In this document: positions 1 through 64,000 of the stretch, piece by piece
How positions within the stretch are numbered: the stretch's first letter is position 1
How the letters are laid out: the number at the start of each line of letters is the position of its first letter
Sequence record: PZ445498.1
Reading direction: 5' to 3' (one strand)
Source of the DNA: a phage
DNA: 64,000 nt
Made by a program: the position numbers and the translations under genes
The notes under the pieces: model-generated
What the model saw: only the letters and a program-made list of their open reading frames with translations
The model's database searches: none
What the model was told of the DNA's origin: nothing

Positions 1-384
1 ACGTTCCAGAAGGTCATCAACGTTAGTAGTGAAGTTCTTCACGCTATCCGCACCATAACGCTGGAACCATTCTGCAATTCGCAGATGGGCAATGTTAGGC
101 TCAACAGTCTGTAGTTCCTGACGACGCATGTTGTAGAACTCATGAGTCTTGAGATACAGATCGTTACCATCTTCATCAATGCCAGGGAAACGAGCACTGA
201 AGTAGTTAGGATCATCTTCACCACAGAAGCGACGGAAGCCAGCTTCAAAGTTAGGCAAGCTACATACTTCCTCTAGATCGTACTCATCCCACAAGGATTT
301 CCCACTAGCAGTATCAGTACGGAAAGCACGAACACCACTATCTACACTCAAACCTGCACCACTAACAACGATTAGTCTACGCAT
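1..384 (-). CDS. Sir2-family NAD-dependent deacylase, N-terminal 128 aa; gene runs off the window start
   Basis: Not in ORF track (no stop in window). Minus-strand ATG at 382-384; translation MRRLIVVSGAGLSVDSGVRAFR...PNIAHLRIAEWF...TTNVDDLLER carries the GAGxS..G...FR, N.AH and TxNxDxL.ER sirtuin motifs. Confidence 0.7.
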   Translation of the reverse strand, partial: MRRLIVVSGAGLSVDSGVRAFRTDTASGKSLWDEYDLEEVCSLPNFEAGFRRFCGEDDPNYFSARFPGIDEDGNDLYLKTHEFYNMRRQELQTVEPNIAHLRIAEWFQRYGADSVKNFTTNVDDLLER

Positions 385-536
385 TATACGATTCCTTGCT
401 TGAATCCTTCGATGATATTTTGGAGCAGAATTGCTTCTTCTGGGCGAACCTTCTCTTGCTTAATAAGCATATCCAAACCAGCAATACAGGTAGCTACTCC
501 AGCATTATACCCAGCATTCCACTGCTCCATAAGCAT
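384..536 (-). CDS. hypothetical small protein (trimmed from track ORF 384..662)
   Basis: Track ORF overlaps the upstream 547..750 ORF; internal ATG at 534-536 lies 10 nt after that ORF's stop. Weak RBS. Confidence 0.3.
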   Translation of the reverse strand: MLMEQWNAGYNAGVATCIAGLDMLIKQEKVRPEEAILLQNIIEGFKQGIV

Positions 537-546
537 ATTTTCTAAA

Positions 547-750
547 TTACTTTTTAGATTCTGATTCAAGAAGTCCATAAAGTTTTTCCTCCAATTCCAT
601 AATACGATTTTCGTAAGAAGCACGCAGCTTCTCGATGGACAAAGCACGAACTGTAACTTCATCTGAATTGATCGCTAGCTGAGCTAGATCTTCTGTTTCC
701 ATACGTCCGTTGTAAATTAAGCGATATTTAAGATGTTTTACGTTTTTCAT
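547..750 (-). CDS. hypothetical coiled-coil protein
   Basis: 67-aa ORF with an aaggaa RBS upstream of the ATG. Confidence 0.45.
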   Translation of the reverse strand: MKNVKHLKYRLIYNGRMETEDLAQLAINSDEVTVRALSIEKLRASYENRIMELEEKLYGLLESESKK

Positions 751-759
751 TCTTGTTCC

Positions 760-1041
760 TTAGTTCTGTACTGTAAATTCATTCTTATCACAGTGAGCAT
801 AATAATACCCATACATACGATAAATTTTCACAGCCTTAGTAGACCCCTTCGATTCTTCATAATCAATCCAGAGCCACTTGTCTTTACCTACATAATGTAC
901 CCGAAACTTCTTAACTTTCTTATCATTCCATGTTGCAACAACACGACGATAATCAAATCCGCCCAACCAATCTAGAGCCTTACGTTCTTCACTAGGCTCT
1001 CCAAGATAGGAAACATCTACTTTCGGAAGCAATTCGCTCAT
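760..1041 (-). CDS. hypothetical protein
   Basis: 93-aa ORF in the same minus-strand block as nrdD. Confidence 0.5.
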   Translation of the reverse strand: MSELLPKVDVSYLGEPSEERKALDWLGGFDYRRVVATWNDKKVKKFRVHYVGKDKWLWIDYEESKGSTKAVKIYRMYGYYYAHCDKNEFTVQN

Positions 1042-1139
1042 AGCTTTCTCCTCTCAAATTTATAAATCAATTATACATAAGTTTTAGCTCGAAAGCAAAT
1101 AAAATAAAAGCCAGATCGACTAGCGACCTGGCTGATTCA

Positions 1140-3014
1140 TTATTTAGCTCTTACATCTGCATGCTTGATTCGTCCCATAACCTCATGCTGTTTACCTGGG
1201 TTAAATGGGCGTGCACCTGGATTACCAAGGTACCCACAAACACGACGTGTTACCTCAAGAGTCTCAGGATCATGGTTGCCACAAATTGGGCATTTAAATC
1301 CATCTTCAGAAGCAATTGTTTCGCCTAAGAATCCACACTCACCACAAGAATCAACTGGAGTATTAATACCAAAGTAGTGAACTTTACTTGCAGCATAGTT
1401 AATTACCCATTCTAGGGCATCTGGGAATTTCTTCATGTCAGGTAATTCCACGTAGGAAATGCACCCACCAGAAGCAATAGGAGTAAAGTTAGACTCATAA
1501 TCAAATTTCACATTTGGAGCAACCTTACGTTCTACATCAAGGTGATGGGAGTTAGTGTAATATCCTTTAGCCAGAATATCCTCATGCTCTGGGAAGTACT
1601 CACGGTCTAGACGACAGAAGCGATCACACAGAGATTCAGATGGTGTAGCATACAGACTATAACCTAACTGAGTCTCTTCCTTCTTCTGATCAGCACGATC
1701 ACGCATATATTGTAGCACACGTTGAACGAACTTGATACAAGACTCAGACATTGTATCTACATCTTTACCAAACATGAGCTGCAACATTTCGTGGCAACCA
1801 ATATATCCTAGAGATACGGAAGCACGCTTGTAGAAATGATCAAATACATATTCATCTGGCCCCAGACGTAATCCAAAGGCTCCTGACATATAGAGGATGG
1901 GCGCAGCTTTAGCTTGAATGTATTTTAAGCGATCAACCCTCCACTCCAATGCTTTTAACGCGGTATCCACACGCAGCTCAAGCAGATCGAAGAATAGATC
2001 AATATTTCCTTCCGCTTCGATAGCGATTCGAGGAAGGTTTACGGAAACAACGCCTAAGTTGTTACGACCAGAAGTTTCACCATCTTCCGCAGCAGCCAGG
2101 AATGAACGACAGCCCATAGAGACTTTGTAGTCTCCCGTAACTTCTACAACCTTATCATAACTGATGTAGTCAGGATACATACGTTCAGCAGTACATTTCA
2201 TAGCTAACTTCTTGATATCATAGTTAACATCACCAGGTTTCATGTTTACGCCATCACGCAAAACAAATACCAGTTTAGGGAAGATAGCTGTACGTTTATT
2301 GATACCCAAACCATCCATACGCACTTCTAGGATTGCTTTCTGTACAAGACGTGCTTCCCAAGAAGTTCCTAGACCAAACCCAAAGGTAATAAACGGACTT
2401 TGACCATTAGAGTTGAACATCGTATTGATTTCATACTCCAGGCCCTGACAGGCATCGTAAACTTCTTTCTCAGTCATTTCCGTAGCCATTACAGATGCTT
2501 TGGCTTCATCCTTAGTCCAACGTTTTGCAAACGCATGATTCTTATCATAAGACTTACGAACATAAGGAGCCAGTACTTCATCTAATCGGTCTACAGAAGT
2601 ACCACCATATTGATGGGAGCTAACCTGAGTAATAATCTGAGCTGTAATAGCAGCCGCAGTAGTAATGGAGTTTGGCGTACTGATTTCAGCATTACCAACC
2701 TTCATACCGTTTTTCAACATATCTTCCAAAGCAACCAGGCAACAGTTAGTCATACCTAATGCAGCGTAATCAGCATCATGGAAGTGAATATCACCAATCA
2801 TGTGAGCATTTCGAATCTGGATTGGCATTTCTTCCAGAATCAGATATTTACTCAATTCCCCTGCAAGCATATCCCTTTGTGTAGGGAAACGTTCTGAGGG
2901 CTTATTGGCATTATTAAACAGCAGCTCTTCATCTGCTGAACCTTCGATAATTTCTTTGCAGTTTCGAATTAAGGACTGCATTCCTTTATATTTTAGTTCT
3001 TCATTGCGATTCAT
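1140..3014 (-). CDS. nrdD: anaerobic ribonucleoside-triphosphate reductase (class III, glycyl radical)
   Basis: 624 aa; C-terminal CPICGNHDPETLEVTRRVCGYLGNPGARPFNPGKQHEV shows the Zn-ribbon cysteines and RVCGY glycyl-radical motif. Confidence 0.9.
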   Translation of the reverse strand: MNRNEELKYKGMQSLIRNCKEIIEGSADEELLFNNANKPSERFPTQRDMLAGELSKYLILEEMPIQIRNAHMIGDIHFHDADYAALGMTNCCLVALEDMLKNGMKVGNAEISTPNSITTAAAITAQIITQVSSHQYGGTSVDRLDEVLAPYVRKSYDKNHAFAKRWTKDEAKASVMATEMTEKEVYDACQGLEYEINTMFNSNGQSPFITFGFGLGTSWEARLVQKAILEVRMDGLGINKRTAIFPKLVFVLRDGVNMKPGDVNYDIKKLAMKCTAERMYPDYISYDKVVEVTGDYKVSMGCRSFLAAAEDGETSGRNNLGVVSVNLPRIAIEAEGNIDLFFDLLELRVDTALKALEWRVDRLKYIQAKAAPILYMSGAFGLRLGPDEYVFDHFYKRASVSLGYIGCHEMLQLMFGKDVDTMSESCIKFVQRVLQYMRDRADQKKEETQLGYSLYATPSESLCDRFCRLDREYFPEHEDILAKGYYTNSHHLDVERKVAPNVKFDYESNFTPIASGGCISYVELPDMKKFPDALEWVINYAASKVHYFGINTPVDSCGECGFLGETIASEDGFKCPICGNHDPETLEVTRRVCGYLGNPGARPFNPGKQHEVMGRIKHADVRAK

Positions 3015-3123
3015 TATACCCTCCTTCTCTAACTAAGACTACTATTATAACTCATTAGAAGGCGGATGTCAACAATATTTTACTATAAAGTTCTGTAACA
3101 TGATCTGAGTCAAAAAATTTTAT

Positions 3124-3152
3124 TTGCCAACCTCTATTAAAAATAGTATAAT
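3124..3152 (+). promoter_or_regulatory. sigma70-type promoter (ttgcca-17-tataat)
   Basis: Hexamer spacing read directly. Confidence 0.5.
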
Positions 3153-3264
3153 CACGCGCCCGTGTACGCGATATAAAATGATTATCTAGTACCATACATC
3201 TCCCAATAAAAGCAAGCAAATTTTTTATTTAAATGCAATATCATAGGCTTATTTAAAATTGTAG

Positions 3265-3293
3265 TTGCTTTCTCCCGTATATATTGGTATAAT
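3265..3293 (+). promoter_or_regulatory. early promoter (ttgctt-17-tataat), upstream of phoH
   Basis: Conserved hexamers, 17-bp spacer. Confidence 0.6.
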
Positions 3294-3366
3294 ATATTTG
3301 TAAGTTGATAAACAAGATCTTTTTGTTGATCCTCTGTTAGCGAAGTACACTATAGGAGTGTTATTT

Positions 3367-4119
3367 ATGGGAAAAGCACGTCAAAAAAGAGAGAACCGCA
3401 ATGGTTCAAGAAAGCGTGGCAACAAGTATGAGAGTAACGTAATTCAAGCAGATTTCTCTGGTGATTACGCCAATCCAGTTGCTAAATCCCTAGTTGGTAA
3501 AAACCGTGAGCAAAAATCATATATCAATATGATCAAGAACAACACAGTGACTGTGGGTATTGGTGAACCAGGTACTGGTAAAACCTTTATTCCGTCCGTT
3601 CTTGCAGCTCAGGAACTCGTAGACATTCACTCAGATATTGAGCAAGTGATCCTCGTGCGTCCGAACGAACCTCTAGGTAAATCTCTTGGTATGCTCCCAG
3701 GTGATCTGGCAGAAAAGCTAGAGCCTTGGTTGGAACCAATAGCCGATGGCATGAAATGGTCAATCGGTGATCACGCCTACAAAGGATATGTCGAACGTCA
3801 GAAAATTAAATTCCTGGCTATCGAACATGCCCGTGGCCGAACTTTCAACAACTCCTATGTAATTGTCGATGAAGCTCAGAATATCTCCGTTGAAGCAATG
3901 ATCTGTCTCTTGACTCGTGTAGGACAAGATTGTCGTTTAATTATCTGTGGGGATATAGCTCAGAAAGACATCAAGGGTGATTCAGGTCTAGCACTTCTTA
4001 TGGAAGTCTATGAGAAGTACGAAAACTCTCCTTTCTCTATGATCGAACTGATCGACAACGTTCGCTCACCAGAGTCTAAAGCATTCTACGATATCTTTAA
4101 GGATATGGGGAAGGTGTAA
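3367..4119 (+). CDS. phoH: PhoH-like ATPase
   Basis: Walker A GEPGTGKTF and Walker B VIVDEAQN; start moved to the ATG at 3367, 6 nt after aggag (track start 3358 is GTG). Confidence 0.85.
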   Translation: MGKARQKRENRNGSRKRGNKYESNVIQADFSGDYANPVAKSLVGKNREQKSYINMIKNNTVTVGIGEPGTGKTFIPSVLAAQELVDIHSDIEQVILVRPNEPLGKSLGMLPGDLAEKLEPWLEPIADGMKWSIGDHAYKGYVERQKIKFLAIEHARGRTFNNSYVIVDEAQNISVEAMICLLTRVGQDCRLIICGDIAQKDIKGDSGLALLMEVYEKYENSPFSMIELIDNVRSPESKAFYDIFKDMGKV

Positions 4120-4120
4120 T

Positions 4121-4363
4121 ATGGGAAACGTCGTACATCTGCACCGCAAAACTAAGATCCACCGTACTTCATTGAGTGCTGCTAATATGATTACACGTAA
4201 GGAAGGGGAAGAAAGTCCTAAGACTACCCTAGCGTGGAAAATTGTAGCCTCTAATCCAAATCGGCCTTTCAACTATAATGAACTGAGTACTTCTATAGAC
4301 ATTCTTATGGCTAAGGAAATACGACAGAAACTAACTGATATGACCGATAAACTTAAATGGTAA
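4121..4363 (+). CDS. hypothetical protein
   Basis: 80-aa ORF immediately after phoH, followed by a terminator. Confidence 0.4.
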   Translation: MGNVVHLHRKTKIHRTSLSAANMITRKEGEESPKTTLAWKIVASNPNRPFNYNELSTSIDILMAKEIRQKLTDMTDKLKW

Positions 4364-4370
4364 GACAGAC

Positions 4371-4403
4371 GAGCCTGGGTATGAAAATATCCGGGCTCTT
4401 TTT
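4371..4403 (+). terminator. rho-independent terminator
   Basis: gagcctgg ... ccgggctc stem followed by a T-run. Confidence 0.7.
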
Positions 4404-4419
4404 ATCTGTAAAATTGTAC

Positions 4420-4448
4420 TTGCAAAATGACTCAAAACAAAGTAGAAT
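4420..4448 (+). promoter_or_regulatory. promoter (ttgcaa-17-tagaat), upstream of nrdA
   Basis: Follows terminator 4371-4403. Confidence 0.5.
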
Positions 4449-4486
4449 ATCTCCTAAATCCTGATAACTACAAAAAGGAAAGCCAA

Positions 4487-6820
4487 ATGAGCCATCGTAT
4501 AGAAAAAGTAATTAAACGTGACGGTACTGTTCAGGACTTTGCTCCTGAAAAACTCAATGATTGGGCTGCATGGGCATGTAAAGATACTGACGTAAGTTGG
4601 TCTGCCGTAGTTATGGCTGCCCTGAAAAATCTACCCAAAGGTGTTGTAGACTCCGATACACTCCAAGATGTGTTAATTAAAGCCGCTGAAGGTCTTATAA
4701 AAGACAATCCAGCATATGATACTGTAGCAAAGGAATTACGTCTTGCGCAGATGCGTAAACGCCTATATGATTCCTTCGAACCACCTTCTCTGCGTTTCTT
4801 CCACGATCATATGGTTCGTGTTGGCGCTTGGGAAGACATGAGTGCATGGATTAGCGATGATCAGTTTGATGCTCTGAATCAAGTTATTGATCATGATCGC
4901 GATCGTTTATTCACTAGTGGTGGACTGAAACAGTTCTTCGACAAGTATTCCCGTCGTAATATTGCAACTGGTGAAATTTATGAAACTCCGCAGTTTGCCT
5001 ACATGGGTATGGCAATGGCGATGTTATCTCAACCTAACTGGACAATTCTAGATGCAATCGACCTCTACAATGCAATGTCGCTCCACAAAATCAACGTTCC
5101 TACGCCGCCACTGGTTGGTCTGCGCTCTAGTGACCGTGGATTTGCTAGTTGCTGCCTCGTGGATTCCACTGACACGCTGGATTCAATCGACACAGCCGAG
5201 CACATCGTCTTCAAAATGGTCGCAGCCAGAGCGGGAATCGGGTATCATCTTGAAAGCCGATCAATTGCTGATCCGGTGCGAAATGGGGCATTCCCGCATT
5301 CCGGAAAACTGCCATATTATCGACACATTGACCGATCAGTAAAAGCTAACACTCAGCAAACCCGTGGCGGTTCTGCTACTGTGTCTTATCCATACTTCGA
5401 TCCTGAAATCATTCAGTTGATGCAGGTTAAGCAGCAACGTGCTACAGACGAGAATAAAATCGATAAGATGGATTACTCTCTGAGCTTTAACAACCTTCTA
5501 TTAAAACGTTACCTGAAAAACGAAGATATTACGCTAATGTCCTACTTCTACGCACCAGAAGTTCATGAAGCGTTTTATGGCGAAGATGAGGCTAAGTTTG
5601 AAGAAATCTACGTGGCAGCGGAGAAACGTGTGGCTTCTCTTACAAAGATCGACCACGAAGGAAAAACAATTCCAGCAGCTCCTAGAATCTCTGCAAAAGA
5701 AATCCTAGATACTTGGTTACGTATCCGTATGGAAACAGGGCGTATGTATGCTCATCACATTGGTGAATCTAACCGTCATGGTAACTTCCTTGACCCGATT
5801 CGTATGACCAACCTATGTGTTGAAATTACTCAGCCAACCAGGCCATTCCATCACATTACGGAGCTGTATAAGACCCAAGATCAGTTAGATGATATGCGTC
5901 CAGAAGATATTGGCGAAGTATCTCTGTGTAACTTAGGTGGAGTTGTACTAGGACGCATGGAATCTCTGGCTGAATGGGAAAAAACTTGCTACATTCTTCT
6001 GAAATTCGTTGATACCATCATTGAAATTCAGGACTATCCGTTCCCTACTATGGAATACACGGCTAAGAAGCGTCGTAACGTAGGTATTGGTCTGATGAAC
6101 GCAGCAGGTGCAATGGCAGCAGAAGGTCTGGCTTACGAAGGTGAAGAAGCCCGTAACTGGATTCACCGTGAAGCTGAGAAACTTTCTTACTTCCTGCATA
6201 AAGCCTCTGTACGTCTGGCTAAAGAACAAGGTGCATGTGACTGGTTTAATCGTACTAAACCATCCAAGGGGACTCTGGTAATCGACACGTATAAGAAAAC
6301 TGTTGATGAACTGGTAACTGTAGATCTAGAAATGGATTGGGAATCTCTGCGTGCAGATATTCTGAAATATGGTATGCGTAACTCTGTTCTGACTGCTCAG
6401 ATGCCCGGTGAAAGTTCCTCTGTACTGCTAGGTGTTACTAACTCTATCGAACCGCCTCGTAAGATTGTATCTATCAAGGGTAGTGCAGTGAATAAAGTAA
6501 TTGCAATTGCTCCAGGTGCAACTGATTGGGATACATTAATGAGTTATAAACTGGCTTATGATGTAGATCGTATCGAGTGGGTCAAATGGGTAGCAACCAT
6601 GCAGAAATTCTTCAGTCAGTCTATAAGTACGAATATGTACTATGACTACACCAAGTTTGAGAATGAAATTATTCCTGGCCCAGTAGTAGTTCGTGATTTC
6701 ATGACTGCTGTTAAGTACGGTTGGAAAACTTTCTACTATGCAAACTTTAACACCGAGAATGGTGGTGGTGCAGGGGAAGAAACTGCTGCTGGATGCGCAT
6801 CTGGTGGTTGTCAATTATAA
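4487..6820 (+). CDS. nrdA: ribonucleoside-diphosphate reductase large subunit (class Ia)
   Basis: ATP-cone start MSHRIEKVIKRDG, C-terminal Cys pair; start at the ATG after aaaggaaa RBS, downstream of promoter 4420-4448 (track start 4427 would lie inside the promoter). Confidence 0.9.
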   Translation: MSHRIEKVIKRDGTVQDFAPEKLNDWAAWACKDTDVSWSAVVMAALKNLPKGVVDSDTLQDVLIKAAEGLIKDNPAYDTVAKELRLAQMRKRLYDSFEPPSLRFFHDHMVRVGAWEDMSAWISDDQFDALNQVIDHDRDRLFTSGGLKQFFDKYSRRNIATGEIYETPQFAYMGMAMAMLSQPNWTILDAIDLYNAMSLHKINVPTPPLVGLRSSDRGFASCCLVDSTDTLDSIDTAEHIVFKMVAARAGIGYHLESRSIADPVRNGAFPHSGKLPYYRHIDRSVKANTQQTRGGSATVSYPYFDPEIIQLMQVKQQRATDENKIDKMDYSLSFNNLLLKRYLKNEDITLMSYFYAPEVHEAFYGEDEAKFEEIYVAAEKRVASLTKIDHEGKTIPAAPRISAKEILDTWLRIRMETGRMYAHHIGESNRHGNFLDPIRMTNLCVEITQPTRPFHHITELYKTQDQLDDMRPEDIGEVSLCNLGGVVLGRMESLAEWEKTCYILLKFVDTIIEIQDYPFPTMEYTAKKRRNVGIGLMNAAGAMAAEGLAYEGEEARNWIHREAEKLSYFLHKASVRLAKEQGACDWFNRTKPSKGTLVIDTYKKTVDELVTVDLEMDWESLRADILKYGMRNSVLTAQMPGESSSVLLGVTNSIEPPRKIVSIKGSAVNKVIAIAPGATDWDTLMSYKLAYDVDRIEWVKWVATMQKFFSQSISTNMYYDYTKFENEIIPGPVVVRDFMTAVKYGWKTFYYANFNTENGGGAGEETAAGCASGGCQL

Positions 6821-6829
6821 TAAAAACAA

Positions 6830-6856
6830 GGAGATCTTCGGGTCTCCTTTTTCTTT
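6830..6856 (+). terminator. rho-independent terminator after nrdA
   Basis: ggagatc-ttcg-ggtctcc followed by tttttcttt. Confidence 0.75.
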
Positions 6857-6866
6857 GAAATTTTAC

Positions 6867-6895
6867 TTGCTAATCGCTACCAGATTTGCTATAAT
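6867..6895 (+). promoter_or_regulatory. early promoter (ttgcta-17-tataat)
   Basis: Follows terminator 6830-6856. Confidence 0.6.
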
Positions 6896-6919
6896 ATCTC
6901 TATATTAAGGAGATATACT

Positions 6920-7438
6920 GTGAAACCTCAACTAACAAAAGAATTTCTAGAGAAATATCTAGAACTCAGAGAAGATACTCTCTATTGGAAGCCAAGAGAG
7001 ACTAATAAAGGTGGATTTAATACTAGATTTGCTGGAAAACCTGTAGGAGCCGTCAATGGAAATGGCTACCTATGCTTCCGACTTAACGTGGAAGGTTATA
7101 GATGGGAATTAAGAAATCATGTAGTAATCTTCTGTCTCTATTATGGATATTACCCAACTAAGACAGTAGACCATAAAGATACAAATAAACTTAATAACCA
7201 TCCTTTAAATCTACGAGAATCAACCGATGCTGGTAATGCCCAAAATAGGGGAGCCGGTAAAAACAATACCCATGGACATAAAAACCTAGAGCCTCTTAGT
7301 TCAGGAAACTGGAGGGTTAGGATAACACACAACGGTACTGTTTACAGATCTTCCGCAATGCCTCTAGAAAAAGCTCTAGAACATAGAGATATTAAACTTA
7401 AAGAATTTCATGGCGAATACGCTAATAATGGAGAATAA
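6920..7438 (+). CDS. HNH homing endonuclease
   Basis: 172 aa; VDHKDTNKLNNHPLNLRE HNH core, same family as ORFs 21918 and 40363; inserted between nrdA and nrdB. Confidence 0.7.
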   Translation: MKPQLTKEFLEKYLELREDTLYWKPRETNKGGFNTRFAGKPVGAVNGNGYLCFRLNVEGYRWELRNHVVIFCLYYGYYPTKTVDHKDTNKLNNHPLNLRESTDAGNAQNRGAGKNNTHGHKNLEPLSSGNWRVRITHNGTVYRSSAMPLEKALEHRDIKLKEFHGEYANNGE

Positions 7439-7441
7439 TTA

Positions 7442-8587
7442 ATGACAACCTTACTAAATCTGAACTGGAATCCTGATTCTGAAGAGCTATTTCTCGGAGA
7501 TGCCCTGGGAGTAGCAGACTATGTTCGTGTTGCTCATCCAGAGCTAGAACGACTCGCACTATTACAGAGGAGCCAGTTTTGGACTGAAACTGAAATCAGT
7601 CTAGAAAGTGACAAAAAGCAATGGCCTAATCTTCCAAGAGAAATACAAGAAATCACTCTGCTGAACTTAGCTTGGCAGGTTCAAACAGATTCTTTCATTA
7701 GTCGTGCTCCTGAGGCAGCTATTATGCCACTTGTAAGCCGTCCTGAATTGGAAGGTATGCTCAAGCAGTGGAGCTACTTCGAAGATCTGCATAGCCGTGC
7801 ATATAGTAACATTATTCGTAACGTTCTGACTGATCCAGCAGAATTTATTGATTCTGTAACTAAAAACCAAGAAGCATTTGCACGTATCGCAGATTCTGTT
7901 GAACTGTTTGATGAATTGTATCTGTTAGGCCAGTATTTCCTTGCAGTACGTGATCATCGTGGTGATAATACTTATCCAGAAACTGAGTTCCCTGAAGTTA
8001 AACGTGAAACTCAGGCTAAACTGTTAGACGCTTACTTTGCAATCTACGGTCTGGAAGCAATGCAGTTCTACGCATCCTTTGCATGTACCTTTGCTCTAGC
8101 AGAGAACGATATTCTGCAAGGTATTGCTAAGAACCTGCAATTAATCGCTAAAGATGAAGCTCTACATACTCAAATGTCTAAAGCTATCATCCAGATTATG
8201 TTCCAGCAGTTTGATAAAGATCTGGTAGATGAAGCATTAGCTAAAGCACCAACACAACTCCTAAAAACTCTGAAAACTGAGATTGAATGGGGTCACTTTA
8301 TCTTTAAAGGCCGTAGTCTGATTGGTTTGAACGCAGAACTGCTTGAAGAATACCTTTACTTTGTAGGACGTAACGCATTTATGCACATTGGTGTAGAATG
8401 GCCAAGCCACTTACCTGTAATTACTAAGAACCCTATTCCGTGGATTATGAACTGGCTGGATACTACTTCCTTACAGCCTGCCCCACAAGAAATCCAGATT
8501 GGTGCAGCATATCGTGTGGGTCAGGTAACTGAAACTTCTGCTGATACCCTGAAAGATCTGGGTAACGAATTTGAGGGCATGTTCTAA
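7442..8587 (+). CDS. nrdB: ribonucleoside-diphosphate reductase small subunit
   Basis: 381 aa, directly downstream of nrdA, with the helical di-iron fold sequence pattern. Confidence 0.9.
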   Translation: MTTLLNLNWNPDSEELFLGDALGVADYVRVAHPELERLALLQRSQFWTETEISLESDKKQWPNLPREIQEITLLNLAWQVQTDSFISRAPEAAIMPLVSRPELEGMLKQWSYFEDLHSRAYSNIIRNVLTDPAEFIDSVTKNQEAFARIADSVELFDELYLLGQYFLAVRDHRGDNTYPETEFPEVKRETQAKLLDAYFAIYGLEAMQFYASFACTFALAENDILQGIAKNLQLIAKDEALHTQMSKAIIQIMFQQFDKDLVDEALAKAPTQLLKTLKTEIEWGHFIFKGRSLIGLNAELLEEYLYFVGRNAFMHIGVEWPSHLPVITKNPIPWIMNWLDTTSLQPAPQEIQIGAAYRVGQVTETSADTLKDLGNEFEGMF

Positions 8588-9117
8588 TGATAGCAGCAAT
8601 CTATGCAACTGGGCCGAATGGGGAGTTCGGCCTCAATGGTAAACTCCCTTGGGGTTCTTTCAAAGAAGAACTAAATACTTTCTATGCTACTTTGGATTCT
8701 CTAGCACCTGATAATATTATTGTAGGAGCAGGAACTTGGTTAGCCTTCCCTGAGACTCTGCAAAAAAGAATACTAGGAGATTCTGACCTATTTATTTATG
8801 CAAATAGACCACTACCTAACTCTGTAGGATCAGCTACACGCATAAGCAACATTGGATACCGTCTGCCTGATTTTCTCAAGGAAGAGGTAACTGTAGTATT
8901 AGGGGGAGCAACTCTGCTTCTTGAAATGTATGTCAAAAATCATCTAGATATGGCGTATATCTCTACTATTACTTCAGCCACACCATTATCTGCTGATGTA
9001 CATCTGCATCATCATATTACTTTAACTAATTCAATGGCAACTAGAATGGACTATGTGGCAGGACAGAATGCAGATAAAACGCTTTCATTCTTACAAGAAT
9101 TGGTGATATTTAAATGA
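8587..9117 (+). CDS. frd: dihydrofolate reductase
   Basis: [23 protein letters not shown]-terminal DHFR signature; translationally coupled to nrdB and thyA. Confidence 0.85.
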
Positions 9118-9968
9118 AGCAATATATTGAAACTGGAAAACGTATTCTTGAAGAGGGTGTATGGGTAACGAATCCTAGAACAGGGGTTCGTTGCCTAACC
9201 ATTATTGATGCAGACTTTACCTTTAACGTAGGAGCAGGAGAACTGCCGCTAGTAACTACTCGTAAAGCATTTGCTAAACAAGCAATAATGGAAATGATCG
9301 GATATCTCCGTGGGTACGACTCAGCAGCACAATTCCGCGCTATTGGTGTTAATACATGGAATGCTAATGCAAATGAAAATATTGCCTGGCTAGGTAATCC
9401 ATTCCGTAAAGGCGAGGATGATATGGGACGAGTTTATGGTGTTCAAGGACGTCATTGGACTAATTCTGATGGTATGGTATTTGATCAGTTAGCCAAAGTC
9501 TATCATAATTTGAAAAGAGGGATTGACGATCGTGGAGAAATTTTAACTTTTTGGAACCCTGGGGAATTTCGTAAAGGATGCCTACGTCCATGTATGCATA
9601 CCCATCAATTCTCTATTTTAGGTGATACACTATACCTAAACTCTTTCCAGAGGTCTAATGATTTCTTGCTGGGCCAAGTATTTAATATGGTGCAATGCTA
9701 TGCACTTCTAGCTATTATGGCACAGATTACAGGTCTTAAGCCAGGTATTGCTCGTCAAAAGATTATTAATCTTCATATCTATGAAGATCAGTATAATGTT
9801 CTGATGGAGCACAAGCAATTCGATCGTGAACCTTTTGCACCTCCTACTTTAGAAATCAATCCAAATATTAGAACTTTGGATGATGTATTAACGTGGGTAA
9901 GTAAGGATGATTTTACTGTTCGTGGCTATGAACACCATCCTGCTATTGCATATCCATTTACGGTGTAA
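9114..9968 (+). CDS. thyA: thymidylate synthase
   Basis: 284 aa; ...[42 protein letters not shown]... thymidylate synthase active-site region. Confidence 0.9.
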
Positions 9969-9971
9969 CAT

Positions 9972-10325
9972 ATGTTAATTATACTATTATTTGTCATATT
10001 CTTTCTAAAACATTTTATGGCCGATTATCCACTCCAAACACCATATATGCTAAGAAAGACGCATAAAATAGGGTGGAAACTTCCATTATTAACCCATTCG
10101 CTAGTACATGCTGGATTAACATTTGCAATTCTAATCCTATTCACATCACCAGGAATGTCTATAGCTTTAGCTATTATGGAATTAATTCTACACTTTATTA
10201 TAGATTATTGGAAAGCACAACGCTGTAAATACGCTATAAGCGATGCTAAGTTTTGGATAGCTTTAGGATTTGATCAGTTACTACATTATCTGACATACGC
10301 CCTAATAATCTTGATTATAATCTAA
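9972..10325 (+). CDS. hypothetical membrane protein
   Basis: 117 aa, several hydrophobic helices. Confidence 0.5.
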   Translation: MLIILLFVIFFLKHFMADYPLQTPYMLRKTHKIGWKLPLLTHSLVHAGLTFAILILFTSPGMSIALAIMELILHFIIDYWKAQRCKYAISDAKFWIALGFDQLLHYLTYALIILIII

Positions 10326-10330
10326 TTCAA

Positions 10331-10352
10331 ATAGCCCTTCGGGGCTATTATA
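10331..10352 (+). terminator. hairpin terminator
   Basis: agccc-ttcg-gggct followed by AT-rich tract. Confidence 0.5.
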
Positions 10353-10363
10353 TTTAAATTTCA

Positions 10364-10392
10364 TTTGCTTACTGAGTGAAATTCAAATATAA
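10364..10392 (+). promoter_or_regulatory. early promoter (ttgctt-17-tataat)
   Basis: Follows hairpin 10331-10352. Confidence 0.6.
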
Positions 10393-10423
10393 TATACTTC
10401 TAATTTGACAGAAGGATTTAATA

Positions 10424-11002
10424 ATGACAGCCATAGTAGCATTTAAATATAAAGATAAAGTATACTTAGCTGGTGATCGTATGGGTTCTAATGGCTATAC
10501 GAAACTGCTGGTTAAAAATCCGAAAGTATTCAAAATCTCTGATGATTTGTACTTCGGATACACTAGTTCCTTCTACATGGGACAATTACTAGAGCATAGC
10601 TTTACTGTACCACCACGTTTAGCAGATATTTCTGATGATAAATATTTATACACGGAAATAGTACCTAAATTACGTGATATGTTTAACCAGAAAGATTTTG
10701 GCGAAAAGAAAAATGAAAAATATGCTGAACCTAATCTGGGACAATTTATTATGCTCTACAAAGGAAGAATCTTTATTTTCCAATCTAATGCTTCTATTCT
10801 AGAAGTTGAATATGCCGGTGTAGGCTGTGGAGGAGAAGATGTACTTTCCAGTATTCGTACAGGTTTAGCTATTGCGGATTGTCGAGCCACAGATTTAGAT
10901 GTAGATGATATATTTGAAATCATTGATCTGGCTTTTACGCATTGTGCAGATTATATGTGTGGTGTATCTTCTCAACATGATGTTTTAGTAATTGGAGAAT
11001 AA
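10424..11002 (+). CDS. HslV/proteasome-like Ntn-hydrolase (putative)
   Basis: Begins MTAIVAFKYKDKVYLAGDRMGS, i.e. Thr at position 2 followed by a beta-strand and GD motif as in HslV; assignment by motif only. Confidence 0.4.
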   Translation: MTAIVAFKYKDKVYLAGDRMGSNGYTKLLVKNPKVFKISDDLYFGYTSSFYMGQLLEHSFTVPPRLADISDDKYLYTEIVPKLRDMFNQKDFGEKKNEKYAEPNLGQFIMLYKGRIFIFQSNASILEVEYAGVGCGGEDVLSSIRTGLAIADCRATDLDVDDIFEIIDLAFTHCADYMCGVSSQHDVLVIGE

Positions 11003-11004
11003 AT

Positions 11005-11274
11005 ATGTCTATTCTTTTATCTGCTCTAGAAGCAAAACAAAATACTATTGCTAGCATTAAAAAGGAAGTAATTGACCTAGAATCACTTATTGCCGTAGAG
11101 ATTGACAAAGCTATTAAAGATAAAGAATTTAATTGTCACATCCAGGGATTAACTGAATACTCAGAAAACGCTAGAAATAGCGTCATGCAAAAACTTAGCA
11201 AACTAGGTTATGTTGTGGAAGCTAAGTATGAGCAACGTGAAGGTTTTTGGCTTGAAATTGATTGGAGCAAATAA
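11005..11274 (+). CDS. hypothetical protein
   Basis: 89-aa ORF; stop overlaps the rnh start (TAATG). Confidence 0.5.
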   Translation: MSILLSALEAKQNTIASIKKEVIDLESLIAVEIDKAIKDKEFNCHIQGLTEYSENARNSVMQKLSKLGYVVEAKYEQREGFWLEIDWSK

Positions 11275-11750
11275 TGTCGGTTTTCCACATATATACAGAT
11301 GGTGCATGTAAAGGCAATCCTGGTTTAGGTGCGTGGGGATTCGTTGTCTATAATGATAATGATGATCGTATTGGCTCTAAATCTGGCTTCAGCCCTAAAA
11401 CTACTAATAACGAAATGGAACTTACTGCAATTGTAGAAGTTCTTCGTTGGTCTACTAAGAAAGATAATCGTCCAGTAATTATCTACACTGATTCTGCTTA
11501 CTGCAAAAATGGTATGGAAAGCTGGATGTGGTCTTGGCAGAAGAAAGGCTGGAAGAAGGGAGATGGTGAAACTCCTCTTAATCTAGAACTCTGGCAAGAA
11601 GCATTTAAACTAACTCAACAGTATATTAACTTCCATGATACCAATCCAACCTTTGTTAAGGTTAAAGGTCACTCAGGTATTCGTGGTAATGAAGAAGTTG
11701 ATGCTCTATGCAATACTGTAATTACTGAGCAAGAACTTGCTGAGATGTAA
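11274..11750 (+). CDS. rnhA: ribonuclease H
   Basis: FHIYTDGACKGNPG...ELTAIVEVL...IYTDSAY...HSGIRGNEEVDAL RNase HI catalytic motifs; start at ATG 11274 after ggag. Confidence 0.85.
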   Translation: MSVFHIYTDGACKGNPGLGAWGFVVYNDNDDRIGSKSGFSPKTTNNEMELTAIVEVLRWSTKKDNRPVIIYTDSAYCKNGMESWMWSWQKKGWKKGDGETPLNLELWQEAFKLTQQYINFHDTNPTFVKVKGHSGIRGNEEVDALCNTVITEQELAEM

Positions 11751-11770
11751 TAAATAATTTAAAAATTCAC

Positions 11771-11799
11771 TTGCTTAAAGCCCTCGAATTTAGTATAAT
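11771..11799 (+). promoter_or_regulatory. early promoter (aaaaattcacttgctt...tataat)
   Basis: Member of the repeated promoter family. Confidence 0.65.
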
Positions 11800-11826
11800 A
11801 TTCGTATTGAAAGTGAGGAGGGCTTT

Positions 11827-12105
11827 ATGCGAATTTACAACTCAAATTCATTAGGATTTAAACCTTTGAGAAAACGCGCACAATCTCCGCGTCAGATCAG
11901 AAAGGCAAATATTGGTGAGCCAGAAACTAGGCTTCCACCACCTCCGGAGCAGCGTCTAGTTTATCTAGATGAAGAATTAGCCGAAAGGGAACGCAAAGCT
12001 CAAGAAGAAATTGAGCGCAAGAAACTGTGTACTGCTCCTGCATATAACAAGGGTGGTTATCAGTACGTTTCCAGTGAGGAACAAGCTAAGATGATCGGCA
12101 GATAA
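11827..12105 (+). CDS. hypothetical protein
   Basis: 92 aa, promoter 11771-11799 upstream. Confidence 0.5.
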   Translation: MRIYNSNSLGFKPLRKRAQSPRQIRKANIGEPETRLPPPPEQRLVYLDEELAERERKAQEEIERKKLCTAPAYNKGGYQYVSSEEQAKMIGR

Positions 12106-12121
12106 TTTTTAAAAAATTCAT

Positions 12122-12150
12122 TTGCTAAACGCTTCAAAATTTCGTATAAT
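12122..12150 (+). promoter_or_regulatory. early promoter (aaaaattcatttgcta-17-tataat)
   Basis: Member of the repeated promoter family. Confidence 0.7.
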
Positions 12151-12188
12151 ATATCTCATAAATTGATCAACAAAAAGGAAAACAAATA

Positions 12189-12704
12189 ATGGCTAAGCAG
12201 AAAAACGCAAAAACTCAGGCAGCTCCGGCAGTTAAAACTTTCGCTCAGACCGAAGCCAATCGTAAGGCTCGTCTGGAACGTCATCTGCGTAAGCATCCTA
12301 CTGATGCTCAGGCTCAGACTGCCCTGAAGTCTGCGGCTCCGGTTCGCCAGAAGCCGAAGGCCAAGAACTCTACTCGCGCAACTGCTAAGCAGGTTGTGTT
12401 CATCAAGGGTGAAGGTCATAAGTCTGTACCTGTAACTCTGAGCTTTAACGGCGGTGCTGAGATGTTCGCCCGCAACGGTATGGCTCTGAAAGACTACGAA
12501 AAAGCAGTCAATCAGAAGCGTAAGCCAATGGCTGACGTAATGCGTGAATCCCGTGGACAGTTTGGCTCCGTTAAACCGAATATTTTCGGTGTAGAGTATA
12601 GCCGTGACAACGTTCGCGCTCTGTGCTACGGTATCGGTATTAAGTTTACTGGTGCTTCTGATCGTAAATCCGCTAAACCTACTCGTAAGCGTAAAGCGAA
12701 GTAA
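12189..12704 (+). CDS. highly basic Lys/Arg/Ala-rich protein (possible DNA-binding)
   Basis: 171 aa; host-like high-expression codon usage (CGT/CTG/GCT); followed by a gggggcgaaagcccc hairpin. Confidence 0.6.
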   Translation: MAKQKNAKTQAAPAVKTFAQTEANRKARLERHLRKHPTDAQAQTALKSAAPVRQKPKAKNSTRATAKQVVFIKGEGHKSVPVTLSFNGGAEMFARNGMALKDYEKAVNQKRKPMADVMRESRGQFGSVKPNIFGVEYSRDNVRALCYGIGIKFTGASDRKSAKPTRKRKAK

Positions 12705-12711
12705 TGATTGA

Positions 12712-12726
12712 GGGGGCGAAAGCCCC
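12712..12726 (+). terminator. GNRA-tetraloop hairpin (gggggc-gaaa-gcccc), RNA-stability element or terminator
   Basis: Identical hairpin repeated at 12991-13005; no clear T-run. Confidence 0.4.
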
Positions 12727-12765
12727 ATATACTAACTCTTTCTCTGACTAATCAAGGATATTTTT

Positions 12766-12981
12766 ATGTTCTCTAAGAAACCACGTTCCGTTACTGAAAT
12801 CGTTGCTTCCTTTACCACTATTACTGATGAACTTCAAGCTCGTATTGAAGCTGACCAGAAAACTGCTGCTGATATTCAGAAACAGCAGGAAGAACTCGCT
12901 CTGAAACTGGCTGAAACCAATAAGAGTGAAAAATCTGCTCAAACTATTAAGGAAAATATCCTTAAACTGCTGGGCAAGTAA
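12766..12981 (+). CDS. hypothetical coiled-coil protein
   Basis: 71 aa, flanked by GNRA hairpins. Confidence 0.55.
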   Translation: MFSKKPRSVTEIVASFTTITDELQARIEADQKTAADIQKQQEELALKLAETNKSEKSAQTIKENILKLLGK

Positions 12982-12990
12982 TTTAAATCA

Positions 12991-13005
12991 GGGGGCGAAA
13001 GCCCC
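12991..13005 (+). terminator. GNRA-tetraloop hairpin (second copy)
   Basis: gggggcgaaagcccc. Confidence 0.4.
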
Positions 13006-13022
13006 TCTTATTTGGAGAAACT

Positions 13023-13235
13023 ATGCGTAACTTCGTTGCAAAGAATGATTTTAACCGTGCTAGCACTCACAAGTCTGCTAGAGACTACACTCGTCTTTCT
13101 AAACATGAGCTTCTAGAAGAGATCATGGAAGAAAACTGGGATGTTAACGAAAATGGAACAGACCTGTTTGAAGAAGAGGAACTTCCTCTGAAAGACCCCA
13201 AACAGTGGGAGTCTATTAAAGAGACAGCTCTTTAA
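13023..13235 (+). CDS. hypothetical acidic protein
   Basis: 70-aa ORF. Confidence 0.5.
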   Translation: MRNFVAKNDFNRASTHKSARDYTRLSKHELLEEIMEENWDVNENGTDLFEEEELPLKDPKQWESIKETAL

Positions 13236-13265
13236 TAGTTTTCTACAACAATAAAGGACATAATT

Positions 13266-13967
13266 ATGAAATTCAAGCCCTTTGGTATGCTGGACATTGA
13301 ATCTCTAGGTACTCCAGGAAATTGCGGTACTACTCATATTGCAATGCCTTCTTTCGCTTTTGTAGCTATGCACGGAATTGATAAAGATCCTGATCTGGTA
13401 TTCGTTACTCTAGACGTTCAAGATCAGCTTAATGCGGGTGCTAAGGTAACTGCCTCTACTATTGCATTCTGGATGGATCAAGCTAAAAACAGTCCATCTG
13501 CGCTCCATATTATGGAGGCTCTGAACGGTCGCAATCCAAAACTGATTGCCTTCCGTGATGGTAAGCATCACTGCACTAATGATGTAGGCTCCAATTACGC
13601 TGCCTTCTCTATGGCTCAGAACATTATGGAATTGTCTCTAGGAGATAATGCTCTGTATTACGGCAATGGCCCAGAGTTTGATATGACTATCTACTCTGCA
13701 AATACGTTCCATGCCGGAACCCATGAAGAAATAGTTCCGTGGAAATTCTGGAACTTAGGTAACGTTCGATCTTTCCGTAATCAGTGGATGCAAGCTGGTT
13801 ATACTTATAAAGATCTAGAAGCCGAAGGTGCTAGCTGGGCAAAAGCTAAAATGGAAAAGATGGACACCATTCGTTATGGAATCTATCCTGTGAAGCATGA
13901 TCCAGCATTTGATGCTTTAGTTGAAAGTTATTGTGTAGCCGTCATGATCGAAAAAATCAAAATTTGA
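13266..13967 (+). CDS. DEDDh-type 3'-5' exonuclease-like protein (putative)
   Basis: LDIESLGT (D-x-E) near the N-terminus and H-x4-D (KHDPAFD) near the C-terminus. Confidence 0.4.
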   Translation: MKFKPFGMLDIESLGTPGNCGTTHIAMPSFAFVAMHGIDKDPDLVFVTLDVQDQLNAGAKVTASTIAFWMDQAKNSPSALHIMEALNGRNPKLIAFRDGKHHCTNDVGSNYAAFSMAQNIMELSLGDNALYYGNGPEFDMTIYSANTFHAGTHEEIVPWKFWNLGNVRSFRNQWMQAGYTYKDLEAEGASWAKAKMEKMDTIRYGIYPVKHDPAFDALVESYCVAVMIEKIKI

Positions 13968-13997
13968 TTTGCTTTCAGCTCCAAAATTCTGTATAAT
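13968..13997 (+). promoter_or_regulatory. early promoter
   Basis: ttgctt ... tataat plus shared leader cataaatttgagaga. Confidence 0.65.
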
Positions 13998-14037
13998 ATA
14001 TTCATAAATTTGAGAGAACAACAAAAGGAAAATAATT

Positions 14038-14220
14038 ATGCCAGTATCTAAAAACGTCCGTAAAAATGGTAAAGTAGCAAAACGTAACCTGGGTCTGCGT
14101 CGTATGGCTGAGCGTCAGTCCGGCATCCAGAAAATCTTTAATGTGCTGAATCGCGCCAACCCGAATATTGATAACAGTTCTGATACTGTTCTGCGCACTC
14201 TGCTGGCAATCGGTCTGTAA
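14038..14220 (+). CDS. hypothetical basic protein
   Basis: 60 aa, promoter 13968-13997 and shared leader upstream. Confidence 0.5.
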   Translation: MPVSKNVRKNGKVAKRNLGLRRMAERQSGIQKIFNVLNRANPNIDNSSDTVLRTLLAIGL

Positions 14221-14272
14221 TAGACTGTTTTTTAAAACAAATTCAAATCTCAAACTTCATATAAGGAAGCAA

Positions 14273-14914
14273 ATGATGACTACTCGTATCTCTAAAACTC
14301 GTGCTCTGGCAACTATCAAGTCTCTGGAATCTAAAATCCGTAAAGCTACTGAACAACAGCTTTTGATTGCTGTTGGTGAAGGTAAAGACAAGAATCAAGT
14401 TGTCGTTGGTGCTGCAATCGAAGTAGATGCTCTGTCTACTCGTATTAAAACTGATTTCCAGTCTCTGCTGGATATGATGACCCAGCGTGATCAGCTGAAA
14501 GCAGCGCTGATCAAGAGCAATGCTGAAACTGTTGTAGAGATCGGTTCCCGCTCTATGACTGTTGCGGAAGCAATCGAAGCTAAGCGTTCTATGGAACTCA
14601 AAGCTCAGTTGCTGGCTAACATGCGTAAGCAGTTCCATGCTGCTACTGTTAAGTTTAACACTCAGAAGGCTCAGTTTGATGCCAAGTATGAGCGTTTGCA
14701 GGATACCATGGCTACCCGCGACAAGAAGACTTCCGAGGATGAAGTTAAGATGCAGCTTAACCTGCTGGAACTCAAGAACACTCCATTCCTGATCGATCCG
14801 CTGGAGCTGGAAAAGCTGATCAAGCAACACGACGAAGAATACCAGGACTTTGCAACCAACGTTGACTTTGTTCTGTCTGAGTCCAACGCCTCTACTTTTA
14901 TCGAAGTAGAGTAA
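14273..14914 (+). CDS. hypothetical coiled-coil protein
   Basis: Start moved to the MMTTR ATG pair after aaggaag RBS; host-like codon usage. Confidence 0.6.
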   Translation: MMTTRISKTRALATIKSLESKIRKATEQQLLIAVGEGKDKNQVVVGAAIEVDALSTRIKTDFQSLLDMMTQRDQLKAALIKSNAETVVEIGSRSMTVAEAIEAKRSMELKAQLLANMRKQFHAATVKFNTQKAQFDAKYERLQDTMATRDKKTSEDEVKMQLNLLELKNTPFLIDPLELEKLIKQHDEEYQDFATNVDFVLSESNASTFIEVE

Positions 14915-15300
14915 TAATTTAAAAGACTAGTAAATCGGTAGACGAAAGCCCAAGCATCTTACCTCGCAGCAGCGGTTGAAATACGAGGTTAAATAAGACC
15001 GCTGACCATACTATAAAGTATAATCTATTGGAGATTATGTTTATTACACCAGCCTCTTAAGCTGAACTGTAAAAACGGTCGTTGGTAGTACCAACACAAC
15101 TTCAAAGATCAACGCTCAAGTATGAAAGCTGAAAAGTTAAAAGCACTCAAACTTCTAACCTTCTAAAGCTAAAAGATGCAAAGTATTCGTTGATGATTCA
15201 AACCCTAGATCAAAGGTACATGGCTCATAAGATATGGCCTGTGGCGCCTCTAGGCTGTTTATCGGTTTACTAGTCTCTCAATTTAAAAATGTATTTGCTA
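14915..15300 (+). ncRNA. ORF-free element closed by a 10-bp inverted repeat
   Basis: gactagtaaa near 14918 pairs with tttactagtc near 15281; no ORF; precedes promoter 15295-15323. Confidence 0.25.
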
Positions 15301-15323
15301 ATTAGTTTAGTTTTCTATATAAT
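15295..15323 (+). promoter_or_regulatory. early promoter
   Basis: ttgcta-17-tataat. Confidence 0.65.
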
Positions 15324-15353
15324 ATATTTTTAAATTGATGAGACGAGGCTATT

Positions 15354-15671
15354 ATGATTTTTCATATTCTAATTGATGATGTTCGTGACCTACATGGGAT
15401 GGATATTATCATTCGAACCCCCGAAGCCGCTATTGAGTTTCTGAATACAACCGATACCACCGGACATTTCGTTTATATGGATAACGATCTGGCTGTAGAT
15501 GGTATGGAAGGTTATCAAATTCTTCGTTTACTCCTAAAATTTGGTCAGAGACCCAAGAAAGTGGTACTAGTAACCTCGAACCCAGTAGCTAAAGAGACCA
15601 TGCGTAATGATCTCTTAGACGAAGGGTATCAAGAAAGCCCTAATCGTATTGAGTACGATTGGCCGGAGTAA
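15354..15671 (+). CDS. CheY-like receiver-domain protein (putative)
   Basis: 105 aa; ILIDDV...VYMDNDL...VVLVTSNP pattern resembles a receiver fold; motif-level only. Confidence 0.35.
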   Translation: MIFHILIDDVRDLHGMDIIIRTPEAAIEFLNTTDTTGHFVYMDNDLAVDGMEGYQILRLLLKFGQRPKKVVLVTSNPVAKETMRNDLLDEGYQESPNRIEYDWPE

Positions 15672-15676
15672 ATAAA

Positions 15677-16126
15677 ATGAAGGCAGCTTTGCTTTTAATA
15701 GCTGCCCTAACCTATAGCTTCAATAGTCATGCGACCTACGACTCAAAGCAGATTGATTGCATTGCAAAAAATATCTACTTCGAAGCACGAGGTGAGGGCA
15801 CTAAAGGAATGATCGCAGTTGCACAGGTTACTAAAAACCGTGTTAACTCTGGTACTTTTCCTGATTCTTACTGTAAAGTAGTATATCAGTCTAACCAGTT
15901 CTCTTGGGTGGCCAAGAGACCAAAAGTTGATAAAACCGATGAGGCTTGGCAAGTTGCTAAGAATTTAGCTAGAGTGATATACTACGTTGATTTACCACAA
16001 GATCCAACACATGGAGCGTTATACTTCCATAGTGGTAAAGATAAACCGTACTGGACAAAGAAGTTTAAGAAAACAACGAAGATTCAAGGCCATACGTTTT
16101 ACAAGCCTGTGGTTAAGAAAACTTAA
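15677..16126 (+). CDS. secreted SleB/CwlJ-like cell-wall hydrolase
   Basis: Signal peptide MKAALLLIAALTYSFNSHA then IYFEARGE...AVAQVTKNR...QFSW, typical of the SleB hydrolase family. Confidence 0.6.
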   Translation: MKAALLLIAALTYSFNSHATYDSKQIDCIAKNIYFEARGEGTKGMIAVAQVTKNRVNSGTFPDSYCKVVYQSNQFSWVAKRPKVDKTDEAWQVAKNLARVIYYVDLPQDPTHGALYFHSGKDKPYWTKKFKKTTKIQGHTFYKPVVKKT

Positions 16127-16135
16127 AAAATTCGA

Positions 16136-16164
16136 TTGCTTAAAGCCTTAAATTTCTGTATAAT
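16136..16164 (+). promoter_or_regulatory. early promoter
   Basis: ttgctt-17-tataat plus leader ataaattgatgagagga. Confidence 0.65.
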
Positions 16165-16196
16165 AACTGTATAAATTGATGAGAGGAAAGCGAACA

Positions 16197-16367
16197 ATGA
16201 AAACCTTAGTAATTATTGGTGTTAACACTCACGGTATTCGTACTACGAAAACAGTTAAAACTACTAACGTTGCTGAAATTACTACAAATCCTAAGAAGTT
16301 TGATTTCGCCAAAGTCTCAGCAGTTATGACAGAACAATCTTTTAACCAAGCACTGGGAATTAAATAA
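16197..16367 (+). CDS. hypothetical protein
   Basis: Start at ATG 16197 after gagaggaaag leader RBS. Confidence 0.45.
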   Translation: MKTLVIIGVNTHGIRTTKTVKTTNVAEITTNPKKFDFAKVSAVMTEQSFNQALGIK

Positions 16368-16810
16368 TGGAAGAGAATATTCTAGATGTTTTGCGTAGGG
16401 CTTTGCAGGAATCCAAGTTTAATGGTTCTGATAAAGAAGTAGCTAAAAGCTACCAGACCATAATCGGAGATCTTCAGCGTGTTGATAAAGACTTCATTAC
16501 TTCTGAACAGTTTGTATCTTATCTAAAAGCTCAACTGAAAAGCATTAATCAGACGAAAGCTAAACTTCACGGTCAAGACCTTGATAATTATAGCTTGCAG
16601 TCTGCTCAGTATGAATATATACTGAACAAATGGTTACAGCAGTATCTGCCGCCTCAGTTATCTGATTCTGAGATTCGCAAATACTTTGCAGAATTAGTTA
16701 AGTTGAATCCTGGGATTACAAAAGGTATGCTGATGAAAGCGATTAAGGAAGAGTTTCCTGGTCGTTACGACGGTGGCATTGCTGCTCAGGTTGCTGGCGA
16801 ATTTAATTAA
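16367..16810 (+). CDS. GatB/YqeY-like domain protein (putative)
   Basis: 147 aa; C-terminal ...GMLMKAIKEEFPGRYDGGIAAQVAGEF resembles YqeY domain ends. Confidence 0.4.
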   Translation: MEENILDVLRRALQESKFNGSDKEVAKSYQTIIGDLQRVDKDFITSEQFVSYLKAQLKSINQTKAKLHGQDLDNYSLQSAQYEYILNKWLQQYLPPQLSDSEIRKYFAELVKLNPGITKGMLMKAIKEEFPGRYDGGIAAQVAGEFN

Positions 16811-16818
16811 AAATTGAT

Positions 16819-16847
16819 TTGCTAAACGCCTCAAAATTCTGTATAAT
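16819..16847 (+). promoter_or_regulatory. early promoter driving the 1-kb ORF-free region
   Basis: aaaaattgatttgcta-17-tataat. Confidence 0.65.
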
Positions 16848-16849
16848 AG

Positions 16850-17875
16850 ATTCATAAATTAGAGAACAGCGAGCCGATTACGCTGAGTGAGTTTAGTGAT
16901 TCCTACTAGGATAGCTATTCCACTGAATAGAGTCGGTGAGTTTAGAATGATCACCTGTTAGAGTTCCGAGTCCAGTCCGGTATATCCGGCCAAGTGACTA
17001 GAGTAACGAATATAGGTTCGAGACTTCTTGTAAAACTCGGGAGCTGTCCCGAAACCTCGTAAACTCTTCTCTAATTTATACAAAACGATGGTTCTCAACA
17101 TGAGCTAGGCACAGTGTGAAATACGGTGCGTGTCCCAGAGGTAGAAGACTGAAGGTTGGGCTTGAGAAAACCATGTAACTTTCAACGCTGACCCGTCTAG
17201 GATGCAAGTCAAGACGTATGTATACCACAATGCGGCGATTGTCCATCGAATAGTGGGGTGTCGAACCGACTTATGTGATAACACTGCCAGATGCTCACAG
17301 GCTGACATTGAGCTTCGCTGCTCCTTCTGGAAAGAATCGGATAACTCGGGCTTATACCGGATAAGCATTCGCTGCTGGAGTACATACTATGACGGTTCAG
17401 GAGGTACGCCGCCTGATCAGTATTAGGTTAGAATCGAAACAGCTAAACCACGAAAGGACTGGGATGCTTGCTGAGCTACCCCTACCTGATACATGCCTCA
17501 GCTAACTTCGCATCGAAAATCGGAGGTGCGATTTAACCAGACCGCGTAACTATGAGAGTGGGAAATGGTAAACTGTATAGCTTGACTCTAACTTAGTTAG
17601 GTGGCTACAGAGCCTTAATGGGACAGTCTAGATACTTAGTGAACCGCGGATAACGCTAAGAATACTGTGAAAATACTATGGGAGTCATGACCCGGATGTT
17701 GCCCGATCGCTATAGTGGCGAATAACCACGAAGTCACCTTGACTTAAACTGGAAGATATTGTTCGACGGAAGGGCTGAAGAGCTTAATCTGAGGGGGCTG
17801 ACCCTACCTACCGCCGGGTATCTTTAAGAGTTCTTACGAGAGTTCTTAAACATACCTAAACATTAAGGAATACTA
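16850..17875 (+). ncRNA. candidate large structured non-coding RNA (about 1 kb, promoter-driven, ORF-free)
   Basis: Promoter 16819-16847 reads into about 1 kb with no plausible ORF, GC about 48 % versus about 38 % around it, many short hairpins and T-loop-like GGTTCGA motifs. Confidence 0.3.
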
Positions 17876-18385
17876 ATGAATCTAGGAACTACTTGTATAT
17901 TTGATCACAGAGAAATGTGTTGCCCACATATCCTCTACGTAGTTCACTTTGCAGAGCGTCTTACGCTGGATGAAGCTCGTGAGAAAATGAGTGGAATTAC
18001 TGGATATGACTTCCGTGAAGGTGAATACTTTAGCGTTGCTCTTGATTACATTGACAATACCCGTCTTTATCATCTAGTGCAGCTAGGGGAAGAAACTGAT
18101 GAAGTGAAAATGGCGAAAGATACTTTACGTCGTTATCGTCCTCAGATTCTAGAACGTACACTTCGTGGTGAGTTCAGTGACCCATTCTTTTTGAAGTGTT
18201 ATGATGCAGACGCTAATGAGTACTTGGGGCGACAAAGGTTTTACAAAGAAATCAAAGAGTTTGTGGGTGAAAAATACGAAGCACTACTCGTTGATTCTAG
18301 AGCACGACGTGCAGCTAAAAATGCTGAGAAATCAGCTAAAGCAGCACTAGAAAGTCAAACCAAACTGAACGAAATCGTTAAGTGA
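17876..18385 (+). CDS. hypothetical protein
   Basis: 169-aa ORF, RBS aaggaa upstream. Confidence 0.5.
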   Translation: MNLGTTCIFDHREMCCPHILYVVHFAERLTLDEAREKMSGITGYDFREGEYFSVALDYIDNTRLYHLVQLGEETDEVKMAKDTLRRYRPQILERTLRGEFSDPFFLKCYDADANEYLGRQRFYKEIKEFVGEKYEALLVDSRARRAAKNAEKSAKAALESQTKLNEIVK

Positions 18386-18393
18386 TCTAATTT

Positions 18394-18468
18394 CGGGGTG
18401 TAGTCTAAGGGATAGGCAGGAGTCTTCTAAATTCCTTTATGCAGGTTCGAATCCTGTCACCTCGGCCA
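18394..18468 (+). tRNA. tRNA-Arg (anticodon UCU)
   Basis: Acceptor cggggtg/cacctcg, anticodon loop cttctaa, T-arm gcagg-ttcgaat-cctgt, CCA encoded. Confidence 0.75.
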
Positions 18469-18501
18469 ACTTTAATAACTGTAACTAAACAAAGGAAATA
18501 T

Positions 18502-19446
18502 ATGTTTACTAAAAACACTAAAGAACTAACTTCTGAGCAAAAAGTAATTCGTACTATTAAACGTTGGGGTGTTGGTGCTGCTGTTGGTCTTGGTGCTCTT
18601 ATTCTGGCTCTCAATTCCTATACAGTTGTTCAGGATGGTACTGTTAAGACCCAAACCTTCCTGGGTAAAGTTAGCCCTAATCCTGTATTGCCAGGCTTCC
18701 ATATTGTTAACCCATTTGCTTCTTTTGATACTTTTAGTACGAAAGATATTTCCATGAAACTGGATAAACTTCAGGTGCCTAGCCAGGATAAGTTTAAGTC
18801 TACTGTTGACATTACCGTTATGTTGCAGTTTGATGGTGCTAAAGCTCCTATGAACCGTGTTAACGCAGGTACTCAGGATCAAGCTCTGAACAAGTACGTT
18901 GAAGAGAAGATGCTGTCTACGATTCGTGAGTTTGGTAAGTCTGTACCAAAAGCACAAGATCTGTTCGACGCTAAGATTCAGGCTCAACTGCAAACCGCTA
19001 TTCAGCAAGAAGTAGAAGAGTACGCGCGTCCTTATGGCTACACCGTTAAGCAAGTATTCCTTCAGGATATTACTCTGCCACCGGTAATCATGGAACAGGT
19101 ACAGAACACTAAAGTTCGTGAAGAACAAGTTAACGCTGCAAAAGCTGAACTAGCTCGTGTTGAACAAGAAGCACAGCAGAAAGTTAAGCAAGCTGAAGCT
19201 GATCGTTCTGCTCGTGAAAATATGGCAGTAGCTAACGAACGTGACGCAGATGCTAAACTGTACGCAGCTAAGAAAGAAGCTGAAGCTAACGCCGCTCTGC
19301 AACGTACCATTACTCCTGAAATGATTCGTTGGAAGCAGCTGGAAGTTGAAATGCTTCGTGCTGAAAAATACCAAGGTGGTGTACCGCAGACTGTTGTTGG
19401 TACTGGCTACGATGGTCAAATGATCATGGATATGCGTAACAAGTAA
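18502..19446 (+). CDS. SPFH/band-7 (prohibitin/HflK-like) membrane protein
   Basis: N-terminal TM helix then SPFH-like region and a long Ala/Glu/Lys coiled coil; start at ATG 18502 after aaggaaa. Confidence 0.6.
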   Translation: MFTKNTKELTSEQKVIRTIKRWGVGAAVGLGALILALNSYTVVQDGTVKTQTFLGKVSPNPVLPGFHIVNPFASFDTFSTKDISMKLDKLQVPSQDKFKSTVDITVMLQFDGAKAPMNRVNAGTQDQALNKYVEEKMLSTIREFGKSVPKAQDLFDAKIQAQLQTAIQQEVEEYARPYGYTVKQVFLQDITLPPVIMEQVQNTKVREEQVNAAKAELARVEQEAQQKVKQAEADRSARENMAVANERDADAKLYAAKKEAEANAALQRTITPEMIRWKQLEVEMLRAEKYQGGVPQTVVGTGYDGQMIMDMRNK

Positions 19447-19470
19447 TAGTTACACGTAATCTTCGAACCA

Positions 19471-19508
19471 AGCCCGCGTTCCCTCCGAGAGCGCGGGCTT
19501 TTCTGTAT
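19471..19508 (+). terminator. rho-independent terminator after the SPFH gene
   Basis: agcccgcg ... cgcgggct followed by ttttctg. Confidence 0.75.
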
Positions 19509-19650
19509 TTAAGGCAAAAGAAAAGCCCATAAGTTATTCAACTAAGGTCTTTAGTATTTAATTCTTTAGAATCGCATACTATTGTTGCTGCAACAACGTG
19601 CTACCATTAAATGCCCTGAGATTTTTCCACTAAAAAGTTTAAAAATTCGT

Positions 19651-19679
19651 TTGCTTGAATGCTAAATTCTCTGTATAAT
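19651..19679 (+). promoter_or_regulatory. early promoter upstream of the NadR-like gene
   Basis: ttgctt-17-tataat plus leader. Confidence 0.65.
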
Positions 19680-19709
19680 ATATTTATAAATTTGAGAGAG
19701 GAATCAAAC

Positions 19710-20765
19710 ATGATTAAGACTGGTCTAGTAATTGGTAAGTTCGCACCCTTAACGCGTGGCCATATTAACCTAATAAATACAGCAGCAACTATGTGTGAAC
19801 GAGTTATTATTGTAGTTAGTCATGATAATCGTTGGCTGGATAAGCAGAACACACGTGATCAGGAAGTATTACAGTTAAAGAATCGTCTTCGTTGGTTAGA
19901 ACAAACTTACGCGGATATTGAGCACGTTTCGGTAGAGTATATTATTGAAGATGATATTCCTGAATATCCGAATGGTTGGCCGGAATATGCTAGAATCCTT
20001 AATGAAAATTACGGACATTTACCTGAGATCACCATTTTCTCTAGCGAACTAGACTATGATGCAGAATATAAGAAATATCTGCCGAAGTTTGGTCATTATA
20101 TTGTAGATTCTGATCGGACTCGTGTTCCAATCTCAGCTACAATGATTCGTAATGATCTTATGAAGTATTGGGAGTTTCTTCCTAGCGTAGTTCGTAAAGA
20201 TTACGTGCGTAGGGTTGTAATCATTGGGACTGAAAGCTCAGGAAAGACTACTTTAACAAAATACCTTGCGAAGCTATACAACACTTCGTGGGTAGAAGAA
20301 TATGGTCGAACGTATTGTGAAGTTGATCTAGTTGGTAACGAAAATCTGCTTACCAGCGAAGATTATAGTAAAATTGCGTTCAGACACAAAGAGCTAGAGT
20401 TTGAGGCAGAACGTACTGCAAATAAGATCATGTTTGTGGATACAAATGCTTTTATTACTGAGTTCTACCACAGACTTTATGAACATCGTAAGAACCCTGT
20501 GGTTACAGCAATTGCAAAAGAAGAACATTACGATTTAGTAATTGTTCTAGCGCCCACTGTCAAGTGGGTAGATGATGGTTTACGTATTAACTCCGATCGT
20601 TCAATTACTTCTGAACTGTTCGAGCAGATGAAGAAAGAATTTCCAAATCAGTTCCCTGAAGGGCGTACTGTGTACATCGACTCCCCGGACTACAAAGTTC
20701 GTATGGACGAAGCAGTAAACGCAGTAGACTGGCTGATTCATCACTTTAACGTTGGAGAGTTTTAA
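19710..20765 (+). CDS. NadR-like bifunctional NMN adenylyltransferase / ribosylnicotinamide kinase
   Basis: N-terminal GKFAPLTRGH nucleotidyltransferase motif; C-terminal P-loop VVIIGTESSGKTTLTKYLA; no HTH domain. Confidence 0.7.
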   Translation: MIKTGLVIGKFAPLTRGHINLINTAATMCERVIIVVSHDNRWLDKQNTRDQEVLQLKNRLRWLEQTYADIEHVSVEYIIEDDIPEYPNGWPEYARILNENYGHLPEITIFSSELDYDAEYKKYLPKFGHYIVDSDRTRVPISATMIRNDLMKYWEFLPSVVRKDYVRRVVIIGTESSGKTTLTKYLAKLYNTSWVEEYGRTYCEVDLVGNENLLTSEDYSKIAFRHKELEFEAERTANKIMFVDTNAFITEFYHRLYEHRKNPVVTAIAKEEHYDLVIVLAPTVKWVDDGLRINSDRSITSELFEQMKKEFPNQFPEGRTVYIDSPDYKVRMDEAVNAVDWLIHHFNVGEF

Positions 20766-20766
20766 T

Positions 20767-21444
20767 ATGACTAACTATCTCGTAAATGACTTTAAAAACT
20801 GGAAACCTCTGGAATATCTGTGGCTGTTCATAGCGGTTGCCTTCATTAGTTTAGCTAACTATAATGGTACACCTCTAGATTGGGCTACTGCGATAACCAA
20901 CGTAGTTTGTGTTATTTTGGTTGCTAAAGGACGTGTTTCTAACTATATTTGGGGCTTAGTTGGTGTTCTTACCTATGGTATTACAGCTTTAAACGCAGAT
21001 CTTTATGGTAACGCTGCACTAAACCTGCTATACTACGTTCCTATGCAGTTTTATGGAATGTACTTATGGCATAAAAATAAGCCAAGTAATCTGCCAGATG
21101 TTCCAACTAAGATTCTGACTAAAGTCCAAGCTCTGCTGACTCTAGGGATTCTAGCAGTAGCCACGTTAGGGTATGGTAGTTTCTTAGCTACTACGGCTGA
21201 TCCATTCCCAATGTTGGATGCATTTACTGCGGTAGGTAGTGTGATCGCTATGTGGCTTATGGTTAAGCAGTATGCCGAGCAGTGGCTGATCTGGATTGCT
21301 ATTAACATTGGTACTGTGTACATTTGGCTTGTAACTACTCAATCTACAGGTGCATCTTATGCAATCCTAGCAATGTGGCTAGTATTCTTAGGTAACTCTA
21401 TTATGGGAGCCTATAAAGGATACTTTGTACGCGTTAACAAATAA
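20767..21444 (+). CDS. pnuC: PnuC-like nicotinamide riboside transporter
   Basis: Multi-pass membrane protein with ...YGMYLWHKNK... and ...WLIWIAINIGTVYIWLV; coupled to the NadR-like gene. Confidence 0.7.
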   Translation: MTNYLVNDFKNWKPLEYLWLFIAVAFISLANYNGTPLDWATAITNVVCVILVAKGRVSNYIWGLVGVLTYGITALNADLYGNAALNLLYYVPMQFYGMYLWHKNKPSNLPDVPTKILTKVQALLTLGILAVATLGYGSFLATTADPFPMLDAFTAVGSVIAMWLMVKQYAEQWLIWIAINIGTVYIWLVTTQSTGASYAILAMWLVFLGNSIMGAYKGYFVRVNK

Positions 21445-21491
21445 AGTAGTTATAGCCCTCTAAGCGAGGGCTATTATACAGAAATTTTCAC

Positions 21492-21520
21492 TTGCTTAAT
21501 ATAGAAAATTTCTATATAAT
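21492..21520 (+). promoter_or_regulatory. early promoter
   Basis: ttgctt-17-tataat. Confidence 0.65.
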
Positions 21521-21550
21521 ATATTTATAAATTCGAGAGAGGAATCAAAC

Positions 21551-21847
21551 ATGAAACGCATTGTACTTGCACTGACTCTAGTATCTACTTCTGTATTTGC
21601 TGCTCCGCAACAGGAACTTTGTCAAGTTCAGGTTTGTAATAAGTTAGAACGATTTACTTTGGATATTTGGTCACACATTAAAGATAATATGGGTGAACAG
21701 TGTTTTGATATTGTTCTGCCAAAAGAGCAGGCTGTTCCTGGTGCTATTCTTAGCTCAGAGTCACGTTGGTGGCAGGGTTCTTCTATCAATCCAACTAAGA
21801 AGTCAGTGACACGTATCAAACAAGTATATCAGTGCAAGGTTCAGTAA
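21551..21847 (+). CDS. hypothetical secreted protein
   Basis: Signal peptide MKRIVLALTLVSTSVFAAP. Confidence 0.5.
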   Translation: MKRIVLALTLVSTSVFAAPQQELCQVQVCNKLERFTLDIWSHIKDNMGEQCFDIVLPKEQAVPGAILSSESRWWQGSSINPTKKSVTRIKQVYQCKVQ

Positions 21848-21855
21848 AATTTCAC

Positions 21856-21884
21856 TTGCTTAATGTCGAAATTTTCTGTATAAT
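21856..21884 (+). promoter_or_regulatory. early promoter
   Basis: ttgctt-17-tataat. Confidence 0.65.
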
Positions 21885-21917
21885 ATATTCATAAATTCGG
21901 AAGATTAGGAACTATTT

Positions 21918-22427
21918 ATGCTAGACTATGAGTCTATACTTTATAGATTCCGTTTAGAAGATGGTGTGCTGGTGTGGAATCCGCTCTCCGGAAACTCCAG
22001 AGAGGAGAAGATATTTAATACTAAGTTTGCCAATAAACCTGCGGGATCTTTGCACAAAAGCTCTGGGTATATCAGAGTTAACGTTGATCACCAAGATTAC
22101 TTAGCTCATATCATAGTATTTATACTATATTATGGGTATAGGCCGGAAATGATTGATCATAAAGACTGCAATAAGTTAAACATACATCCTTTAAATTTAA
22201 GAGCAGCGGATAGTACCACTAATACTCATAATGCTAGTAAATCTTCTAGGAATACTAGCGGATTTAAGGGAGTATCCTACCACAAAGCATCTGGTCAGTG
22301 GCAGGGTAGAATAATGTTTAAAGGTAAGTCATACTCCGCAGGGCTGCACAGTACTCCTGAAGCAGCAAATGAAGCTCTAATTCAACTGAGAGAGAAACTT
22401 CATGGGGAATACGCCCGAAATAATTAA
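21918..22427 (+). CDS. HNH homing endonuclease
   Basis: IDHKDCNKLNIHPLNLRAA HNH core; stop abuts tRNA-Ser. Confidence 0.7.
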   Translation: MLDYESILYRFRLEDGVLVWNPLSGNSREEKIFNTKFANKPAGSLHKSSGYIRVNVDHQDYLAHIIVFILYYGYRPEMIDHKDCNKLNIHPLNLRAADSTTNTHNASKSSRNTSGFKGVSYHKASGQWQGRIMFKGKSYSAGLHSTPEAANEALIQLREKLHGEYARNN

Positions 22428-22516
22428 GGAAGAATAGCATAACGGTATTGCAGCAGATTGCTAATCTGTCGGTTTGAAACATAGCCTTGTGGGTTCGAAT
22501 CCCACTTCTTCCTCCA
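22428..22516 (+). tRNA. tRNA-Ser (anticodon GCU)
   Basis: Acceptor ggaagaa/ttcttcc, loop ttgctaa, long variable arm, T-arm gtggg-ttcgaat-cccac, CCA. Confidence 0.75.
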
Positions 22517-22521
22517 AATTT

Positions 22522-22599
22522 GGTTCTCAAGCTCATTTGGTATGAGCCGTCGCCTCATAAGCGAAAGGTAGGTAGGTTCGAATCCTCCGGGAGCCACCA
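22522..22599 (+). tRNA. tRNA with CAU anticodon (Met, fMet or Ile2)
   Basis: Acceptor ggttctc/gggagcc with G-U pairs, loop ctcataa, T-loop ttcgaat, CCA. Confidence 0.65.
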
Positions 22600-22616
22600 A
22601 TTAACTAGGAGACTAT

Positions 22617-22802
22617 ATGTCTAAGTTTCAAGAGCTTAAACAAGAACTAGAAGAGTGCATGTGTACTCACTGCCAAGGAACAGGTACTATTAATGATGCT
22701 GAACCTGGCGATATGCGTTTTGAAGAGTGGGAATGCGCAGCATGTAATGGTTCTGGTATTAATCCAGAATTTGGAATTTCTCTAGATATTGATCGAGGTT
22801 AA
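22617..22802 (+). CDS. small Cys-rich zinc-finger protein (DnaJ-like CxxCxGxG repeats)
   Basis: CTHCQGTG ... CAACNGSG. Confidence 0.5.
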   Translation: MSKFQELKQELEECMCTHCQGTGTINDAEPGDMRFEEWECAACNGSGINPEFGISLDIDRG

Positions 22803-23136
22803 CATGGATATTTACACTACTCCAGCAGTAAATCTGATTGGCTCTTGCCTTGTGCATTTCCGCTTCTTCCAAACGGATGATAGCAAAGAGGAATATACTT
22901 ATCCTCTGATGGATTTTCAGATTGAGGATTTCTTTCGTGAAGTTCGTAATATTTCTGGAAACTTCTTCTATGGTATGGATAAGGAAGATTTTGACATTGA
23001 GTTCCCTATAATCTCTCGTTATTTCCTAGAACAGTCTGACGCTCATTTTAGTAAGATTGAGCATATGGAAGTAGCATGGGCAATTCAGTTCGAGATTACT
23101 GGTTTTGCTCGATATATTCAGGGTTACGAACTCTAA
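22789..23136 (+). CDS. hypothetical protein
   Basis: 115-aa ORF. Confidence 0.5.
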   Translation: MIEVNMDIYTTPAVNLIGSCLVHFRFFQTDDSKEEYTYPLMDFQIEDFFREVRNISGNFFYGMDKEDFDIEFPIISRYFLEQSDAHFSKIEHMEVAWAIQFEITGFARYIQGYEL

Positions 23137-23145
23137 AGATTACAT

Positions 23146-23222
23146 GGGGGTGTAATCGAATTGGCATAGGTACTGGACTTAAAATTCAGGTTTTGTGGGT
23201 TCGAATCCCACCACCCCTACCA
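23146..23222 (+). tRNA. tRNA, anticodon UAA predicted (Leu?), atypically short variable arm
   Basis: Acceptor gggggtg/cacccct, anticodon stem ctgga/ttcag with loop cttaaaa, T-arm gtggg-ttcgaat-cccac, CCA. Confidence 0.55.
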
Positions 23223-23373
23223 AATTAAGGAAATAAAATGAAAGCTATTAAGAAAGCACTACGTAAATTTATGTACTGTCGTTTTCATAGCATCAAGACT
23301 TCAACTAATGGTACGACTTATGATCGCTATGATCCTAAGTTTGGCTTACATTCTAAATAACTGGAGAAAACAA

Positions 23374-23580
23374 ATGGCTAATCCTGAAATTACGGCACAA
23401 CGCTTTATGCTGAAAGGAATTATTGCTGAAGCAGGCATGACAGAAGAAGTTACAGATTTTCAAAAGCAATTCCTCAATATTCTCACTCAAGCTAAAGAGC
23501 TAGGAGAGAAGGAACATGGCGCGGCTATTATGGCAATCACGTTGGTTGGGCTTGATCTGGCTGAAGAATCAGGAGTTTAA
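23374..23580 (+). CDS. hypothetical protein
   Basis: Start at MANPEIT after ggagaaaacaa. Confidence 0.45.
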   Translation: MANPEITAQRFMLKGIIAEAGMTEEVTDFQKQFLNILTQAKELGEKEHGAAIMAITLVGLDLAEESGV

Positions 23581-23610
23581 CTCCTCCAAGCAGAAATTTT
23601 AAAAATGTAC

Positions 23611-23640
23611 TTGCTTTTTACTTAAGATTTCTGTTATAAT
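23611..23640 (+). promoter_or_regulatory. early promoter
   Basis: ttgctt-18-tataat. Confidence 0.6.
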
Positions 23641-23670
23641 AGTTATATAAATTGATGAAGGAGTTAACGA

Positions 23671-23946
23671 ATGCAAAATCGTGTTATAACAACTGGTATT
23701 GAAAGTGCAATCTGTAAATCCTGGGAAGGCTGGGAAGGTGAGATTGAATGGCTTTATTTCTATGATGTAGAACTTCTGCCGGAAATTAAAGCTAAATGTG
23801 TTGAAGCTGGCATGGCTCCAGATGCTACGGCTGATGTTGAGATTAGCATGAATAAGTTAGAGGGTCGGGTAATCACTGTTAGTGATGAGGGTGAAGAAGT
23901 TTTTGAACTTCCGTTCTCCTTAACTGTCACTCCTAAGTTCGACTAA
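23671..23946 (+). CDS. hypothetical acidic protein
   Basis: 91 aa, promoter 23611-23640 upstream. Confidence 0.5.
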   Translation: MQNRVITTGIESAICKSWEGWEGEIEWLYFYDVELLPEIKAKCVEAGMAPDATADVEISMNKLEGRVITVSDEGEEVFELPFSLTVTPKFD

Positions 23947-23982
23947 CTGATACAGCACTGAGCAAGTTCTTTAAAGTTTGAC

Positions 23983-24012
23983 TTGCTCAAGTGCCTTAAA
24001 ACTTGATATAAT
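23983..24012 (+). promoter_or_regulatory. early promoter upstream of a tRNA block
   Basis: ttgctc-18-tataat. Confidence 0.55.
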
Positions 24013-24136
24013 ATTTATCTAATTTGGAAACATATCTGAATGAGAAGTAATTAAGCGAGTTGCTTTTAGGGGTAAAGTCAGGAAATCCTGAAATATTCCA
24101 CCTTGAGTTTAACCGACTTACTTTTCATTCAAATAT

Positions 24137-24217
24137 GGGGGATTGGCTCAGTGGCGACGGCGCCTGGCTGTAGACCGGGTATATCACGCGGAGGTTCGAG
24201 TCCTCCATCCCCCACCA
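24137..24217 (+). tRNA. tRNA-Tyr (anticodon GUA) probable
   Basis: Acceptor gggggat/atccccc, stem cctgg/ccggg with loop ctgtaga, extended variable region, T-arm ggagg-ttcgagt-cctcc, CCA. Confidence 0.55.
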
Positions 24218-24225
24218 AATTTAAT

Positions 24226-24300
24226 GCACCTATCGTCTAATGGTTAGGACATCAGGATTTCAATCTGAGAATCGGAGTTCAATTCTCCGTGGGTGTGCCA
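24226..24300 (+). tRNA. tRNA-Glu (anticodon UUC)
   Basis: Acceptor gcaccta/tgggtgt, D-arm gtctaatggttaggac, loop atttcaa, T-arm cggag-ttcaatt-ctccg, CCA. Confidence 0.7.
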
Positions 24301-24309
24301 ATTAATAAT

Positions 24310-24380
24310 TGGGGTACGCATAGGTTGCTAGTGGGCCTCCAAAACCCATGAAAAGGTTTCGAATACCTTTACCCCTGCCA
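24310..24380 (+). tRNA. tRNA, anticodon CCA (Trp) possible
   Basis: T-arm aaggt-ttcgaat-acctt, acceptor 3' tacccct, CCA; short D-arm, 1-72 mismatch; anticodon assignment uncertain. Confidence 0.45.
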
Positions 24381-24386
24381 ATATTT

Positions 24387-24461
24387 GCACCTTTAGCTGA
24401 GATGGATTAGCGCTTGCCTGAAGAGCTTGAGAGGTTCGTTCAATTCGAACAGGGTGCACCA
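24387..24461 (+). tRNA. tRNA-Phe (anticodon GAA)
   Basis: Acceptor gcacctt/agggtgc, D-stem gctg/tagc, loop ctgaaga, T-arm gttcg-ttcaatt-cgaac, CCA. Confidence 0.65.
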
Positions 24462-24478
24462 ATTTGAAGGAGATGCTG

Positions 24479-24751
24479 ATGCATCCTGAAAACTTCTTTA
24501 TATACTGTACTAGTCTTTTGCTTAAACGCCGGATTAATAAAGTATATCACTACAGAGCTAGTCAACAGCCTTATGTTTATGATTCTAGTGGAGATCATAT
24601 TCCACTTGAGCAACTAGGGACTGATTATATGGTTTTGAAGCACTTTAATGAGGCGAATATCTCTAGCGTTCATAACCGACAAAACTCTAAAACGTGGTGG
24701 CATAAGAAGCGTAAGAAAGGCATCAAATTTCTTAAAAATGTAGTTGCTTAA
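24479..24751 (+). CDS. hypothetical protein
   Basis: Start moved to the ATG after aaggag (track TTG start overlaps the tRNA-Phe 3' end). Confidence 0.45.
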   Translation: MHPENFFIYCTSLLLKRRINKVYHYRASQQPYVYDSSGDHIPLEQLGTDYMVLKHFNEANISSVHNRQNSKTWWHKKRKKGIKFLKNVVA

Positions 24752-24772
24752 ATCCTTAAAGTTCTGTATAAT
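24744..24772 (+). promoter_or_regulatory. early promoter
   Basis: ttgctt-17-tataat. Confidence 0.6.
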
Positions 24773-24800
24773 TATTACATAAATTGAACTGGAGAACTAG

Positions 24801-24989
24801 ATGAAAGCACCTAAACCGAAATTAGTTAAGTTCGACTGCTGTGATACTGAAATCTTATTTACTAAGTTTGGTGAATTTAAGATGTGTGAATGTGGAACAT
24901 GTGGTTACGATCATGGTGATGGATATTATTGCAGAACCCTAGGGCCTTCTGAACTAATCCACTTCTCATGGCCGGAAAGTAAAGAATAA
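24801..24989 (+). CDS. small Cys-rich zinc-ribbon protein
   Basis: CCDTE...CECGTCGYDHGDGYYC. Confidence 0.5.
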   Translation: MKAPKPKLVKFDCCDTEILFTKFGEFKMCECGTCGYDHGDGYYCRTLGPSELIHFSWPESKE

Positions 24990-24991
24990 TA

Positions 24992-25067
24992 CGACCGTTG
25001 GCTGAATGGCTTAGGCGGAGGCCTGCAAAACCTCCTTATGTGAGTTCGAATCTCATGCGGTCGTCCA
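24992..25067 (+). tRNA. tRNA-Cys (anticodon GCA)
   Basis: Acceptor cgaccgt/gcggtcg, loop ctgcaaa, T-arm gtgag-ttcgaat-ctcat, CCA. Confidence 0.7.
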
Positions 25068-25074
25068 AATTTTA

Positions 25075-25157
25075 GGGTCGTTAGCCAAGCGGTTTGGCGG
25101 GGGACTGTTAATCCATGTCGAAAGACAACGTAGGTTCGAATCCTACACGGCCCGCCA
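25075..25157 (+). tRNA. tRNA, anticodon GUU (Asn) possible, enlarged variable region
   Basis: Acceptor gggtcgt/acggccc, D-arm gcc-aagcggttt-ggc, T-arm gtagg-ttcgaat-cctac, CCA; anticodon stem poorly paired. Confidence 0.5.
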
Positions 25158-25184
25158 ATTTCATTAACAACTGAGGAAATAGAT

Positions 25185-25370
25185 ATGACAACTCGTGCAA
25201 TTGCTCGACTAGAAGCTGATCGTGATAATCTGATTAATAATATTAAGGTTCGTGATAATATTATTAAGGCTCTGAAAGCTGAACTTCTTGAAGAACTTCA
25301 AGGTCAAGTAGAGCGTCGTGAAGCTCTAAAAGAGGTTGAGGAAGCTATCGAAAAACTCAAGGCTGAATAA
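25185..25370 (+). CDS. hypothetical coiled-coil protein
   Basis: 61 aa. Confidence 0.45.
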   Translation: MTTRAIARLEADRDNLINNIKVRDNIIKALKAELLEELQGQVERREALKEVEEAIEKLKAE

Positions 25371-25373
25371 ATT

Positions 25374-25955
25374 ATGCACGGAATATCCTTACCCATTCCA
25401 GGGTTTGAGGAGTACTTAGTAAGTTTGGATGGGTTAGTATTTAGTATCAAATCAAACAAAATACTAACCCCAATAACCAGTAATTACGGATACTTATCTA
25501 TACGTCTCCATAAAAATGGTCAACAGAGAAATACCGGTGTACATAGGATTTTAGCATGTGCATTTAAGAAATTACCAAGTCTAGACTCTGAACTAGAAGT
25601 TGACCATATTAACACAGACATTACTTATTGGGGTCTTAATAACTTACAAGTGCTCACAAAAGAGCAGCATCTAGAAAAGACTTTAAAAGACAAAGGATTT
25701 AGTAAACTAAACCATGATAATTGTTGTAAGGATTGTGGTAAAGCTATTTCTTTAAAAGCTGAAAAATGTCAGGAGTGCTCTTCATATAAACCAAAAGATA
25801 TCTCTATAACTAAAGAAATAATCGAGGTTACAGTAAGAGAGCTAGGCTGGTCAGGTGCAGGGAGAAAGTTAAGTTATTCAGATAATGGGTTGCGTAAAAG
25901 ATACACTTCTTTAGGAGGCAATCCTAAAGAACTTAAAAAGTTAAAGGTACTATAG
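25374..25955 (+). CDS. HNH homing endonuclease with C-terminal Cys-rich region
   Basis: ELEVDHINTD..NLQVLTKEQH HNH core and CCKDCGK...CQECSS; its 3' end overlaps the first 10 nt of tRNA-Asp. Confidence 0.7.
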   Translation: MHGISLPIPGFEEYLVSLDGLVFSIKSNKILTPITSNYGYLSIRLHKNGQQRNTGVHRILACAFKKLPSLDSELEVDHINTDITYWGLNNLQVLTKEQHLEKTLKDKGFSKLNHDNCCKDCGKAISLKAEKCQECSSYKPKDISITKEIIEVTVRELGWSGAGRKLSYSDNGLRKRYTSLGGNPKELKKLKVL

Positions 25956-26020
25956 TCTAACGGTTAGGATACTCCCCTGTCACGGGAGAGGTAGGGTTTC
26001 GATTACCCTTAGTACCGCCA
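25946..26020 (+). tRNA. tRNA-Asp (anticodon GUC)
   Basis: Acceptor ggtacta/tagtacc, anticodon stem ctccc/gggag with loop ctgtcac, T-arm agggt-ttcgatt-accct, CCA. Confidence 0.85.
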
Positions 26021-26026
26021 AATTAT

Positions 26027-26103
26027 ACATCCATAGCTCAATTGGTTAGAGCTACCGCCTCTTAAGCGGTAGGTTCTAGGTTCAAGTCCTAGTGGGTGTA
26101 CCA
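26027..26103 (+). tRNA. tRNA-Lys (anticodon CUU)
   Basis: Acceptor acatcca/tgggtgt, D-arm gctcaattggttagagc, stem accgc/gcggt with loop ctcttaa, CCA. Confidence 0.75.
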
Positions 26104-26316
26104 AACATCAGAGCAGCGTGATGTACTGCAAAGACCCAAAGTCCGGGGTGGACTTCTTGATTCAAAGGAGCAGGCATTAATTATCATTCTAGCGTGGTGG
26201 AGAGGGGACACCAGCTTGCCGAGGGTAGAAGCTCGTTCGATTCGAGTGAAAGAATGGTTCTCGTAAATCCGCACAAGTGATAGTAGGTTCAAGTCCTACC
26301 TAGATTGACTCATTAT

Positions 26317-26390
26317 GCGTTCGTAGTTAAAAGGTATAATTTTTGGTTGCCAACCAGAAGTTGAGGGTTCGATTCCCTCCGACCGCACCA
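26317..26390 (+). tRNA. tRNA-Gly (anticodon GCC)
   Basis: Acceptor gcgttcg/cgaccgc, loop ttgccaa, T-arm gaggg-ttcgatt-ccctc, CCA. Confidence 0.7.
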
Positions 26391-26645
26391 AATCTTTGTA
26401 GGTCGCGTCACTTATAATGGGACTACAGGGTAAACAAGGCGATGAGTTTCCGGCCGGTTCTAGTCGCTGAAAATCCTCCCGACCAGGTAGGTGTAGGTAA
26501 ACGAAAGTTTACTTATTGAGTAGGTTCCGATAGATCGGCGAGTCTATTCTGGCATTTAAGAGAAGTCTCGCAAACTTCTTTGTCAGCCGTGGGGCTTGAA
26601 CCCTCCAGGTGGCCTACGCAATAAGTAAATTTATTAAAAATTCAT

Positions 26646-26674
26646 TTGCTATTTTGCTTAATTCTCTGTATAAT
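26646..26674 (+). promoter_or_regulatory. early promoter
   Basis: ttgcta-17-tataat. Confidence 0.65.
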
Positions 26675-26706
26675 ATATCTTATAAAGTGTTGAGAAGGAA
26701 AGCAAA

Positions 26707-26904
26707 ATGAAAAAAGTTATGTTACTATCTGTATTCTTACTCACTGGTTGCTTTAAATTTGATTCAACCATTAACAAGGAGTATGAATTTGCAAAAAATT
26801 TCTGTGGTGGAGAGAGTAAAATACAAAACTTCAGTATACACTCTACAATTCCTAGTACCATTTACTGCGTAGATGGACGGAATATTAATATTCCACCACA
26901 ATAA
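26707..26904 (+). CDS. small lipoprotein
   Basis: MKKVMLLSVFLLTGC lipobox. Confidence 0.5.
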   Translation: MKKVMLLSVFLLTGCFKFDSTINKEYEFAKNFCGGESKIQNFSIHSTIPSTIYCVDGRNINIPPQ

Positions 26905-26913
26905 AAGAATATT

Positions 26914-26990
26914 CTCCGATTAGCTCAATTGGCTAGAGTACACCGTTTGGGGCGGTGGGGTTGAAGGTTCGAGTCCTTCATTGGAGACCA
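26914..26990 (+). tRNA. tRNA-Pro (anticodon UGG)
   Basis: Acceptor ctccgat/attggag, stem caccg/cggtg with loop tttgggg, T-arm gaagg-ttcgagt-ccttc, CCA. Confidence 0.85.
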
Positions 26991-26996
26991 AACAAT

Positions 26997-27074
26997 TGCG
27001 GGTTAGATCTTTGGTAGAGATCGCTAGTCTCATAAGCTAGAAAGAGGTAGGTTCGATTCCTACACCCGCTTCCA
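26997..27074 (+). tRNA. tRNA with CAU anticodon (Met, fMet or Ile2); 1-72 mismatch
   Basis: D-stem gatc/gatc, stem ctagt/gctag with loop ctcataa, T-arm gtagg-ttcgatt-cctac, CCA. Confidence 0.65.
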
Positions 27075-27095
27075 ATTTAATAGAAGGATTTCGAA

Positions 27096-27260
27096 ATGAA
27101 ATTATTTCGTTTAAAGGTAAGTGATCTACGATCTAGCAAAGATCGTAAGAAGTATCCACTAGCCCATTACGGTAAAGATAAAAACGAAGTGATGGCGGAA
27201 TTAGGAATCAATCATCCTTACTTGAAAGTCTACTCTATTAAGGAAGTCTATGCTAATTAA
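27096..27260 (+). CDS. hypothetical small protein (54 aa, below the ORF-track cutoff)
   Basis: ATG at 27096 after aagga; MKLFRLKVSDLRSSKDRKKYPLAHYGKDKNEVMAELGINHPYLKVYSIKEVYAN. Confidence 0.4.
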   Translation: MKLFRLKVSDLRSSKDRKKYPLAHYGKDKNEVMAELGINHPYLKVYSIKEVYAN

Positions 27261-27723
27261 TAAAGTTTTAGCTGCCTTAAACCTTCCTGATAACTTCATT
27301 ATAGATGATAAGCTCATAAGAGCTTATATGAGCAAATATAACGAAATTTCGGGTAAAGAAGGTAAGTTAAAAACTTCAGAGTTTAGATTCTGTTATCGAA
27401 TGGCAGCCTTAAATCTCTTAAAGTATAAAAGGGAGCATAAAATACCTATAACGGAAGGTTTTGTATATGTAATTGGTAATCCAGCATGGCCAGGCATGTA
27501 TAAAATAGGTATGACTATAGATGTGAATGAGAGGTTAGCAAGTTATCAAACTTATTCACCTAATAGAGACTACAAGCTATACCATTTCAGATTTTCGTCG
27601 GATAAAAGACGTACAGAGAAAGAATTACATAATCTTCTTAAAGATTATAGAGTATCTGGAGAGTGGTTTGAAGTACCTGTACTAGATGCTTTTAAATTAT
27701 TAGTAGAAAAATTGGATTGCTAG
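27250..27723 (+). CDS. T5orf172 / GIY-YIG-like domain protein
   Basis: GFVYVIGNPAWPGMYKIGMTIDVNERL...GEWF matches the pattern I recall for the T5orf172 family; 3' end overlaps the following tRNA by about 10 nt. Confidence 0.55.
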   Translation: MLINKVLAALNLPDNFIIDDKLIRAYMSKYNEISGKEGKLKTSEFRFCYRMAALNLLKYKREHKIPITEGFVYVIGNPAWPGMYKIGMTIDVNERLASYQTYSPNRDYKLYHFRFSSDKRRTEKELHNLLKDYRVSGEWFEVPVLDAFKLLVEKLDC

Positions 27724-27791
27724 CTCAACTGGATAAGAGTAGCGGACCTTTAATCCGTCAGTTCTGGGTTCGAATCCCAGGCAATCCACCA
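27714..27791 (+). tRNA. tRNA-Lys (anticodon UUU) probable; C at position 33
   Basis: Acceptor ggattgc/gcaatcc, stem gcgga/tccgt with loop cctttaa, T-arm ctggg-ttcgaat-cccag, CCA. Confidence 0.6.
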
Positions 27792-27795
27792 AATT

Positions 27796-27869
27796 GCTCG
27801 GTTAGTTTAATGGTAGAACCCCGTCTTTACACGGCGGTTGCGATAGTTCGATTCTATCACCGAGTACCA
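27796..27869 (+). tRNA. tRNA-Val (anticodon UAC)
   Basis: Acceptor gctcggt/accgagt, stem ccgtc/ggcgg with loop tttacac, T-arm gatag-ttcgatt-ctatc, CCA. Confidence 0.75.
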
Positions 27870-27894
27870 ATTAACTCAAAATAAGGAATTGCAA

Positions 27895-28249
27895 ATGCAA
27901 TTATCAAGCAAGGTTCAAGGCTATTTCGGTCATGTAACAATGGAGTTCGCTATCTCTTAAAGGTTGGGACTTCGAACAAGATCTAGCTGAATTCTACAAA
28001 GATATTGATCTGAACGTACCATACATAGGACTCTCCACTGGTCAAGAGATTACAGAAGCCGATGTATTCAAGGCAAGTCAAGGTGAGGTAACACCTAGTT
28101 TTGCCGAGTTCTGGTTAGGTATCACACTGAAAGAAGATGCACCGGATGGTGGTGTGGTTATGCAGAGTATGCACTCTGGAAGCTCTGATTACCTTTTCGT
28201 TAGCGACGTTAAGGAACTACAAGAAATCGCTAAAAATGTACTTGCTTGA
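27895..28249 (+). pseudogene. frameshift-interrupted gene (21-codon ATG frame then 95-codon +1 frame)
   Basis: RBS taaggaa and ATG 27895 open a frame that stops at 27958-27960; the +1 frame is open from 27938 to 28249 and has no start codon of its own. Confidence 0.35.
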
Positions 28250-28270
28250 TGCTTAATTTCTTGTTATAAT
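28242..28270 (+). promoter_or_regulatory. early promoter
   Basis: ttgctt-17-tataat; overlaps the 3' end of the frameshifted gene. Confidence 0.6.
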
Positions 28271-28625
28271 ATTTATATAAATTGATGTGAAAATAGCTGC
28301 CTAGATATCAGGTGTATGACGTCTACACTAGCAGAGCTACCGAAAAAGAGATCCTCAGGATAAACGCCGTAGCAAAATTAGTCTGATATCCATCAATTTA
28401 GTTCACTAAGGTATTAGCTCGACCTAGGACTGGCTGCCAAAAAGCACAGTTGCAATTAGACCCCCTAATGGCGGGGGATGCTTTGCAATAAGTTCTAGAT
28501 TAGTCCACTAGATTCAGCGGCTACTGAATAGTGTATTGGGTTTGCGAGATGACGCGGTTCCTTCCGCTCGAAGCGAAGGTGCTGTAGTTACGCCGAGCTA
28601 ATAGCCTTAGTAAACTAAAGAATTT

Positions 28626-28700
28626 GGGCGGTTAGTTTATCTGGGAAAATACCTGACTTGCACTCAGGAGTGAGGAGTTCGACTCTCCTACTGTCCACCA
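28626..28700 (+). tRNA. tRNA-Ala (anticodon UGC)
   Basis: Acceptor gggcggt/actgtcc with G-U pairs, stem cctga/tcagg with loop cttgcac, T-arm aggag-ttcgact-ctcct, CCA. Confidence 0.75.
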
Positions 28701-28705
28701 AATTC

Positions 28706-28790
28706 GGGGCTATGCTGGAACTGGTAGACAATACGGCCTTAGATTCCGTAGCTTAAATGCGTGGGAGTTCGAGTCTCCCTAGCCCCACCA
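28706..28790 (+). tRNA. tRNA-Leu (anticodon UAG), type II
   Basis: Acceptor ggggcta/tagcccc, loop cttagat, long variable arm, T-arm gggag-ttcgagt-ctccc, CCA. Confidence 0.75.
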
Positions 28791-28806
28791 ACTTATAGGA
28801 TAATGT

Positions 28807-29391
28807 ATGCAGTTTGTACCAATAAAAGATGCACCAGGGTATTTAGTAAATGAAACAGGGGATGTGTTATCTACATTTACTAATAAAATTTTATCAAGAT
28901 ATATAGTTGATGGATACCCTGCTGTAAAATTACAGATAAATGGTAAGCAAACTTCGGTACTTATACACCGAATTATTTCCCATGTATTTGGGGACTTATA
29001 TAATCTATTTGATCCTGAATTAGAAGTAGATCACAAGGATAGAGATAGGCTGAATCTATCTAAAGATAATCTTCAAGTTTTATCAAAAATAGAACATCAG
29101 AAGAAAACTAATAAAGATAATGGATGGTCTGATAGTAGAGTACCTTGCCCCTTATGTGGAAATCTAATGCTTCAGAGATCAGTAACATGTACAAATTGTA
29201 AGCCAAAACCTACAGGAAAGTTAATAAAACCAGAATTGTCCTTAGAAGACATAACTGAAAAGGTTTTATTAATGGGGTGGGTTAAGGCAGCTAAAGATCT
29301 AGAAGTATCAGAGTCCACTTTACGTAGACGATATACTAAACTAACCGGATTAAGCCCAAAAGTATTAACAGAACAACGGAAAAGCAAATAG
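28807..29391 (+). CDS. HNH homing endonuclease with C-terminal Cys-rich region
   Basis: Paralogue of ORF 25374 (ELEVDHKDRD..NLQVLSKIEH; CPLCGN...CTNC); 3' end overlaps tRNA-Ser by 14 nt. Confidence 0.7.
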   Translation: MQFVPIKDAPGYLVNETGDVLSTFTNKILSRYIVDGYPAVKLQINGKQTSVLIHRIISHVFGDLYNLFDPELEVDHKDRDRLNLSKDNLQVLSKIEHQKKTNKDNGWSDSRVPCPLCGNLMLQRSVTCTNCKPKPTGKLIKPELSLEDITEKVLLMGWVKAAKDLEVSESTLRRRYTKLTGLSPKVLTEQRKSK

Positions 29392-29471
29392 ACTGGTGAC
29401 TAAACCCGATTGGAAATCGGTTGAGGGGTAGCAATACCGCCTTATGGGTTCAACTCCCATCTTTTCCGCCA
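29378..29471 (+). tRNA. tRNA-Ser (anticodon GGA), type II
   Basis: Acceptor ggaaaag/cttttcc, loop ttggaaa, long variable arm, T-arm atggg-ttcaact-cccat, CCA. Confidence 0.6.
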
Positions 29472-29483
29472 AACAATTTATAT

Positions 29484-29578
29484 GGTAGGTCAATCCAATG
29501 GCTGGCGCTGGACTCCGACTTGAAATCGGTTGATCGTAGTGATACGGTGTAAGGGTTCGATCCCCTTACCTACCTCCA
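29484..29578 (+). tRNA. tRNA-Ser (anticodon UGA), type II
   Basis: Acceptor ggtaggt/acctacc, loop cttgaaa, long variable arm, T-arm aaggg-ttcgatc-ccctt, CCA. Confidence 0.65.
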
Positions 29579-29959
29579 AATCTTGAAGTATGCCGGAATC
29601 GGTAGACGGGGCTTCCTAAAGGGCGTAAGGGGAACATCCACTCCTCATAAGATACCCGAAAATGAGGCTGAGATAAATGGTCTATCTCATGAAGGTTCAA
29701 GTCCTTCTGCTTCTTGATACATTAATGGCTCAAAGTGTAACGGTGCTATTTGATGTTCTTAGTAAGACTTTCCCGACATGCGTTCGGGAGTAAGCTGCTA
29801 AGGCTAGAGTAGAAGAGTTTCGGAGAGCCGCCACAATTGAGTATTATTAGAGAGCATTCGCAAGAAAGAATCAGGAGAAAAACCTGTGCGCAGAATGACT
29901 AACTTTGGTACCTTAGACGGCCAAATGGAGGACTGATCATCCCCTAATAGTATTCAATT

Positions 29960-30036
29960 GTGGCTATATCATAATTGGTTAATGATCCTGATTGTGAATC
30001 AGGCCTATGTGGATTCGAATTCTACTAGCCACCCCC
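29960..30036 (+). tRNA. tRNA-His (anticodon GUG)
   Basis: Acceptor gtggcta/tagccac, stem cctga/tcagg with loop ttgtgaa, T-arm gtgga-ttcgaat-tctac; 3' end reads cccca. Confidence 0.75.
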
Positions 30037-30043
30037 AAATATA

Positions 30044-30118
30044 GCGTCCTTATTTCAACGGAAAGAATGTAAAGCTACGAACTTTACGATCGGGGTTCGA
30101 TTCCCTGAGGATGCACCA
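30044..30118 (+). tRNA. tRNA-Arg (anticodon ACG)
   Basis: Acceptor gcgtcct/aggatgc, stem taaag/cttta with loop ctacgaa, T-arm cgggg-ttcgatt-ccctg, CCA. Confidence 0.75.
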
Positions 30119-30142
30119 ATTAACTTAAACAGGAAATAAAAT

Positions 30143-30343
30143 ATGGCTGATTTCTGCAAAGAATGCTCTATTGATATGTGGGGAAGAGATACTGGTGATC
30201 TTTCTGGTCTGATTACAGAAGCCGAAGTTAAAGAAGGCTATGGTGCTGTTGTAATCTGTGAAGGTTGTGGCATTATCCGTGTTGATCATAATGGTAAACG
30301 TCTAGAAGAACCTGATCCAATCGCCACGGTTCCTGTAGAATAA
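30143..30343 (+). CDS. small Cys-rich protein
   Basis: CKEC...CEGCG. Confidence 0.5.
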   Translation: MADFCKECSIDMWGRDTGDLSGLITEAEVKEGYGAVVICEGCGIIRVDHNGKRLEEPDPIATVPVE

Positions 30344-30351
30344 AAAATTAT

Positions 30352-30427
30352 TGGAGTGTAGCTCAACTGGCAGAGCGACGGTTTCTGACACCGTAGGTTT
30401 CTAGTTCGATCCTAGACATTCCAGCCA
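30352..30427 (+). tRNA. tRNA-Gln (anticodon CUG)
   Basis: U1-A72 acceptor tggagtg/cattcca, D-arm gctcaactggcagagc, stem acggt/accgt with loop ttctgac, CCA. Confidence 0.8.
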
Positions 30428-30433
30428 AACAAT

Positions 30434-30511
30434 TGGGGATTAGCTTAGCTTGGCCTAAAGCTTCGGCCTTTGAAGTCGAGATCATTGGTTCAAATCCAAT
30501 ATCCCCTGCCA
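30434..30511 (+). tRNA. tRNA-Gln (anticodon UUG) probable
   Basis: D-stem gctt/aagc, stem tcggc/gtcga with loop ctttgaa, T-arm attgg-ttcaaat-ccaat, CCA; 1-72 mismatch. Confidence 0.6.
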
Positions 30512-30519
30512 AACAATAA

Positions 30520-30595
30520 GCGGTTAAGCACACGGGTTGTGCCGCAGGCCTTCCAAGCCCCGCTGAGTAGGGTTCGATTCCCTCTAGCCGCTCCA
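30520..30595 (+). tRNA. tRNA, anticodon UCC (Gly) possible
   Basis: Acceptor gcggtta/tagccgc, D-arm gcac-acgggtt-gtgc, T-loop ttcgatt, CCA; anticodon stem weak. Confidence 0.5.
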
Positions 30596-30612
30596 ACTTT
30601 AAGGAAACATTT

Positions 30613-30834
30613 ATGCACGTTTTTGAGTTTCGTGATAAAAGTAACAATAAACGAGTTATTGTTATTGGAGAAACATACCTAGCATACGAACAAACTGACG
30701 GCTCTGTTATCTTGAATGATGAGAAAGCAAATTTTAGCTTTTATCCAGAAGAACCTTATGAAGAGTTTCGTACTAAGTTTCTTTTACCAGACTGGCTAGC
30801 AGTAGCCGAGCAACTAGAATCCGAAGATGGCTGA
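30613..30834 (+). CDS. hypothetical protein
   Basis: 73 aa, aaggaaa RBS. Confidence 0.5.
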   Translation: MHVFEFRDKSNNKRVIVIGETYLAYEQTDGSVILNDEKANFSFYPEEPYEEFRTKFLLPDWLAVAEQLESEDG

Positions 30835-30985
30835 TAACCTGAGACTAAAGGTTGACAAACAAAAGAAACGTGTAGAGATTGAGCTTGGTGACGAACGCCT
30901 AGCACTATCCTTCGAGTTTCTTCAGCAGTTGGCGATGACAGTAATGTCTGATAAGTCTCCTGTATTTGAAAAAGAAATCCCGTTG
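30827..30985 (+). CDS. hypothetical small protein (52 aa, below the ORF-track cutoff)
   Basis: ATG overlaps the preceding stop (ATGGCTGA); MADNLRLKVDKQKKRVEIELGDERLALSFEFLQQLAMTVMSDKSPVFEKEIPLK. Confidence 0.35.
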
Positions 30986-31001
30986 AAATGACGGGTTTAT
31001 T

Positions 31002-31076
31002 GCTCCTAAAGCATTGCTGGCGATGCAGTTGCCTTGTAAGCATCTGAACTGGGTTCGACTCCTGGTGGGAGCACCA
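31002..31076 (+). tRNA. tRNA-Thr (anticodon UGU)
   Basis: Acceptor gctccta/tgggagc, loop cttgtaa, T-arm ctggg-ttcgact-cctgg, CCA. Confidence 0.7.
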
Positions 31077-31091
31077 AATTTAAAAATTCAT

Positions 31092-31120
31092 TTGCCTTCT
31101 CTCTTATTTCTTGTTATAAT
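31092..31120 (+). promoter_or_regulatory. early promoter
   Basis: ttgcct-17-tataat. Confidence 0.6.
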
Positions 31121-31150
31121 ATTTATATAAATTAATGAGAGGGAAACCAA

Positions 31151-31444
31151 ATGAAACGTTATCTTTCTGTCGTGTTCCAAACTGGTGGTCAACGCTACAC
31201 TTATGAATTTCCTGAGTCCTGGAAAATTAAAGAAGGTGATCAAGTTGTTGTATTAACACCTCGTGAAGGCTTCAAAGTAGTAACGGTTAAACAAGTCTTT
31301 CCAAAAGATCACGAACCATCTAAGTCTATTCAGTACAAGATGATTCACGGTCTGGTACGAAAAGTACCTAGAACAGAAGTCGAAGTAGATAAAACTGGGG
31401 AAGCTAAATACCAGTATACTTCTTACTTGGATGAAATGATGTAA
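31151..31444 (+). CDS. hypothetical protein
   Basis: 97 aa, promoter 31092-31120 and shared leader. Confidence 0.5.
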   Translation: MKRYLSVVFQTGGQRYTYEFPESWKIKEGDQVVVLTPREGFKVVTVKQVFPKDHEPSKSIQYKMIHGLVRKVPRTEVEVDKTGEAKYQYTSYLDEMM

Positions 31445-31445
31445 T

Positions 31446-31521
31446 GCTCTGATAGTTCAACAGGTTAGAACAGGCGACCGATAATCGTCAAATCTTGGTT
31501 CGATCCCAAGTCGGAGTACCA
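31446..31521 (+). tRNA. tRNA-Ile (anticodon GAU); C at position 33
   Basis: Acceptor gctctga/tcggagt, D-arm gttcaacaggttagaac, stem ggcga/tcgtc with loop ccgataa, T-arm cttgg-ttcgatc-ccaag, CCA. Confidence 0.7.
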
Positions 31522-31527
31522 AATTAT

Positions 31528-31603
31528 AGTTAGTTGGCAGAGTGGTTATGCACCTCCTTCATACGGAGCGACTACAGTGGTTCAACTCCACTACTAACTA
31601 CCA
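31528..31603 (+). tRNA. tRNA with CAU anticodon (Met, fMet or Ile2)
   Basis: Acceptor agttagt/actaact, loop ttcatac, T-arm agtgg-ttcaact-ccact, CCA. Confidence 0.65.
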
Positions 31604-31786
31604 AAGATAAGATCAGGCCTTTGTGCCAGATCTCTGTGTTTATTAAACTGAATGGGACTATCAATCCACAAGCCGGACTACGAGCGATTATCGGGTATTC
31701 ACTTAATAAACAGCCTGCCTCCCAGTTTTTATCTTGCTTCTGGGTTAACAAAAAGCTGAGCCAAATTCTAACATCAGGGAGATCTA

Positions 31787-32155
31787 ATGAAAGCATATCA
31801 AAGTCTTAAGTCTGGCGTAATTAACCTTGTTCATGATAACCAGATCATTCAGCTATATTCTAAAGATGGTGAACTTAAACAAAAGGTTCTAGTTGAAGAT
31901 CTAGAGGGTATCACACCTCATTTTGACCCTGAGGCCTTCCGCATTGTAGATGTAGAAGTGGTTCCTCAAGTCGAGGGTGGTCAGCACCTAAATGTCAATG
32001 TGTTAAGCCGTGATCAGCTTTTGGATGCACAGAAACATCTTGAAAAATATCCTCAGTTGACCATCCGTGTCTCTGGCTATGCTGTTCGATTTAACGCATT
32101 GACGCGTGAACAACAGAACGACGTTATTAGTCGTACATTTACTCAGGCGATATAA
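31787..32155 (+). CDS. hypothetical protein
   Basis: 122-aa ORF. Confidence 0.5.
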
Positions 32156-32236
32156 TGGGGTTTGGATACGATTTCTCCCAACTACGCAAGGTAGTCGAGC
32201 AAACTCCATTTATCTCCCAAGTTTTAGGAGAAATGT

Positions 32237-32536
32237 GTGGATCGAGCAGTAAGACGCCATCACCGGCAACGTGTGAAAAACAATCGCAAGAAGTATTGGA
32301 CAGTCTTCCCACATGAAGAAAGCCCTAAGAGGTTAGGCATTATCACTACCACTCCTTGCATCTGTTCTTGTTGGATGTGTGGGAATCCTCGCAAATACTA
32401 TAAGAATAGTAAAGCAGGCATGAAAATTTCGGAGATTAAAAAGATGGATGCAATGATTATGGGCATCACCTTTACAGGTGGTATCTCTGATGAATTCGAC
32501 GGTTTTGTAACTCAGGATATTGTCGAAATTATCTAA
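32237..32536 (+). CDS. hypothetical Cys-rich protein
   Basis: 99 aa, PCICSCWMCGNP; start codon uncertain (GTG). Confidence 0.4.
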   Translation: MDRAVRRHHRQRVKNNRKKYWTVFPHEESPKRLGIITTTPCICSCWMCGNPRKYYKNSKAGMKISEIKKMDAMIMGITFTGGISDEFDGFVTQDIVEII

Positions 32537-32545
32537 TTAATAATA

Positions 32546-32582
32546 AACCCCAGCTATTGAATACGTAGTCTGGGGTTTTCTT
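32546..32582 (+). terminator. rho-independent terminator
   Basis: aaccccag ... ctggggtt followed by ttcttg. Confidence 0.6.
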
Positions 32583-32600
32583 GTATATAGGATTTTCGAA

Positions 32601-32786
32601 ATGAAAATTTTTAAAGTGAACTATAGCGGCCTGTGGTTAGGTGGTACAGCTATTGTTGTTGCGGAAACTGCGGAAGAAGCAATCGAACTGGCTAGAAATC
32701 ATAGAAGTTCTATAGAATTCGAGAATGTGACAGCAGAAGAACTCCCTAGCAGTGGGGTAGTATACAACGATAACGGAGACTACTAA
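32601..32786 (+). CDS. hypothetical protein
   Basis: 61 aa, follows terminator 32546-32582. Confidence 0.45.
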   Translation: MKIFKVNYSGLWLGGTAIVVAETAEEAIELARNHRSSIEFENVTAEELPSSGVVYNDNGDY

Positions 32787-32845
32787 ATGTTATATTTTGA
32801 AGTTAGACCACATTAAGTTACTTTAACAGACTTAATGGAGGTATT

Positions 32846-33199
32846 ATGAGCCGTACATATCGTAAACAATCGGGAAATCGTCACTGGCGTGATGCACATC
32901 GTTCTAAATTCAACTTTACTCTTGGGTACAATCGTCGTTTCTTTGCTTTGAAGGAGCCAGCAGTCCCGTATACTAGAGAAGAAGTTGAAAAGGAATTACA
33001 AGACCATATCATTAAATATGAGAAGAAGGATGGTTACAACTGGGATTCTATCAGCCAAGCCGTCAAGTGGCACTCTAACAAAATGGTTCGTCAAGGAAAC
33101 CGTATGGAACTGCATCGTGTTATGCAAGATCCGGAAAATTACGACTACAACTGCGATCATGACCTACGTAAGCGTGGGTTATGGTGGTGCTACGACTAA
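32846..33199 (+). CDS. hypothetical protein
   Basis: 117 aa. Confidence 0.5.
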   Translation: MSRTYRKQSGNRHWRDAHRSKFNFTLGYNRRFFALKEPAVPYTREEVEKELQDHIIKYEKKDGYNWDSISQAVKWHSNKMVRQGNRMELHRVMQDPENYDYNCDHDLRKRGLWWCYD

Positions 33200-33216
33200 T
33201 TTCGTAAATAATTCAT

Positions 33217-33245
33217 TTGCTAAAACCCTCTCCTTTTGATATAAT
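33217..33245 (+). promoter_or_regulatory. early promoter
   Basis: ttgcta-17-tataat. Confidence 0.65.
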
Positions 33246-33275
33246 ATTTATATAAATTGATGAGAGGGCTTTGAA

Positions 33276-33557
33276 ATGAAAACTCGCCTAGACTGTGCTG
33301 TTCACGTACTTGAGCATGATGTTGTTGGGACTTGTATGTCTTATCATGAAGCAGGTAAAATGATTGTTAAACGTGTTGCTGATGTTTGTAGTTTGAAAAT
33401 CACCGAAGATGAAGCAGACGAACTGCTTGGACAGGCAATAGAGAAAACAGAAATTTTCTTGTGCGATTCTTGTTCTTGGTGGTGTGAAGCTCACGAACAT
33501 TCTTTCAATGATTATGATGTATGCCGTGACTGTAAAGAGGACGATGAAGATGAATAA
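33276..33557 (+). CDS. Cys-rich zinc-binding protein
   Basis: CDSCSWWCEAH...CRDC. Confidence 0.5.
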   Translation: MKTRLDCAVHVLEHDVVGTCMSYHEAGKMIVKRVADVCSLKITEDEADELLGQAIEKTEIFLCDSCSWWCEAHEHSFNDYDVCRDCKEDDEDE

Positions 33558-33849
33558 GTTTATTATTGCTCTGGTAATTTCAGCAGTCAGTTTCGGTTCT
33601 CTGGCATCTACCAAAGTTTCTATGAAGAATGGTAATGTTAAAGTTCAGCAGAATGGCATTACCACCGAATATGGTAAAGTACGTGGTGTAAAAGAACGTA
33701 ATGGCAAAGTAGAAATATATACTAATAAAAACTTCTCTACTCCGGCTGTTACTGTTAGTAAACGTGGTGAAATCACTACTCAACGTACTAATAGTTCTGA
33801 TTCTTTTACTTGCCGTTATGACTGCGGCTTTGAAGGTGAAGATGAGTAA
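33544..33849 (+). CDS. hypothetical secreted protein
   Basis: Signal peptide MKMNKFIIALVISAVSFGSLAS; start overlaps the previous stop. Confidence 0.5.
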   Translation: MKMNKFIIALVISAVSFGSLASTKVSMKNGNVKVQQNGITTEYGKVRGVKERNGKVEIYTNKNFSTPAVTVSKRGEITTQRTNSSDSFTCRYDCGFEGEDE

Positions 33850-34261
33850 TTTAGACCCTAGAATTAAACATGCAGTTGAAGAAATCCAAGATCAAATCGA
33901 TGAGGATTTCACTGTTTGGTCAAGATTTGGTAATGGTGAAGGTTGTCAGCTTTATAGCATGAAAATGGGTATCTCGATTGAACTTAGTATCAATCCCGAG
34001 GGTAACGTAGAAGCCCAACCCCTGTTCAGTGTTCCAGGCTTCTCTGGATTTGTTATGGGCATGAAACTATGTCTACCAAATAAACATCTTTACCGTGTTA
34101 TCTGTCAGCTAGAAACAATTAAACATTTCTTGCCAGAAGATAACATTAATGACTACTATCATGAAGTTGTAGCAGCTTACATGATGAAAGAACGCAAACG
34201 TCGGAGAGCAGAACGTGAAAGAGCTAAATCTCAACAGTCTAGTACAGATTCCAGCAACTGA
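33842..34261 (+). CDS. hypothetical protein
   Basis: Start at ATG overlapping the previous stop (ATGAGTAA). Confidence 0.5.
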   Translation: MSNLDPRIKHAVEEIQDQIDEDFTVWSRFGNGEGCQLYSMKMGISIELSINPEGNVEAQPLFSVPGFSGFVMGMKLCLPNKHLYRVICQLETIKHFLPEDNINDYYHEVVAAYMMKERKRRRAERERAKSQQSSTDSSN

Positions 34262-34508
34262 TGCTGTACTAGAATATCTTAGAAAGGATCATGTTAAATT
34301 CTGGACTGATTATAGCTACGATCATAACTCAGATTTAGCTACTGATTTTGCAAATAAACGAATAGCTGAGTATAAAGATCCTAGAGTTAAAAATGGTATG
34401 ATTACCTTACCACTTTGGGATGTAATGGAAAAGTTTGGTAAAGATTTGTGCCCAGGTTGTATACCATTGTTTGTTACTATTCTAATTGACGAAAAGGATC
34501 TTAAATGA
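34215..34508 (+). CDS. hypothetical protein (start uncertain)
   Basis: Track ORF with GTG start overlapping the previous gene by 47 nt. Confidence 0.35.
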   Translation: MKELNLNSLVQIPATDAVLEYLRKDHVKFWTDYSYDHNSDLATDFANKRIAEYKDPRVKNGMITLPLWDVMEKFGKDLCPGCIPLFVTILIDEKDLK

Positions 34509-34789
34509 TTATCTCTCCATTTGCTTTGTGGTTTGTTATTGGTGCAGTTGTCGCGATTTATAGCCTGATTGATGATCTGTATATCTCTAAAAATAAAGAT
34601 GTTATTCTTTATGTTATAAACAAATATCGTACACCAGAATTAGCAGAATTTGACGATGAAAAGATGTTCAAATTCATTATGTCAGGTATGCTTATTATGG
34701 ACACCTTGTTCGGGCCAGTAGCTACTTATTTCTTCTTTCGTAAAACTCGTAAGATGAAAAAATTCCGTGCTGAAATGCAGAGCAAGTAA
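34505..34789 (+). CDS. hypothetical membrane protein
   Basis: 94 aa, hydrophobic N-terminus. Confidence 0.5.
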   Translation: MIISPFALWFVIGAVVAIYSLIDDLYISKNKDVILYVINKYRTPELAEFDDEKMFKFIMSGMLIMDTLFGPVATYFFFRKTRKMKKFRAEMQSK

Positions 34790-34905
34790 AGAACTCGCGT
34801 AGGACCGAGTTGCGTCACCTGCAACTGTTACGGATAAGGGAGTCGTGCCCCTTAGTGCGGTAAGTGGTGAGTTGGTCGCGGACCTCAACTTTAACTGGAG
34901 ATATC

Positions 34906-35253
34906 ATGAGCTTTATTTTATTCATTGTAGCAGCATGGTTTATTATTGGTTTAGGCTATGCTATTGCAGTTATTCGTCATCTGGATGAATATTCTGCTGA
35001 ATGGTTTATTAAGTACCTACGTTTAGACGATCAAGAATATGAGTTCGACAGTGATGAGGAAAGGCAGGCTGTCCAGTCAATGACTCCCAAAGAATGCTTG
35101 CTCTACATGCGTGTAATTGGTTTCTTTGGACTGTTGGTAGCAGGACCGCTAGGTCTTACTATTGCTCCTTACAAAGACGTTATTGACGACATTAAACTAT
35201 GGAGAACCGCTGGATCGCTACGTCGTGCTAGAGAATTAAGTAAACAAGAGTGA
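34906..35253 (+). CDS. hypothetical membrane protein
   Basis: Start at MSFILFIVAAWF. Confidence 0.5.
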   Translation: MSFILFIVAAWFIIGLGYAIAVIRHLDEYSAEWFIKYLRLDDQEYEFDSDEERQAVQSMTPKECLLYMRVIGFFGLLVAGPLGLTIAPYKDVIDDIKLWRTAGSLRRARELSKQE

Positions 35254-35288
35254 TGATAATCACCTCCTAGCAAGAATAATAATGACAA

Positions 35289-35326
35289 AGCCCAGTCGCA
35301 AAATTGCAGGCTGGGCTATTTTTTGT
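35289..35326 (+). terminator. rho-independent terminator
   Basis: agcccag ... ctgggct followed by attttttg. Confidence 0.7.
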
Positions 35327-35339
35327 AATAAAATTTCAG

Positions 35340-35368
35340 TTGCTCAGATGCCACAAGTATTATATAAT
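35340..35368 (+). promoter_or_regulatory. early promoter
   Basis: ttgctc-17-tataat, follows terminator 35289-35326. Confidence 0.6.
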
Positions 35369-35399
35369 ATGTTTATAGATTGAGGCAAGAGGATTAAAT

Positions 35400-36080
35400 A
35401 TGAGAATTATTAGTAAATGGGCAGATGTATACGATTTGCAGAACAGCTTGTTTGACCCCGATCGTGCTTGGGAGCGTAAAACTGAAGAGCTAACAATAAA
35501 GGCTCCAGATGATGGCAACTACATGATTATGCAAGAACGTATGATTGCTCGTGTTGGTGAAAAGAAAGGCTATTTTAAAATTCTACCGTTTTTCCTAGCA
35601 GGAGAGATTTATTGGATGTACCATATTGATGTATTGGATACTCAAGTAAAAACTTTCAATCTAGACAAAGCATTAGAAGTTTTGAAAGAGAATGGATGGT
35701 CAACGGGATTTTCTCTACTAGATATAAATAGAGGAAAGCCAAAAGAATCTATTCTATCCTGGCAAGAGGAAGTTACCTCTAAAGCTGAAGAGGCCTTAGC
35801 TGAGTTAAGAGTACCTTTAGCGGTTCTAGACTCAGTAGTTCCAAATGATAAAGATAGTAATAAGTATTTCAAGGTTATAACTAACCCACGCCTACATCTA
35901 TCAGGTATTCCGTGGCAGGAAGTTGAAAGCAACTTATACCGATTACACCAGAGAATTGAACAATATATCTGGGGCGTACTTGGAACAGGAGAACCAGATA
36001 TTATTACCATTTCTGATAAAGACCGCCTAGCAGCACATGGATTTGATACGGTTACGTCATTCAGGAATATGAAAAGATGA
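35400..36080 (+). CDS. hypothetical protein
   Basis: 226 aa, promoter 35340-35368 upstream. Confidence 0.55.
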   Translation: MRIISKWADVYDLQNSLFDPDRAWERKTEELTIKAPDDGNYMIMQERMIARVGEKKGYFKILPFFLAGEIYWMYHIDVLDTQVKTFNLDKALEVLKENGWSTGFSLLDINRGKPKESILSWQEEVTSKAEEALAELRVPLAVLDSVVPNDKDSNKYFKVITNPRLHLSGIPWQEVESNLYRLHQRIEQYIWGVLGTGEPDIITISDKDRLAAHGFDTVTSFRNMKR

Positions 36081-36520
36081 TAAAAAACTTTATTAGTTCT
36101 CTATGGCAAGGTAAGTGGTATATCCTGGGAGCTGGTCTTGCGATAGGTATCGGATTCGGTGCTTATCATTTAGTAAATAAGGTCGAAACTTTAGCGGGAG
36201 ATCTTGCAGTTGCGACTAAAAAGATCTCCACTCTAGAGACTTCTCTTAATAAAGTGAAAACTGAGAGTGAACTTCGTGAGACTCGAATGAACCAGTATTT
36301 TACAATGAATAATATTTCGCAAGCAGATCTAGACAAAAAGATTAAGCAGTTAGATAAAGCTCTTAGTCGTCAAGATGTTATTGCTGCAAAGCCTGGATTG
36401 GTAACATTAATTGCTAAAAAGCAGAATAAAGAGTTCGAGGAAAGATTAGCATGTTTAACTGGAAACTTGGAGTACTGCTCGCAGCCGCAATCACAATCAC
36501 AGGCTGTGCAGAAGAAATAA
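36077..36520 (+). CDS. membrane-anchored coiled-coil protein
   Basis: N-terminal TM helix then coiled coil. Confidence 0.5.
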   Translation: MIKNFISSLWQGKWYILGAGLAIGIGFGAYHLVNKVETLAGDLAVATKKISTLETSLNKVKTESELRETRMNQYFTMNNISQADLDKKIKQLDKALSRQDVIAAKPGLVTLIAKKQNKEFEERLACLTGNLEYCSQPQSQSQAVQKK

Positions 36521-36804
36521 AACCGGAGCCATCCCATGAGTTAAAGCAAGCTCATGTAGATTGGCCTAAAGTACTTCAGCCGTGTAGCTTTGATTTCAAA
36601 TTCGAAAAGAAATTAGCTACAAATGGTGAAGATGGCGTAGTAGTTGTTGTACCTTACAAAGATTGGAATGCAAAAGCAAAATGCGAGGAAGCAGTTTACT
36701 CTTACATTTCACGACTGACCGGTATGGTTTGCTTCTATCGTCAAGATTTACAAGAAAAACGTTGCTTAGTTTATTATCCACCCATTACAAATAGGAAAGA
36801 TTAA
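36451..36804 (+). CDS. lipoprotein
   Basis: MFNWKLGVLLAAAITITGC lipobox; overlaps the previous ORF. Confidence 0.45.
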   Translation: MFNWKLGVLLAAAITITGCAEEIKPEPSHELKQAHVDWPKVLQPCSFDFKFEKKLATNGEDGVVVVVPYKDWNAKAKCEEAVYSYISRLTGMVCFYRQDLQEKRCLVYYPPITNRKD

Positions 36805-37556
36805 TGTCAGTATTAGTCGGTTTACATGGTGAGGCTGGTGCGGGAAAAGATACCGTTGCAGAATTAATGATTGACTGGTGTAATGACACGTTCCCAACGT
36901 GTTCATCCCGTCGTTATAGTTTTGCTAAACCCGTTTACGAACTTGCATCCGTAATCCTTGGGGTAACTCCAGAGTTTCTGGGAGAGCGCAGGGGAAAAGA
37001 GATTGACCAATGGTTTACAGTCACACAATCTCAATTGGAGCGAGCTAGAGACGTATGGTTTAAGTATGGTATCGATAAGTTTGAGGACTTCTCGTACGTT
37101 TGGCCGATATTTGAAGGAAAATACCTTGATCCTCAGCAGTTAATTGGGCAAGCTGATGATGCGCTGTATAGCGTATTTATCTCCCCAAGAAAAATGCTAC
37201 AGCTTGTAGGTACTGAGTTAGGAAGGCAGCTGGTGCATGAACGCATTTGGCTCATAATTCTGGAGCAATCCATCGATAAAGACGACCCAGACGTCGCAAT
37301 AGTTACCGATGTGCGTTTCCCCAATGAGGGAGAACTAATCATGGAAACCAATACTCTAGATATGGATTCCATGCTTATTAAGGTTGAATCTGGTATTACT
37401 AATAAGTATCGCATCGAGACAGATCATCCGTCTGAAAGCGGTATTCCTGAAAAATACATTTCTCATAAATTTGAGAATACCTTCAACGGACTTGATGCAC
37501 TTCGTACCGATGTGTACCACTTCTGTGACTTAGAGCTAGAACCACTAGTTGGATAA
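36804..37556 (+). CDS. dnk: deoxynucleoside monophosphate kinase
   Basis: N-terminal P-loop LVGLHGEAGAGKDT as in phage dNMP kinases. Confidence 0.65.
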   Translation: MSVLVGLHGEAGAGKDTVAELMIDWCNDTFPTCSSRRYSFAKPVYELASVILGVTPEFLGERRGKEIDQWFTVTQSQLERARDVWFKYGIDKFEDFSYVWPIFEGKYLDPQQLIGQADDALYSVFISPRKMLQLVGTELGRQLVHERIWLIILEQSIDKDDPDVAIVTDVRFPNEGELIMETNTLDMDSMLIKVESGITNKYRIETDHPSESGIPEKYISHKFENTFNGLDALRTDVYHFCDLELEPLVG

Positions 37557-37568
37557 TTAAGGATCACT

Positions 37569-38168
37569 ATGACTAACAAGAAAGAAGAAAAGACTAACCT
37601 GTTTCACACTGTTCGCCAATCTAATGAGTATACCTTTTTCTTTGACGAAGAGTTAGGCTCACCGGATGAGTATCGTGATCTATCAATGATACTTATGCAG
37701 GCTGGTGAAGATGATGAAATTAATCTGATGATTAATGGGCCTGGTGGTTATGTTGATACTGCTGCACAGCTATCTAACCTAATCGCTAACTGTCGTGGAA
37801 CGGTTATTGGACACCTGCTCGGTCCTAGTGCTTCTGCTTACTGCACAATCTTCCTATCTTGCCACGGTTGGGTTGTACATCCACATGCTACGCTTATGGG
37901 GCATACGTTCTCTGGCGGATTCTGTGAGAAAGGTCAAGAAATCAAGAAAGCCTATGAATCCTACAACCAGTTTGTAGAAGATATGATGCTAGATATTTAC
38001 TTTCCGTTCTTCTCTGTAGACGAAATCGAGGACATGGTAAAAGAGAATAAGAATATCTATCTCAACAGCAAAGAAATCAATAAGCGTATTGAAATTTTGG
38101 CGAATTATCGTAAAGAGCAGTGTAGTAAAGCTCAAGCCCCGCATCCAGAAGAACATGGAGAAGTGTAA
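37569..38168 (+). CDS. ClpP-like serine protease family protein
   Basis: ...INLMINGPGGYVDTAAQ...GPSASAYCTIF...HPHATLMGHTFSGG ClpP-like pattern. Confidence 0.55.
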   Translation: MTNKKEEKTNLFHTVRQSNEYTFFFDEELGSPDEYRDLSMILMQAGEDDEINLMINGPGGYVDTAAQLSNLIANCRGTVIGHLLGPSASAYCTIFLSCHGWVVHPHATLMGHTFSGGFCEKGQEIKKAYESYNQFVEDMMLDIYFPFFSVDEIEDMVKENKNIYLNSKEINKRIEILANYRKEQCSKAQAPHPEEHGEV

Positions 38169-38177
38169 GTAGTTTTA

Positions 38178-38210
38178 AGCCAGAGTTTAACGACTCTGGC
38201 TTTTCTTTTG
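38178..38210 (+). terminator. rho-independent terminator after the ClpP-like gene
   Basis: agccagag ... ctctggct followed by tttctttt. Confidence 0.7.
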
Positions 38211-38271
38211 CCTAAAATTCTTCTTGACAACGACAAAAAATTGTGCTCCAGAAGTGATCTTAAAAAACACA

Positions 38272-38298
38272 TTGTAATTTTACTCTAGAATTAGTATA
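38272..38298 (+). promoter_or_regulatory. promoter upstream of the holin-endolysin cassette
   Basis: ttgtaa-17-tataat. Confidence 0.45.
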
Positions 38299-38324
38299 AT
38301 GGTAGTGGTTAGAGGAGGTTACAA

Positions 38325-38981
38325 GTGGAAAAGTTTATACAACTATTAACGATACTGCTACAAGAAGCGAAAGATCCAGCTTCGCTACTAAAACGTCTGC
38401 TAACTATCTTAGTTGCTGTCATTATTTTCTTGTTTGTAAGTAACACTAGCGAGGTGATGTCATTTTTAAAGACTTTCTCCACGTCTTCGGTTTTACAGGA
38501 TGTTCAAACCCAAAGGATAGATAACTTTCCTAATGTAGCACGAGAAAAGAGTATGATTCTTTTCTCCCAGACTGGTGCGGATGCCGTTTTTGTAGTAAAA
38601 TATAAACCAGATGCTATAAATGATTATTCAAACATTATTGCATGGGAAAGCAATGCGCAATTGGATAGGGCTGACTTGGCCGATAAAGCAGTAAATAAGA
38701 CGTCTGAACTTTATAGACGTCACCTGGAAGGCTTTAACTACGCTGCGGATTTAAGTGTAAAAGTAAATAAATATACTGGGTCAAATATACCAGCATTTAA
38801 GAACATTACTTTTAATTACGTCTACACTTGTCCATATTTCAACCTAAATAATATCTATGCTGGATACATAGGTATTGCATGGAAGGATAAACCCGTAGAT
38901 ACAGCTGATTCGGAACAATTTAATGAGTACTTAGCAAAGCTCTGTTCCCCACAACGGAGATCATTAGGTAGATCTATATGA
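38325..38981 (+). CDS. holin (putative)
   Basis: 218 aa with an N-terminal TM helix, immediately upstream of and overlapping the endolysin gene. Confidence 0.55.
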   Translation: MEKFIQLLTILLQEAKDPASLLKRLLTILVAVIIFLFVSNTSEVMSFLKTFSTSSVLQDVQTQRIDNFPNVAREKSMILFSQTGADAVFVVKYKPDAINDYSNIIAWESNAQLDRADLADKAVNKTSELYRRHLEGFNYAADLSVKVNKYTGSNIPAFKNITFNYVYTCPYFNLNNIYAGYIGIAWKDKPVDTADSEQFNEYLAKLCSPQRRSLGRSI

Positions 38982-39391
38982 GTTTTAAATTTGGTAAAAA
39001 TAGCGAAAAACAATTAGCAACTGTTAAGCCCGAGCTACAAAAGGTAGCTCGTAGGGCTTTAGAATTATCTCCATATGATTTCACAATCGTACAGGGTATT
39101 CGTACAGTAGCACAAAGTGCCCAAAACATTGCTAATGGTACTTCATTTTTGAAAGACCCTAGCAAGAGTAAGCATGTAACTGGAGACGCTATCGATTTTG
39201 CACCATATATTAATGGAAAGATTGATTGGAAAGATCTGGAAGCATTTTGGGCTGTTAAGAAGGCTTTTGAACAAGCTGGTAAGGAACTTGGTATCAAACT
39301 TCGTTTTGGTGCCGACTGGAATAGTTCTGGTGATTATCATGATGAGATCGATCGTGGTACTTACGACGGTGGTCACGTAGAATTAGCCTGA
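38978..39391 (+). CDS. endolysin, L-alanyl-D-glutamate peptidase (M15 family)
   Basis: 137 aa; SKHVTGDAIDF and DGGHVEL Zn-ligand motifs; N-terminus MSFKFGKNSEKQL matches my recollection of the T5 endolysin. Confidence 0.8.
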   Translation: MSFKFGKNSEKQLATVKPELQKVARRALELSPYDFTIVQGIRTVAQSAQNIANGTSFLKDPSKSKHVTGDAIDFAPYINGKIDWKDLEAFWAVKKAFEQAGKELGIKLRFGADWNSSGDYHDEIDRGTYDGGHVELA

Positions 39392-39402
39392 TAATAAATC
39401 AA

Positions 39403-39424
39403 GGCGGGAGTTACCCCGCCTTTT
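39403..39424 (+). terminator. rho-independent terminator after the endolysin gene
   Basis: ggcggg-agtta-cccgcc followed by tttt. Confidence 0.7.
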
Positions 39425-39466
39425 AAAGCAAAGGGGGCTTTAAAAACTTAATGATAGGAGAAAGCC

Positions 39467-39883
39467 ATGTTTGCAGAACTATTCACCATGATGTTACTAG
39501 GAATATGGAAGATAAGCCTAGTAGTTTTCATTTTAATGATAATTCTTACGGTTGTCGCACTAGTTACCCAAAATGACACATTAAAGAAAGTCGTTCATGG
39601 GCTAGAGTATATAATTATGGGCACATTCGGCGTTTGCAAATGCAACTGCCAGAGAAATACGAAATATTGTTGGCTTTGGATGGAGTTAGAGAACTGCATC
39701 ACAGTAGCCCTGGCTGTCTCATTCGGTATGATTCTTATGGCCCTTACTCTAGCATTGATACCACTGATGTTAGCTGGGGGAGTCACGGCTTATTTCACCC
39801 TTTTCTCCCCTATACTTATGTATTCAATATATCCAATAACAATGTACTTAGTTAGGAAGAGATTCCCACATCAAGCACATTAA
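39467..39883 (+). CDS. hypothetical multi-pass membrane protein
   Basis: 138 aa, several TM helices, follows the lysis genes. Confidence 0.5.
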   Translation: MFAELFTMMLLGIWKISLVVFILMIILTVVALVTQNDTLKKVVHGLEYIIMGTFGVCKCNCQRNTKYCWLWMELENCITVALAVSFGMILMALTLALIPLMLAGGVTAYFTLFSPILMYSIYPITMYLVRKRFPHQAH

Positions 39884-39896
39884 TATAAAAAAGTGT

Positions 39897-39925
39897 TTGA
39901 CTTTCCGCTGAAATTTTTATATAAT
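39897..39925 (+). promoter_or_regulatory. early promoter
   Basis: ttgact-17-tataat. Confidence 0.6.
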
Positions 39926-39958
39926 ATTTGTATAAATTGAATCAGAGGAGTTTCACAA

Positions 39959-40366
39959 ATGTCAGATCGTTACTATACTCAGATGGCTAACCATTACAAT
40001 ATGGCTCCGTATGAATTGAACATCGCATTACGTGACCTCGATTCACCAGAGCGTGCAAAACTTGATAAAAAGGCGGGAATTCGTATGTCTAGCAAGGGCA
40101 AGAAACTTACTCGTATTGACTTAAATACCATGCTAATGGAAGAGCTTGGCGTGAATATTGAAGGTCAGAAGTTGCCTCTCAATGTTCTTGAAACGATGCT
40201 GGATAAAGTCAAAAAGAAAACCTATAAGAAAGTACAAGTACCGGAAGGCAGGCTAAAAGCCCCTTATCAGGCTGCTGTATCTGAGTGCTTAGGTGCTACC
40301 TTAGATCTTAGCACTGCAACTGTTAAAGTGATGCGTGCGTTTTTAGAGGCAGTTAATAAATTGTGA
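39959..40366 (+). CDS. hypothetical protein
   Basis: 135 aa, promoter 39897-39925. Confidence 0.5.
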   Translation: MSDRYYTQMANHYNMAPYELNIALRDLDSPERAKLDKKAGIRMSSKGKKLTRIDLNTMLMEELGVNIEGQKLPLNVLETMLDKVKKKTYKKVQVPEGRLKAPYQAAVSECLGATLDLSTATVKVMRAFLEAVNKL

Positions 40367-40890
40367 TTACCCAAGAAAGATTGAAGGAGCTTCTAGAGTA
40401 CAATCCAGATACAGGGATATTTATATGGAAGAGCCGAAAGATAGATAGAAGTGGTTTTAACAAGCAATTCGCAGGAAAAGTTGCTGGCAATCCTCAAAAT
40501 AACGGTTATATCAATATTACTGTTGATTCCGAAGTTCATGGGGCACATAGATTAGCTTTTCTTTACATGGAAGGCTATATGCCTGCAAGGGTAGACCACG
40601 AAAACATGGTTAGGTCTGATAACAAATGGCTTAACCTACGAGAAGCTACAGTCTCTCAAAATGGTGCTAATGCGTTAAAGTATTCGAATAATAGTTCTGG
40701 ATATAAGAACGTATACTGGACAAAGAAAACGTGTAAATGGCAAGTACAGGTTATGAAAGATGGTAAATCCTACTCGGGAGGATACTTCACAAACCTCAAA
40801 GATGCTGTAGAAACTGCCAATGAGTTAAGATTTGAATTATTTGGGGAATTTGCCCTATATGAACCATTTAAAGGAGATAAACATGAGTAA
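40363..40890 (+). CDS. HNH homing endonuclease
   Basis: VDHENMVRSDNKWLNLREA HNH core, same family as ORFs 6920 and 21918. Confidence 0.7.
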   Translation: MITQERLKELLEYNPDTGIFIWKSRKIDRSGFNKQFAGKVAGNPQNNGYINITVDSEVHGAHRLAFLYMEGYMPARVDHENMVRSDNKWLNLREATVSQNGANALKYSNNSSGYKNVYWTKKTCKWQVQVMKDGKSYSGGYFTNLKDAVETANELRFELFGEFALYEPFKGDKHE

Positions 40891-41173
40891 ATTAGTATAT
40901 CTATTAAAGGGATCTACCTGCAATCCTTGTAAACTTTTCGAGCCTGTATTCGATAAAGTAGTACAGGACTACAGTCTAGAAGTTCATAAAGAGACTGATA
41001 ATACAGAACTTATGCAGAAATTTGGCGTTCGTCAGGTTCCTGTAGTAGTTTTAGCAGATCGTCTCCCGAATGGTCGTGTGGAAGCCAACCACATTCTGAT
41101 TGGTCGTCAACTTCGTAAAGAAACTATGCATGACGCAATCAAAAACTTCCTGGAAGATAATCCAGAAGATTAA
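40883..41173 (+). CDS. thioredoxin/glutaredoxin-like protein
   Basis: CNPC (CxxC) active-site motif near the N-terminus; start at ATG after aaggag. Confidence 0.55.
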   Translation: MSKLVYLLKGSTCNPCKLFEPVFDKVVQDYSLEVHKETDNTELMQKFGVRQVPVVVLADRLPNGRVEANHILIGRQLRKETMHDAIKNFLEDNPED

Positions 41174-41181
41174 TAAATCTA

Positions 41182-41212
41182 ACCCAGATCTTAGCTGATC
41201 TGGGTTTTTCTT
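41182..41212 (+). terminator. rho-independent terminator
   Basis: cccagatc ... gatctggg followed by tttttc. Confidence 0.7.
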
Positions 41213-41215
41213 TAT

Positions 41216-41244
41216 TTGCCAAACGCCTAAAATTTTGATATAAT
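41216..41244 (+). promoter_or_regulatory. early promoter
   Basis: ttgcca-17-tataat, follows terminator 41182-41212. Confidence 0.6.
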
Positions 41245-41275
41245 ATATTTATAAATTGATGAGAGGAGTATCACA

Positions 41276-41656
41276 TTGAATTACGCATATCTTATAATAC
41301 ATAATAACGTGGTCTGTGGTACTCGTGCTGTAGAAATGGGAATCACAGAAGAAAAATATAAGTCACTGCCTGAAAAGGAGCAAGAATATTATGTTGAGCA
41401 AGCTGCTTGGGAATATGCTGAGGCTTATCCCGAAGAACGTGAAGGCCGTGTTACTATTGTTGTTACTTTGGGGCTGGTGGGCTGTGATACCGAAGTTGAT
41501 ACAGATATAGAAACACTTGAAGAATGGGAAGAGTTGGATATTGCAGAACAAAATGCTATCATCCATCAATCTTTCTGGGAAGCAGTAGACTGTCACGTTG
41601 TCTTTGAGCCAAACGATACAGAAGCTGAAAAACACACTAATTGGATGACTCGATAA
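41276..41656 (+). CDS. hypothetical acidic protein
   Basis: 126 aa; start codon TTG per track. Confidence 0.45.
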   Translation: MNYAYLIIHNNVVCGTRAVEMGITEEKYKSLPEKEQEYYVEQAAWEYAEAYPEEREGRVTIVVTLGLVGCDTEVDTDIETLEEWEELDIAEQNAIIHQSFWEAVDCHVVFEPNDTEAEKHTNWMTR

Positions 41657-42519
41657 TGAAAAAAGAATTTAACCTGCACGAAATGTTAGTAGTACCAGAC
41701 GATGTTAACCTGTTCTTCGTAGGAGATATTCACGGCTGTAATGATATGCTGGAAGATGCTCTTAAACTAGCAGGATATAAAGAAAAGCGTGACTATGTTG
41801 TCTGTGTTGGCGACTTAATTGACCGTGGCCCGCAGAACTTACAGGTTCTAGCCAAATTCTTATATAACCCACGCTTCCGTAGCGTTCGTGGCAATCATGA
41901 TCAGTTTATGATTGCCGGGGATTATGCCAACTGGATGTATAATGGTGGAATGTGGGCAATGAATGATCTGGATACCAATACAATTAAAGGTATCGCAGAA
42001 GATATGGCAGTTAAAATGCCAGTATTCATGACTGTACTCCATCGTGGCATGAAATACGGTGTTGTTCATGGTGGAATACCCTTCCAGTATAAAGATGCGG
42101 GATTCGATGTACATACACCTAATTGGGACGATATTATCGATCATATCGCTGCAAGTGAAAATGATCCTAATGATCATCCTAGTTATTACATTGAGCCATA
42201 TCTATTGGATCGTGATGTAATTCAGGAAATTGGTTTTCATCTGTCTAAGCAAGGTGCAGAGCACCCCTATTTCCAGCGTTATGCAGGATTTAAAGATGAA
42301 TTGACTGTGGAAGTACCAGAAGTTGAGAGTGTGGATTTCGTATTCCACGGACACACTGGTGTTCCTTACCCAATTCTGTACAAGAACCGTGTTTATCTCG
42401 ATACTGGCGGTGTTTTCAACGGGCAGTTGACGGTTGCGCAAGTTAATGATGAAGCCGGTAAGATCATGACATTTACCACAGATAAAAATGATAGCTGTGG
42501 TGTACAGAGGATTCTGTAA
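41656..42519 (+). CDS. Ser/Thr protein phosphatase (calcineurin-like metallophosphatase)
   Basis: GDIHGC, GDLIDRG and RGNHD motifs. Confidence 0.75.
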   Translation: MKKEFNLHEMLVVPDDVNLFFVGDIHGCNDMLEDALKLAGYKEKRDYVVCVGDLIDRGPQNLQVLAKFLYNPRFRSVRGNHDQFMIAGDYANWMYNGGMWAMNDLDTNTIKGIAEDMAVKMPVFMTVLHRGMKYGVVHGGIPFQYKDAGFDVHTPNWDDIIDHIAASENDPNDHPSYYIEPYLLDRDVIQEIGFHLSKQGAEHPYFQRYAGFKDELTVEVPEVESVDFVFHGHTGVPYPILYKNRVYLDTGGVFNGQLTVAQVNDEAGKIMTFTTDKNDSCGVQRIL

Positions 42520-42803
42520 TGGAAAAACCTATTATACCAACAATTACTAAGTATTGTAACTTTGAGTCTCTAGGCTGGGCTGGCTTTATTGATGTTGAGG
42601 GGATACGATCTATATCCCCCGCATTTGAAGAAGATAATAGGCTCTTTATTATTATCTCGTATGAGAAGGGAGAACCAGTAAAACTTTACGCTAAAACACT
42701 AGAGAATGCTAACGATTTAGCCAAACATATCTTTAATCATATGAATGAATTTAAAGATAAGTGGAATCGCTATCAATATGAGCACCATATGTATTGGTTA
42801 TAA
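42519..42803 (+). CDS. hypothetical protein
   Basis: 94 aa. Confidence 0.5.
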   Translation: MEKPIIPTITKYCNFESLGWAGFIDVEGIRSISPAFEEDNRLFIIISYEKGEPVKLYAKTLENANDLAKHIFNHMNEFKDKWNRYQYEHHMYWL

Positions 42804-42819
42804 CTAAAAAGAGGTATTA

Positions 42820-43026
42820 ATGAAAAAGCTGGTATTCTTATCTACATTGCTGTTAGCTGGATGTGATTCCTACGACGATAATATGAGATTTACTGCAGAA
42901 GATACAAAACACTTATGTGATGTAGCTGGAGGTGAGCTAGATTATTCCAGTATTCAAATTGGACTCACAAAAGGTATATTCTACGATAGTTATACTATTA
43001 CATCCACATGTGTAAGGGATAAATAA
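42820..43026 (+). CDS. small lipoprotein
   Basis: MKKLVFLSTLLLAGC lipobox. Confidence 0.5.
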   Translation: MKKLVFLSTLLLAGCDSYDDNMRFTAEDTKHLCDVAGGELDYSSIQIGLTKGIFYDSYTITSTCVRDK

Positions 43027-43616
43027 TGAAAGTTAAATTCTGGTCGGATTTGCACTTAGACCACCCTGGAACTCTTCGCTTCCGTCCGTGGTTTAAGAAT
43101 ATGAAAGAACATGATGAATATATCCTAGATACTTTGTCCAAGCACATTGGCAAGCGTATTAAGCTCGTCTTGCTAGGGGATATTGCCGTGGGGCGTGAAG
43201 GGTTGGCTAAATTAAAGTCGGTTATCCACAATGTGCCTAACCAGTTAATCATGGGCAACCACGATGCTGAACGTCAGGGTCTGCGTATTAAAGATCTTGT
43301 AGACGTTTATGATGATATTCAGGCTCTAGGTAAGCAAACAGGTGGTGGCAAGAAGTTTTGGCTGTCACATTGTCCATTGCACGAAGCAGAACTTCGTGGT
43401 AGGCTAAACATTCACGGACATGTGCACACTAATTCTGTGCGTGACCCACGTTATATCAACGTCTCTTTTGAGATGAGCAAGACTCCTATTCCTCTAGAGG
43501 ATATTGTGTCTGGCAAATTCACAAGCTATGATAAAGTGGTTAACTGCACTACTGGTGAAGTACTCCAAATCGATGAAGATGTGGCAGCGGTATTGAGTGG
43601 AGATATCAATGTTTGA
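43026..43616 (+). CDS. calcineurin-like metallophosphoesterase
   Basis: DLHLDH, LGDIAVG, MGNHD and HGHVH motifs. Confidence 0.6.
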   Translation: MKVKFWSDLHLDHPGTLRFRPWFKNMKEHDEYILDTLSKHIGKRIKLVLLGDIAVGREGLAKLKSVIHNVPNQLIMGNHDAERQGLRIKDLVDVYDDIQALGKQTGGGKKFWLSHCPLHEAELRGRLNIHGHVHTNSVRDPRYINVSFEMSKTPIPLEDIVSGKFTSYDKVVNCTTGEVLQIDEDVAAVLSGDINV

Positions 43617-43683
43617 TTTTGATGGAATGACTCGTGATATAGTTATAACAGCAGCAATAATTGTTGTTGTTTCTTTCTTACTT

Positions 43684-43708
43684 GGCCTAGGCTTAGGCCT
43701 TTTATTTT
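43684..43708 (+). terminator. rho-independent terminator
   Basis: ggcctag ... taggcc followed by ttttatttt. Confidence 0.65.
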
Positions 43709-43718
43709 AAAACTTCAT

Positions 43719-43747
43719 TTGCTAAAACTCTTAGTTTTCTGTATAAT
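43719..43747 (+). promoter_or_regulatory. early promoter
   Basis: ttgcta-17-tataat, follows terminator 43684-43708. Confidence 0.65.
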
Positions 43748-43777
43748 TACTTTATAAATTGATGAGAAGGAATCAAA

Positions 43778-44209
43778 ATGCAAAAGATTGATAAAGCACT
43801 CTTAATCGCAACAGCTGATAAGTTTGAGCAAGTTAAAGCTACTTTTAAGGCAGTCTTTCAGTCCTATGTTCAAGACAAATCGAACCCTATTTCTGAGCGT
43901 TTGATGATGTGGGAATGTTTTGCTTGCAATGCTCTGCTAATTTCCGATTATAAGGGAGAAGTATCTGAGGAATTGCATGAGATCTTTATTAATGAGGATA
44001 CTCCACGCTATCAGTTAGTGAACTTCCAAGATTTAGCTGAGCAAGTTATTCCTGATGATCTTTGGGACAAGTATTACGGTGATCCTGAAGAAGATGGTAT
44101 GGAACCTGAGAAGTGCATCGAACTGATCTGTAAGGATCATCCTGAAATTGCTGAGAAATTTGAGTTAGTATTTGCTTCTGAGTTCTCAGGTTTCGTTAAC
44201 GATTGGTAA
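43778..44209 (+). CDS. hypothetical acidic protein
   Basis: 143 aa. Confidence 0.5.
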   Translation: MQKIDKALLIATADKFEQVKATFKAVFQSYVQDKSNPISERLMMWECFACNALLISDYKGEVSEELHEIFINEDTPRYQLVNFQDLAEQVIPDDLWDKYYGDPEEDGMEPEKCIELICKDHPEIAEKFELVFASEFSGFVNDW

Positions 44210-44226
44210 GTAAATAAAAAATTCAG

Positions 44227-44255
44227 TTGCTTTTAGCTTTAAAATTCTGTATAAT
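44227..44255 (+). promoter_or_regulatory. early promoter
   Basis: ttgctt-17-tataat. Confidence 0.65.
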
Positions 44256-44269
44256 AAGTTCATAAATTA

Positions 44270-44539
44270 ATGAGAGAGGAAATTCTAATGGAAAACATGA
44301 CTAAAACTGAAATGGCTAACGTTCTGGCAATTCTCCTCGATATGCAGGGTTTTGAAGGTCAGCTCATGAAGATGTCTATTCCGGCAATGAAAAAGATGTA
44401 CGATTCTCTGAATAAGAATGCTATGGCATTCAACCTCGCAAAACAGGAAGCACGTTTTGCGAAAGAGCATCAAGCAACTGCCGAACGTCGTGCAGCATCT
44501 TTTGAGCGTGAAGTTAAGCAACTAAAAGGTAAGAAATAA
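44270..44539 (+). CDS. hypothetical protein
   Basis: Start is either the leader ATG (44270) or ATG 44288. Confidence 0.5.
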   Translation: MREEILMENMTKTEMANVLAILLDMQGFEGQLMKMSIPAMKKMYDSLNKNAMAFNLAKQEARFAKEHQATAERRAASFEREVKQLKGKK

Positions 44540-44958
44540 TGACTAACGGAAAATTCTTACTTGTACTAGGGCTGAATGCCCTAGTTTCCCTGGCTATCAC
44601 GCTTGGTGTTACCGATTTCACGCTCAACCAGCGTGATAAAGTTGACGAAGACGCACCAGTATCAATTTCAGTAACTGAATATATCTATCCAGAAGTTAAA
44701 GAAAGGGCAGAACGTAATAAAGTGCTCGCAGAAGCAGAAGTTATACGCCAACAAGCTAATCTAGACGAAGCTCTTTCAAAATATTCCGGCGTAGAGGTTT
44801 TTGATGCGTATAAGCTAAATGATATTATTGAAGCAAAACTTCAAATTGAAGAAGGTAAACGCTTTTGTAACGCAAGTGGTGCATCCCTAGTAAAGATTAA
44901 ATTTTACCAAATGACAAGCCCCTACATTAAATGTAGTAATGGAGTAATAGATAAATGA
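44539..44958 (+). CDS. hypothetical secreted/membrane protein
   Basis: 139 aa, hydrophobic N-terminus. Confidence 0.5.
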   Translation: MTNGKFLLVLGLNALVSLAITLGVTDFTLNQRDKVDEDAPVSISVTEYIYPEVKERAERNKVLAEAEVIRQQANLDEALSKYSGVEVFDAYKLNDIIEAKLQIEEGKRFCNASGASLVKIKFYQMTSPYIKCSNGVIDK

Positions 44959-45236
44959 TAACGGAAATTCTAATTGGATTGCTAGTAATTACAACAATAG
45001 CAGCAATCGGTGGTATAATTGGCATCATTAATGCTAGTAAAAATATGGAAGCTATGAAGCTTACCAACGAAGGCTTACACAAACGTCTGGTCGAGCAAGA
45101 AGAAGCTATTGAAATGGCTCAACGTAGATCAGATATTCTTAAAGATAAACTGACAACTATCGAATCAATAGCAGGGAATACGAAATTGCCTCCTAAAATC
45201 CTTCGTTCCCAGATAATTACGGAGATTAAGAAATGA
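44955..45236 (+). CDS. hypothetical membrane protein
   Basis: 93 aa, N-terminal TM helix. Confidence 0.5.
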   Translation: MITEILIGLLVITTIAAIGGIIGIINASKNMEAMKLTNEGLHKRLVEQEEAIEMAQRRSDILKDKLTTIESIAGNTKLPPKILRSQIITEIKK

Positions 45237-45478
45237 TCATGTTTCTCTTAGCGATGTACATTGTAGTTATTGCAGTTTTGGTTCAAAAATATCATACTTG
45301 GTCAATTAAGAATGTTGCAAAAGTAGCACTATTCATTATTCCGGTTCCAGTTCTTATTATTGCTCTAGCCTTGACAATGATCGCAGGCAAGATCACTAAG
45401 ACCAATGTTAAACGAATTATCGACGAAATCCAGCAATCTTCTGACCTAATTGAGGATATCCTGAAAGATGAAGCTTAA
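45233..45478 (+). CDS. hypothetical membrane protein
   Basis: 81 aa, two TM helices. Confidence 0.5.
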   Translation: MIMFLLAMYIVVIAVLVQKYHTWSIKNVAKVALFIIPVPVLIIALALTMIAGKITKTNVKRIIDEIQQSSDLIEDILKDEA

Positions 45479-45797
45479 TCATTTAGAAGCAACTTTACTG
45501 CACGAGTTCTTGGGTTTTGTTACAGATGGTTTCATTCAAACAGATACTCAAACTACTGAAGTTTTAACTCGGATTCGTGGAAAGCTAGAAGGCACATTGG
45601 AAGATTTCTGGAGACCACTGTCTGAACTGCCTCCACTTCATCTGAAAGTTATTGTTAAAGATATTGAGACTGGCGAAGAACGTGAAATGATCCGCAAAGA
45701 ATATGCGGATAGTTATTCTCCAGCTTCTATGGTTATGCATCATGATGATGAAGCAGAAACTCTTTGGACAGCCCATTACAAATGGCGCCTCCCGTGA
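45468..45797 (+). CDS. hypothetical protein
   Basis: 109 aa. Confidence 0.5.
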   Translation: MKLNHLEATLLHEFLGFVTDGFIQTDTQTTEVLTRIRGKLEGTLEDFWRPLSELPPLHLKVIVKDIETGEEREMIRKEYADSYSPASMVMHHDDEAETLWTAHYKWRLP

Positions 45798-45897
45798 TTG
45801 AATTATCAACTGTTACGGCAATCCTAGTCTTCGGCTTAGTGGTTGCCGTTTTCATCATCGTGGAGCAAGCCAAAGTAATAAGGAGACTTAAAAATAA

Positions 45898-46095
45898 ATG
45901 TTAAGGTTATACACTCAGTTTCCCCAGCTATTGACCGAATACTTTGAGCTACTACCTCAAATTATGTTTTTAGCTAGTTTAGTGAATATCACGTTCAGAC
46001 AACTAGGATTTGATGTTCCACCATTCAATATTACCGAAGTTCTTCCAGTTATGTACGAAGGCATTATAGTAGCGTTTAACGGAGTTCGCAAATGA
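45898..46095 (+). CDS. hypothetical protein
   Basis: 65 aa. Confidence 0.45.
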   Translation: MLRLYTQFPQLLTEYFELLPQIMFLASLVNITFRQLGFDVPPFNITEVLPVMYEGIIVAFNGVRK

Positions 46096-46559
46096 CAGCA
46101 CTGCAAAGATTACAGAATTACTGGTTTGATGGACAATTTAATGATTTATTCATTCAGTTGTTTGTCGAAACAAATGGACGCTTCAATTATCGCTTCTTCA
46201 ATACATTCCATGAGTCGAAATACTCCCACACAGAAATTAATGCAGCGATTCAAGACCTCACAGGTTCTAAGGTAATTCCTTATCGTGATGTAGATTTCGC
46301 ACCTGACTGTTTTGGTTTTGAATTGTTTAAGAAGGCATATAAATTCGGTAAGTTCGAAGATGCACGACATTGGGTTCATGACTTCTGGTATAATACTGAT
46401 ATCGTTCCTAGCCGTGTACTGATCCTCAACTGGATTGCAAAACAACATCCGCCGAAGGCACAATCGGCATTCCTTCCAACTGATACAGGAAATCTTTACC
46501 ATGACACAAAAGAAAAATCCAGTGCTAGAGCAGATGAAGCAGTTGGAGAAGCGGATTGA
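46092..46559 (+). CDS. hypothetical protein
   Basis: 155 aa. Confidence 0.5.
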   Translation: MTALQRLQNYWFDGQFNDLFIQLFVETNGRFNYRFFNTFHESKYSHTEINAAIQDLTGSKVIPYRDVDFAPDCFGFELFKKAYKFGKFEDARHWVHDFWYNTDIVPSRVLILNWIAKQHPPKAQSAFLPTDTGNLYHDTKEKSSARADEAVGEAD

Positions 46560-46884
46560 GGAAGGTACTCTAGAAGGTCGAGATATTGTTAATCATGCCT
46601 TCGATCTTACTACAGACCATGCTGACCCAATCGTTGCAGGTGAAACAGCAGATCTTATTGGTCTCTTAATGGCAGTTGGCCAGTTAATGGACATTACTCA
46701 GGAAGAGATTGATAATGGTGAAGAAGTTACTGTTCAAGATGTTCTTGGTGCTGTAGATCTGGTTGTTAATGCCTATGCTTATAAACGTCGCCATGCAATT
46801 AATGAGTATTCAGTATCTCGTGAGATTACTGAATCTCTTCTAGAAACTGCTGATATGGCCTTAAACGGCAAGAAACTTCACTAA
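46501..46884 (+). CDS. hypothetical acidic protein (start uncertain)
   Basis: Starts at MTQKKNPV; overlaps the previous ORF by 58 nt. Confidence 0.4.
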   Translation: MTQKKNPVLEQMKQLEKRIEEGTLEGRDIVNHAFDLTTDHADPIVAGETADLIGLLMAVGQLMDITQEEIDNGEEVTVQDVLGAVDLVVNAYAYKRRHAINEYSVSREITESLLETADMALNGKKLH

Positions 46885-46894
46885 GGAAATAATT

Positions 46895-47317
46895 ATGCAA
46901 TTTAACGTTATATCTGCTTTTCCAGGGTGTGGTAAGACTTACTTTACTAAGTGTTTTCCACGTGTACTAGATTCAGATTCTTCTAAGTTCCCGAAGGATA
47001 ACTTTCCAGCGAACTATATTGAGCACATTTCACAAGCTATAGAAGAAGGTAAACTGATCTTAGTTTCTAGCCATAAAGAAGTACGGGATGCTCTTCATGC
47101 TGCTGGAATAAATTTTATTCTGCTTTATCCAGAACGAGAGCTAAAAGAAGAATATTTAGCTAGGTATAAAGAAAGAGGAAGTCCTGATAGCTTTATCTCT
47201 TTACTTGATAGTAAATGGGATGAATGGATAACCTCCTGTGAATGTGACCCTGCGATCTCTATTCCTATGGAATCAGGTGAATTTATAACGGATTTAGTGA
47301 GCATTGATGCTACCTAA
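46895..47317 (+). CDS. P-loop NTPase-like protein
   Basis: ISAFPGCGKTYF Walker A motif. Confidence 0.5.
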   Translation: MQFNVISAFPGCGKTYFTKCFPRVLDSDSSKFPKDNFPANYIEHISQAIEEGKLILVSSHKEVRDALHAAGINFILLYPERELKEEYLARYKERGSPDSFISLLDSKWDEWITSCECDPAISIPMESGEFITDLVSIDAT

Positions 47318-47325
47318 TTTCTAGA

Positions 47326-47352
47326 GGCCAGGACTTAATTGTTCTGGCCTTT
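47326..47352 (+). terminator. hairpin terminator
   Basis: aggccagga ... tctggcct followed by ttcg. Confidence 0.5.
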
Positions 47353-47362
47353 CGTGTATATT

Positions 47363-47881
47363 ATGAGAGATAAAATAAACGAATTACTTTATGAGGAAGC
47401 ACTACAATTCCCCCTAAATAGGTTCACTAAATCAGATGGATCTATTAATAGAACTAAGCTCAAACAACTTCATCCAGACTTCCAGCAAGATGCACTTAAT
47501 CTTATCTTTATTAGAAGAGCTGTTGAAGCACATGGTAAGTTCTTTGGGTATGAAAGAGTTAAATATAGAACGATGCAACAGCAGGTTGAGATATATTGTC
47601 CAGATCACGATGGTTACTTCTTGCAAACTGCACGGTCTCACTTAGAAGGACATGGTTGCCGATTATGTGCTCATAAAGTTGTGACACGCTTAACAGAATA
47701 TGGAGTGTACACCGTACCAGCACCTTTCCACAAATTTGTAGTTGACGGTGAGCACATAATTTGGTATAATAAAGATCAAAAGTTAAAACAGGAGTTAAAG
47801 AAAGATGGAGTACGTAGTCTGGTCAAACCCCTTAGCTCTACTCTCCCACAAACTATTCAAGACGACGTGGGGGAGGCATGA
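47363..47881 (+). CDS. Cys/His-rich zinc-binding protein
   Basis: CPDHDG...HLEGHGCRLCAH; start moved downstream of terminator 47326-47352. Confidence 0.45.
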   Translation: MRDKINELLYEEALQFPLNRFTKSDGSINRTKLKQLHPDFQQDALNLIFIRRAVEAHGKFFGYERVKYRTMQQQVEIYCPDHDGYFLQTARSHLEGHGCRLCAHKVVTRLTEYGVYTVPAPFHKFVVDGEHIIWYNKDQKLKQELKKDGVRSLVKPLSSTLPQTIQDDVGEA

Positions 47882-48092
47882 GATAACTGTTAATGAGAAT
47901 CCACTTAATCATCAACATCCTTTAGTCCCAACTCTCTATAAGATTATTATAAATGATACAGAATACTTATTAGATGATTTTGGTAAAGAGTTTGTACAAA
48001 AAGCCATAGACGACAATAATGTTTCTATGGGCGAATTAATTAATAGAGCATCTAATTTTGATAAGAGTTGGATGTTAATTTGGAGTAACTAA
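47805..48092 (+). CDS. hypothetical protein (start uncertain)
   Basis: Track ORF overlapping the previous gene by 76 nt. Confidence 0.3.
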   Translation: MEYVVWSNPLALLSHKLFKTTWGRHEITVNENPLNHQHPLVPTLYKIIINDTEYLLDDFGKEFVQKAIDDNNVSMGELINRASNFDKSWMLIWSN

Positions 48093-48325
48093 TGGAAATT
48101 GTAGCAAGCGTCTTAGTAGTTATGTTATTCATAGTAATACTCGTATCTTTCGTTATTATGCGTAGAGCCAGAGAATTAGCAGAGGATCTAACAAAGTTAC
48201 GTGGAGAGGTGGCTACTCTTAAATTACAACGTGAATCTCTCAAGCTATTCGTGGCCCAAGGTAGCCTAGAACATACAGCAGAAGACTTCATAGTATATCT
48301 TAAACGTTACATGGGAATCAAATAA
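48092..48325 (+). CDS. hypothetical membrane protein
   Basis: 77 aa, N-terminal TM helix. Confidence 0.5.
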   Translation: MEIVASVLVVMLFIVILVSFVIMRRARELAEDLTKLRGEVATLKLQRESLKLFVAQGSLEHTAEDFIVYLKRYMGIK

Positions 48326-48510
48326 TGGAAACATTACTTCTTGTACTACTAGGCGGCTCACTCTTAACTATTCTAGGCTTGATAATTGTATGTAGTCGCC
48401 TCAATGTTAAGAATCTAGAATTAGATAGTGAGAATCAGATTCTTAACCGAGAAATTAAACAACATAATATCGCAGCTCGTAAGCTGTTAGATAAACTGGA
48501 GAATAGATAA
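48325..48510 (+). CDS. hypothetical membrane protein
   Basis: 61 aa, N-terminal TM helix. Confidence 0.5.
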   Translation: METLLLVLLGGSLLTILGLIIVCSRLNVKNLELDSENQILNREIKQHNIAARKLLDKLENR

Positions 48511-49121
48511 TGTTTACACAACAAACCATTAAAGTAGTTGCAGATCATGAACTCGACACATGGGATTATAGCTTTAAAGATCTGACTGCTACAGTACAGT
48601 TTAAATCTATGCAACTGTCGTTTTTGCACATTGATCTTCAGGCTTGCAAAGAGTTTCAGGCTAAGCTCATGAATGCTCGTAAGATCTTTGGCACAGCTCG
48701 CATCCCGGCTGATAATCTGATTAATGCACTAATCGATGCAGGATACAAACTCGTGAAGACTGAGGTGAATCGCCCTAGTACTCCAGTGACTATTCGAGAT
48801 CCGTGGCAGTCTGGACCAATCACGATGTTAAATAATTCTGATAAAAGATTAATGTCGGATATGCACAATGTTCCTTGTGGTGGCGTGGTAAGCAATACGC
48901 AATCATATAAGTTTGGGGAGGATTGCAGTCCTTCTGTACAATTGAAACATACTCAAGAAGCTCTTGAATCTGATATGCGAAGCGTAGCACCAGCGGATGC
49001 TGGAGTTTCTAGGAACTCATACACCATTCATCTGAGTACACCATCTAGTAGAAATGAGAGCTTTGCTGATGCAGTTATGGAAGCTCTTGTTGATCTGACT
49101 AATAGTAAGGGTTTTAATTAA
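48510..49121 (+). CDS. hypothetical protein
   Basis: 203 aa. Confidence 0.55.
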   Translation: MFTQQTIKVVADHELDTWDYSFKDLTATVQFKSMQLSFLHIDLQACKEFQAKLMNARKIFGTARIPADNLINALIDAGYKLVKTEVNRPSTPVTIRDPWQSGPITMLNNSDKRLMSDMHNVPCGGVVSNTQSYKFGEDCSPSVQLKHTQEALESDMRSVAPADAGVSRNSYTIHLSTPSSRNESFADAVMEALVDLTNSKGFN

Positions 49122-49471
49122 TGGAACTAGTTACTGAATTTACTATAGGCCACTGCAAGGTGGCTTTTCTCAATGAAAAGTCTTTTAATAACGAAGAAAC
49201 TATTGGGATCTTTGAAATTAAGGAGGATGAATATGAACGTGTGGAAAGGCTAGCGTATTTATTCTTTGCTGATGGTCATTTAATGAATGATCTCAAAGAG
49301 CTAGTATTTAGGTTGCCAAAAGATATACCTTTCACAGCTAGAAACATGTCTCATATTGTTGCTCAACTAAATCTAATATGGATTAAATTAGATCCCGCTA
49401 TAGATAGAGTCATAACATTAAAAGAAAGACCAGTTAAAAAATTTACAGGTGATCAAGCCTGTGATATCTAG
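49121..49471 (+). CDS. hypothetical protein
   Basis: 116 aa. Confidence 0.5.
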   Translation: MELVTEFTIGHCKVAFLNEKSFNNEETIGIFEIKEDEYERVERLAYLFFADGHLMNDLKELVFRLPKDIPFTARNMSHIVAQLNLIWIKLDPAIDRVITLKERPVKKFTGDQACDI

Positions 49472-49548
49472 TAATAAAAGCACGAGCCTCTACGGAGGCT
49501 CTAAAATAAAAAGAAGGTCACAATGACCTTAAAAACGAGAGATAAATA

Positions 49549-50430
49549 ATGTATAACTTTAAAGATAAACTAAGACAAAATGCTGGCAAAGGAAAAGCTA
49601 AGGAAACAAATAATATTCCTAATGCTAAAATATTACCTTTCCCTGAACTAACCCAAGAAGAAAAAGATAAACTAGCATTTATGTTCGATGCACTTCTAGG
49701 ACTGAATGGACGTTTATACTCTACGCTCTCGTTAAATGAGAAGCGTTTAGTAGAGTTCTTCGGAAAACGTTATCAAGTTACATCTAAGGGTAACGCTCTT
49801 AAAGAAGGAGAAAAACCTTACACAGTTATTAAGATTAGTGCATATGCACATCGTTTCTTAATTCGTGCGCTAGAGACAGAATACTTCACATTACCATCAT
49901 TTAGTGCATTCCACATCTTCGAAGATGAACGAATGAATATTGATGATTTATATGGAGATCGTTATCAATATTCAGGAAGTCCTTTCCATGATGCACTGAG
50001 AAGCTACCCAAATTGTTATCTTCCAATTAGAGCATCACAAGGCAAGGCAAGTGTCTTTGCAGTGTACTCAGGATCTAAAGCATCGGATCTAGAAACTTAT
50101 ATTTATAAAGAACGTAGATCTGCTATTCCAGAAGAAGCACGTTATGAAAATCCAATTCTACCAACTAAAGAAGTCAAGGAAACCAAAACTTCTACTACTC
50201 AAACAGAATCTCCTTATCTGAAGTTTGAGAAACAAGTTGGATGGGTTCTAGAAATGGGTATAGCTTCACCGCTTGCTGCAGCATTTATCAATAGGTATCT
50301 AGAAATTCCTGACGAGTTCCACACACGTTATAACACGAATATTCAGATCACAGATGAATTAATAGCTATTGCAAAAGATACACCTACTAACACTGAGGCG
50401 TATCAAAAAGCATACCAAGAGTTACTATAA
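49549..50430 (+). CDS. hypothetical protein
   Basis: 293 aa; last gene before the repeat region. Confidence 0.55.
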   Translation: MYNFKDKLRQNAGKGKAKETNNIPNAKILPFPELTQEEKDKLAFMFDALLGLNGRLYSTLSLNEKRLVEFFGKRYQVTSKGNALKEGEKPYTVIKISAYAHRFLIRALETEYFTLPSFSAFHIFEDERMNIDDLYGDRYQYSGSPFHDALRSYPNCYLPIRASQGKASVFAVYSGSKASDLETYIYKERRSAIPEEARYENPILPTKEVKETKTSTTQTESPYLKFEKQVGWVLEMGIASPLAAAFINRYLEIPDEFHTRYNTNIQITDELIAIAKDTPTNTEAYQKAYQELL

Positions 50431-50882
50431 GATCCTGCAAGTCTCGGTGCACAATACCTGTACCGAGACTCAAATACAAACTCTCGTTGACAGATAACTA
50501 AATGTATGTTATCATAACTCTATGAGTTAATAGAATTAACCATTTAGAGTTGCCACACAGAAGGTGTGGTGGTTCAGGAATCTTAAATTACTGACTTGTA
50601 GCGTAGGTTACGGAGCGACAGGACAAGTCAACAGGTAATTTAATAAAGATTACTAGAAACATCACGAGACCTTCTGGCGGGGGCAAAGCTCTATATGAGA
50701 ACCCTGGGGGATCTTATACTTATATAAAAACTGATACTGTTGAATAGATAAATTAACGTTCAAGATGATACACCGGTTGCCGCTCATCTGCTAGGATGGC
50801 ACAACACTTTCTAGTAGACTCCTAAGTTTCTAGGAAAACTCACGCATTCTAGGGCAGTTTCTCTCCAACGTTACATATCCTA

Positions 50883-50941
50883 GGGCGGTTTCCTATACAG
50901 GGCGGTTATAGGGAGGGCGGTTATAGGGAGGGCGGTTATTT
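50883..50941. repeat. short tandem repeat (gggcggttataggga units)
   Basis: Four gggcggtt cores within 60 bp. Confidence 0.8.
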
Positions 50942-50982
50942 CTAGAAGACATTTTTCCAAAACACATTTCTGGAAATTGCTA

Positions 50983-51582
50983 TCGGATTTGCACATTATG
51001 TTTCTAGAAATTTATGGTCGGATTTGCACATTGATAGGAGTCTCCAAAGTTTTTAGGAACACTGAAAATAGCAGCATTATTTCGGGCCGAAGGCCCATAT
51101 TTGCCTGAGTTTTTAGAGCCACAGGAATTTTCACTTGTCAAGCTGTTTTGCCCCCTTTTGCTAATAAAATTTCGTATAATCTCCCCGAATCTCACTTCTA
51201 GCCAAAACATCCCACATTATCCCCAAAAACGCAGCAAACCGGTGCTAAAGCACCATCACCGCTGCTCCTCCCGTAGTTCCTCCCAAAATCTCATCGGATT
51301 CGCACTTCTCCCCAAACCCACACAATCACACACCCTCCCATCAAAGTCACAAAAATCTTGTCGGATTTGCACATCTCAACACATGTCGGATTTGCACATA
51401 CTCTAGTAAATCCAGCTGGATTGCATTGCAGTTGCGGATTGCTGGAGTTTTTAGGAAAATTCATTGTCGGATTCGCACACTATAAAAATATTTCCCATCG
51501 GATTTGCACACTACCAAAAATTGTCGGATTCGCACATACACGCCCACACGTAACACCCGTGGAGCAATGTCGGATTTGCACA
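50983..51582. repeat. dispersed direct 13-mer TCGGATT(T/C)GCACA, 9 copies
   Basis: Copies at about 50983, 51018, 51294, 51361, 51386, 51467, 51498, 51524 and 51570, all on the plus strand; degenerate copies near 51413 and 51433. Confidence 0.8.
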
Positions 51583-51617
51583 AAAGCGCAGGGCAAAATG
51601 AAAATGCCCTGCCTGCC

Positions 51618-51775
51618 GAAATGCGAATGATAATGAGATTGATTCTCATTTGAAAAGTTGAATGCGAATGATAATGATTCGCGTTTAGAAAGTGGAATGA
51701 GAATGGTTATCATTTACAGAATTGAATGCGAATGAGTTGCATAATGATAATGATTCGCATTTAGAAAGGGAAGTG
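51618..51775. repeat. AT-rich repeats and palindromes built on AATGCGAATGATAATGA
   Basis: Three direct copies of gaatgcgaatga plus inverted partners (aatgcgaat ... attcgcatt). Confidence 0.75.
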
Positions 51776-51794
51776 AGAAACACTGCTATTTAAG

Positions 51795-51803
51795 TTATCC
51801 ACA
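51795..51803. promoter_or_regulatory. DnaA-box consensus TTATCCACA
   Basis: Exact 9-mer match. Confidence 0.45.
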
Positions 51804-51884
51804 GGTTTATTAACAGCACGATTTGACTTGACAAAATCCTAGCGATTTTGAGGCGTTATCAACAGACTTATTAACAGGTTATTC

Positions 51885-51904
51885 TACTGTATAAATATAC
51901 AGTA
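51885..51904. promoter_or_regulatory. LexA (SOS) box-like palindrome TACTGTATAAATATACAGTA
   Basis: Fits TACTG-N10-CAGTA exactly. Confidence 0.5.
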
Positions 51905-52274
51905 TATTCCAGCAGGAGAATAATCTAATATAGCCTTTAAACGCTCTGTAACGCAGTCTAACGCGTTTATTTTTGGAGGAGGTATTTTAATAAGGGGAAG
52001 TTTGAGGAAGACCAGAAAAAGCGGGGCCGGTAGTTGCGCCCCGTTATTATTAGCGGTAGATGTATTGTTGCCAGTAGCGGCGGATATTGTCGCCACCGTC
52101 GGGATCATTAGCAGACCTAATATTACCTATAAAAATATATAGTTTCATAACGCCATCGCTCCTAGAATGAGAATGATTATTATTAACATTGTGAAGCCAT
52201 TACCAAATCGTAAACGCTGGGAATGTTTCCCAGCGGTATTATTAGATTTATGGCTTTGTGTTTTTCGCCACCAG

Positions 52275-52623
52275 CTATTCATAAGCTGATTTCCGAAACG
52301 TTGTTTCAATACTATCCGCAGTGGATTGAATATACGCGCCTTTCATAATCAGGCGCTCTGTACACACTTTGCGGAAAATGTCAATAAATTCATTTTCATT
52401 TTCCGCTATTAACGCTTCCCCCATAACCTGAACGTCACAAGACCCAAAAGTTAAAAATTGAAACGCTAGTTCACGGGCGACAACGGCAGAAATTTTATAA
52501 TGTGCTTTGCCCTCATAGATATTAACCACGCCTTTATAAACTGGTGAAAGCTGATTTAAATAGTTTGCTAATAATGCCGGACGGCAATTAGTTACAAATC
52601 GGTTGCCCTCGTAAATTACCATT
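52275..52623 (-). CDS. hypothetical pre-early protein
   Basis: Start reassigned to the internal ATG (MVIYEGN) coupled to the upstream stop (TAAAATG). Confidence 0.45.
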
Positions 52624-52836
52624 TTATAACACTCCCCGAAACGCAGCGTAAAAGGTGGCAAAGTGTTTAACCGTTTCGGATACCAAATTGCCGCGCTTGT
52701 CAAATTTCTTTTCTGTAACACGAAAGGCGTTTTTATTGCGTGGTACATATTCAATTTTACAGTCTAGACGCTCGAACGTGTTAACATCCACCAGCTTAAA
52801 ACCTTTGGAACGGGCAAGGGAAACATTCTTTAACAT
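52624..52836 (-). CDS. hypothetical pre-early protein
   Basis: 70 aa, aaagggga RBS. Confidence 0.45.
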   Translation of the reverse strand: MLKNVSLARSKGFKLVDVNTFERLDCKIEYVPRNKNAFRVTEKKFDKRGNLVSETVKHFATFYAAFRGVL

Positions 52837-52838
52837 TT

Positions 52839-52988
52839 TTATTCCCCTTTACCAGTCATACAGCCTAACAAGTAAGAAAAACCCGCGATACCTGCTCCAA
52901 TAATAACCACGTGAACGCCGAAAGCTATTGCAAACAGTGATAAAATAGCGCCCAAGATACCTGCTAGAACTGATCGAAAAATAACCAT
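52839..52988 (-). CDS. small hydrophobic peptide (49 aa, below the ORF-track cutoff)
   Basis: aggag RBS; MVIFRSVLAGILGAILSLFAIAFGVHVVIIGAGIAGFSYLLGCMTGKGE. Confidence 0.35.
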   Translation of the reverse strand: MVIFRSVLAGILGAILSLFAIAFGVHVVIIGAGIAGFSYLLGCMTGKGE

Positions 52989-53036
52989 TTTATTAGCTCC
53001 TAGAAATTAGGGGCGAAAGTAACGCCCCGTTATTAA

Positions 53037-53264
53037 TTACATTAAAACAATTTTTGCCGCTTGCTTTTTGGTGCAGTGGTTAGCTTTCAATTCATCCAGC
53101 AAAAATCCGGCTGTTTGCTGATCAATCTTGTCATTGTCGTAAAGCCCCTGAATGGTAACATAAGTTTTACCAATCCCAAATTCAGAAACCATAACGCTGA
53201 CAATAGCGGGAACGGATACCCATTCCATACCGTTAAAAATTGCAGAAGATGATGAATATACCAT
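53037..53264 (-). CDS. hypothetical pre-early protein
   Basis: 75-aa ORF downstream of the 333-aa gene on the same strand. Confidence 0.4.
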   Translation of the reverse strand: MVYSSSSAIFNGMEWVSVPAIVSVMVSEFGIGKTYVTIQGLYDNDKIDQQTAGFLLDELKANHCTKKQAAKIVLM

Positions 53265-53384
53265 TTTAACGCCTCCTAGAAATCAGGGAAAAATTTTCAA
53301 TCCACCGTTTCGGTGTAAAGGCATTATAACAAAAAAGGCCGCCATAATAGGCGACCTTTACAAAACTTTACATTAGACTAATTA

Positions 53385-54386
53385 TTATTCGCTTTCAGCG
53401 TTTTGGGTAAAGGTGGAAATGTCAATACCTTTTACCATTTCGTCGATCATTTCAGCGATGTTAAAAGATTGTACCATTTCTAGCATTGCCGCTTCCATTG
53501 CCGCGCCTGCTACCGCTTTTGCTTTCGCGTTATTCGGGGCGTACTGGTCAACTGCTACACTCAGCAGGTTAGCAATAACTACCCGACCGATAGGCGTATC
53601 AATATAACCCTTGATAATAAACGGCGCTTTTTTCGCCGCTACTTTTGTGATTTGAGTCAGTGCAATTTTACCTGCTTCCAGTTTAGCAGCGTTTACAACG
53701 GCGGATTTATTAGCGGCAACGATAGAAGATACTTTAGACATAATATTTCCTTTATTTTCAGTAGTTTGCGCATTTGCGCTTGAAGTTTGAGATTGTACAG
53801 CCTGTTTTGTTACAATGTCAAGCGGTAAAAGTGTAAATCCAGCATTTGCAACGTTTGATTCATTCCCATACTCTAAATAATCGTTAGGAATCAACATGTT
53901 ACCGCTAGCGCGTTCAAAACACAATACGCCAGTTGTTTCGATTGCGTCACTATCCGCACCTTTATAACTGGATGATAATTCACGCCAGATACTATTTAAT
54001 AACGATCCGACACTATCCAGCCGGATATTATTTACTTTTGTTGCTGTTACCTGCTCCTTTTCTTGCACGTTATATAATCGCGCAATGTAACCACTATGAG
54101 ACTCATTATAGCCAACAATGATAAAATCAATATCAGTTCCACGACTATTACGGAAAATATGATAATCACGGTTGAAAATTACTAGCGCCCTTGTCTGGTC
54201 TAGTAATAGCGTGAAATCATCGACTGAATAATGAGTATCATTATTATCTAAAATATCCTCGTGAATCTTTTCGATAATAGTAGCCGTATGTTGTAGGCTT
54301 GCCGCGCTACTACCATCTAGCAGGTTGCGCAAACTACCTTTTAAAATAGTGGCGTTTGCTGGTACTGCAATTCTTACAGTAGACAT
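53385..54386 (-). CDS. hypothetical pre-early protein (333 aa), function unknown
   Basis: Largest leftward ORF of the higher-GC block; no motif I recognise. Confidence 0.6.
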   Translation of the reverse strand: MSTVRIAVPANATILKGSLRNLLDGSSAASLQHTATIIEKIHEDILDNNDTHYSVDDFTLLLDQTRALVIFNRDYHIFRNSRGTDIDFIIVGYNESHSGYIARLYNVQEKEQVTATKVNNIRLDSVGSLLNSIWRELSSSYKGADSDAIETTGVLCFERASGNMLIPNDYLEYGNESNVANAGFTLLPLDIVTKQAVQSQTSSANAQTTENKGNIMSKVSSIVAANKSAVVNAAKLEAGKIALTQITKVAAKKAPFIIKGYIDTPIGRVVIANLLSVAVDQYAPNNAKAKAVAGAAMEAAMLEMVQSFNIAEMIDEMVKGIDISTFTQNAESE

Positions 54387-54644
54387 TTCTTTACCTCCCT
54401 CGTTAATCGGTGAGTGAATGATATAGATATTTGTTCATTAGGGGCAAGAAAAAAGAAAAGGTTTTTTATTCCTTGCCTACTGCCTGTTTTTATGATATCC
54501 GCGCGTTTTCTATTTCTAGCACTCTGTAAGTGTACACAAGGCTTTATTATAATAAGGGCAGCAGTGAGAAAACGCCGTGTAGCGCGTTCTAGGCCGCTTA
54601 AATTTGATTGCGGTTGTTACTGCTACCATTCTACCCTGTATATT

Positions 54645-54664
54645 TATACAGTAGGATAACCTGT
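54645..54664. promoter_or_regulatory. LexA box-like palindrome CTGT-N8-ACAG
   Basis: cctgtatatttatacagtag in the divergent intergenic region. Confidence 0.45.
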
Positions 54665-54673
54665 ATATAAGTC

Positions 54674-54682
54674 TGTGGATAA
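54674..54682. promoter_or_regulatory. DnaA box (TGTGGATAA, reverse complement of TTATCCACA)
   Basis: Exact 9-mer; 8/9 matches also at 54723-54731 and 55008-55016. Confidence 0.45.
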
Positions 54683-55494
54683 GTCGCCAAAACGTCGCCT
54701 ATTGCGTCAAGTTATTTTGTGCTGTGGATAGCTTTGTGCATAACCTAAATGATAGTGGTTCTCACTTAGCCCGATAGTTTCTCATAGTTATTATTTCTCA
54801 TTAATTTATGTGTATATTATATATTATGAAATAGTTAGTTGGCTAATAGATTTTTAGAGTATTAATAGTCTGCTAACTGTTTCGGCTGTTACAATCCACC
54901 AGCGTGATTATCATCCTAGCGATTATTAGTCTGCTAATGCTCTGATGCACGTCCAGACTTATTTGTCAATGAAAAATAACAGCAGAAAATACTTTTTTGA
55001 AAAATCAAGTGGATAACTCATTAAATTTCATTTTTGCTTTTTGTATAAGTTATTAACAGGGTCTAAAACGCTCTGTAACGCATTCTAAGCGCCTCAAAGG
55101 AAAAGATAGGCAATCATAAGGGGTACACCGAGAAAACCTCACCACGAGGATTTTAGATTTTGTCAAGTACCCTAGAGCAGATATAAATGAAAAAATTACT
55201 TGCTAAAATGGTTGTTTTGGTGTTATTCGCGCGCCCGTTTCATTAAATTTAATGCGCCGCTGGACGTTTGCGAGTAGTGGTTTTCTTTACGTTTCTTTAC
55301 AAAAATACGCTTGCGCCCTTCTCGGTATTCTCCTATTATTTATCACGTAGGGCGGCAATGACGAACTACACGGCGGGGATAACAGCGATTGACAGTCTGT
55401 TTGACCTTTCAAAACCCTGCCATGCTCTTTAAAAATTAGGGAACATCTTAAAGCCTATCGGCGGTAAACTTAGATATTATAAGGAATCGACGAT

Positions 55495-55704
55495 ATGAAA
55501 CAAACGCTTTTGATCACTGGCAAGCCTATCAAGTCGCTTGATAGCAGAACAAAAAATTTGTTGACAGTAGCGCAACGATCTGTAAAATACAGATTCAAGC
55601 AATACAAGAAAGGCAAGCAACAAGGGCTGGAAATGGTGTGGCGTAATATAATGATTGATTTATATAACTCCCATCAAATCGAAAAAAGTTTAAAAAACGA
55701 TTGA
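55495..55704 (+). CDS. hypothetical pre-early protein
   Basis: 69 aa, basic. Confidence 0.45.
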   Translation: MKQTLLITGKPIKSLDSRTKNLLTVAQRSVKYRFKQYKKGKQQGLEMVWRNIMIDLYNSHQIEKSLKND

Positions 55705-55870
55705 CACGCTAGCCGATAGGTTTTAAGATGTTCCCCGTAGTAACTGCTCTTTAACAATTTGGAAAAACGGTAATGTTTAGGCTAACTCCTAGCGGATTAT
55801 AATCTAATAGCGTTTCAAAGTATCGAGGCGCTATTGTGGAATAATCCCCCAATAAACCGGAGTATTAAAA

Positions 55871-56122
55871 ATGCAAAACGTTATCACCGCACCGAAAGTA
55901 GGTCAATCCGTTTTTATTCCTTTCGTTACTAAAACGGATGAATTAACTGGAAAAGCTGAACGTATTAAAGGTGCGGCGCTTGATCCCTTTGATAAAATTG
56001 AAGCGGTCTATGCGGAAACGGAACGCAGTAATCACGGCAAGCCGATTTATAACGTCCGTGTTAAATCTGGCGACGTTGTAAAGATCATTCAGAAGGATGA
56101 TAAATGGCAAGCCATAGCATAA
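55871..56122 (+). CDS. hypothetical pre-early protein
   Basis: 83 aa, ggagta RBS. Confidence 0.5.
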   Translation: MQNVITAPKVGQSVFIPFVTKTDELTGKAERIKGAALDPFDKIEAVYAETERSNHGKPIYNVRVKSGDVVKIIQKDDKWQAIA

Positions 56123-56222
56123 ATTAGTGTTACTTTTATATTCCCCTGAAATATGGGGAATATATGGATTAACATTAGTTAATCATAATCCCTTAATTAA
56201 TAATTGAATGGAGTATTAAATT

Positions 56223-56639
56223 ATGTCTAACGTTAAAACCGAAAAAACCGCAAAATTTTCTTGGAACGAAGAAAACACCGAAAAGGCTGTTTCTATGTAT
56301 TCTGAAATGGTCGCTAAAAGCGGAATTGAATTTGCTAACACTGACGGCTTAAAAGAAATCGCCGCCGCCGTTGGCGCGGCGTCCCCTGTCTCTGTACGTT
56401 CTAAACTGACCAGCGCAAAAGCATACCAGAAAAGCGACAAGCCGCGCAAAGTTGGCGGCGGTAGCTCAATCCGTAAAGCTCACTATGTGCGCGTTATCGC
56501 TAAACACGCCATTGATTCAGGCATTATCAAAGACGCCGATGATCTGGCAAGTTTGGAAAGTGCAAAACTGGAAACGCTGGAAGCCGTGGCGCAATTGTTA
56601 GGCGTTGCCGATGAAGTAAAACAGGCCGCAGGCGAATAA
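56223..56639 (+). CDS. hypothetical pre-early protein (about 15 kDa; possible A2-like)
   Basis: 138 aa; host-like codon usage; size and position next to the A1-like gene are the only basis for the A2 suggestion. Confidence 0.5.
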   Translation: MSNVKTEKTAKFSWNEENTEKAVSMYSEMVAKSGIEFANTDGLKEIAAAVGAASPVSVRSKLTSAKAYQKSDKPRKVGGGSSIRKAHYVRVIAKHAIDSGIIKDADDLASLESAKLETLEAVAQLLGVADEVKQAAGE

Positions 56640-56672
56640 ATTTAATCAGCGGGGAATATTCCCCGCTATAAT
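56640..56672 (+). terminator. hairpin after the pre-early 138-aa gene
   Basis: cagcgggg-aatatt-ccccgctat. Confidence 0.45.
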
Positions 56673-56678
56673 TTCCCT

Positions 56679-56894
56679 TTGACCGGAGTTATTAAAATGA
56701 TCTTCTTTCCTAGTGAATCCCTCATTCTAGGCTTGTTTATTATGGCGGCCTCATTATTATTCGCTTATTTTCAAAATGATTTAGATTCATATTATTTTAA
56801 GCGTAAATCTAAATTCGCAAAGAGTTTAGGTCTTATTTGTTTTATTGCCGCCGTTGCTCTTGGTGTAAGTTCTAGCCTAATGCCGATTAGTTAA
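56679..56894 (+). CDS. small membrane protein
   Basis: 71 aa, two TM helices. Confidence 0.45.
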   Translation: MTGVIKMIFFPSESLILGLFIMAASLLFAYFQNDLDSYYFKRKSKFAKSLGLICFIAAVALGVSSSLMPIS

Positions 56895-56991
56895 ATGTTG
56901 CAAATTATAACGCTGTAAATAAACGGCGTTATATTTGGCAATATTGCCAGCTTTAAAATGTTTTAAATCCCTTTAATGGAGTTAAATTAAT

Positions 56992-58656
56992 ATGAATATT
57001 TCCGCAGAAAAACAGTCTCAGATCACTAAACTTGCCGCTGATTTTAATTTCTACGGTAAGCGTTTACGCGCTACCAAACTTGAAGTTTGCGACGATATTT
57101 CAAAAGCTGTTTATGTTACGCCGAAACATTCAACGTCAATTTGTGACTGGCTGGAAGCAAATAAACCAGCGAAACCGAAAGCGGCAAAAGCCGAAAAGGC
57201 GATTAAAAACGATGATCGCCCAGAGGCGGCGGGAATTGTTTCTAGCACCGTTGAGCAATGGGAAGTTAAATCCGGTAAACGCTTTATTATTACCTCGATT
57301 CAGAATAATACTTTCCCGCATAAAAACTTTTTAGCAAGTCTGGAAAAATTCGCTGAATATATCGGCGCTGAATTGCTAATCAGTAAATTCATTTATAATA
57401 AAAATGGATTCCAGAATGGGGAAGGCGGCGAAAAAATCAAATATGATCCCGCATTTGACAAATATATTTGCGAGAAAAACGTATTTTTAAATAACCGCCG
57501 CTTTGCTTTCATGGCTGAAATTAACGTTTTGCCAACGGCTGATTATCCGCTTTCAGGATTCGCAGAAACCGCCACCGCTTTAAATATCGAAGGTCTGGCA
57601 ATTGGTCACGCAAAAATTACCGCTGAAAGTGTGCCAGCGTTAAAAGGTGAAGTAGTACGCCGTATGTACTCCACCGGAACGGCTACACTTAAAAACTATA
57701 TTCAGCAGAAAGCAGGTCAAAAAGCTGAGGCGCTGCATAATTTCGGCGCTTTGCTGGTAGAATTTGACGACGACGGCGAATTTTTTGTTCGCCAGCTTGA
57801 AACAATGGACGAAAGCGGAATGTTCTATGATTTGAATGTTTGCGCTATACCAACCGGATGTTTCAAAACATCTGATCATGTTTTAGGCTTGCAATATGGC
57901 GATATTCACGCCGAAAAATTAGATGATGATTGTGCCGTTGCGTCATGGGTGGGCGAAAATAGCTTGCTTGATATTCTTAAACCAAAATATCAGTTTATCC
58001 ATGATGTGCATGATTTTACATCGCGCAATCATCATAATCGCGCCTCTGGTGTATTCCTAGCTAAACAGTATGCCGCCGGACGTGACAAAGTTATTGACGA
58101 TCTCATTGATACCGGTCGCGTGTTGGAGTCAATGGAGCGCGATTTTTCTCAAACAATCATCGTGGAATCCAATCATGATCTAGCGTTATCCCGTTGGCTT
58201 GATGATCGTAATGCTAACATTAAAGACGATCCAGCCAACGCGGAACTATATCACAGCCTAAACGCTGCGATTTATGCGGCTATTGCAAAACAAGATGATA
58301 CCTTTAACGTATTGGATTATGCGCTTAGAAACGTTGCAGGTTGCGAATTTAACGCTATTTTCCTGACTACTGACCAATCGTTTAAAATTGCAGGAATTGA
58401 ATGCGGTGTGCATGGTCACAACGGCATTAACGGCAGTCGGGGCAATCCTAAACAGTTTAAGAAGTTGGGACGCCTCAACACTGGCCATACTCACACGGCG
58501 AGCATTTATGGCGGCGTGTATACCGCTGGCGTTGCTGGTAGTCTCGATATGGGTTACAACGTTGGCGCTAGTAGCTGGACGCAAACGCATTTAATTACCT
58601 ATGCAAACGGGCAACGTACTTTGATTGATTTCAAAAACGGTAAATTCTTTGCATAA
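56992..58656 (+). CDS. A1: A1-like pre-early protein with C-terminal metallophosphoesterase (Mre11/SbcD-like) domain
   Basis: 554 aa; GDIHAE, ESNHD, GVHGHNG and GHTH motifs in the C-terminal half; size matches my recollection of T5 A1. Confidence 0.65.
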   Translation: MNISAEKQSQITKLAADFNFYGKRLRATKLEVCDDISKAVYVTPKHSTSICDWLEANKPAKPKAAKAEKAIKNDDRPEAAGIVSSTVEQWEVKSGKRFIITSIQNNTFPHKNFLASLEKFAEYIGAELLISKFIYNKNGFQNGEGGEKIKYDPAFDKYICEKNVFLNNRRFAFMAEINVLPTADYPLSGFAETATALNIEGLAIGHAKITAESVPALKGEVVRRMYSTGTATLKNYIQQKAGQKAEALHNFGALLVEFDDDGEFFVRQLETMDESGMFYDLNVCAIPTGCFKTSDHVLGLQYGDIHAEKLDDDCAVASWVGENSLLDILKPKYQFIHDVHDFTSRNHHNRASGVFLAKQYAAGRDKVIDDLIDTGRVLESMERDFSQTIIVESNHDLALSRWLDDRNANIKDDPANAELYHSLNAAIYAAIAKQDDTFNVLDYALRNVAGCEFNAIFLTTDQSFKIAGIECGVHGHNGINGSRGNPKQFKKLGRLNTGHTHTASIYGGVYTAGVAGSLDMGYNVGASSWTQTHLITYANGQRTLIDFKNGKFFA

Positions 58657-58708
58657 TTAAATTTAATCGGCGGTTGAAATATGCCGCCATTAATAAAAGG
58701 ATAATTAA

Positions 58709-58987
58709 ATGACGATTAAAATTAATCTTCCATCTAGTAAAAATATGTCTGATACATATGCCATTGATAATATCGGGCATGGCACTGTATACCGTAATAT
58801 AAAAGATGGTGACTGTTATATTTATCAAAATCCGATAAATGGTCATTCTTATATAATTGAATCAGGGGATTTTTATTCCTTTGAAACTGATTATGAGGCG
58901 AGGGATTATTTGCAGGAACAAGATATTCCCGATGTGTGGAAAGAAACAAATTTAAACTTTGTTGTAAGTTTAGAAGTCAATAAATAA
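58709..58987 (+). CDS. hypothetical pre-early protein
   Basis: 92 aa. Confidence 0.5.
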   Translation: MTIKINLPSSKNMSDTYAIDNIGHGTVYRNIKDGDCYIYQNPINGHSYIIESGDFYSFETDYEARDYLQEQDIPDVWKETNLNFVVSLEVNK

Positions 58988-59023
58988 ATTAATCCCGTAA
59001 TTAAATAATCTGGAGTCATAAAC

Positions 59024-59416
59024 ATGAAAAACCAAAACATTCCTTTTGATCGCGCTACTTCTTCCATCGTTCTAGTTTACTCTAATGGCGAACGTTATCA
59101 CGTCGAAGCGGGGCAAGTTAATTTTGATTTGCTGAATTATAACGCCGCTTTGCAGGTTACTACCTTTGCTTATGATACCGGCAAAGTGGCAAGCCATACG
59201 AAAGCAAAAGGCGTTTACGCTGATACTTTGACAGTGCAAACAATTATTATTGACGCTGTAAAATCAGGTCTAGCGTTTGCAGTTGTCGCGCCATGCCCCG
59301 CTTGCCTTGATAATGCTCTTATGTCTGCAAAGGTCTACACTTGCGCGGGGATTCGTTCCAGCGTATCAGGTGAGGATATTAGTTTTATCGCTGATGCGTT
59401 GGCGTATGGTCTTTAA
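59024..59416 (+). CDS. hypothetical pre-early protein
   Basis: 130 aa, followed by a hairpin at 59437-59462. Confidence 0.5.
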   Translation: MKNQNIPFDRATSSIVLVYSNGERYHVEAGQVNFDLLNYNAALQVTTFAYDTGKVASHTKAKGVYADTLTVQTIIIDAVKSGLAFAVVAPCPACLDNALMSAKVYTCAGIRSSVSGEDISFIADALAYGL

Positions 59417-59436
59417 TAGTTAATTTATTATTACCC

Positions 59437-59462
59437 GCTTATAAATAGCGGGTAATGCTGAA
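59437..59462 (+). terminator. hairpin in the pre-early region
   Basis: acccgcta-taaa-tagcgggt. Confidence 0.45.
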
Positions 59463-59492
59463 TTAACTACCCTTAAATGGAGAATGTAACAA

Positions 59493-60197
59493 ATGAATCA
59501 AGTCAACATGAATATTACCCGCGCTTTCCCGCATATTTCCCGCGTTATGATTTGGGATTTAGACGGAACGATTATAAATTCTTTCCATCGTGTAGCGCCT
59601 TGTTTTGATGGCAACGGTAATTTAGATTTAGCTAAATATTCCCGTGAAGCCTGCAAACATGATTTAATTATGCAGGATTCTTTATTGCCGTTGGTTGAAT
59701 ATATGCGCCAATGTATGAATGATGCAAATACTTTAAATATTATTTGTACCGCGCGCCTTATGTCTAAAAGCGCTTACTTTTATTTGCGTAAACAAGGCTT
59801 GCGAGGGCGCGGAAATAGCAATATCCGCGTATTCTCCCGCGATACATTACACAAATACTTTGAAGCGGATAAGGTTAGCGAAATATATCATAGTAAAGAC
59901 GCTGTATACAAAAGCTATTACTTTGAACTATTTAAACAGCTATATCCGAACGCTGATTTTACGATGATTGATGATCATAAAGGCGTATTATCGGCGGCGG
60001 CAAGTGCTGGATTCAAAACACTGGACGCCCAAGCCGTTAACGATATCCTATCAATCGGCGTAGCATTGATCGGTGAAACCTTTATTGATGAATCGTTAGA
60101 TGATGATAACGATTATCAATTCCTAGCCGAACGTTTAAAAATGTGTTGGGAAGGTATGACCGAGGAAGAACGCGCGGAATATAGTACCACACCGTAA
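59493..60197 (+). CDS. dmp: HAD-family 5'-deoxyribonucleotidase (dmp-like)
   Basis: HAD motif I VMIWDLDGTIINS; position in the pre-early block as for T5 dmp. Confidence 0.6.
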   Translation: MNQVNMNITRAFPHISRVMIWDLDGTIINSFHRVAPCFDGNGNLDLAKYSREACKHDLIMQDSLLPLVEYMRQCMNDANTLNIICTARLMSKSAYFYLRKQGLRGRGNSNIRVFSRDTLHKYFEADKVSEIYHSKDAVYKSYYFELFKQLYPNADFTMIDDHKGVLSAAASAGFKTLDAQAVNDILSIGVALIGETFIDESLDDDNDYQFLAERLKMCWEGMTEEERAEYSTTP

Positions 60198-60390
60198 CAA
60201 TTCATTGATAAATTAAAAGTTGCCTAACAATTAAAAATAAAATAGTCACACTGTGTAATGATAACATGGTGTGACTATTAGCTTGCTAAGTACCGGGGCG
60301 GTAATGAGACTCATTCTCATCTAGGGAACCTCTGGGCCCACCTTCATGTGTAATCTTATGAGATTTCGAGAATTGGTAATTAGCGCTAAC

Positions 60391-60636
60391 TTAGGAGGAA
60401 CACCGGTCTACCGGCTTGTCTCCTGATTCTGACATACGAAATCTCCTCCGCGACGCCCGAGATCCATCCGACCACTCTCGCTCAAACTCCGCACGTTTCT
60501 CCGCAAACCTCCGCTCTCTTTCCGAAAGCTCCCGCGATACTCCCGCAACATATTCACGATGTTTGTTAATCGCCCCGAGTGTTCCGAAGATTCCAGCAAG
60601 CACCCCGATAATGAAGATAGCTACAAAGCTAAACAT
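60391..60636 (-). CDS. small membrane protein
   Basis: 81 aa; N-terminal TM helix then charged tail. Confidence 0.4.
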   Translation of the reverse strand: MFSFVAIFIIGVLAGIFGTLGAINKHREYVAGVSRELSERERRFAEKRAEFEREWSDGSRASRRRFRMSESGDKPVDRCSS

Positions 60637-60823
60637 CTAATTCCCTCTCAAGTTGGTGAATACGTGCCCGATCATTACGTTGGGAGTCCAGTAATTTATC
60701 CATATTAATATTCAGCTGGGTGACTTTATCCTCTAGCCGCTGTATGCGATTACGGTGTGACGTCATATATCCAACAATCCAGACAAGCCATACTACAAGT
60801 GTAATAAGTCCTAACCAATCCAT
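60629..60823 (-). CDS. small membrane protein with coiled coil
   Basis: 64 aa; TM helix then coiled coil. Confidence 0.4.
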   Translation of the reverse strand: MDWLGLITLVVWLVWIVGYMTSHRNRIQRLEDKVTQLNINMDKLLDSQRNDRARIHQLERELDV

Positions 60824-61032
60824 TATTTATCTCCCCGCAGCTTACGTTCTATACGAGCTAAATGGTTATCTAAGATGCACTGCCCGATAATTACCACAAC
60901 TAGTAATGCAATAATCACTACTTCCATTATAACCACCCCGCCATAGCCGCTAACCAAAAGAGTACAAAGATAAAGAATAACACAGTTCCGAATCCGAAAC
61001 TATTTATCCAACTTTCGTACACTTCCCCACGT

Positions 61033-61311
61033 CTATTCTTTCTTCTGTCGTCTGACATCTCTTTGCTTCTCCTGTAGTCCTGGTATTTGGAATATCCTAG
61101 CAATTGCACGAACCATTATGACTGTCCCGATAAGATCCATTACTTCATCGAAGCAGGCTTCTTCTAGTAAGAAGGATGTTCCCATCACGTCTTCTATTGT
61201 ATCTTCTATGACGTCTTGAATGATTTCGTTAATTGCATCATGTATTGCTTTAGTCCTGGGATCTATTTCAAAGTTAACAGGTTCCTGAAAGGACTTTTCT
61301 TCATCTTGCAT
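61033..61311 (-). CDS. hypothetical acidic protein
   Basis: 92-aa ORF. Confidence 0.4.
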   Translation of the reverse strand: MQDEEKSFQEPVNFEIDPRTKAIHDAINEIIQDVIEDTIEDVMGTSFLLEEACFDEVMDLIGTVIMVRAIARIFQIPGLQEKQRDVRRQKKE

Positions 61312-61385
61312 TGTGTTTGCTACCTGTACCTCATCCCAGAAATAAAAATTTTTGTTTACTTCGAGATCTTTTTAATTTATACTAA

Positions 61386-61652
61386 TTACAAGTATCCAGA
61401 TTGTTCAAGATTAAATTTACAATCACCGTATTTTAAGTCGAATTGTGATAAGTCCCACCAACCGAATTTAGTACGCATCTGTACTTTAGGGAAACGATAT
61501 CCTACTTCACGAACATCTCGGATTGTTAAGCTATAGTGCTGTGCTCCGGTAGCCCATGAAGTTTTTACATAGGCTACACAAAATGGTTTAGGTTGTGGTG
61601 CACATCCAGACAACATCGTTACAGCAGCTAAAGCGATTAGTAATTTTTTCAT
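61386..61652 (-). CDS. llp: Llp-like lipoprotein (receptor-blocking superinfection-exclusion candidate)
   Basis: MKKLLIALAAVTMLSGC lipobox; small protein divergently transcribed from the receptor-binding protein gene, as described for T5 llp/oad. Confidence 0.6.
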   Translation of the reverse strand: MKKLLIALAAVTMLSGCAPQPKPFCVAYVKTSWATGAQHYSLTIRDVREVGYRFPKVQMRTKFGWWDLSQFDLKYGDCKFNLEQSGYL

Positions 61653-61735
61653 TTTAGTTCTCCAGTTCAATTTATAAATATATTATAACAAAATAATAGG
61701 AACAGAGCAACTACATTTTTAACTTAGGAGATTAT

Positions 61736-63508
61736 ATGGGTTTTTTCGCAGGAAAGTTTAGTGATGGTAAAACAGTGTTATCACTAACAAATAATAATGG
61801 TGGAGACACCAATGAGCATTACAGTCCTGGGGGTAACACAATATTTCACTCTGATATGCCCTTCGTTCTAGTAGATGGAACATATGAGGCTGCTCTAGGT
61901 AACGCTGGTAATGGATATTTTGTTTGTGCGATGCCCCCTGATATCATTAATATGAAGTCTAATGATCCTGGTAGAGTAATCCTTACTGCTATTGAGATTA
62001 ATGGTACACATAGGGGATTTCTAAACGGTACACAATCGCAGGTAGGTCAGTATCTTACTTTTGCAGAAGAGCCCTCACGAGCATTTGCTGCTGTAGGACT
62101 AAGTTCCGCCTTTGCTATTGGGGATAGTTTAGCTAGTGGTACTTATATATACAATAGTTCAATAGGTCATGAAGAATCTATAGCACGTCAAGGTACAGGG
62201 GGTACACTAATTCAGGGTTCTGATTTTGGTATAGTAAGGCCAGGTGGCTTTGTACCTGCAGGCGAAGCTATTGCGGGAGCTTATGACTTACTAGGCTTCC
62301 CTAAAGGGTCTAGTACTGTACCTTTGGATGGCGGAAATGCTAAATACTGGGATCCTAACTGGTATAACCCTATTGGGTCTGCCGGTAGGGGGCATAATCA
62401 TTTTTATGTATGTAGCTCTAACATTCGTAGCTACATCGGAAAGAAAAGAGAAGTTCCTGCGAATACCAACGTATTCTACAATCCCAGTAAACTAGTTTAC
62501 GCATGTAGAGGGTCCGCTAGTAACATGGCTAGTCAGTCTGTTAAGACCGTTTATGTTCAGGATTGGTATAATATCACTCCGACTAAAGTTATTTGGTATG
62601 TACTGAATCTACGTTACTCAAATGGTAATATAAGTGTTTCTGGAACCCCATTTACTGGCTCTGATATTCTTATATCTCCTTCAAACTTTACTATTAAAGG
62701 AGTTAGTCTCCCTAACACTGGATATAAGTTCATTAACCAGAATGCTTTTGGAAACTTGGGTTATCGTCCCGATATGGAGTATGTGGGTAATAATGCCGCG
62801 TATACTGGAGTTTTTGGCGATACAACCGCCAGATGTGAGTTCATTGGGTCTAATAATGGTAGTCTATGGTCCCCTGTAAACTATGGTGGTGCTGCCTCCC
62901 AGATTAGTATCTACAAATTTAACGCAGGTAAGCAGTGGTACGTAGATACTAATACTAACTCTATTGGTAATGAACATGGGGCTGTGTGGAGTCCAAGTAC
63001 AGTTCCTCTCCGATTATTTCCAAATAACGTGGCTAGTACATATGTTGGAGATGATATTACTCCTTCATACCCCGGTACTGGAGATTACTATCTTCCTCTA
63101 TCAACTGTTTGGTTAGGGTTACCTAACGCCCATTCTACTATCATCCTAACTAGCGAAGTTATCATGGGTAACATTAATACTGCCGGACAACCAATTCGTA
63201 CGTATGCAGGTATTGCATGGCAGGTACAGGGTAGACGTCAGCAGAGTTATACTGCAGGTGACGGAGTATTCCACCAAATATTGACTTTACCACCCGGACA
63301 TCTAGTACCCTATCATGGGACTTCTTCTTATAGCTATTGGCAAGTATGGGCTAGTAGTTCAGATATGGAGTTTCGTAGAAATGGATATATCTACACAGTA
63401 AAGAACCTTGGTAATGGTAACGTTGAGTTTGGTGTTATTATACATGCTGGATCTCAGGCAGCTGTTTTCTTACCAAGACTACGTGTAACAGTTCAACGCC
63501 TAACCTAA
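61736..63508 (+). CDS. oad: receptor-binding tail protein, pb5-like
   Basis: 590 aa; N-terminus [41 protein letters not shown] resembles the T5 pb5 N-terminus as I recall it; the rest is divergent. Confidence 0.7.
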
Positions 63509-63518
63509 AGGAGGATAT

Positions 63519-64000
63519 ATGGCAAATGATGTATTAGTTCCCGATCTAATGTCTCCCGAAGGCATGGATGTTATTGAAGCCTATTTACAGTGCGGTAGTG
63601 ATGTTCCTGCCGCCGCTCGTAGTCTTGGAATGTCCGAGATTGTATTCCGTGATATAATGAATCGTGGGGAAGTTAAAAACTATCTCAACGATATCTTTAT
63701 GGAAAGTGGCTTCCGTAATCGTGACCGCTTATTCGGAGTTCTTGATGAAGTTATCAAGCGCAAGTTGGAAGAACTCGAAGAAACTGGCATGGGTTCTGAC
63801 CAGGATATCATGGATATTCTCTGGAAGGCGCATAAGATGAAGATGGAAGAAATGAAAATGATGGTAGAACTGGAGAAAGTGAAGGCAGCAGCCCGTACTC
63901 CGGCTAACCAGACTAACATTCAGAATAATATTATTGCTGGAAGTGGTGACGAAAACTATATGAATCTTATTACCGCTCTAGCAGGAGGAGGTAAGAGATA
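63519..64000 (+). CDS. hypothetical HTH-containing protein (possible terminase small subunit), 3' partial
   Basis: ORF runs off the window end; [16 protein letters not shown] looks like a helix-turn-helix. Confidence 0.35.

What the first reader, a model, noticed from the sequence alone, without database searches (positions are those of the whole stretch)
50880..51780. Repeat-rich non-coding segment between the early genes and the pre-early block (injection-stop-like)
Three distinct repeat families sit in about 900 bp with no ORF: a short tandem array of gggcggttataggga (50883-50941); nine same-strand copies of the 13-mer TCGGATT(T/C)GCACA at irregular 25-280 bp spacing (50983-51582); and AT-rich direct and inverted repeats built on aatgcgaatgataatga (51618-51775). 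Same-strand iterated 13-mers look like an array of binding sites for a DNA-binding protein. T5 is known to pause DNA injection at a repeat- and palindrome-rich site at the inner edge of its first-step-transfer region, and this location fits that.
Basis: partly seen in the sequence, partly recalled or inferred. Interest (0 to 1): 0.6.

Follow-up and report, generated by a model that had tools for sequence, protein, structure and literature searches.

The report
Known T5 injection-stop repeat region
This repeat-packed, gene-free stretch is this phage's copy of the well-described 'injection stop signal' region of phage T5, so the finding is real but already known; the new detail is that the physical genome end falls inside the 13-mer array and that nearby repeats look like binding sites for the host proteins Fur, LexA and DnaA.

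Summary
All three repeat families are present at the stated coordinates and far exceed chance (13-mer: 8 exact plus 1 one-mismatch copy, all same strand; 0.11 expected in 64 kb).

The window is a T5-like phage in reverse orientation. [quoted passage not shown] The families correspond to the published DRA, nine DRD and DRC/DRE repeats, so this is already known.

Refinements from this work:
- The segment straddles the terminal-repeat boundary (window 51115|51116). Two 13-mers and the GGGCGGTTAT array lie outside the repeat; seven 13-mers lie within 470 bp of the genome end. The same holds from T5 to a Vibrio phage.
- The array ends 3 nt before the counterpart of T5's 7.9% nick (51585|51586), so it lies beyond the first-step-transfer end.
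- That inverted repeat carries a 19/20 LexA-box match. The AT-rich repeats are significantly Fur-box-like. I found neither reported.

My inference (about 0.4) is that the 13-mers mark the repeat boundary for end formation or packaging, rather than being the stop itself.

The parts
50487..50515 (+). Sigma-70-type promoter with extended -10 (TTGACA-17-TATCAT, TG before the -10), pointing into the repeat segment.
   Evidence: Scores 11/12 in the scan. Conserved in T5, phiR201, Klebsiella Roth37 and Pantoea AAS21.
50883..50941 (+). GGGCGGTTAT(AGGGA) tandem array (T5 'DRA' copies), lying in unique DNA outside the terminal repeat.
   Evidence: Conserved as GGGAGGGCGGTTATTT in relatives. A degenerate copy GGGCGGTAAT lies at 60296, near the other repeat end.
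50983..51030 (+). Two 13-mer copies (50983-50995 and 51018-51030) outside the terminal repeat.
51084..51096 (.). Conserved GGGCCGAAGGCCC hairpin, 20-30 nt outside the terminus.
51108..51125 (.). Terminal-repeat boundary, equivalent to the right physical genome end: AGTTTTTA|GAGCCACAGG, cut equivalent 51115|51116. It lies within one member of the AGTTTYTAG family (50825, 51048, 51108, 51446).
   Evidence: Six genome records including T5 end here. Depositor-annotated repeat_region boundaries of phiR201 (exact) and vB_SenS-3 (4 nt off) agree.
51150..51400 (+). C-rich, G-poor tract just inside the terminus. Composition is conserved although sequence is not.
   Evidence: GC skew -0.49 to -0.67. T5 and Gary show similar composition.
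51294..51582 (+). Seven 13-mer copies inside the terminal repeat: 51294 (one mismatch), 51361, 51386, 51467, 51498, 51524, 51570. Together with the two outer copies these are the T5 'DRD' x9.
51549..51593 (+). Counterpart of the T5 major nick site (7.9% / 99.5%): CGTAAC ... AAA|GCGCAGGG, predicted nick 51585|51586, 3 nt after the last 13-mer.
   Evidence: T5 annotation. Extended consensus shared by three T5 nick sites. GCGCAGG lies 3 nt after the last 13-mer in 32 of 35 loci.
51589..51611 (.). Palindrome CAGGGCAAAATGAAAATGCCCTG.
51619..51782 (.). AT-rich direct and inverted repeats (T5 'DRC/DRE' with palindromes). Fur-box-like 19-mers at 51629, 51664, 51699 and 51740, with a further copy at 52169.
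51772..51902 (.). Paired DnaA-type boxes at 51795/51807 and 51856/51868, each pair 3 bp apart.
   Evidence: Davison 2020.
51885..51904 (.). TACTGTATAAATATACAGTA, a 19/20 match to the LexA (SOS) box consensus. A second copy lies in the partner arm at 54634.
   Evidence: A CTGT-N8-ACAG site is present in 31 of 35 loci and in Proteus, Vibrio and Aeromonas relatives.
52016..52048 (.). Terminator-like hairpin (AAAAA-GCGGGGC...GCCCCG-TTATTATT) ending the right-hand pre-early operon.
   Evidence: T5 annotates a terminator at the homologous 9275-9296.

Best explanation
Shown: the segment is this phage's orthologue of phage T5 'Repeat Region 3', the conserved non-coding junction between the ~9.2-kb terminal repeat (window 51116-60338) and the unique early region, which contains the T5 injection stop signal. 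It is a mosaic of separate cis elements, not one element.

Order of elements, left to right:
1. A conserved early promoter reading into the region.
2. The GGGCGGTTAT repeats and two 13-mers in unique DNA.
3. The terminal-repeat boundary, which is the right genome end.
4. A C-rich tract.
5. Seven more 13-mers.
6. The major nick site.
7. Fur-box-like AT-rich palindromes.
9. The pre-early genes.

Inferred mechanism:
- The sequences to the right of the nick (about 51620-51905) are the last DNA inside the cell when transfer pauses. They most plausibly form the stop, as a platform for host DNA-binding proteins: DnaA as already proposed in the literature, plus possibly LexA and Fur. I put this at about 0.35.
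- The asymmetric, same-strand 13-mers lie beyond the pause point and bracket the genome end in every lineage examined. I infer they are sites for a phage-encoded protein that marks this repeat boundary for terminase cutting or packaging initiation, in the manner of cosB or pacL/pacR. I put this at about 0.4.

The confidence value given below applies to the identity and the composite cis-acting nature of the region, not to these mechanistic steps.
For: Identity:
- Alignment to T5 9330-10530, with the flanking T5.018/019/020 homologues in the same order.
- T5 RefSeq iss feature and left terminal repeat.
- Published element order and the count of nine DRD copies.

Conservation:
- 36 fetched T5-like loci (one of them a 13-kb stretch of the T5 RefSeq record) plus the window carry 3-11 copies at up to one mismatch, with none on the opposite strand (full arrays have 8-10 copies, and totals include stray one-mismatch copies outside the array).
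- The array is retained in Klebsiella Roth37 and Pantoea AAS21 and, in degenerate form, in Vibrio phage Gary.

Boundary lies inside the array (copies outside + inside the terminal repeat):
- Window 2+7; T5 3+6; vB_SenS-3 2+7.
- phiR201 1+5 in the array, plus one stray copy about 1.9 kb further out that the tally counts as 'outside'.
- 122,024-bp contig 3+4.
- Gary 3+5.

Other points:
- 13-mers are absent at the other repeat boundary.
- The array ends 3 nt before GCGCAGG in 32 of 35 loci, and T5's nick is annotated there.
- Paired 13-mers occur in no bacterial genome except one mis-binned phage fragment.
- LexA-type box at 19/20, conserved family-wide.
- Fur resemblance is significant against shuffles and scrambled motifs, and the family consensus equals the Fur core.
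Against: - No binding, packaging or injection experiment exists for any of these repeats. The literature assigns the DRD copies no function, and as of 2026 the stop mechanism is still called poorly understood.
- In all T5-like phages the terminal-repeat end and the first-step-transfer end lie about 0.5 kb apart, so position alone cannot separate a packaging role from an injection role.
- Distance from the terminus to the nearest 13-mer is not fixed: 7 nt in Gary against 85 and 178 nt here.
- Proteus phage Stubb has no clear 13-mer, and Aeromonas phage AhSzw-1 has a different iterated unit.
- 'Right end packaged first' is inferred from the last-in-first-out rule, not shown for T5.
- According to Davison, complete ejection occurs in vitro into FhuA proteoliposomes, which argues against a virion-intrinsic block.
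- The LexA-like and Fur-like sites do not overlap a strong promoter, so their usual role as operators does not apply.
Confidence: 0.85

Rival explanations
1. The 13-mer array is itself part of the injection stop or restart machinery. It would be a row of sites for the pre-early DNA-binding protein A2 (with A1), or for a host protein. That protein would either hold the DNA at the envelope, or ratchet it in when second-step transfer resumes, because the 13-mers are the first DNA to enter after the pause.
For: - The array begins 3 nt beyond the nick and first-step-transfer end.
- A2 is annotated as a DNA-binding protein required for transfer.
- In the left repeat context all nine copies are contiguous.
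- The region is annotated as iss in T5.
Against: - This reading gives no reason why the genome end should fall inside the array in every lineage.
- It does not explain why a truncated array is kept at the extreme right end of the genome.
- At the pause the array is outside the cell, where cytoplasmic proteins cannot reach it.
- A2 has no recognisable domain and no known sequence specificity.
Confidence: 0.25
2. The region is an iteron-type replication origin. Same-strand iterons, an AT-rich block and DnaA boxes would work as in P1 oriR or pSC101, with the 13-mers bound by the phage 'replication origin binding' helicase T5.108.
For: - The layout of iterons, AT-rich repeats and paired DnaA boxes is present.
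- T5 encodes a protein annotated as replication origin binding, which matches Pfam Herpes_ori_bp.
Against: - The Pfam match covers only helicase positions 46-197 of 820, not a DNA-binding domain.
- No initiator gene is adjacent.
- Davison cites electron-microscopy mapping of T5 origins near the genome centre.
- The DnaA-box arm is duplicated 2.9 kb away as an inverted repeat, which is unlike known origins.
Confidence: 0.1
3. The repeats act at the RNA level. The conserved promoter at 50487 would transcribe the same-strand 13-mers and the C-rich tract, giving a non-coding or antisense RNA. That RNA would either be terminated by Rho on the C-rich tract or counter-transcribe the pre-early operon.
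For: - The promoter is conserved in five genera-level relatives.
- All 13-mers share the transcript's strand.
- A C-rich, G-poor tract follows.
- A structured RNA-like hairpin lies directly downstream of the promoter.
Against: - No transcript data were found for this region.
- No Rfam family matches.
- A strict one-strand orientation is equally typical of DNA-level iterated sites.
- The copy of the array at the right genome end has no upstream promoter.
Confidence: 0.1
4. The segment encodes small proteins; many GenBank records annotate 'hypothetical proteins' here.
For: - Mechanical ORFs of 57-101 aa exist.
- Several deposited relatives list hypothetical proteins under the match.
Against: - No PHROG family matches.
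- The curated T5 RefSeq record has no CDS here.
- Frame-breaking indels separate the window from T5.
- The sequence is dominated by repeats conserved at the DNA level.
Confidence: 0.02

Closest known systems
Phage T5 injection stop signal region / 'Repeat Region 3' (Heusterspreute et al. 1987 and Wang et al. 2005, as cited by Davison 2020, bioRxiv 10.1101/866236; feature in NC_005859)
   Same: Homologous sequence with the same genomic position, between the last right-hand pre-early gene and the T5.018 homologue. Same order of elements and the same count of nine DRD copies. Same paired DnaA boxes and the same inverted-repeat partner near the divergent pre-early promoters. Same nick-site module.
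   Different: Minor turnover only. T5 has a 13-mer at about window 50860 that this phage lacks, and this phage has one at 51294 that T5 lacks. This phage has three exact GGGCGGTTAT units where T5 has two. Indels occur in the AT-rich block, and the C-rich tract has diverged in sequence.
Terminase recognition sites flanking a cleavage site: lambda cosQ-cosN-cosB with R elements, SPP1 pacL-pacC-pacR, and short-repeat arrays in the T7 terminal repeat (recalled from general knowledge, not tested here)
   Same: Iterated short sites in one orientation lie on both sides of the point where the mature genome end is made, with most copies on the side that would be packaged.
   Different: No terminase binding or cleavage data exist for T5-like phages. 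Distance from site to cut is not fixed between lineages. The terminal repeat here is about 9 kb rather than cohesive ends or a 160-bp repeat.
Iteron-plus-DnaA-box replication origins (P1 oriR, pSC101, F; general knowledge)
   Same: Same-strand iterated sites of about 13-23 nt, an adjacent AT-rich block, and consensus DnaA boxes.
   Different: No adjacent initiator gene. The DnaA boxes sit in a long inverted repeat. Published origin mapping places T5 origins elsewhere.
Host operator motifs: LexA/SOS box TACTG(TA)5CAGTA and Fur box GATAATGATAATCATTATC (general knowledge)
   Same: A 19/20 match to the LexA consensus. Fur matches of 14-16 out of 19, with a family consensus GAATGATAATCATTC equal to the Fur core.
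   Different: The sites do not overlap a recognisable strong promoter, so repressor action is not the evident role. Binding is untested. I found no report of these sites in the held literature.

Membership tests
T5-type injection-stop region (Repeat Region 3) | Non-coding region at the inner end of the long terminal repeat, between the pre-early genes and the first early gene. | tested here: met
   dmp, A1 and A2 homologues lie at 55.8-60.2 kb and the T5.018 homologue at 49549-50430. The repeat boundary is at 51115|51116.
T5-type injection-stop region (Repeat Region 3) | Sequence homology to T5 9194-10409 with the same order of DRA, DRD x9, DRC/DRE and IRD'-spacer-IRC'. | tested here: met
   Alignment and BLAST; published element list. 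The assignment of repeat names rests on order and count, because the paper's figure is not held.
T5-type injection-stop region (Repeat Region 3) | Paired DnaA or DnaA* boxes 3 bp apart in an inverted repeat, with a partner copy near the divergent pre-early promoters. | tested here: met
   Boxes at 51795/51807 and 51856/51868, each pair 3 bp apart. Partner arm at 54636-54767.
T5-type injection-stop region (Repeat Region 3) | Acts in cis to halt DNA transfer after about 8% of the genome. | not testable with these tools
   Needs blender or time-resolved entry experiments. According to Davison this has been verified in only two phages.
Terminase recognition (pac/cos-type) site | Lies at the position where the mature genome end is generated. 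| tested here: met
   Six records end at the 51115|51116 equivalent and two annotated repeat boundaries agree. The Gary boundary also lies inside its array. The ends are those of relatives, not of this phage itself.
Terminase recognition (pac/cos-type) site | Bound by the small terminase subunit and required in cis for cleavage or packaging. | not testable with these tools
   No data were found in the held literature.
Iteron-type replication origin | Iterated same-strand sites next to an AT-rich region and DnaA boxes. | tested here: met
Iteron-type replication origin | A cognate initiator encoded nearby, or one shown to bind the iterons. | tested here: not met
   The adjacent ORFs have no Pfam domain. 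T5.108 lies about 49 kb away in T5, and only its helicase part matches Herpes_ori_bp.
LexA (SOS) operator | CTGT-N8-ACAG palindrome close to TACTG(TA)5CAGTA. | tested here: met
   19/20 at 51885-51904 and 17/20 at 54634. These are the only two CTGT-N8-ACAG sites in 64 kb.
LexA (SOS) operator | Overlaps a promoter that it represses, and binds LexA. | tested here: inconclusive
   Only weak promoter-like matches (9/12) lie nearby. Binding cannot be tested here.
Fur box | Match to the 19-bp consensus, or to the 7-1-7 form TGATAATnATTATCA, beyond what base composition would give. | tested here: met
   Four sites with 4-5 mismatches at 51629-51758 and one with 3 at 52169. P about 0.01 in the window and 0.001 in T5 against shuffles; 0 of 300 scrambled consensus motifs reach the observed count. 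Perfect 7-1-7 boxes occur in relatives. The copies are related by duplication, so the counts are not independent.
DnaA box (as a reading of the 13-mer itself) | 9-mer TT(A/T)TNCACA with no further conserved flank required. | tested here: not met
   ATTTGCACA is an 8/9 match, but the TCGG prefix is invariant. About a quarter of copies have C at box position 4. Only the rare TCGGTTTTGCACA variants fit the consensus.

The most novel reading that the evidence does not exclude
The end of the first-step-transfer DNA may be a dedicated landing pad for three abundant host DNA-binding proteins. These are DnaA (already proposed in the literature), LexA (a near-consensus SOS box in each arm of the large inverted repeat, conserved from Escherichia phages to Proteus, Vibrio and Aeromonas phages) and Fur (3-8 Fur-type palindromes). 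Assembled at the cytoplasmic mouth of the injection channel, they would cause or time the T5 injection pause. Separately, the nine 13-mers would form the recognition array for making the right genome end. On this reading the classical 'iss region' is two functions lying side by side.
Probability: 0.25. Interest if true: 0.7.

Novelty: already known. Interest (0 to 1): 0.3.

Why it matters
How T5 stops and restarts DNA injection has been open since 1968 and was still called poorly understood in 2026. The finding itself rediscovers the described iss repeat region, so it adds no new kind of element.

What could matter is the finer anatomy found here:
- The physical genome end sits inside the 13-mer array.
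- The array ends at the nick site.
- The DNA that is actually inside the cell at the pause carries LexA-type and Fur-type boxes next to the DnaA boxes.

These points split the region into parts that can be mutated separately. They also name specific host mutants (lexA, fur, dnaA) and phage proteins (A2, small terminase) to test.

Tried and rejected
1. Known RNA families and tRNAs in 50300-52400: only sub-threshold chance hits and no tRNA.
2. Coding reading of the ORFs in the segment: no PHROG family.
3. The 13-mer as a plain DnaA box: rejected because the TCGG prefix is invariant and a T/C variation falls at a key box position.
4. The 13-mer as part of nick-site recognition: rejected because the other two annotated T5 major nicks share CGTAAT...A|GCGCAGGG but have no 13-mer.
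5. The 13-mer as a site like the herpesvirus UL9 box (GTTCGCAC, recalled from memory), via T5.108: the Pfam match covers only helicase motifs, so this has no support.
6. 13-mers at the other repeat boundary: none within 1 kb, even allowing 3 mismatches, in the window or in T5.
7. Host chromosomal arrays of the 13-mer: none in 185,579 species genomes; the single hit is a mis-binned phage fragment.
8. The terminus as a diverged nick-type site: only a weak resemblance (AGTTTCTAGGAGA|GCGCAGGG against AGTTTTTA|GAGCCACAGG) and no upstream CGTAAT, so not pursued.
9. Literature searches for LexA or Fur sites in T5, for a T5 packaging signal, and for transcript maps of this region: nothing relevant in the held library. 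Davison's 2015 review, which documents the repeats, is not held.
10. A LexA-cleavage timer for restarting transfer: considered and set aside, because from my own recollection (untested here) T5 plates on recA cloning strains.
11. A CsrA-type GGA-loop reading of the 13-mer RNA: judged poor by eye (UCGGA rather than ANGGA) and not computed.
Full report
**What is there.** The 13-mer TCGGATTYGCACA has eight exact copies and one one-mismatch copy between 50983 and 51582. All are on the + strand, against 0.11 matches expected in the whole 64-kb window. Tandem Repeats Finder reports AGGGCGGTTATAGGG at 50899-50939 with 100% matches, and a degenerate fourth unit lies at 50883. The AT-rich block at 51619-51782 holds several overlapping direct and inverted repeat families. 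Mechanical ORFs of up to 101 aa cross the segment, but none matches a phage protein family. No tRNA and no Rfam family is present.

**What it is.** The window is a T5-like phage: 452 phage records match, the best at 94-95% identity. It lies in reverse orientation relative to T5. The ORFs at 49549-50430, 48510-49121 and 48325-48510 match T5.018-T5.020 in size and order. Window 50430-51975 aligns to T5 10936-9338.

T5 RefSeq annotates the left terminal repeat as 1-10219. It annotates an 'injection stop signal (iss)' at 9140-10149 and a major nick at 9748/9749. Davison's comparison of 25 T5-like phages calls T5 9194-10409 'Repeat Region 3'. It lists palindromes, IRD'-spacer-IRC' with DnaA boxes, DRE, DRB, four DRC, nine DRD and two DRA copies, and notes that the region overruns the repeat by 270 bp. 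Read in window orientation, the order and the count fit:
- the nine 13-mers correspond to DRD;
- the AT-rich repeats correspond to DRC/DRE.

The finding is therefore real, correctly interpreted in outline, and already described.

**Conservation.** An exact 14-mer scan of IMG/VR found multi-copy arrays only on contigs of 96-123 kb, the size of T5-like genomes (shorter contigs carried single chance hits). 36 fetched T5-like loci (one of them a 13-kb stretch of the T5 RefSeq record) plus the window carry 3-11 copies at up to one mismatch (full arrays 8-10, totals including stray copies outside the array), with none on the opposite strand and with largely conserved spacing. Pooling 153 distinct copies shows that the motif is asymmetric and longer than 13 nt: AAA-N4-T(G/A)-TCGGATTYGCACA-T.

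| Relative | A1 identity to window | 13-mer array |
|---|---|---|
| Klebsiella phage Roth37 | 72% | 9 copies at up to two mismatches |
| Pantoea phage AAS21 | 65% | 8 copies in the array |
| Vibrio phage Gary | 32% | Degenerate form, TCGGATTTGCACC type |
| Proteus phage Stubb | 42% | No clear copy |
| Aeromonas phage AhSzw-1 | 35% | A different iterated unit in the same place, TCTAGCCGTCTAAACATCT x5 |

. Paired 13-mers occur in none of 185,579 bacterial and archaeal species genomes. The one hit is a phage fragment 95.5% identical to window 48512-51069, mis-binned into a MAG.

**Where the genome end is.** Six genome records, T5 among them, end at the same nucleotide, equivalent to window 51115|51116 (AGTTTTTA|GAGCCACAGG). 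Depositor-annotated repeat boundaries agree: phiR201 exactly and vB_SenS-3 within 4 nt. From the conserved unique flank at the far side, the window's repeat is 51116-60338, assembled as a single collapsed copy.

The GGGCGGTTAT array and two 13-mers lie in unique DNA, and seven 13-mers lie within 470 bp of the right genome end. Counts of copies outside and inside the repeat are:
- T5: 3 + 6
- vB_SenS-3: 2 + 7
- phiR201: 1 + 5 in the array, plus one stray copy about 1.9 kb further out
- the 122,024-bp contig: 3 + 4
- Vibrio phage Gary: 3 + 5

. The other repeat boundary has no 13-mer.

**Where the pause is.** T5's 7.9% nick maps to window 51585|51586, 3 nt after the last 13-mer. GCGCAGG follows the last 13-mer at that distance in 32 of 35 loci. 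The three annotated T5 major nicks share a longer consensus, CGTAAT about 37 nt upstream and A|GCGCAGGG at the nick. Only this nick has a 13-mer, so the 13-mer is not part of nick recognition.

Davison places the shear point of first-step DNA at about 9618 in Hangzhou coordinates, which is roughly window 51640. At the pause, the DNA inside the cell therefore ends in the AT-rich palindromes and the DnaA-box inverted repeat (51620-51905). The 13-mer array is still outside the cell. As a geometric aside from general knowledge, a tail of about 160-200 nm holds about 500-600 bp, roughly the length of the array.

**Host-factor-like sites.**
- *LexA.* The inverted-repeat arm at 51772-51902 pairs with 54636-54767. 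It carries paired DnaA-type boxes 3 bp apart, as published. At its outer end lies TACTGTATAAATATACAGTA, a 19/20 match to the LexA box consensus, and the partner arm holds a 17/20 copy. These are the only two CTGT-N8-ACAG sites in 64 kb. Such a palindrome lies 139-506 nt after the last 13-mer in 31 of 35 loci (266-445 nt in all but Gary and phiR201). It also sits beside TTATCCACA in the Proteus, Vibrio and Aeromonas relatives.
- *Fur.* The AT-rich repeats match the Fur 19-mer at 14-15 of 19 positions at four sites, and at 16 of 19 at 52169. This is not due to base composition: P is about 0.01 here and 0.001 in T5, and no scrambled consensus does as well. An unbiased palindrome search across relatives returns perfect TGATAATnATTATCA boxes and GAATGATAATCATTC, the Fur core.
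- *Prior reports.* Davison's paper mentions neither LexA nor Fur, and searches of the held library found no report. Older subscription papers could not be checked.
- *Status.* These are sequence matches. Binding is untested, and no strong promoter overlaps the sites.

**How it most likely works.** It is shown that the region is a conserved, non-coding, cis-acting mosaic at the repeat/unique junction. What follows is inferred.
- The stop itself most plausibly involves the DNA to the right of the nick, which is inside the cell at the pause and is dense in sites for host proteins. This extends the published DnaA proposal.
- The 13-mers are asymmetric and strictly co-oriented. They are phage-specific, absent from the other boundary, and bracket the genome end from Escherichia phages to a Vibrio phage. 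That is the layout expected of a recognition array for end formation or packaging initiation. By the last-in-first-out rule, the right end should be packaged first. I put this at about 0.4.
- The rivals are an injection stop or restart role through A2 (0.25), an iteron origin (0.1) and an RNA-level role (0.1).
- The origin idea loses weight because T5.108 matches the herpesvirus origin-binding family only in its helicase part, and because published mapping places T5 origins elsewhere.
- The RNA idea rests on a promoter at 50487-50515 that is conserved in five genera-level relatives and reads into the repeats, and on a C-rich, G-poor tract at 51150-51400.

**Verdict.** The refinements (the genome end inside the array, the adjacent nick, and the LexA-type and Fur-type boxes) are leads that would make the old question of T5's two-step injection more testable. 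They are not established findings.

Noticed in passing
window 50522-50690 (with the promoter at 50487-50515 and the conserved block at 50757-50812): Directly downstream of a conserved promoter, T5-like phages carry at least 8 mutually unalignable sequence variants. Each variant folds alone into the same shape: a short 5' hairpin plus one long hairpin of 110-135 nt (z = -2.1 to -6.5 against shuffles). The structure ends at a conserved GGGGGA box and, in Tequintavirus and Epseptimavirus, is followed by a nearly invariant ~55-nt block. It has no Rfam hit and is not annotated in T5 RefSeq. It is a candidate structured non-coding RNA, or a DNA cruciform, with hypervariable sequence.
   Followed up: partly
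window 52268, 52788, 54896 (minus strand); T5 8127, 8689; also loci L122, L123, L124, L125, L126, L128: Every Chi site (GCTGGTGG) inside the terminal repeats of the window, T5 and six relatives, including Proteus, Vibrio and Aeromonas phages, has the same orientation: 16 against 0, where about 0.15 per strand per repeat is expected. This is the orientation read by RecBCD entering from the iss-side (right) genome end, not from the first-injected left end. It could promote RecA-mediated recombination between the two repeats.
   Followed up: partly
window 51549-51593; T5 9748, 22336, 39746; L124 4362: The annotated T5 major nick sites share a longer bipartite consensus than the annotated Pu|GCGC: CGTAAT about 37 nt upstream, plus A|GCGCAGGG at the nick. 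In Proteus phage Stubb the PhageTerm-predicted repeat boundary falls exactly at such a site (cacatag|GCGCAGGG). That 'boundary' may therefore be a nick signal rather than a true end, or ends and nicks may be related in that genus.
   Followed up: partly
window 60296-60320: About 20-40 nt inside the other (dmp-side) end of the terminal repeat lie a degenerate GGGCGGTAAT and an AATGAGACTCATTCTCAT palindrome of the same family as the AT-rich repeats. Both of these families therefore occur near both repeat ends, whereas the 13-mer does not.
   Followed up: no
window 48855-48867 and the equivalent positions in many T5-like loci (for example T5 about 12165): A lone extra 13-mer copy on the same strand (TCGGATATGCACA here, exact in several relatives) is conserved about 1.8-2.1 kb outside the array, inside the T5.019-homologue coding sequence.
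   Followed up: no
window 60099-60117 (dmp coding region); T5 247; L122 14857-14881: A strong Fur-type box lies inside the 3' part of the dmp gene. It is a perfect TGATAATGATTATCA in T5 and has one mismatch to the 19-mer consensus in Klebsiella phage Roth37. It may simply reflect D-N-D codons.
   Followed up: no
L132 (SABI01000336.1, a 'Spirochaetia bacterium' MAG): A 2.6-kb contig in a public MAG is 95.5% identical to window 48512-51069. It is a T5-like phage fragment binned into a bacterial genome. The contig breaks about 46 bp short of the terminal-repeat boundary.
   Followed up: yes

What the first reader, a model, noticed from the sequence alone, without database searches (positions are those of the whole stretch)
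50431..60300. Pre-early (first-step-transfer) module sits between the early region and the llp/RBP genes: collapsed or permuted terminal repeat
The block is higher in GC (about 45 %), lacks the ttgcta-17-tataat promoter family, and carries an A1-like 554-aa metallophosphoesterase protein and a HAD-type dmp-like nucleotidase, which I recognise as hallmarks of the T5 terminal-repeat-encoded pre-early genes. In T5 that repeat is present at both genome ends. Finding one copy sandwiched between early genes and the receptor-binding module is what a short-read assembly gives when the two terminal repeat copies collapse. The true physical ends would then lie near 50.4 kb and about 60.3-61.3 kb in this window.
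Basis: partly seen in the sequence, partly recalled or inferred. Interest (0 to 1): 0.5.

Follow-up and report, generated by a model that had tools for sequence, protein, structure and literature searches.

The report
Collapsed T5-type terminal repeat
This is the single retained copy of the roughly 9.2-kb terminal repeat (first-injected, pre-early gene block) of a T5-like Salmonella/E. coli phage, sitting inside the sequence because the two identical genome ends were merged; this is a common and already described way for such genomes to appear in databases.

Summary
The window is a T5-like phage (Demerecviridae, closest to Epseptimavirus), reverse-oriented relative to T5. The block is the homologue of the T5 terminal repeat. 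It has the same genes in the same order: dmp, A1, A2, hdi, T5.011-015. It also has the same injection-stop region: DnaA-box inverted repeats, nine DRD repeats and the major nick site.

Five relatives deposited with both repeat copies (T5, HASG4, EscoHU1, vB_SenS-3, NBSal002) all place their genome ends at window 51116 and 60337 (one base further for T5 and HASG4). The window runs unbroken across both points, from early genes on one side into llp and the receptor-binding gene on the other. This is the one-copy, concatemer-junction layout that assemblers give for long direct terminal repeats. At least 81 GenBank records show it, and Davison (2020) describes it.

One boundary is off by about 0.7 kb: 51.1 kb, not 50.4 kb. 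The stated 45 % GC is wrong: the block is 39.7 %, like its surroundings. The lack of TTGCTA-17-TATAAT promoters, the A1 metallophosphoesterase fold and the HAD motifs of dmp hold up.

The finding is ordinary and already known. Direct proof needs reads.

The parts
51116..60337 (.). Single copy of the direct terminal repeat (FST / pre-early module), 9,222 bp; reverse-oriented relative to the T5 record
   Evidence: The ends of five two-copy relatives align to these two positions. There is no second copy in the window.
51115..51116 (.). Inferred right physical terminus of virion DNA (the last base of the genome pairs with 51116). In this sequence it is the junction with the unique early-side DNA
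   Evidence: The last base of T5, HASG4, EscoHU1 and vB_SenS-3, and the first base of NBSal002, all align to 51116. Context ...CCTGTGGCTC|TAAAAACTCAGG has 88 of 100 columns invariant from -59 to +40.
60337..60338 (.). Inferred left physical terminus, the end that enters the cell first. In this sequence it is the junction with the llp-side unique DNA
   Evidence: The first base of EscoHU1 and vB_SenS-3 and the last base of NBSal002 align to 60337. T5 and HASG4 start one base further out. The conserved sequence TCTCGAAATYTCATAAGATTACACATGRAGG lies just outside the repeat.
50431..51115 (.). Unique non-coding spacer between the last early ORF and the repeat; carries 2 DRD repeats and a GGGCC-GAAG-GGCCC hairpin
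   Evidence: It aligns with the DNA just right of the left repeat in the relatives. Repeats are shown.
50983..51581 (+). Nine copies of TCGGATTYGCAC (the DRD repeats of T5 repeat region 3), 2 outside and 7 inside the repeat
   Evidence: 9 clustered copies, with 0.4 matches expected by chance in the whole window. Davison 2020 (10.1101/866236, section 3.3.1) describes nine DRD copies and the overrun into unique DNA.
51583..51594 (+). Homologue of the T5 major single-strand interruption site (AAAA^GCGCAGGGC)
   Evidence: The T5 feature at 9748/9749 aligns here with the motif intact.
51771..51902 (.). IRD'-spacer-IRC' arm of the injection-stop region, with paired DnaA boxes TTATCCACA-ggt-TTATTAACA and TTATCAACA-gac-TTATTAACA
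   Evidence: 132-nt inverted repeat, 75 % complementary to 54636-54767. Sequence. The layout is as in Davison 2020, section 3.3.3.
54636..54767 (.). IRC-spacer-IRD arm (T5 repeat region 2)
52284..54386 (-). Homologues of T5.015, T5.014, T5.013, T5.012 and T5.011 (333 aa, DUF7566), transcribed away from the dmp-A1-A2 operon
   Evidence: tblastn with T5 proteins gives 56-90 % identity. Pfam DUF7566 at E 2e-139.
55552..55614 (+). Homologue of the T5 pre-early promoter P-H22 (TTGACA-16-TAAAAT)
   Evidence: 83 % identity to the T5 feature 4799-4873. The promoter scan scores 11 of 12.
55358..56122 (+). Homologues of T5.009, hdi (T5.008; 55495-55704) and T5.007 (55871-56122)
56223..56639 (+). A2 DNA-binding protein gene
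   Evidence: 89 % identity to T5 A2. PHROG 1725.
56679..56894 (+). T5.005 homologue (small membrane protein)
56992..58656 (+). A1 gene, with a metallophosphoesterase-fold domain
58709..59416 (+). Homologues of T5.003 and T5.002
59493..60197 (+). dmp, a HAD-type 5'-deoxynucleotidase gene; ends 10 codons early (Q235 stop)
60391..61652 (-). Unique DNA that adjoins the right repeat in virions: small membrane-protein genes (T5.159-162 homologues) and llp/cor (61386-61652)
61736..63508 (+). Receptor-binding tail protein gene (pb5/oad type)
   Evidence: PHROG 4815 at E 1e-259. Colinear with vB_SenS-3 gene 202.
49549..50430 (+). First gene of the unique region next to the left repeat (T5.018 homologue)
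   Evidence: 78 % identity.

Best explanation
Window 51116-60337 is the one retained copy of the long direct terminal repeat of a T5-like phage. In the virion the DNA is linear and carries this 9.2-kb block at both ends. The left end is at window 60337/8 and reads towards lower coordinates. The right end is at 51116. Merging the two identical copies yields a circular-looking sequence in which the repeat lies between the early genes and the llp/RBP genes. The merge could come from the assembler or from the depositor. Opening that circle at an arbitrary point puts the block inside the record. The same order exists in replicating concatemers, where neighbouring genomes share one repeat. Inferred by homology to T5, not shown here: the dmp end enters first. 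Transfer pauses in the injection-stop region, roughly 51.6-51.9 kb plus its partner at 54.6-54.8 kb, which holds the DnaA-box pairs and the DRD repeats. Host RNA polymerase then reads TTGACA-type pre-early promoters such as the P-H22 homologue. A1 (metallophosphoesterase fold), A2 (DNA binding) and dmp (HAD nucleotidase) take over the host, and A1 and A2 allow the rest of the DNA to enter. At packaging, terminase cuts at the two conserved boundary sequences and the repeat is duplicated.
For: The block is 89-94 % identical to hundreds of T5-like phages. T5 left-repeat genes are present in the same order and orientation. Repeats in five two-copy relatives measure 9,451-10,321 bp. Their outermost bases map to window 51116 and 60337, or one base further. 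The window is colinear with the inner junction of the left repeat across 51116 and of the right repeat across 60337. Both boundary contexts are conserved from T5 to this phage. The signatures of the injection-stop region are present. The early-promoter family is absent and a P-H22 homologue is present. At least 81 GenBank records hold the same contiguous layout. Davison 2020 (10.1101/866236, section 2.3) attributes misplaced dmp/A1/A2 to assembly of the long repeats. PMC5557969 states that assemblers place the first base of such phages at random.
Against: There are no reads, so depth and read starts cannot be checked. Only one copy is visible because only 64 kb is available. Four of the five reference records have perfectly identical repeat copies. 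Their ends may have been set by analogy with T5, so they are not five independent measurements. Only vB_SenS-3 has copies that differ (8 differences), which suggests independent assembly of its two copies. Repeat length varies among relatives (8.1-12.9 kb, Davison 2020), so boundaries can move, although the boundary sequences here are intact.
Confidence: 0.9

Rival explanations
1. The layout is the real one in packaged DNA. In this phage the pre-early module is internal and the ends lie elsewhere, or the genome is circularly permuted by headful packaging.
For: Nothing positive. The sequence alone cannot exclude it because no reads are available. The window reads without a break across both junctions.
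Against: Both terminus contexts are conserved to the base with phages whose records end there. Two-step injection needs the pre-early genes at the leading end (established T5 biology; 10.1101/866236). The injection-stop region is intact and in its usual place relative to the boundary. Every Demerecviridae genome examined here with defined ends has the repeat at its ends (PMC10644984 for BF23).
Confidence: 0.02
2. The repeat is collapsed as proposed, but its inner edge is at about 50.4 kb. The repeat would then be about 9.9 kb and include the non-coding spacer.
For: The DRD repeat array and other conserved non-coding DNA continue to about 50.98 kb, outside the mapped boundary. Repeat lengths differ among relatives.
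Against: In all five two-copy relatives the repeat stops at the homologue of 51116. The homologue of 50431-51115 is present once, next to the left repeat only. 50431 is simply the base after a stop codon.
Confidence: 0.05
3. The sequence was assembled from intracellular or metagenomic concatemeric DNA, so the one-copy junction is a true molecule rather than a merge of two ends.
For: Concatemers of phages with direct terminal repeats carry one repeat between unit genomes (general knowledge; the generation of repeats by synthesis at staggered nicks is summarised in PMC5557969). The sequence would be identical to what is seen.
Against: The sequence cannot distinguish this from assembler collapse, and the conclusion about the virion ends does not change. 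Most related records come from purified phage lysates (host and source columns).
Confidence: 0.03

Closest known systems
Left/right terminal repeat of Escherichia phage T5 (NC_005859, 10,219 bp; first-step-transfer DNA)
   Same: Same genes in the same order and orientation: dmp, T5.002, T5.003, A1, T5.005, A2, T5.007, hdi, T5.009, T5.011-015. Same boundary sequences, same injection-stop architecture, same nick site and a P-H22 promoter homologue. About 80 % DNA identity.
   Different: It is 9,222 bp rather than 10,219 bp. It has no hegG HNH insertion and no detectable T5.016/T5.017 homologues. dmp ends 10 codons early. It is present once and internally here, instead of twice at the ends.
Terminal repeats of Epseptimavirus phages vB_SenS-3 (MT004791), EscoHU1 (LC659915) and NBSal002 (MN994501)
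   Same: 88-97 % DNA identity, and identical mapping of both ends to 51116 and 60337. The llp-side junction is 98.8 % identical to vB_SenS-3.
   Different: Those records show both copies at the ends (9,451, 9,914 and 10,321 bp). The window shows one copy flanked by unique DNA.
One-copy, arbitrarily opened GenBank records of T5-like phages (e.g. S116, ende, PMBT22, vB_EcoS-26175 I-V)
   Same: Identical early genes - repeat - llp/RBP layout in records of 110-116 kb; at least 81 records cover 80 % or more of window 40000-64000 in one place.
   Different: None in kind. They differ only in sequence (about 88-94 % identity).
Concatemer junction of T7-type phages with direct terminal repeats
   Same: One repeat copy lies between unit genomes, with fixed cut sites on either side of the repeat (PMC5557969, introduction).
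   Different: The T7 repeat is 160 bp and non-coding. This one is 9.2 kb and holds a whole temporal class of genes and the injection-stop signal.

Membership tests
T5-type long direct terminal repeat / first-step-transfer module (Demerecviridae) | Sequence present as an identical direct repeat at both ends of virion DNA | not testable with these tools
   Only 64 kb of an already assembled sequence is available, with no reads. There is one copy in the window.
T5-type long direct terminal repeat / first-step-transfer module (Demerecviridae) | Homology and colinearity with the T5 left repeat, with dmp, A1 and A2 in that order from the outer end | tested here: met
T5-type long direct terminal repeat / first-step-transfer module (Demerecviridae) | Boundaries coincide with the genome ends of relatives that carry both copies | tested here: met
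   Five relatives map to window 51116 and 60337 (one base further for T5 and HASG4).
T5-type long direct terminal repeat / first-step-transfer module (Demerecviridae) | Injection-stop region at the inner end: 131-nt IRD'-spacer-IRC' with its inverted partner, DnaA boxes in pairs 3 bp apart, and a DRD repeat array overrunning the boundary | tested here: met
   compared with 10.1101/866236, section 3.3.
T5-type long direct terminal repeat / first-step-transfer module (Demerecviridae) | Flanked by the first early genes on the inner side of the left copy and by llp/oad on the inner side of the right copy | tested here: met
   T5.018 homologue at 49549-50430; T5.159-162 homologues, llp and RBP at 60.4-63.5 kb.
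T5-type long direct terminal repeat / first-step-transfer module (Demerecviridae) | About twofold read depth and read-start peaks at both boundaries | not testable with these tools
   No reads are available.
Calcineurin-like metallophosphoesterase superfamily (for A1) | Conserved metal-binding motifs DxH, GDxxD, GNH(D/E), H, GH and GHxH | tested here: met
   G303-D304-x-H306, D338-x-x-D341, N394-H395-D396, H474-G475 and G498-H499-x-H501 are invariant in 45 homologues of 41-90 % identity.
Calcineurin-like metallophosphoesterase superfamily (for A1) | The phosphoesterase beta-sandwich fold | tested here: met
   [not shown]
Calcineurin-like metallophosphoesterase superfamily (for A1) | A match to the Pfam Metallophos models above the gathering score | tested here: not met
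   No Pfam hit even at E 10. PDB sequence and profile searches were empty. Membership therefore rests on motifs and fold.
Haloacid dehalogenase (HAD) phosphatase superfamily (for dmp) | Motif I DxDx(T/V) near the N-terminus, motif II S/T, motif IV DD | tested here: met
   D22-L-D24-G-T26, C-T86-A-R and M-I-D160-D161; conserved in T5, EscoHU1 and vB_SenS-3 dmp.
Haloacid dehalogenase (HAD) phosphatase superfamily (for dmp) | A significant profile match to HAD families | tested here: inconclusive
   PF00702 at E 0.098, 13.5 bits against a cut-off of 26.4. PDB HAD chains at E 0.33-0.46. PHROG 415 'polynucleotide kinase' at E 7e-55. No structure was modelled.

The most novel reading that the evidence does not exclude
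The internal position is real. In this phage the pre-early block would not sit at the ends of packaged DNA, so the two-step injection programme would have to start from a different end or work differently. Nothing in the sequence supports this; it simply cannot be excluded without reads. A milder reading is also open. The conserved non-coding islands at both cut sites, and the DRD array that straddles the right cut, may be the terminase recognition signals for making T5-type long repeats. As far as I know these signals have not been defined.
Probability: 0.02. Interest if true: 0.6.

Novelty: already known. Interest (0 to 1): 0.08.

Why it matters
It matters mainly for annotation. The true genome would be about 9.2 kb longer than the record. 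The pre-early genes are present twice per virion. Gene order in the record does not reflect the order of entry into the cell. Placing the ends at 51116 and 60337/8 allows the record to be re-opened and the second copy added, and it gives primers or read positions for a quick check. It adds nothing new to T5 biology.

Tried and rejected
- GC shift: none. The block is 39.75 % against 39.5 % elsewhere.
- Second or partial copy of the block elsewhere in the window: none.
- Shared motif between the two cut-site contexts, in either orientation: the best local score is 12, below the shuffle mean of 14.8.
- Conservation peak specific to the termini: both sites lie in conserved islands, but nearby non-coding DNA is often as conserved, so this is not independent proof.
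- Pfam for A1 and dmp: nothing significant.
- PDB sequence searches with the single A1 sequence and with a 45-sequence profile: nothing relevant.
- Single-sequence AlphaFold model of A1: unusable, pLDDT 33. It was replaced by the alignment-based model.
- Literature search for how the EscoHU1 ends were determined: no primary description found.
- T5 llp, hegG, T5.016 and T5.017: no homologue at the expected places. hegG matches only other HNH genes elsewhere in the window.
Full report
**What the window is.** The block 50431-60300 matches 549 phage records, almost all T5-like phages of Salmonella, Escherichia and Klebsiella. The best matches are 92-94 % identical over more than 90 % of its length, and the genes beneath them are annotated A1, A2 and dmp. 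The nearest relatives belong to Epseptimavirus in the Demerecviridae. The window runs in the opposite direction to the T5 reference. Upstream it carries a + strand early region with 26 tRNA genes at 18.4-31.6 kb.

**Checking the observation.**
- Gene order from left to right:
  - the last early ORF, 49549-50430 (78 % identical to T5.018);
  - a 685-bp non-coding stretch;
  - leftward genes homologous to T5.015 through T5.011;
  - rightward genes homologous to T5.009, hdi, T5.007, A2, T5.005, A1, T5.003, T5.002 and dmp;
  - leftward small membrane-protein genes (T5.162-159 homologues);
  - llp/cor, 61386-61652, with lipobox LSGC;
  - the receptor-binding protein gene, 61736-63508.
- A1 (56992-58656):
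  - It is 89 % identical to T5 A1 and matches PHROG 1745 at E 5e-243.
  - Pfam and PDB sequence searches see nothing.
  - The classical metallophosphoesterase motifs are invariant across 45 homologues of 41-90 % identity.
  - The T5 literature also calls A1 a predicted metallophosphatase (10.64898/2026.04.02.716235).
- dmp (59493-60197) is 90 % identical to T5 dmp. It has the HAD motifs DLDGT and DD, but only sub-threshold profile matches to HAD families.
- The promoter family TTGCTA-N17-TATAAT is real: 25 sites with at most one mismatch against 1.09 expected, nearly all on the + strand. None lies between 46.1 and 61.68 kb. Instead the block carries TTGACA-type sites, including a clear homologue of the T5 pre-early promoter P-H22 at 55552-55614.
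- The GC claim fails. The block is 39.75 % GC and the rest of the window 39.5 %. No 9.87-kb window exceeds 40.9 %.

**Where the repeat begins and ends.** I fetched both ends of five relatives deposited with two repeat copies: T5, HASG4, EscoHU1, vB_SenS-3 and NBSal002. I measured their repeats by self-comparison as 10,219, 10,266, 9,914, 9,451 and 10,321 bp.
- The outermost base of the right repeat aligns to window 51116 in all five. For NBSal002, deposited in the opposite orientation, this is its base 1.
- The outermost base of the left repeat aligns to 60337 for EscoHU1, vB_SenS-3 and NBSal002, and one base further for T5 and HASG4.
- The inner junction of the left repeat aligns continuously across 51116 into the early genes.
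- The inner junction of the right repeat aligns continuously across 60337 into llp, RBP and beyond. Identity to vB_SenS-3 is 98.8 % over 60100-61800.
- Both boundary contexts are conserved from T5 to this phage. At the right end...CCTGTGGCTC|TAAAAACTCAGG has 88 of 100 invariant columns around the cut. At the left end, a conserved block of about 40 nt lies immediately outside the repeat.

The repeat homologue is therefore 51116-60337, 9,222 bp. The left limit (50.4 kb) is merely the end of an ORF, about 0.7 kb outside the repeat.

**Internal landmarks.** The inner end of the block has the structure described for the T5 injection-stop region (10.1101/866236, section 3.3):
- Nine TCGGATTYGCAC (DRD) repeats lie at 50983-51581, two of them beyond the boundary. 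T5's repeat region 3 likewise overruns into unique DNA.
- A 132-nt inverted repeat pairs 51771-51902 with 54636-54767.
- DnaA boxes occur in pairs three bases apart: TTATCCACA-ggt-TTATTAACA and TTATCAACA-gac-TTATTAACA.
- The context of the T5 major nick is intact at 51583-51594.

**Interpretation.**
- A linear T5-type genome laid out correctly has nothing outside its repeats. A repeat flanked on both sides by unique DNA arises when the two copies are merged into a circle and the circle is opened elsewhere. The same order exists in concatemers.
- This is routine. At least 81 GenBank records of 110-116 kb contain the same contiguous layout over 80 % or more of window 40000-64000.
- Davison notes that many GenBank T5-like records have dmp, A1 and A2 in the wrong place because assembly software handles the large terminal repeats poorly (10.1101/866236, section 2.3).
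- The PhageTerm paper states that assemblers place the first base of such phages at random, and that the region between the termini shows doubled coverage (PMC5557969).
- BF23, another relative, has a 9,743-bp repeat determined from reads (PMC10644984).

**Mechanism, by homology with T5; not shown here.**
- The end at 60337/8 enters first, and transfer pauses at the injection-stop region.
[quoted passage not shown] A1 is needed for host DNA degradation. dmp dephosphorylates dNMPs.
- At packaging, terminase cuts at the two boundary sequences and the repeat is duplicated.

**Caveats.**
- No reads are available, so depth and read starts are untested.
- Four of the five references have perfectly identical repeat copies, and their ends may have been set by analogy with T5. 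Only the vB_SenS-3 copies differ (8 differences). The five mappings are thus not fully independent.
- Repeat length varies in the family.
- I found no motif shared by the two cut sites. Conservation around them is high but not unique in the region.

**Verdict.** The feature is a known kind of record layout for a known genome structure. It has practical value for annotation and little scientific surprise.

Noticed in passing
window 50983-51581 (+): Nine TCGGATTYGCAC repeats straddle the inferred right cut site at 51116, with 2 outside and 7 inside the repeat. They match T5's DRD repeats. Their position across the cut makes them candidates for a packaging or terminase signal as well as for the injection-stop role proposed in the literature.
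   Followed up: partly
window 51057-51175 and 60338-60380: Non-coding islands are conserved from T5 to this phage at both cut sites. The left-end island lies entirely outside the repeat, so it is present once per genome. The two islands share no motif with each other.
   Followed up: partly
window 60195-60197: dmp has a TAA where T5 and EscoHU1 have CAA (Q235), which removes the last 10 residues. The downstream codons still read QFIDKLKVA, so the change looks recent. vB_SenS-3 also has a variant C-terminus.
   Followed up: partly
window 1070-46091: There are 25 sites of the TTGCTA-N17-TATAAT promoter family (1.09 expected), 22 of them on the + strand, often with a shared AAATTTCTG-like spacer end. 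The family stops at 46.1 kb, about 5 kb before the repeat.
   Followed up: partly
window 50487-50515 (+): A near-consensus promoter-like site (TTGACA-17-TATCAT, with TG extension) lies in the unique spacer downstream of the last early ORF and points into the repeat. No obvious ORF follows it. Its conservation was not checked.
   Followed up: no
window 51583-51594 (+): The sequence context of the T5 major single-strand interruption (AAAA^GCGCAGGGC) is conserved exactly. This suggests the phage carries the same site-specific nick.
   Followed up: partly
[not shown]
   Followed up: no
window 51004-52108 (-) and 54400-55300: Small ORFs and long non-coding stretches inside the repeat have no T5 protein match. 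The T5 hegG HNH gene and T5.016/T5.017 are absent, which accounts for much of the roughly 1-kb shorter repeat.
   Followed up: partly
L001/L003 (MT004791.1 vB_SenS-3): The annotated repeat_region (9,455 bp) is 4 nt longer than the stretch that is actually duplicated (9,451 bp). The two copies differ at 4 mismatches and 4 gaps, unlike the perfectly identical copies in the other four references.
   Followed up: yes
window 18394-31603 (+): A cluster of 26 tRNA genes, including three tRNA-Met and two each of Lys, Leu, Ser, Arg and Gln, as is typical for T5-like phages.
   Followed up: no

What the first reader, a model, noticed from the sequence alone, without database searches (positions are those of the whole stretch)
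51795..55016. Host regulator sites (consensus LexA boxes and DnaA boxes) in the pre-early block
TACTGTATAAATATACAGTA (51885-51904) is a perfect TACTG-N10-CAGTA SOS box and CTGTATATTTATACAG (54646-54661) is a second CTGT-N8-ACAG palindrome. Exact DnaA boxes occur at 51795-51803 (TTATCCACA) and 54674-54682 (TGTGGATAA), with 8/9 matches at 54723 and 55008. Both LexA boxes sit beside a TTATTAACAG motif at the edges of the divergent leftward/rightward gene block. This suggests the first DNA to enter the cell either is regulated by, or titrates, LexA and DnaA.
Basis: seen in the sequence. Interest (0 to 1): 0.6.

Follow-up and report, generated by a model that had tools for sequence, protein, structure and literature searches.

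The report
Conserved LexA/DnaA sites in T5-like phage
Two near-perfect binding sites for the host SOS repressor LexA, each next to DnaA boxes, sit at the inner ends of a known inverted repeat in the first DNA that this T5-like phage injects; the DnaA boxes were already described, but the LexA sites seem not to have been, and they are kept across the whole phage family.

Summary
The window is a T5-like phage (Epseptimavirus), reversed relative to T5 convention. The sites are real. One LexA 20-mer lies at 51885-51904. The second core lies at 54636-54651, not 54646-54661. They score 25.8 and 22.6 bits on a LexA matrix, above almost all E. coli operators; the next best hit in 64 kb scores 12.5.

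The boxes are the inner ends of a 134-nt inverted repeat (51771-51904 / 54634-54767). This is T5's IRD'spacerIRC' / IRCspacerIRD, which flanks the accessory pre-early cassette. Its eight paired DnaA boxes are already published (Heusterspreute 1987; Davison 2020). I found no paper that mentions LexA there.

The DnaA-pair, 8-bp gap, LexA-box layout is conserved in T5 and in Klebsiella, Pantoea, Proteus, Aeromonas and Vibrio phages, where A1 is only 32-42% identical. The composite pattern is essentially confined to T5-like contigs: 37 IMG/VR stretches against 4, a chance-level count, in 596 Gb of bacterial genomes.

No conserved promoter overlaps the box. The characterised gene-011 promoter lies about 190 bp away, and two sites cannot plausibly titrate LexA. 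The best reading is a host-protein (LexA plus DnaA) boundary complex next to the injection-stop region, but the mechanism is unproven.

The parts
51771..51904 (+). Arm A of the 134-nt inverted repeat, homologous to T5 IRD'spacerIRC'. It is the copy next to the injection-stop region.
   Evidence: the repeat finder I1. 99 of 134 positions match the reverse complement of arm B. It aligns with T5 9300-9500.
51885..51904 (.). LexA box A, TACTGTATAAATATACAGTA. It has 1 mismatch to the 20-mer consensus.
   Evidence: (25.8 bits). Conserved in all 10 A1-anchored phages examined.
51795..51815 (+). Outer DnaA-box pair of arm A: TTATCCACA (consensus), a 3-bp gap, then TTATTAACA (variant).
   Evidence: This is the pairing described by Davison.
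51856..51876 (+). Inner DnaA-type pair of arm A: TTATCAACA, GAC, TTATTAACA. It ends 8 bp before the LexA 20-mer.
   Evidence: The same 3-bp and 8-bp spacing is seen in PG07, AhSzw-1 and Stubb.
51916..51924 (-). Degenerate reverse-oriented DnaA-like element, GAGAATAAT. It aligns with TGTGGATAA or TGTGGGTAA in other lineages.
   Evidence: (L024, L043, L021).
51939..51997 (.). Conserved blocks between LexA box A and the operon terminator: a 3x CTGTAACGC-like repeat (51939-51968) and GGAGGAGGTATTTTAATAAGGGG (51975-51997).
   Evidence: Sequence is conserved across genera, but no consensus RNA structure was found.
52021..52043 (-). Hairpin of the terminator that ends the leftward pre-early operon.
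   Evidence: A comparable A-run plus hairpin sits at about the same distance in 10 or more phages. T5 annotates a terminator at 9275-9296.
54634..54767 (-). Arm B of the inverted repeat, homologous to T5 IRCspacerIRD, in the divergent untranslated region.
54634..54653 (.). LexA box B, CCCTGTATATTTATACAGTA (core 54636-54651).
   Evidence: (22.55 bits).
54662..54682 (-). Inner DnaA-type pair of arm B: TTATCCACA (54674-54682) and TTATATACA (54662-54670).
54723..54743 (-). Outer DnaA-type pair of arm B: TTATGCACA (54735-54743) and CTATCCACA (54723-54731).
54418..54447 (-). Promoter of the leftward operon, TTGCCC-18-TATCAT. It is homologous to the characterised T5 gene-011 promoter and is not overlapped by the LexA box.
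52050..54386 (-). Accessory pre-early gene cassette bracketed by the two arms. It holds homologues of T5.011-.017, including DUF7566 and the Ung-dependent nickase.

Best explanation
Each site is a composite docking module for host DNA-binding proteins. A near-consensus LexA operator sits 8 bp from a tandem pair of DnaA boxes, which themselves lie 3 bp apart. This forms the inner end of the T5-family IRD/IRC inverted repeats.

Inferred steps, none shown here:
- When the first-step-transfer DNA enters, pre-existing LexA dimers and DnaA occupy both modules within seconds.
- They form stable nucleoprotein boundaries on either side of the variable accessory pre-early cassette.
- The universally conserved copy (arm A) lies between the operon terminator and the injection-stop repeats, about 0.2-0.8 kb inside the terminal-repeat boundary. 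There it acts as a protein roadblock or architectural element of the injection-stop region. It is not a classical SOS on/off switch of a promoter.

What is shown: sequence identity to the two host consensus motifs, deep conservation with fixed geometry, specificity to T5-like genomes, and the absence of an overlapping conserved promoter.

Confidence by step: that LexA binds, about 0.8. The boundary or injection-stop architectural role, about 0.35-0.4.
For: 1. Strength of the LexA match. The sites score 25.8 and 22.55 bits, against 11.9-23.8 for 26 E. coli operators and 12.5 for the next best window hit. The 20-mer consensus gives 2 hits against 0.00 expected.

2. Homology to a known element. 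The boxes are the inner termini of the 134-nt inverted repeat. This repeat is homologous to T5 IRD'spacerIRC' / IRCspacerIRD.

3. Depth of conservation. High-scoring boxes with adjacent DnaA boxes occur in T5, atrejo, EPS7, Roth37, AAS21, Stubb, AhSzw-1, PG07 and Gary. In the most distant of these, A1 is only 32-42% identical. The spacing is the same throughout: DnaA, 3 bp, DnaA, 8 bp, LexA.

4. Unbiased comparison. blastn of 5.3 kb of the window against Stubb, PG07 and Gary returns this module as the best-conserved DNA.

5. Symmetric recognition. The asymmetric centre flips between AAA and TTT from phage to phage and from arm to arm. This fits a symmetric dimer and argues against a directional -10 element.

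6. Specificity. The composite pattern gives 37 stretches in IMG/VR, nearly all on 108-128-kb contigs. It gives only 4 hits, a chance-level count, in 596 Gb of bacterial genomes.

7. Some lineages place DnaA boxes on both sides of the LexA box.

8. Arm A is universal. Vibrio phages keep only a degenerate arm B, and Davison's Type 4 phages lack IRC/IRD altogether. Arm A always follows the operon terminator by about 105-125 nt. It lies 211-790 bp inside the terminal-repeat end.

9. No pre-early protein shows a LexA-like domain. The A2 model resembles GcrA/Myb-type helix-turn-helix domains, not a LexA winged helix.
Against: - No binding or functional data exist for LexA on T5 DNA.
- The LexA matrix was built from operators recalled from memory.
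- A cytoplasmic protein that binds DNA already inside the cell has no obvious way to halt DNA still being ejected. Any role in the injection stop itself is therefore physically unclear.
- A T5 deletion from hegG to gene 017 must remove arm B, yet the phage is viable with small plaques. The exact deletion end-points were not available to me.
- T5-like phages are not known to depend on recA, lexA or dnaA hosts (own knowledge).
- The mirror orientation of the arms does not match a single direction of transcription to be blocked. RNA polymerase would meet the LexA side first at arm A and the DnaA side first at arm B.
Confidence: 0.4

Rival explanations
1. SOS or cell-cycle sensor. The LexA box is the operator of a weak promoter embedded in the module, and DnaA modulates it. 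There are two candidates. One uses -35 TCAACA/TCCACA inside the DnaA box and -10 TATTCT/TATCCT just 5' of the box. The other faces outward, with -10 TATACT/AATACT overlapping the box. A short or antisense transcript, or extra operon expression, would then respond to host DNA damage and DnaA status.
For: - A tool hit reads TATACA-17-AATAAT at 51896-51924.
- Candidate hexamers recur next to the box.
- T5 arm B has a perfect TATAAT 19 bp after TATACA.
- E. coli control regions that combine LexA and DnaA sites exist, for example uvrB (own knowledge).
Against: - The median best promoter score at any fixed position is 5.2 bits or less, out of about 17, over 40 modules on both strands.
- The '-10' hexamer downstream of the box aligns with a reverse DnaA box in other lineages.
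- No conserved RNA structure was found and no Rfam family matched.
- The AAA/TTT flips argue against a directional element.
- The known gene-011 promoter lies about 190 bp away.
Confidence: 0.2
2. The real ligand is a phage protein, for example A2, which is essential for second-step transfer, or a virion protein. Alternatively it is another host protein. The resemblance to LexA and DnaA sites would then be incidental or mimicry. The recurring TTATNNACAG units and the CAG-containing half-sites could be one iteron family.
For: - TTATNNACAG recurs 5 times on the + strand and twice as its reverse complement, and half of the 'DnaA' boxes break the consensus at position 6.
- A2 is a DNA-binding protein required for second-step transfer, and its model contains helix-turn-helix-like domains.
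Against: - Two adjacent elements each match a different host consensus at 19-20 of 20 and 9 of 9 positions. Distant phages carry perfect TTATCCACA pairs.
- The variants seen in the box (CTGG, CTGTAC, AAACAG) are ones tolerated in real operators (own knowledge).
- No LexA-like domain was found in any pre-early protein.
Confidence: 0.12
3. A DNA-level role with no host-regulator logic. The inverted repeats would be recombination or module-exchange boundaries of the variable cassette, or part of terminal-repeat processing and packaging near the right genome end.
For: - The arms bracket a cassette of highly variable content and length. Davison gives 1851-4258 bp, and the loci examined here also differ.
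- Arm A lies close to the terminal-repeat boundary.
Against: - Homology-driven exchange does not explain why exact protein-consensus cores are kept while the surrounding non-coding DNA diverges beyond alignment.
- The composite geometry is fixed to the base pair across genera.
Confidence: 0.1
4. Titration. The incoming DNA soaks up LexA and DnaA to derepress SOS genes or disturb host replication.
For: The operators are as strong as, or stronger than, chromosomal ones.
Against: - There are only two LexA operators and about eight DnaA-type boxes per injected first-step DNA. This is against roughly 10^3 molecules of each protein per cell (own knowledge).
- Host DNA is degraded within minutes by A1, so derepressing host genes would serve little purpose.
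Confidence: 0.03

Closest known systems
T5 first-step-transfer inverted repeats IRD'spacerIRC' / IRCspacerIRD, with eight paired DnaA boxes (Heusterspreute et al. 1987; Wang et al. 2005; Davison 2015; Davison, bioRxiv 10.1101/866236)
   Same: This is the homologous element. It has the same ~131-134-nt arms flanking the T5.011-.017 block, the same four DnaA/DnaA* pairs with 3-bp gaps, and the same neighbourhood, including nine DRD repeats and the iss region.
   Different: The published descriptions I could read do not identify the terminal palindrome of IRD/IRD' as a LexA operator. 'LexA' and 'SOS' occur 0 times in Davison 2020. No linking paper turned up in four full-text searches. The older subscription papers could not be checked.
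Gammaproteobacterial SOS boxes (LexA operators of recA, sulA, umuDC and colicin genes)
   Same: The sequence is TACTG-(AT)-rich-CAGTA, a 16-mer palindrome with an A/T centre. Scores are at or above those of real operators.
   Different: The site is not placed over a recognisable promoter. It sits in a strictly virulent phage, duplicated in inverted orientation, and is fused to DnaA boxes.
Direct use of host LexA by mobile elements (CTXphi PrstA, Bacillus phage GIL01 with gp7, coliphage 186 tum, colicin plasmids). Own knowledge.
   Same: A host LexA operator is carried on phage or plasmid DNA.
   Different: Those operators control lysogeny, induction or toxin promoters of temperate or plasmid elements. 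Here no lysogeny exists and no promoter is evident.
DnaA-box clusters that act without initiating replication (datA, DARS, DnaA roadblocks or terminators) and the uvrB control region, which has both LexA and DnaA sites. Own knowledge.
   Same: They are clustered, phased DnaA boxes. In uvrB, LexA and DnaA sites sit together in one control region.
   Different: There is no evidence here of DnaA-ATP/ADP recycling, of an unwinding element, or of a promoter. T5 origins map elsewhere.

Membership tests
T5-family IRD/IRC inverted repeats of the first-step-transfer DNA | A pair of ~131-nt inverted repeats flanking the T5.011-.017 gene block inside the terminal repeat. | tested here: met
   Arms at 51771-51904 and 54634-54767 share 99 of 134 positions. 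Gene order matches T5, EPS7 and atrejo.
T5-family IRD/IRC inverted repeats of the first-step-transfer DNA | Four pairs of DnaA/DnaA* boxes, with the two boxes of each pair 3 bp apart. | tested here: met
   Pairs at 51795/51807, 51856/51868, 54662/54674 and 54723/54735. This is as Davison describes.
T5-family IRD/IRC inverted repeats of the first-step-transfer DNA | Sequence homology to the T5 arms and adjacency to the DRD repeat array of the iss region. | tested here: met
   Side-by-side sequence comparison with T5 9300-9500 and 6000-6230. Nine TCGGATTYGCAC repeats lie at 50983-51581.
LexA operator (SOS box), Gammaproteobacteria type | A CTGT-N8-ACAG palindrome with an A/T-rich centre, scoring within the range of validated operators. 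| tested here: met
   Scores of 25.8 and 22.55 bits against 11.9-23.8 for 26 operators. One and three mismatches to the 20-mer consensus.
LexA operator (SOS box), Gammaproteobacteria type | LexA binds the site in vitro or in vivo. | not testable with these tools
   This needs EMSA, footprinting or ChIP.
LexA operator (SOS box), Gammaproteobacteria type | The operator overlaps or closely follows a promoter, so that expression depends on SOS. | tested here: not met
   No positionally conserved promoter was found. The known gene-011 promoter homologue lies about 190 bp away. Box A lies beyond the operon terminator. Weak candidates cannot be excluded.
Functional DnaA-box cluster | Boxes match TT(A/T)TNCACA. 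| tested here: inconclusive
   Three of the eight arm boxes fit the consensus (51795, 54674, 54735). The others carry 1-2 mismatches, often at position 6. Distant phages carry perfect pairs at the same place.
Functional DnaA-box cluster | DnaA binds, or the cluster has replication-origin or DnaA-titration activity. | not testable with these tools
   No assay is available here. Davison argues against an origin role.

The most novel reading that the evidence does not exclude
Host LexA, together with DnaA, is the long-sought host component of the T5 injection-stop and restart switch. On this reading, the super-consensus operator at the end of the first-step DNA is clamped by LexA on entry. Second-step transfer is licensed when the clamp is removed. 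Removal would come either from A1/A2 acting on the complex or from RecA-stimulated LexA self-cleavage triggered by A1-driven host DNA breakdown. The evidence does not exclude this, but it sits awkwardly with several points. A2-amber phage degrades host DNA yet does not complete transfer. Phages of this family are not known to need recA (own knowledge). A cytoplasmic clamp is also hard to reconcile with stopping ejection.
Probability: 0.07. Interest if true: 0.9.

Novelty: new variant of a known kind. Interest (0 to 1): 0.6.

Why it matters
The two-step DNA injection of T5 has lacked a molecular mechanism for more than 50 years. Recent papers still describe the stop signal only as repeats, palindromes and DnaA boxes. 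Recognising a family-wide, near-perfect LexA operator fused at fixed spacing to the DnaA boxes adds a second, easily manipulated host protein to the candidate list. That makes the question directly testable with lexA(Def), lexA(Ind-), recA and dnaA hosts, with operator point mutants, and with ChIP during the first-step pause. It would also be a rare case of a strictly virulent phage family conserving a host SOS operator in non-coding DNA.

Tried and rejected
1. A '-10 hexamer' 13-14 nt after the box (AATAAT, GATTAT, CAATAT). It looked conserved, but it aligns with a reverse DnaA box (TGTGGATAA or TGTGGGTAA) in other lineages. Systematic two-hexamer scoring found no conserved promoter.

2. A conserved small RNA downstream of the box. 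RNAalifold on 16 diverse phages gave no structure on either strand, and Rfam gave nothing.

4. Switching of the LexA motif with host, tested through A1-like genes in non-gammaproteobacterial phages. The Caulobacter hit is a phiCbK-type replication-module gene with no first-step-transfer context, so the test was dropped.

5. A bacterial origin of the composite module. There are only 4 chance-level hits in GTDB genomes.

6. The Davison 2015 review could not be retrieved by DOI or by my guessed PMC id.
Full report
**Identity of the window.** The 3.9 kb around the finding matches more than 500 T5-like phage records. Identity is 92-95% to Salmonella and Escherichia Epseptimavirus phages such as falkor, Ace, EPS7 and atrejo. 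Annotated relatives show that the window runs opposite to the T5 convention:
- about 50.9-51.8 kb is the injection-stop (iss) repeat region;
- 52.05-54.39 kb holds the leftward accessory pre-early genes, homologues of T5.011-.017;
- 54.4-55.5 kb is the divergent untranslated region;
- A2, A1 and dmp follow, reading rightward.

In the same-genus phage chee158, the annotated inner boundary of the left terminal repeat maps to about window position 51325.

**Observation check.** The first LexA box is exactly as stated (51885-51904). The DnaA boxes at 51795, 54674, 54723 and 55008 are as stated. Only box A lies next to TTATTAACAG; box B lies next to TTATATACAG.

**Statistics.**
- The minimal CTGT-N8-ACAG motif occurs twice against 0.76 expected, which is not significant alone.
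- The full 20-mer consensus with up to 3 mismatches occurs twice against 0.00 in 100 shuffles.
- I built a LexA matrix from 26 E. coli operators recalled from memory. On it the sites score 25.8 and 22.55 bits. The operators themselves score 11.9-23.8, and the next best window hit scores 12.5. Shuffle maxima averaged 13.2 +/- 2.1.

**What the sites are.** The two boxes are reverse complements of each other. They form the inner ends of a 134-nt inverted repeat, 51771-51904 and 54634-54767, with 99 of 134 positions identical. This is the element called IRD'spacerIRC' and IRCspacerIRD in T5. Its eight DnaA/DnaA* boxes, arranged in four pairs 3 bp apart, were noted in 1987. Davison analysed them across 25 phages and proposed that membrane-bound DnaA causes the injection stop. 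The window shows the same four pairs and nine DRD repeats.

The DnaA half of the finding is therefore already known. LexA and SOS are not mentioned in Davison's preprint. Two 2026 papers that still describe the stop signal as unresolved do not mention them in that context either. Four full-text searches found no paper linking LexA or SOS boxes to T5-like first-step DNA. The older subscription papers could not be read.

**Conservation.**
- T5 itself carries TACTGTATAAATATACAGTA at 9409 and CACTGTATAAATATACAGGG at 6211.
- I fetched A1-anchored loci from Klebsiella (Roth37), Pantoea (AAS21), Proteus (Stubb), Aeromonas (AhSzw-1) and Vibrio (PG07, Gary) phages. A1 identity falls to 32-42% in the last four.
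- Every locus has a top LexA-matrix hit of 18.7-27.3 bits. The hit lies next to DnaA boxes at the equivalent position.
- The geometry is the same to the base pair: DnaA, 3 bp, DnaA, 8 bp, LexA 20-mer.
- An unbiased blastn of window 50400-55700 against Stubb, PG07 and Gary returns this module as the best-conserved DNA.
- The asymmetric centre flips between AAA and TTT among phages and arms. This is expected for a symmetric dimer site and not for a directional promoter element.
- The composite pattern TTATCNACA-N21/22-CTGTAT-N4-ATACAG gives 37 stretches in IMG/VR, nearly all on 108-128-kb contigs. It gives only 4 hits, about the chance expectation, in 596 Gb of bacterial genomes.
- Some lineages place DnaA boxes on both sides of the LexA box.

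**Is it a regulated promoter?** The geometry argues against the simple reading.
- Box B lies about 190 bp upstream of the homologue of the experimentally characterised T5 gene-011 promoter.
- Box A lies about 115 bp beyond the terminator of the same operon. That arrangement recurs in all phages examined.
- A conserved '-10-like' hexamer after the box turned out to align with a reverse DnaA box in other lineages.
- Systematic two-hexamer scoring over 40 modules found no positionally conserved promoter on either strand. The median best score was 5.2 bits or less out of about 17.
- No conserved RNA structure and no Rfam family was found downstream.

Weak promoters overlapping the box cannot be excluded.

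**Is a phage protein the real ligand?** Pfam finds only DUFs among the pre-early proteins. A profile built from A2 homologues hits no solved structure. The AlphaFold model of A2 (pLDDT 83.7) resembles the GcrA DNA-binding domain and Myb or homeodomain folds. It does not resemble the LexA winged helix. Two neighbouring elements each match a different host consensus almost perfectly, so the host proteins are the most economical ligands.

**Mechanism.** I commit, at about 0.4, to a host-protein boundary complex. LexA and DnaA bind both modules on entry. The universal copy (arm A) sits between the operon terminator and the iss repeats, 211-790 bp inside the terminal-repeat end. There it acts as a roadblock or architectural part of the stop region.

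Constraints on this reading:
- The published T5 deletion from hegG to gene 017, which must remove arm B, is viable with small plaques.
- Vibrio phages and Davison's Type 4 phages keep only arm A. Co-operation between the two arms is therefore not essential.
- Titration is implausible on stoichiometry.
- A role as the stop itself is physically unclear for cytoplasmic proteins, and no data show binding.

**Novelty and score.** The DnaA boxes and the repeat are already known. The LexA operator, its fixed fusion to the DnaA pair and its family-wide conservation appear to be undescribed. I rate this a new variant of a known kind, with interest about 0.6. It gives a concrete, cheap experimental handle on a long-standing open problem, but no mechanism is shown.

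Noticed in passing
window 51620-51765; also 52163-52193 and 54227-54245: Tandem repeats such as GAATGCGAATGATAATGATTCGCATTT match the E. coli Fur-box consensus GATAATGATAATCATTATC at 13-15 of 19 positions. Eight overlapping hits cluster at 51629-51746. The whole window has 51 hits against 27.8 +/- 5.3 in shuffles. Similar boxes lie near arm A in T5, AAS21, Stubb and PG07, where AATGATAATCATTCTCATT is near-perfect. Some other hits fall inside the dmp coding sequence and are probably incidental. Davison 2020 does not mention Fur. The T5 receptor FhuA is Fur-regulated (own knowledge).
   Followed up: partly
window 50983-51581: Nine TCGGATTYGCAC repeats, equivalent to the T5 DRD repeats, straddle the inferred terminal-repeat boundary at about 51325. 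Six contain ATTTGCACA, an 8/9 match to the relaxed DnaA consensus, and all are on the + strand.
   Followed up: partly
window 55050-55090: A third, partial copy of the module: TTATTAACAGG joined directly to the CTGTAACGC-type repeat block (AAACGCTCTGTAACGCATTCTAAGCGCC). It looks like arm A with the LexA box and about 60 bp deleted.
   Followed up: no
window 51905-52020: About 110 nt between LexA box A and the operon terminator carries three sequence blocks conserved from E. coli to Vibrio phages: GTGAATAAT-TCTRRTAT, a 3x CTGTAAsGC repeat, and GGxGGTAyTwwA...GGGG. No consensus RNA structure was found and the function is unknown.
   Followed up: partly
[not shown]
   Followed up: partly
L011 624, L018 568, L038 13631 (IMG/VR contigs of 6.8-16 kb): A different context carries a perfect LexA box (TACTGTATACATATACAGTA) 20 bp after TTATCAACA. 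The contigs are not T5-sized and the flanks are unrelated. This is probably an ordinary SOS-regulated gene of another element.
   Followed up: no
L043, L015, L039 and L024, L021 (IMG/VR, T5-sized contigs): Variant module architectures have convergent DnaA boxes upstream of the LexA box (TTATCCACA-N6-TGTGGATAA) and another reverse DnaA box 9 bp downstream.
   Followed up: no
window 54816-54845 (- strand): A promoter-like site, TAGCCA-18-TATAAT, lies outside arm B and points through it towards the leftward operon. It is conserved in T5 at about 6060-6090. If active, arm B would lie in a transcribed leader.
   Followed up: no
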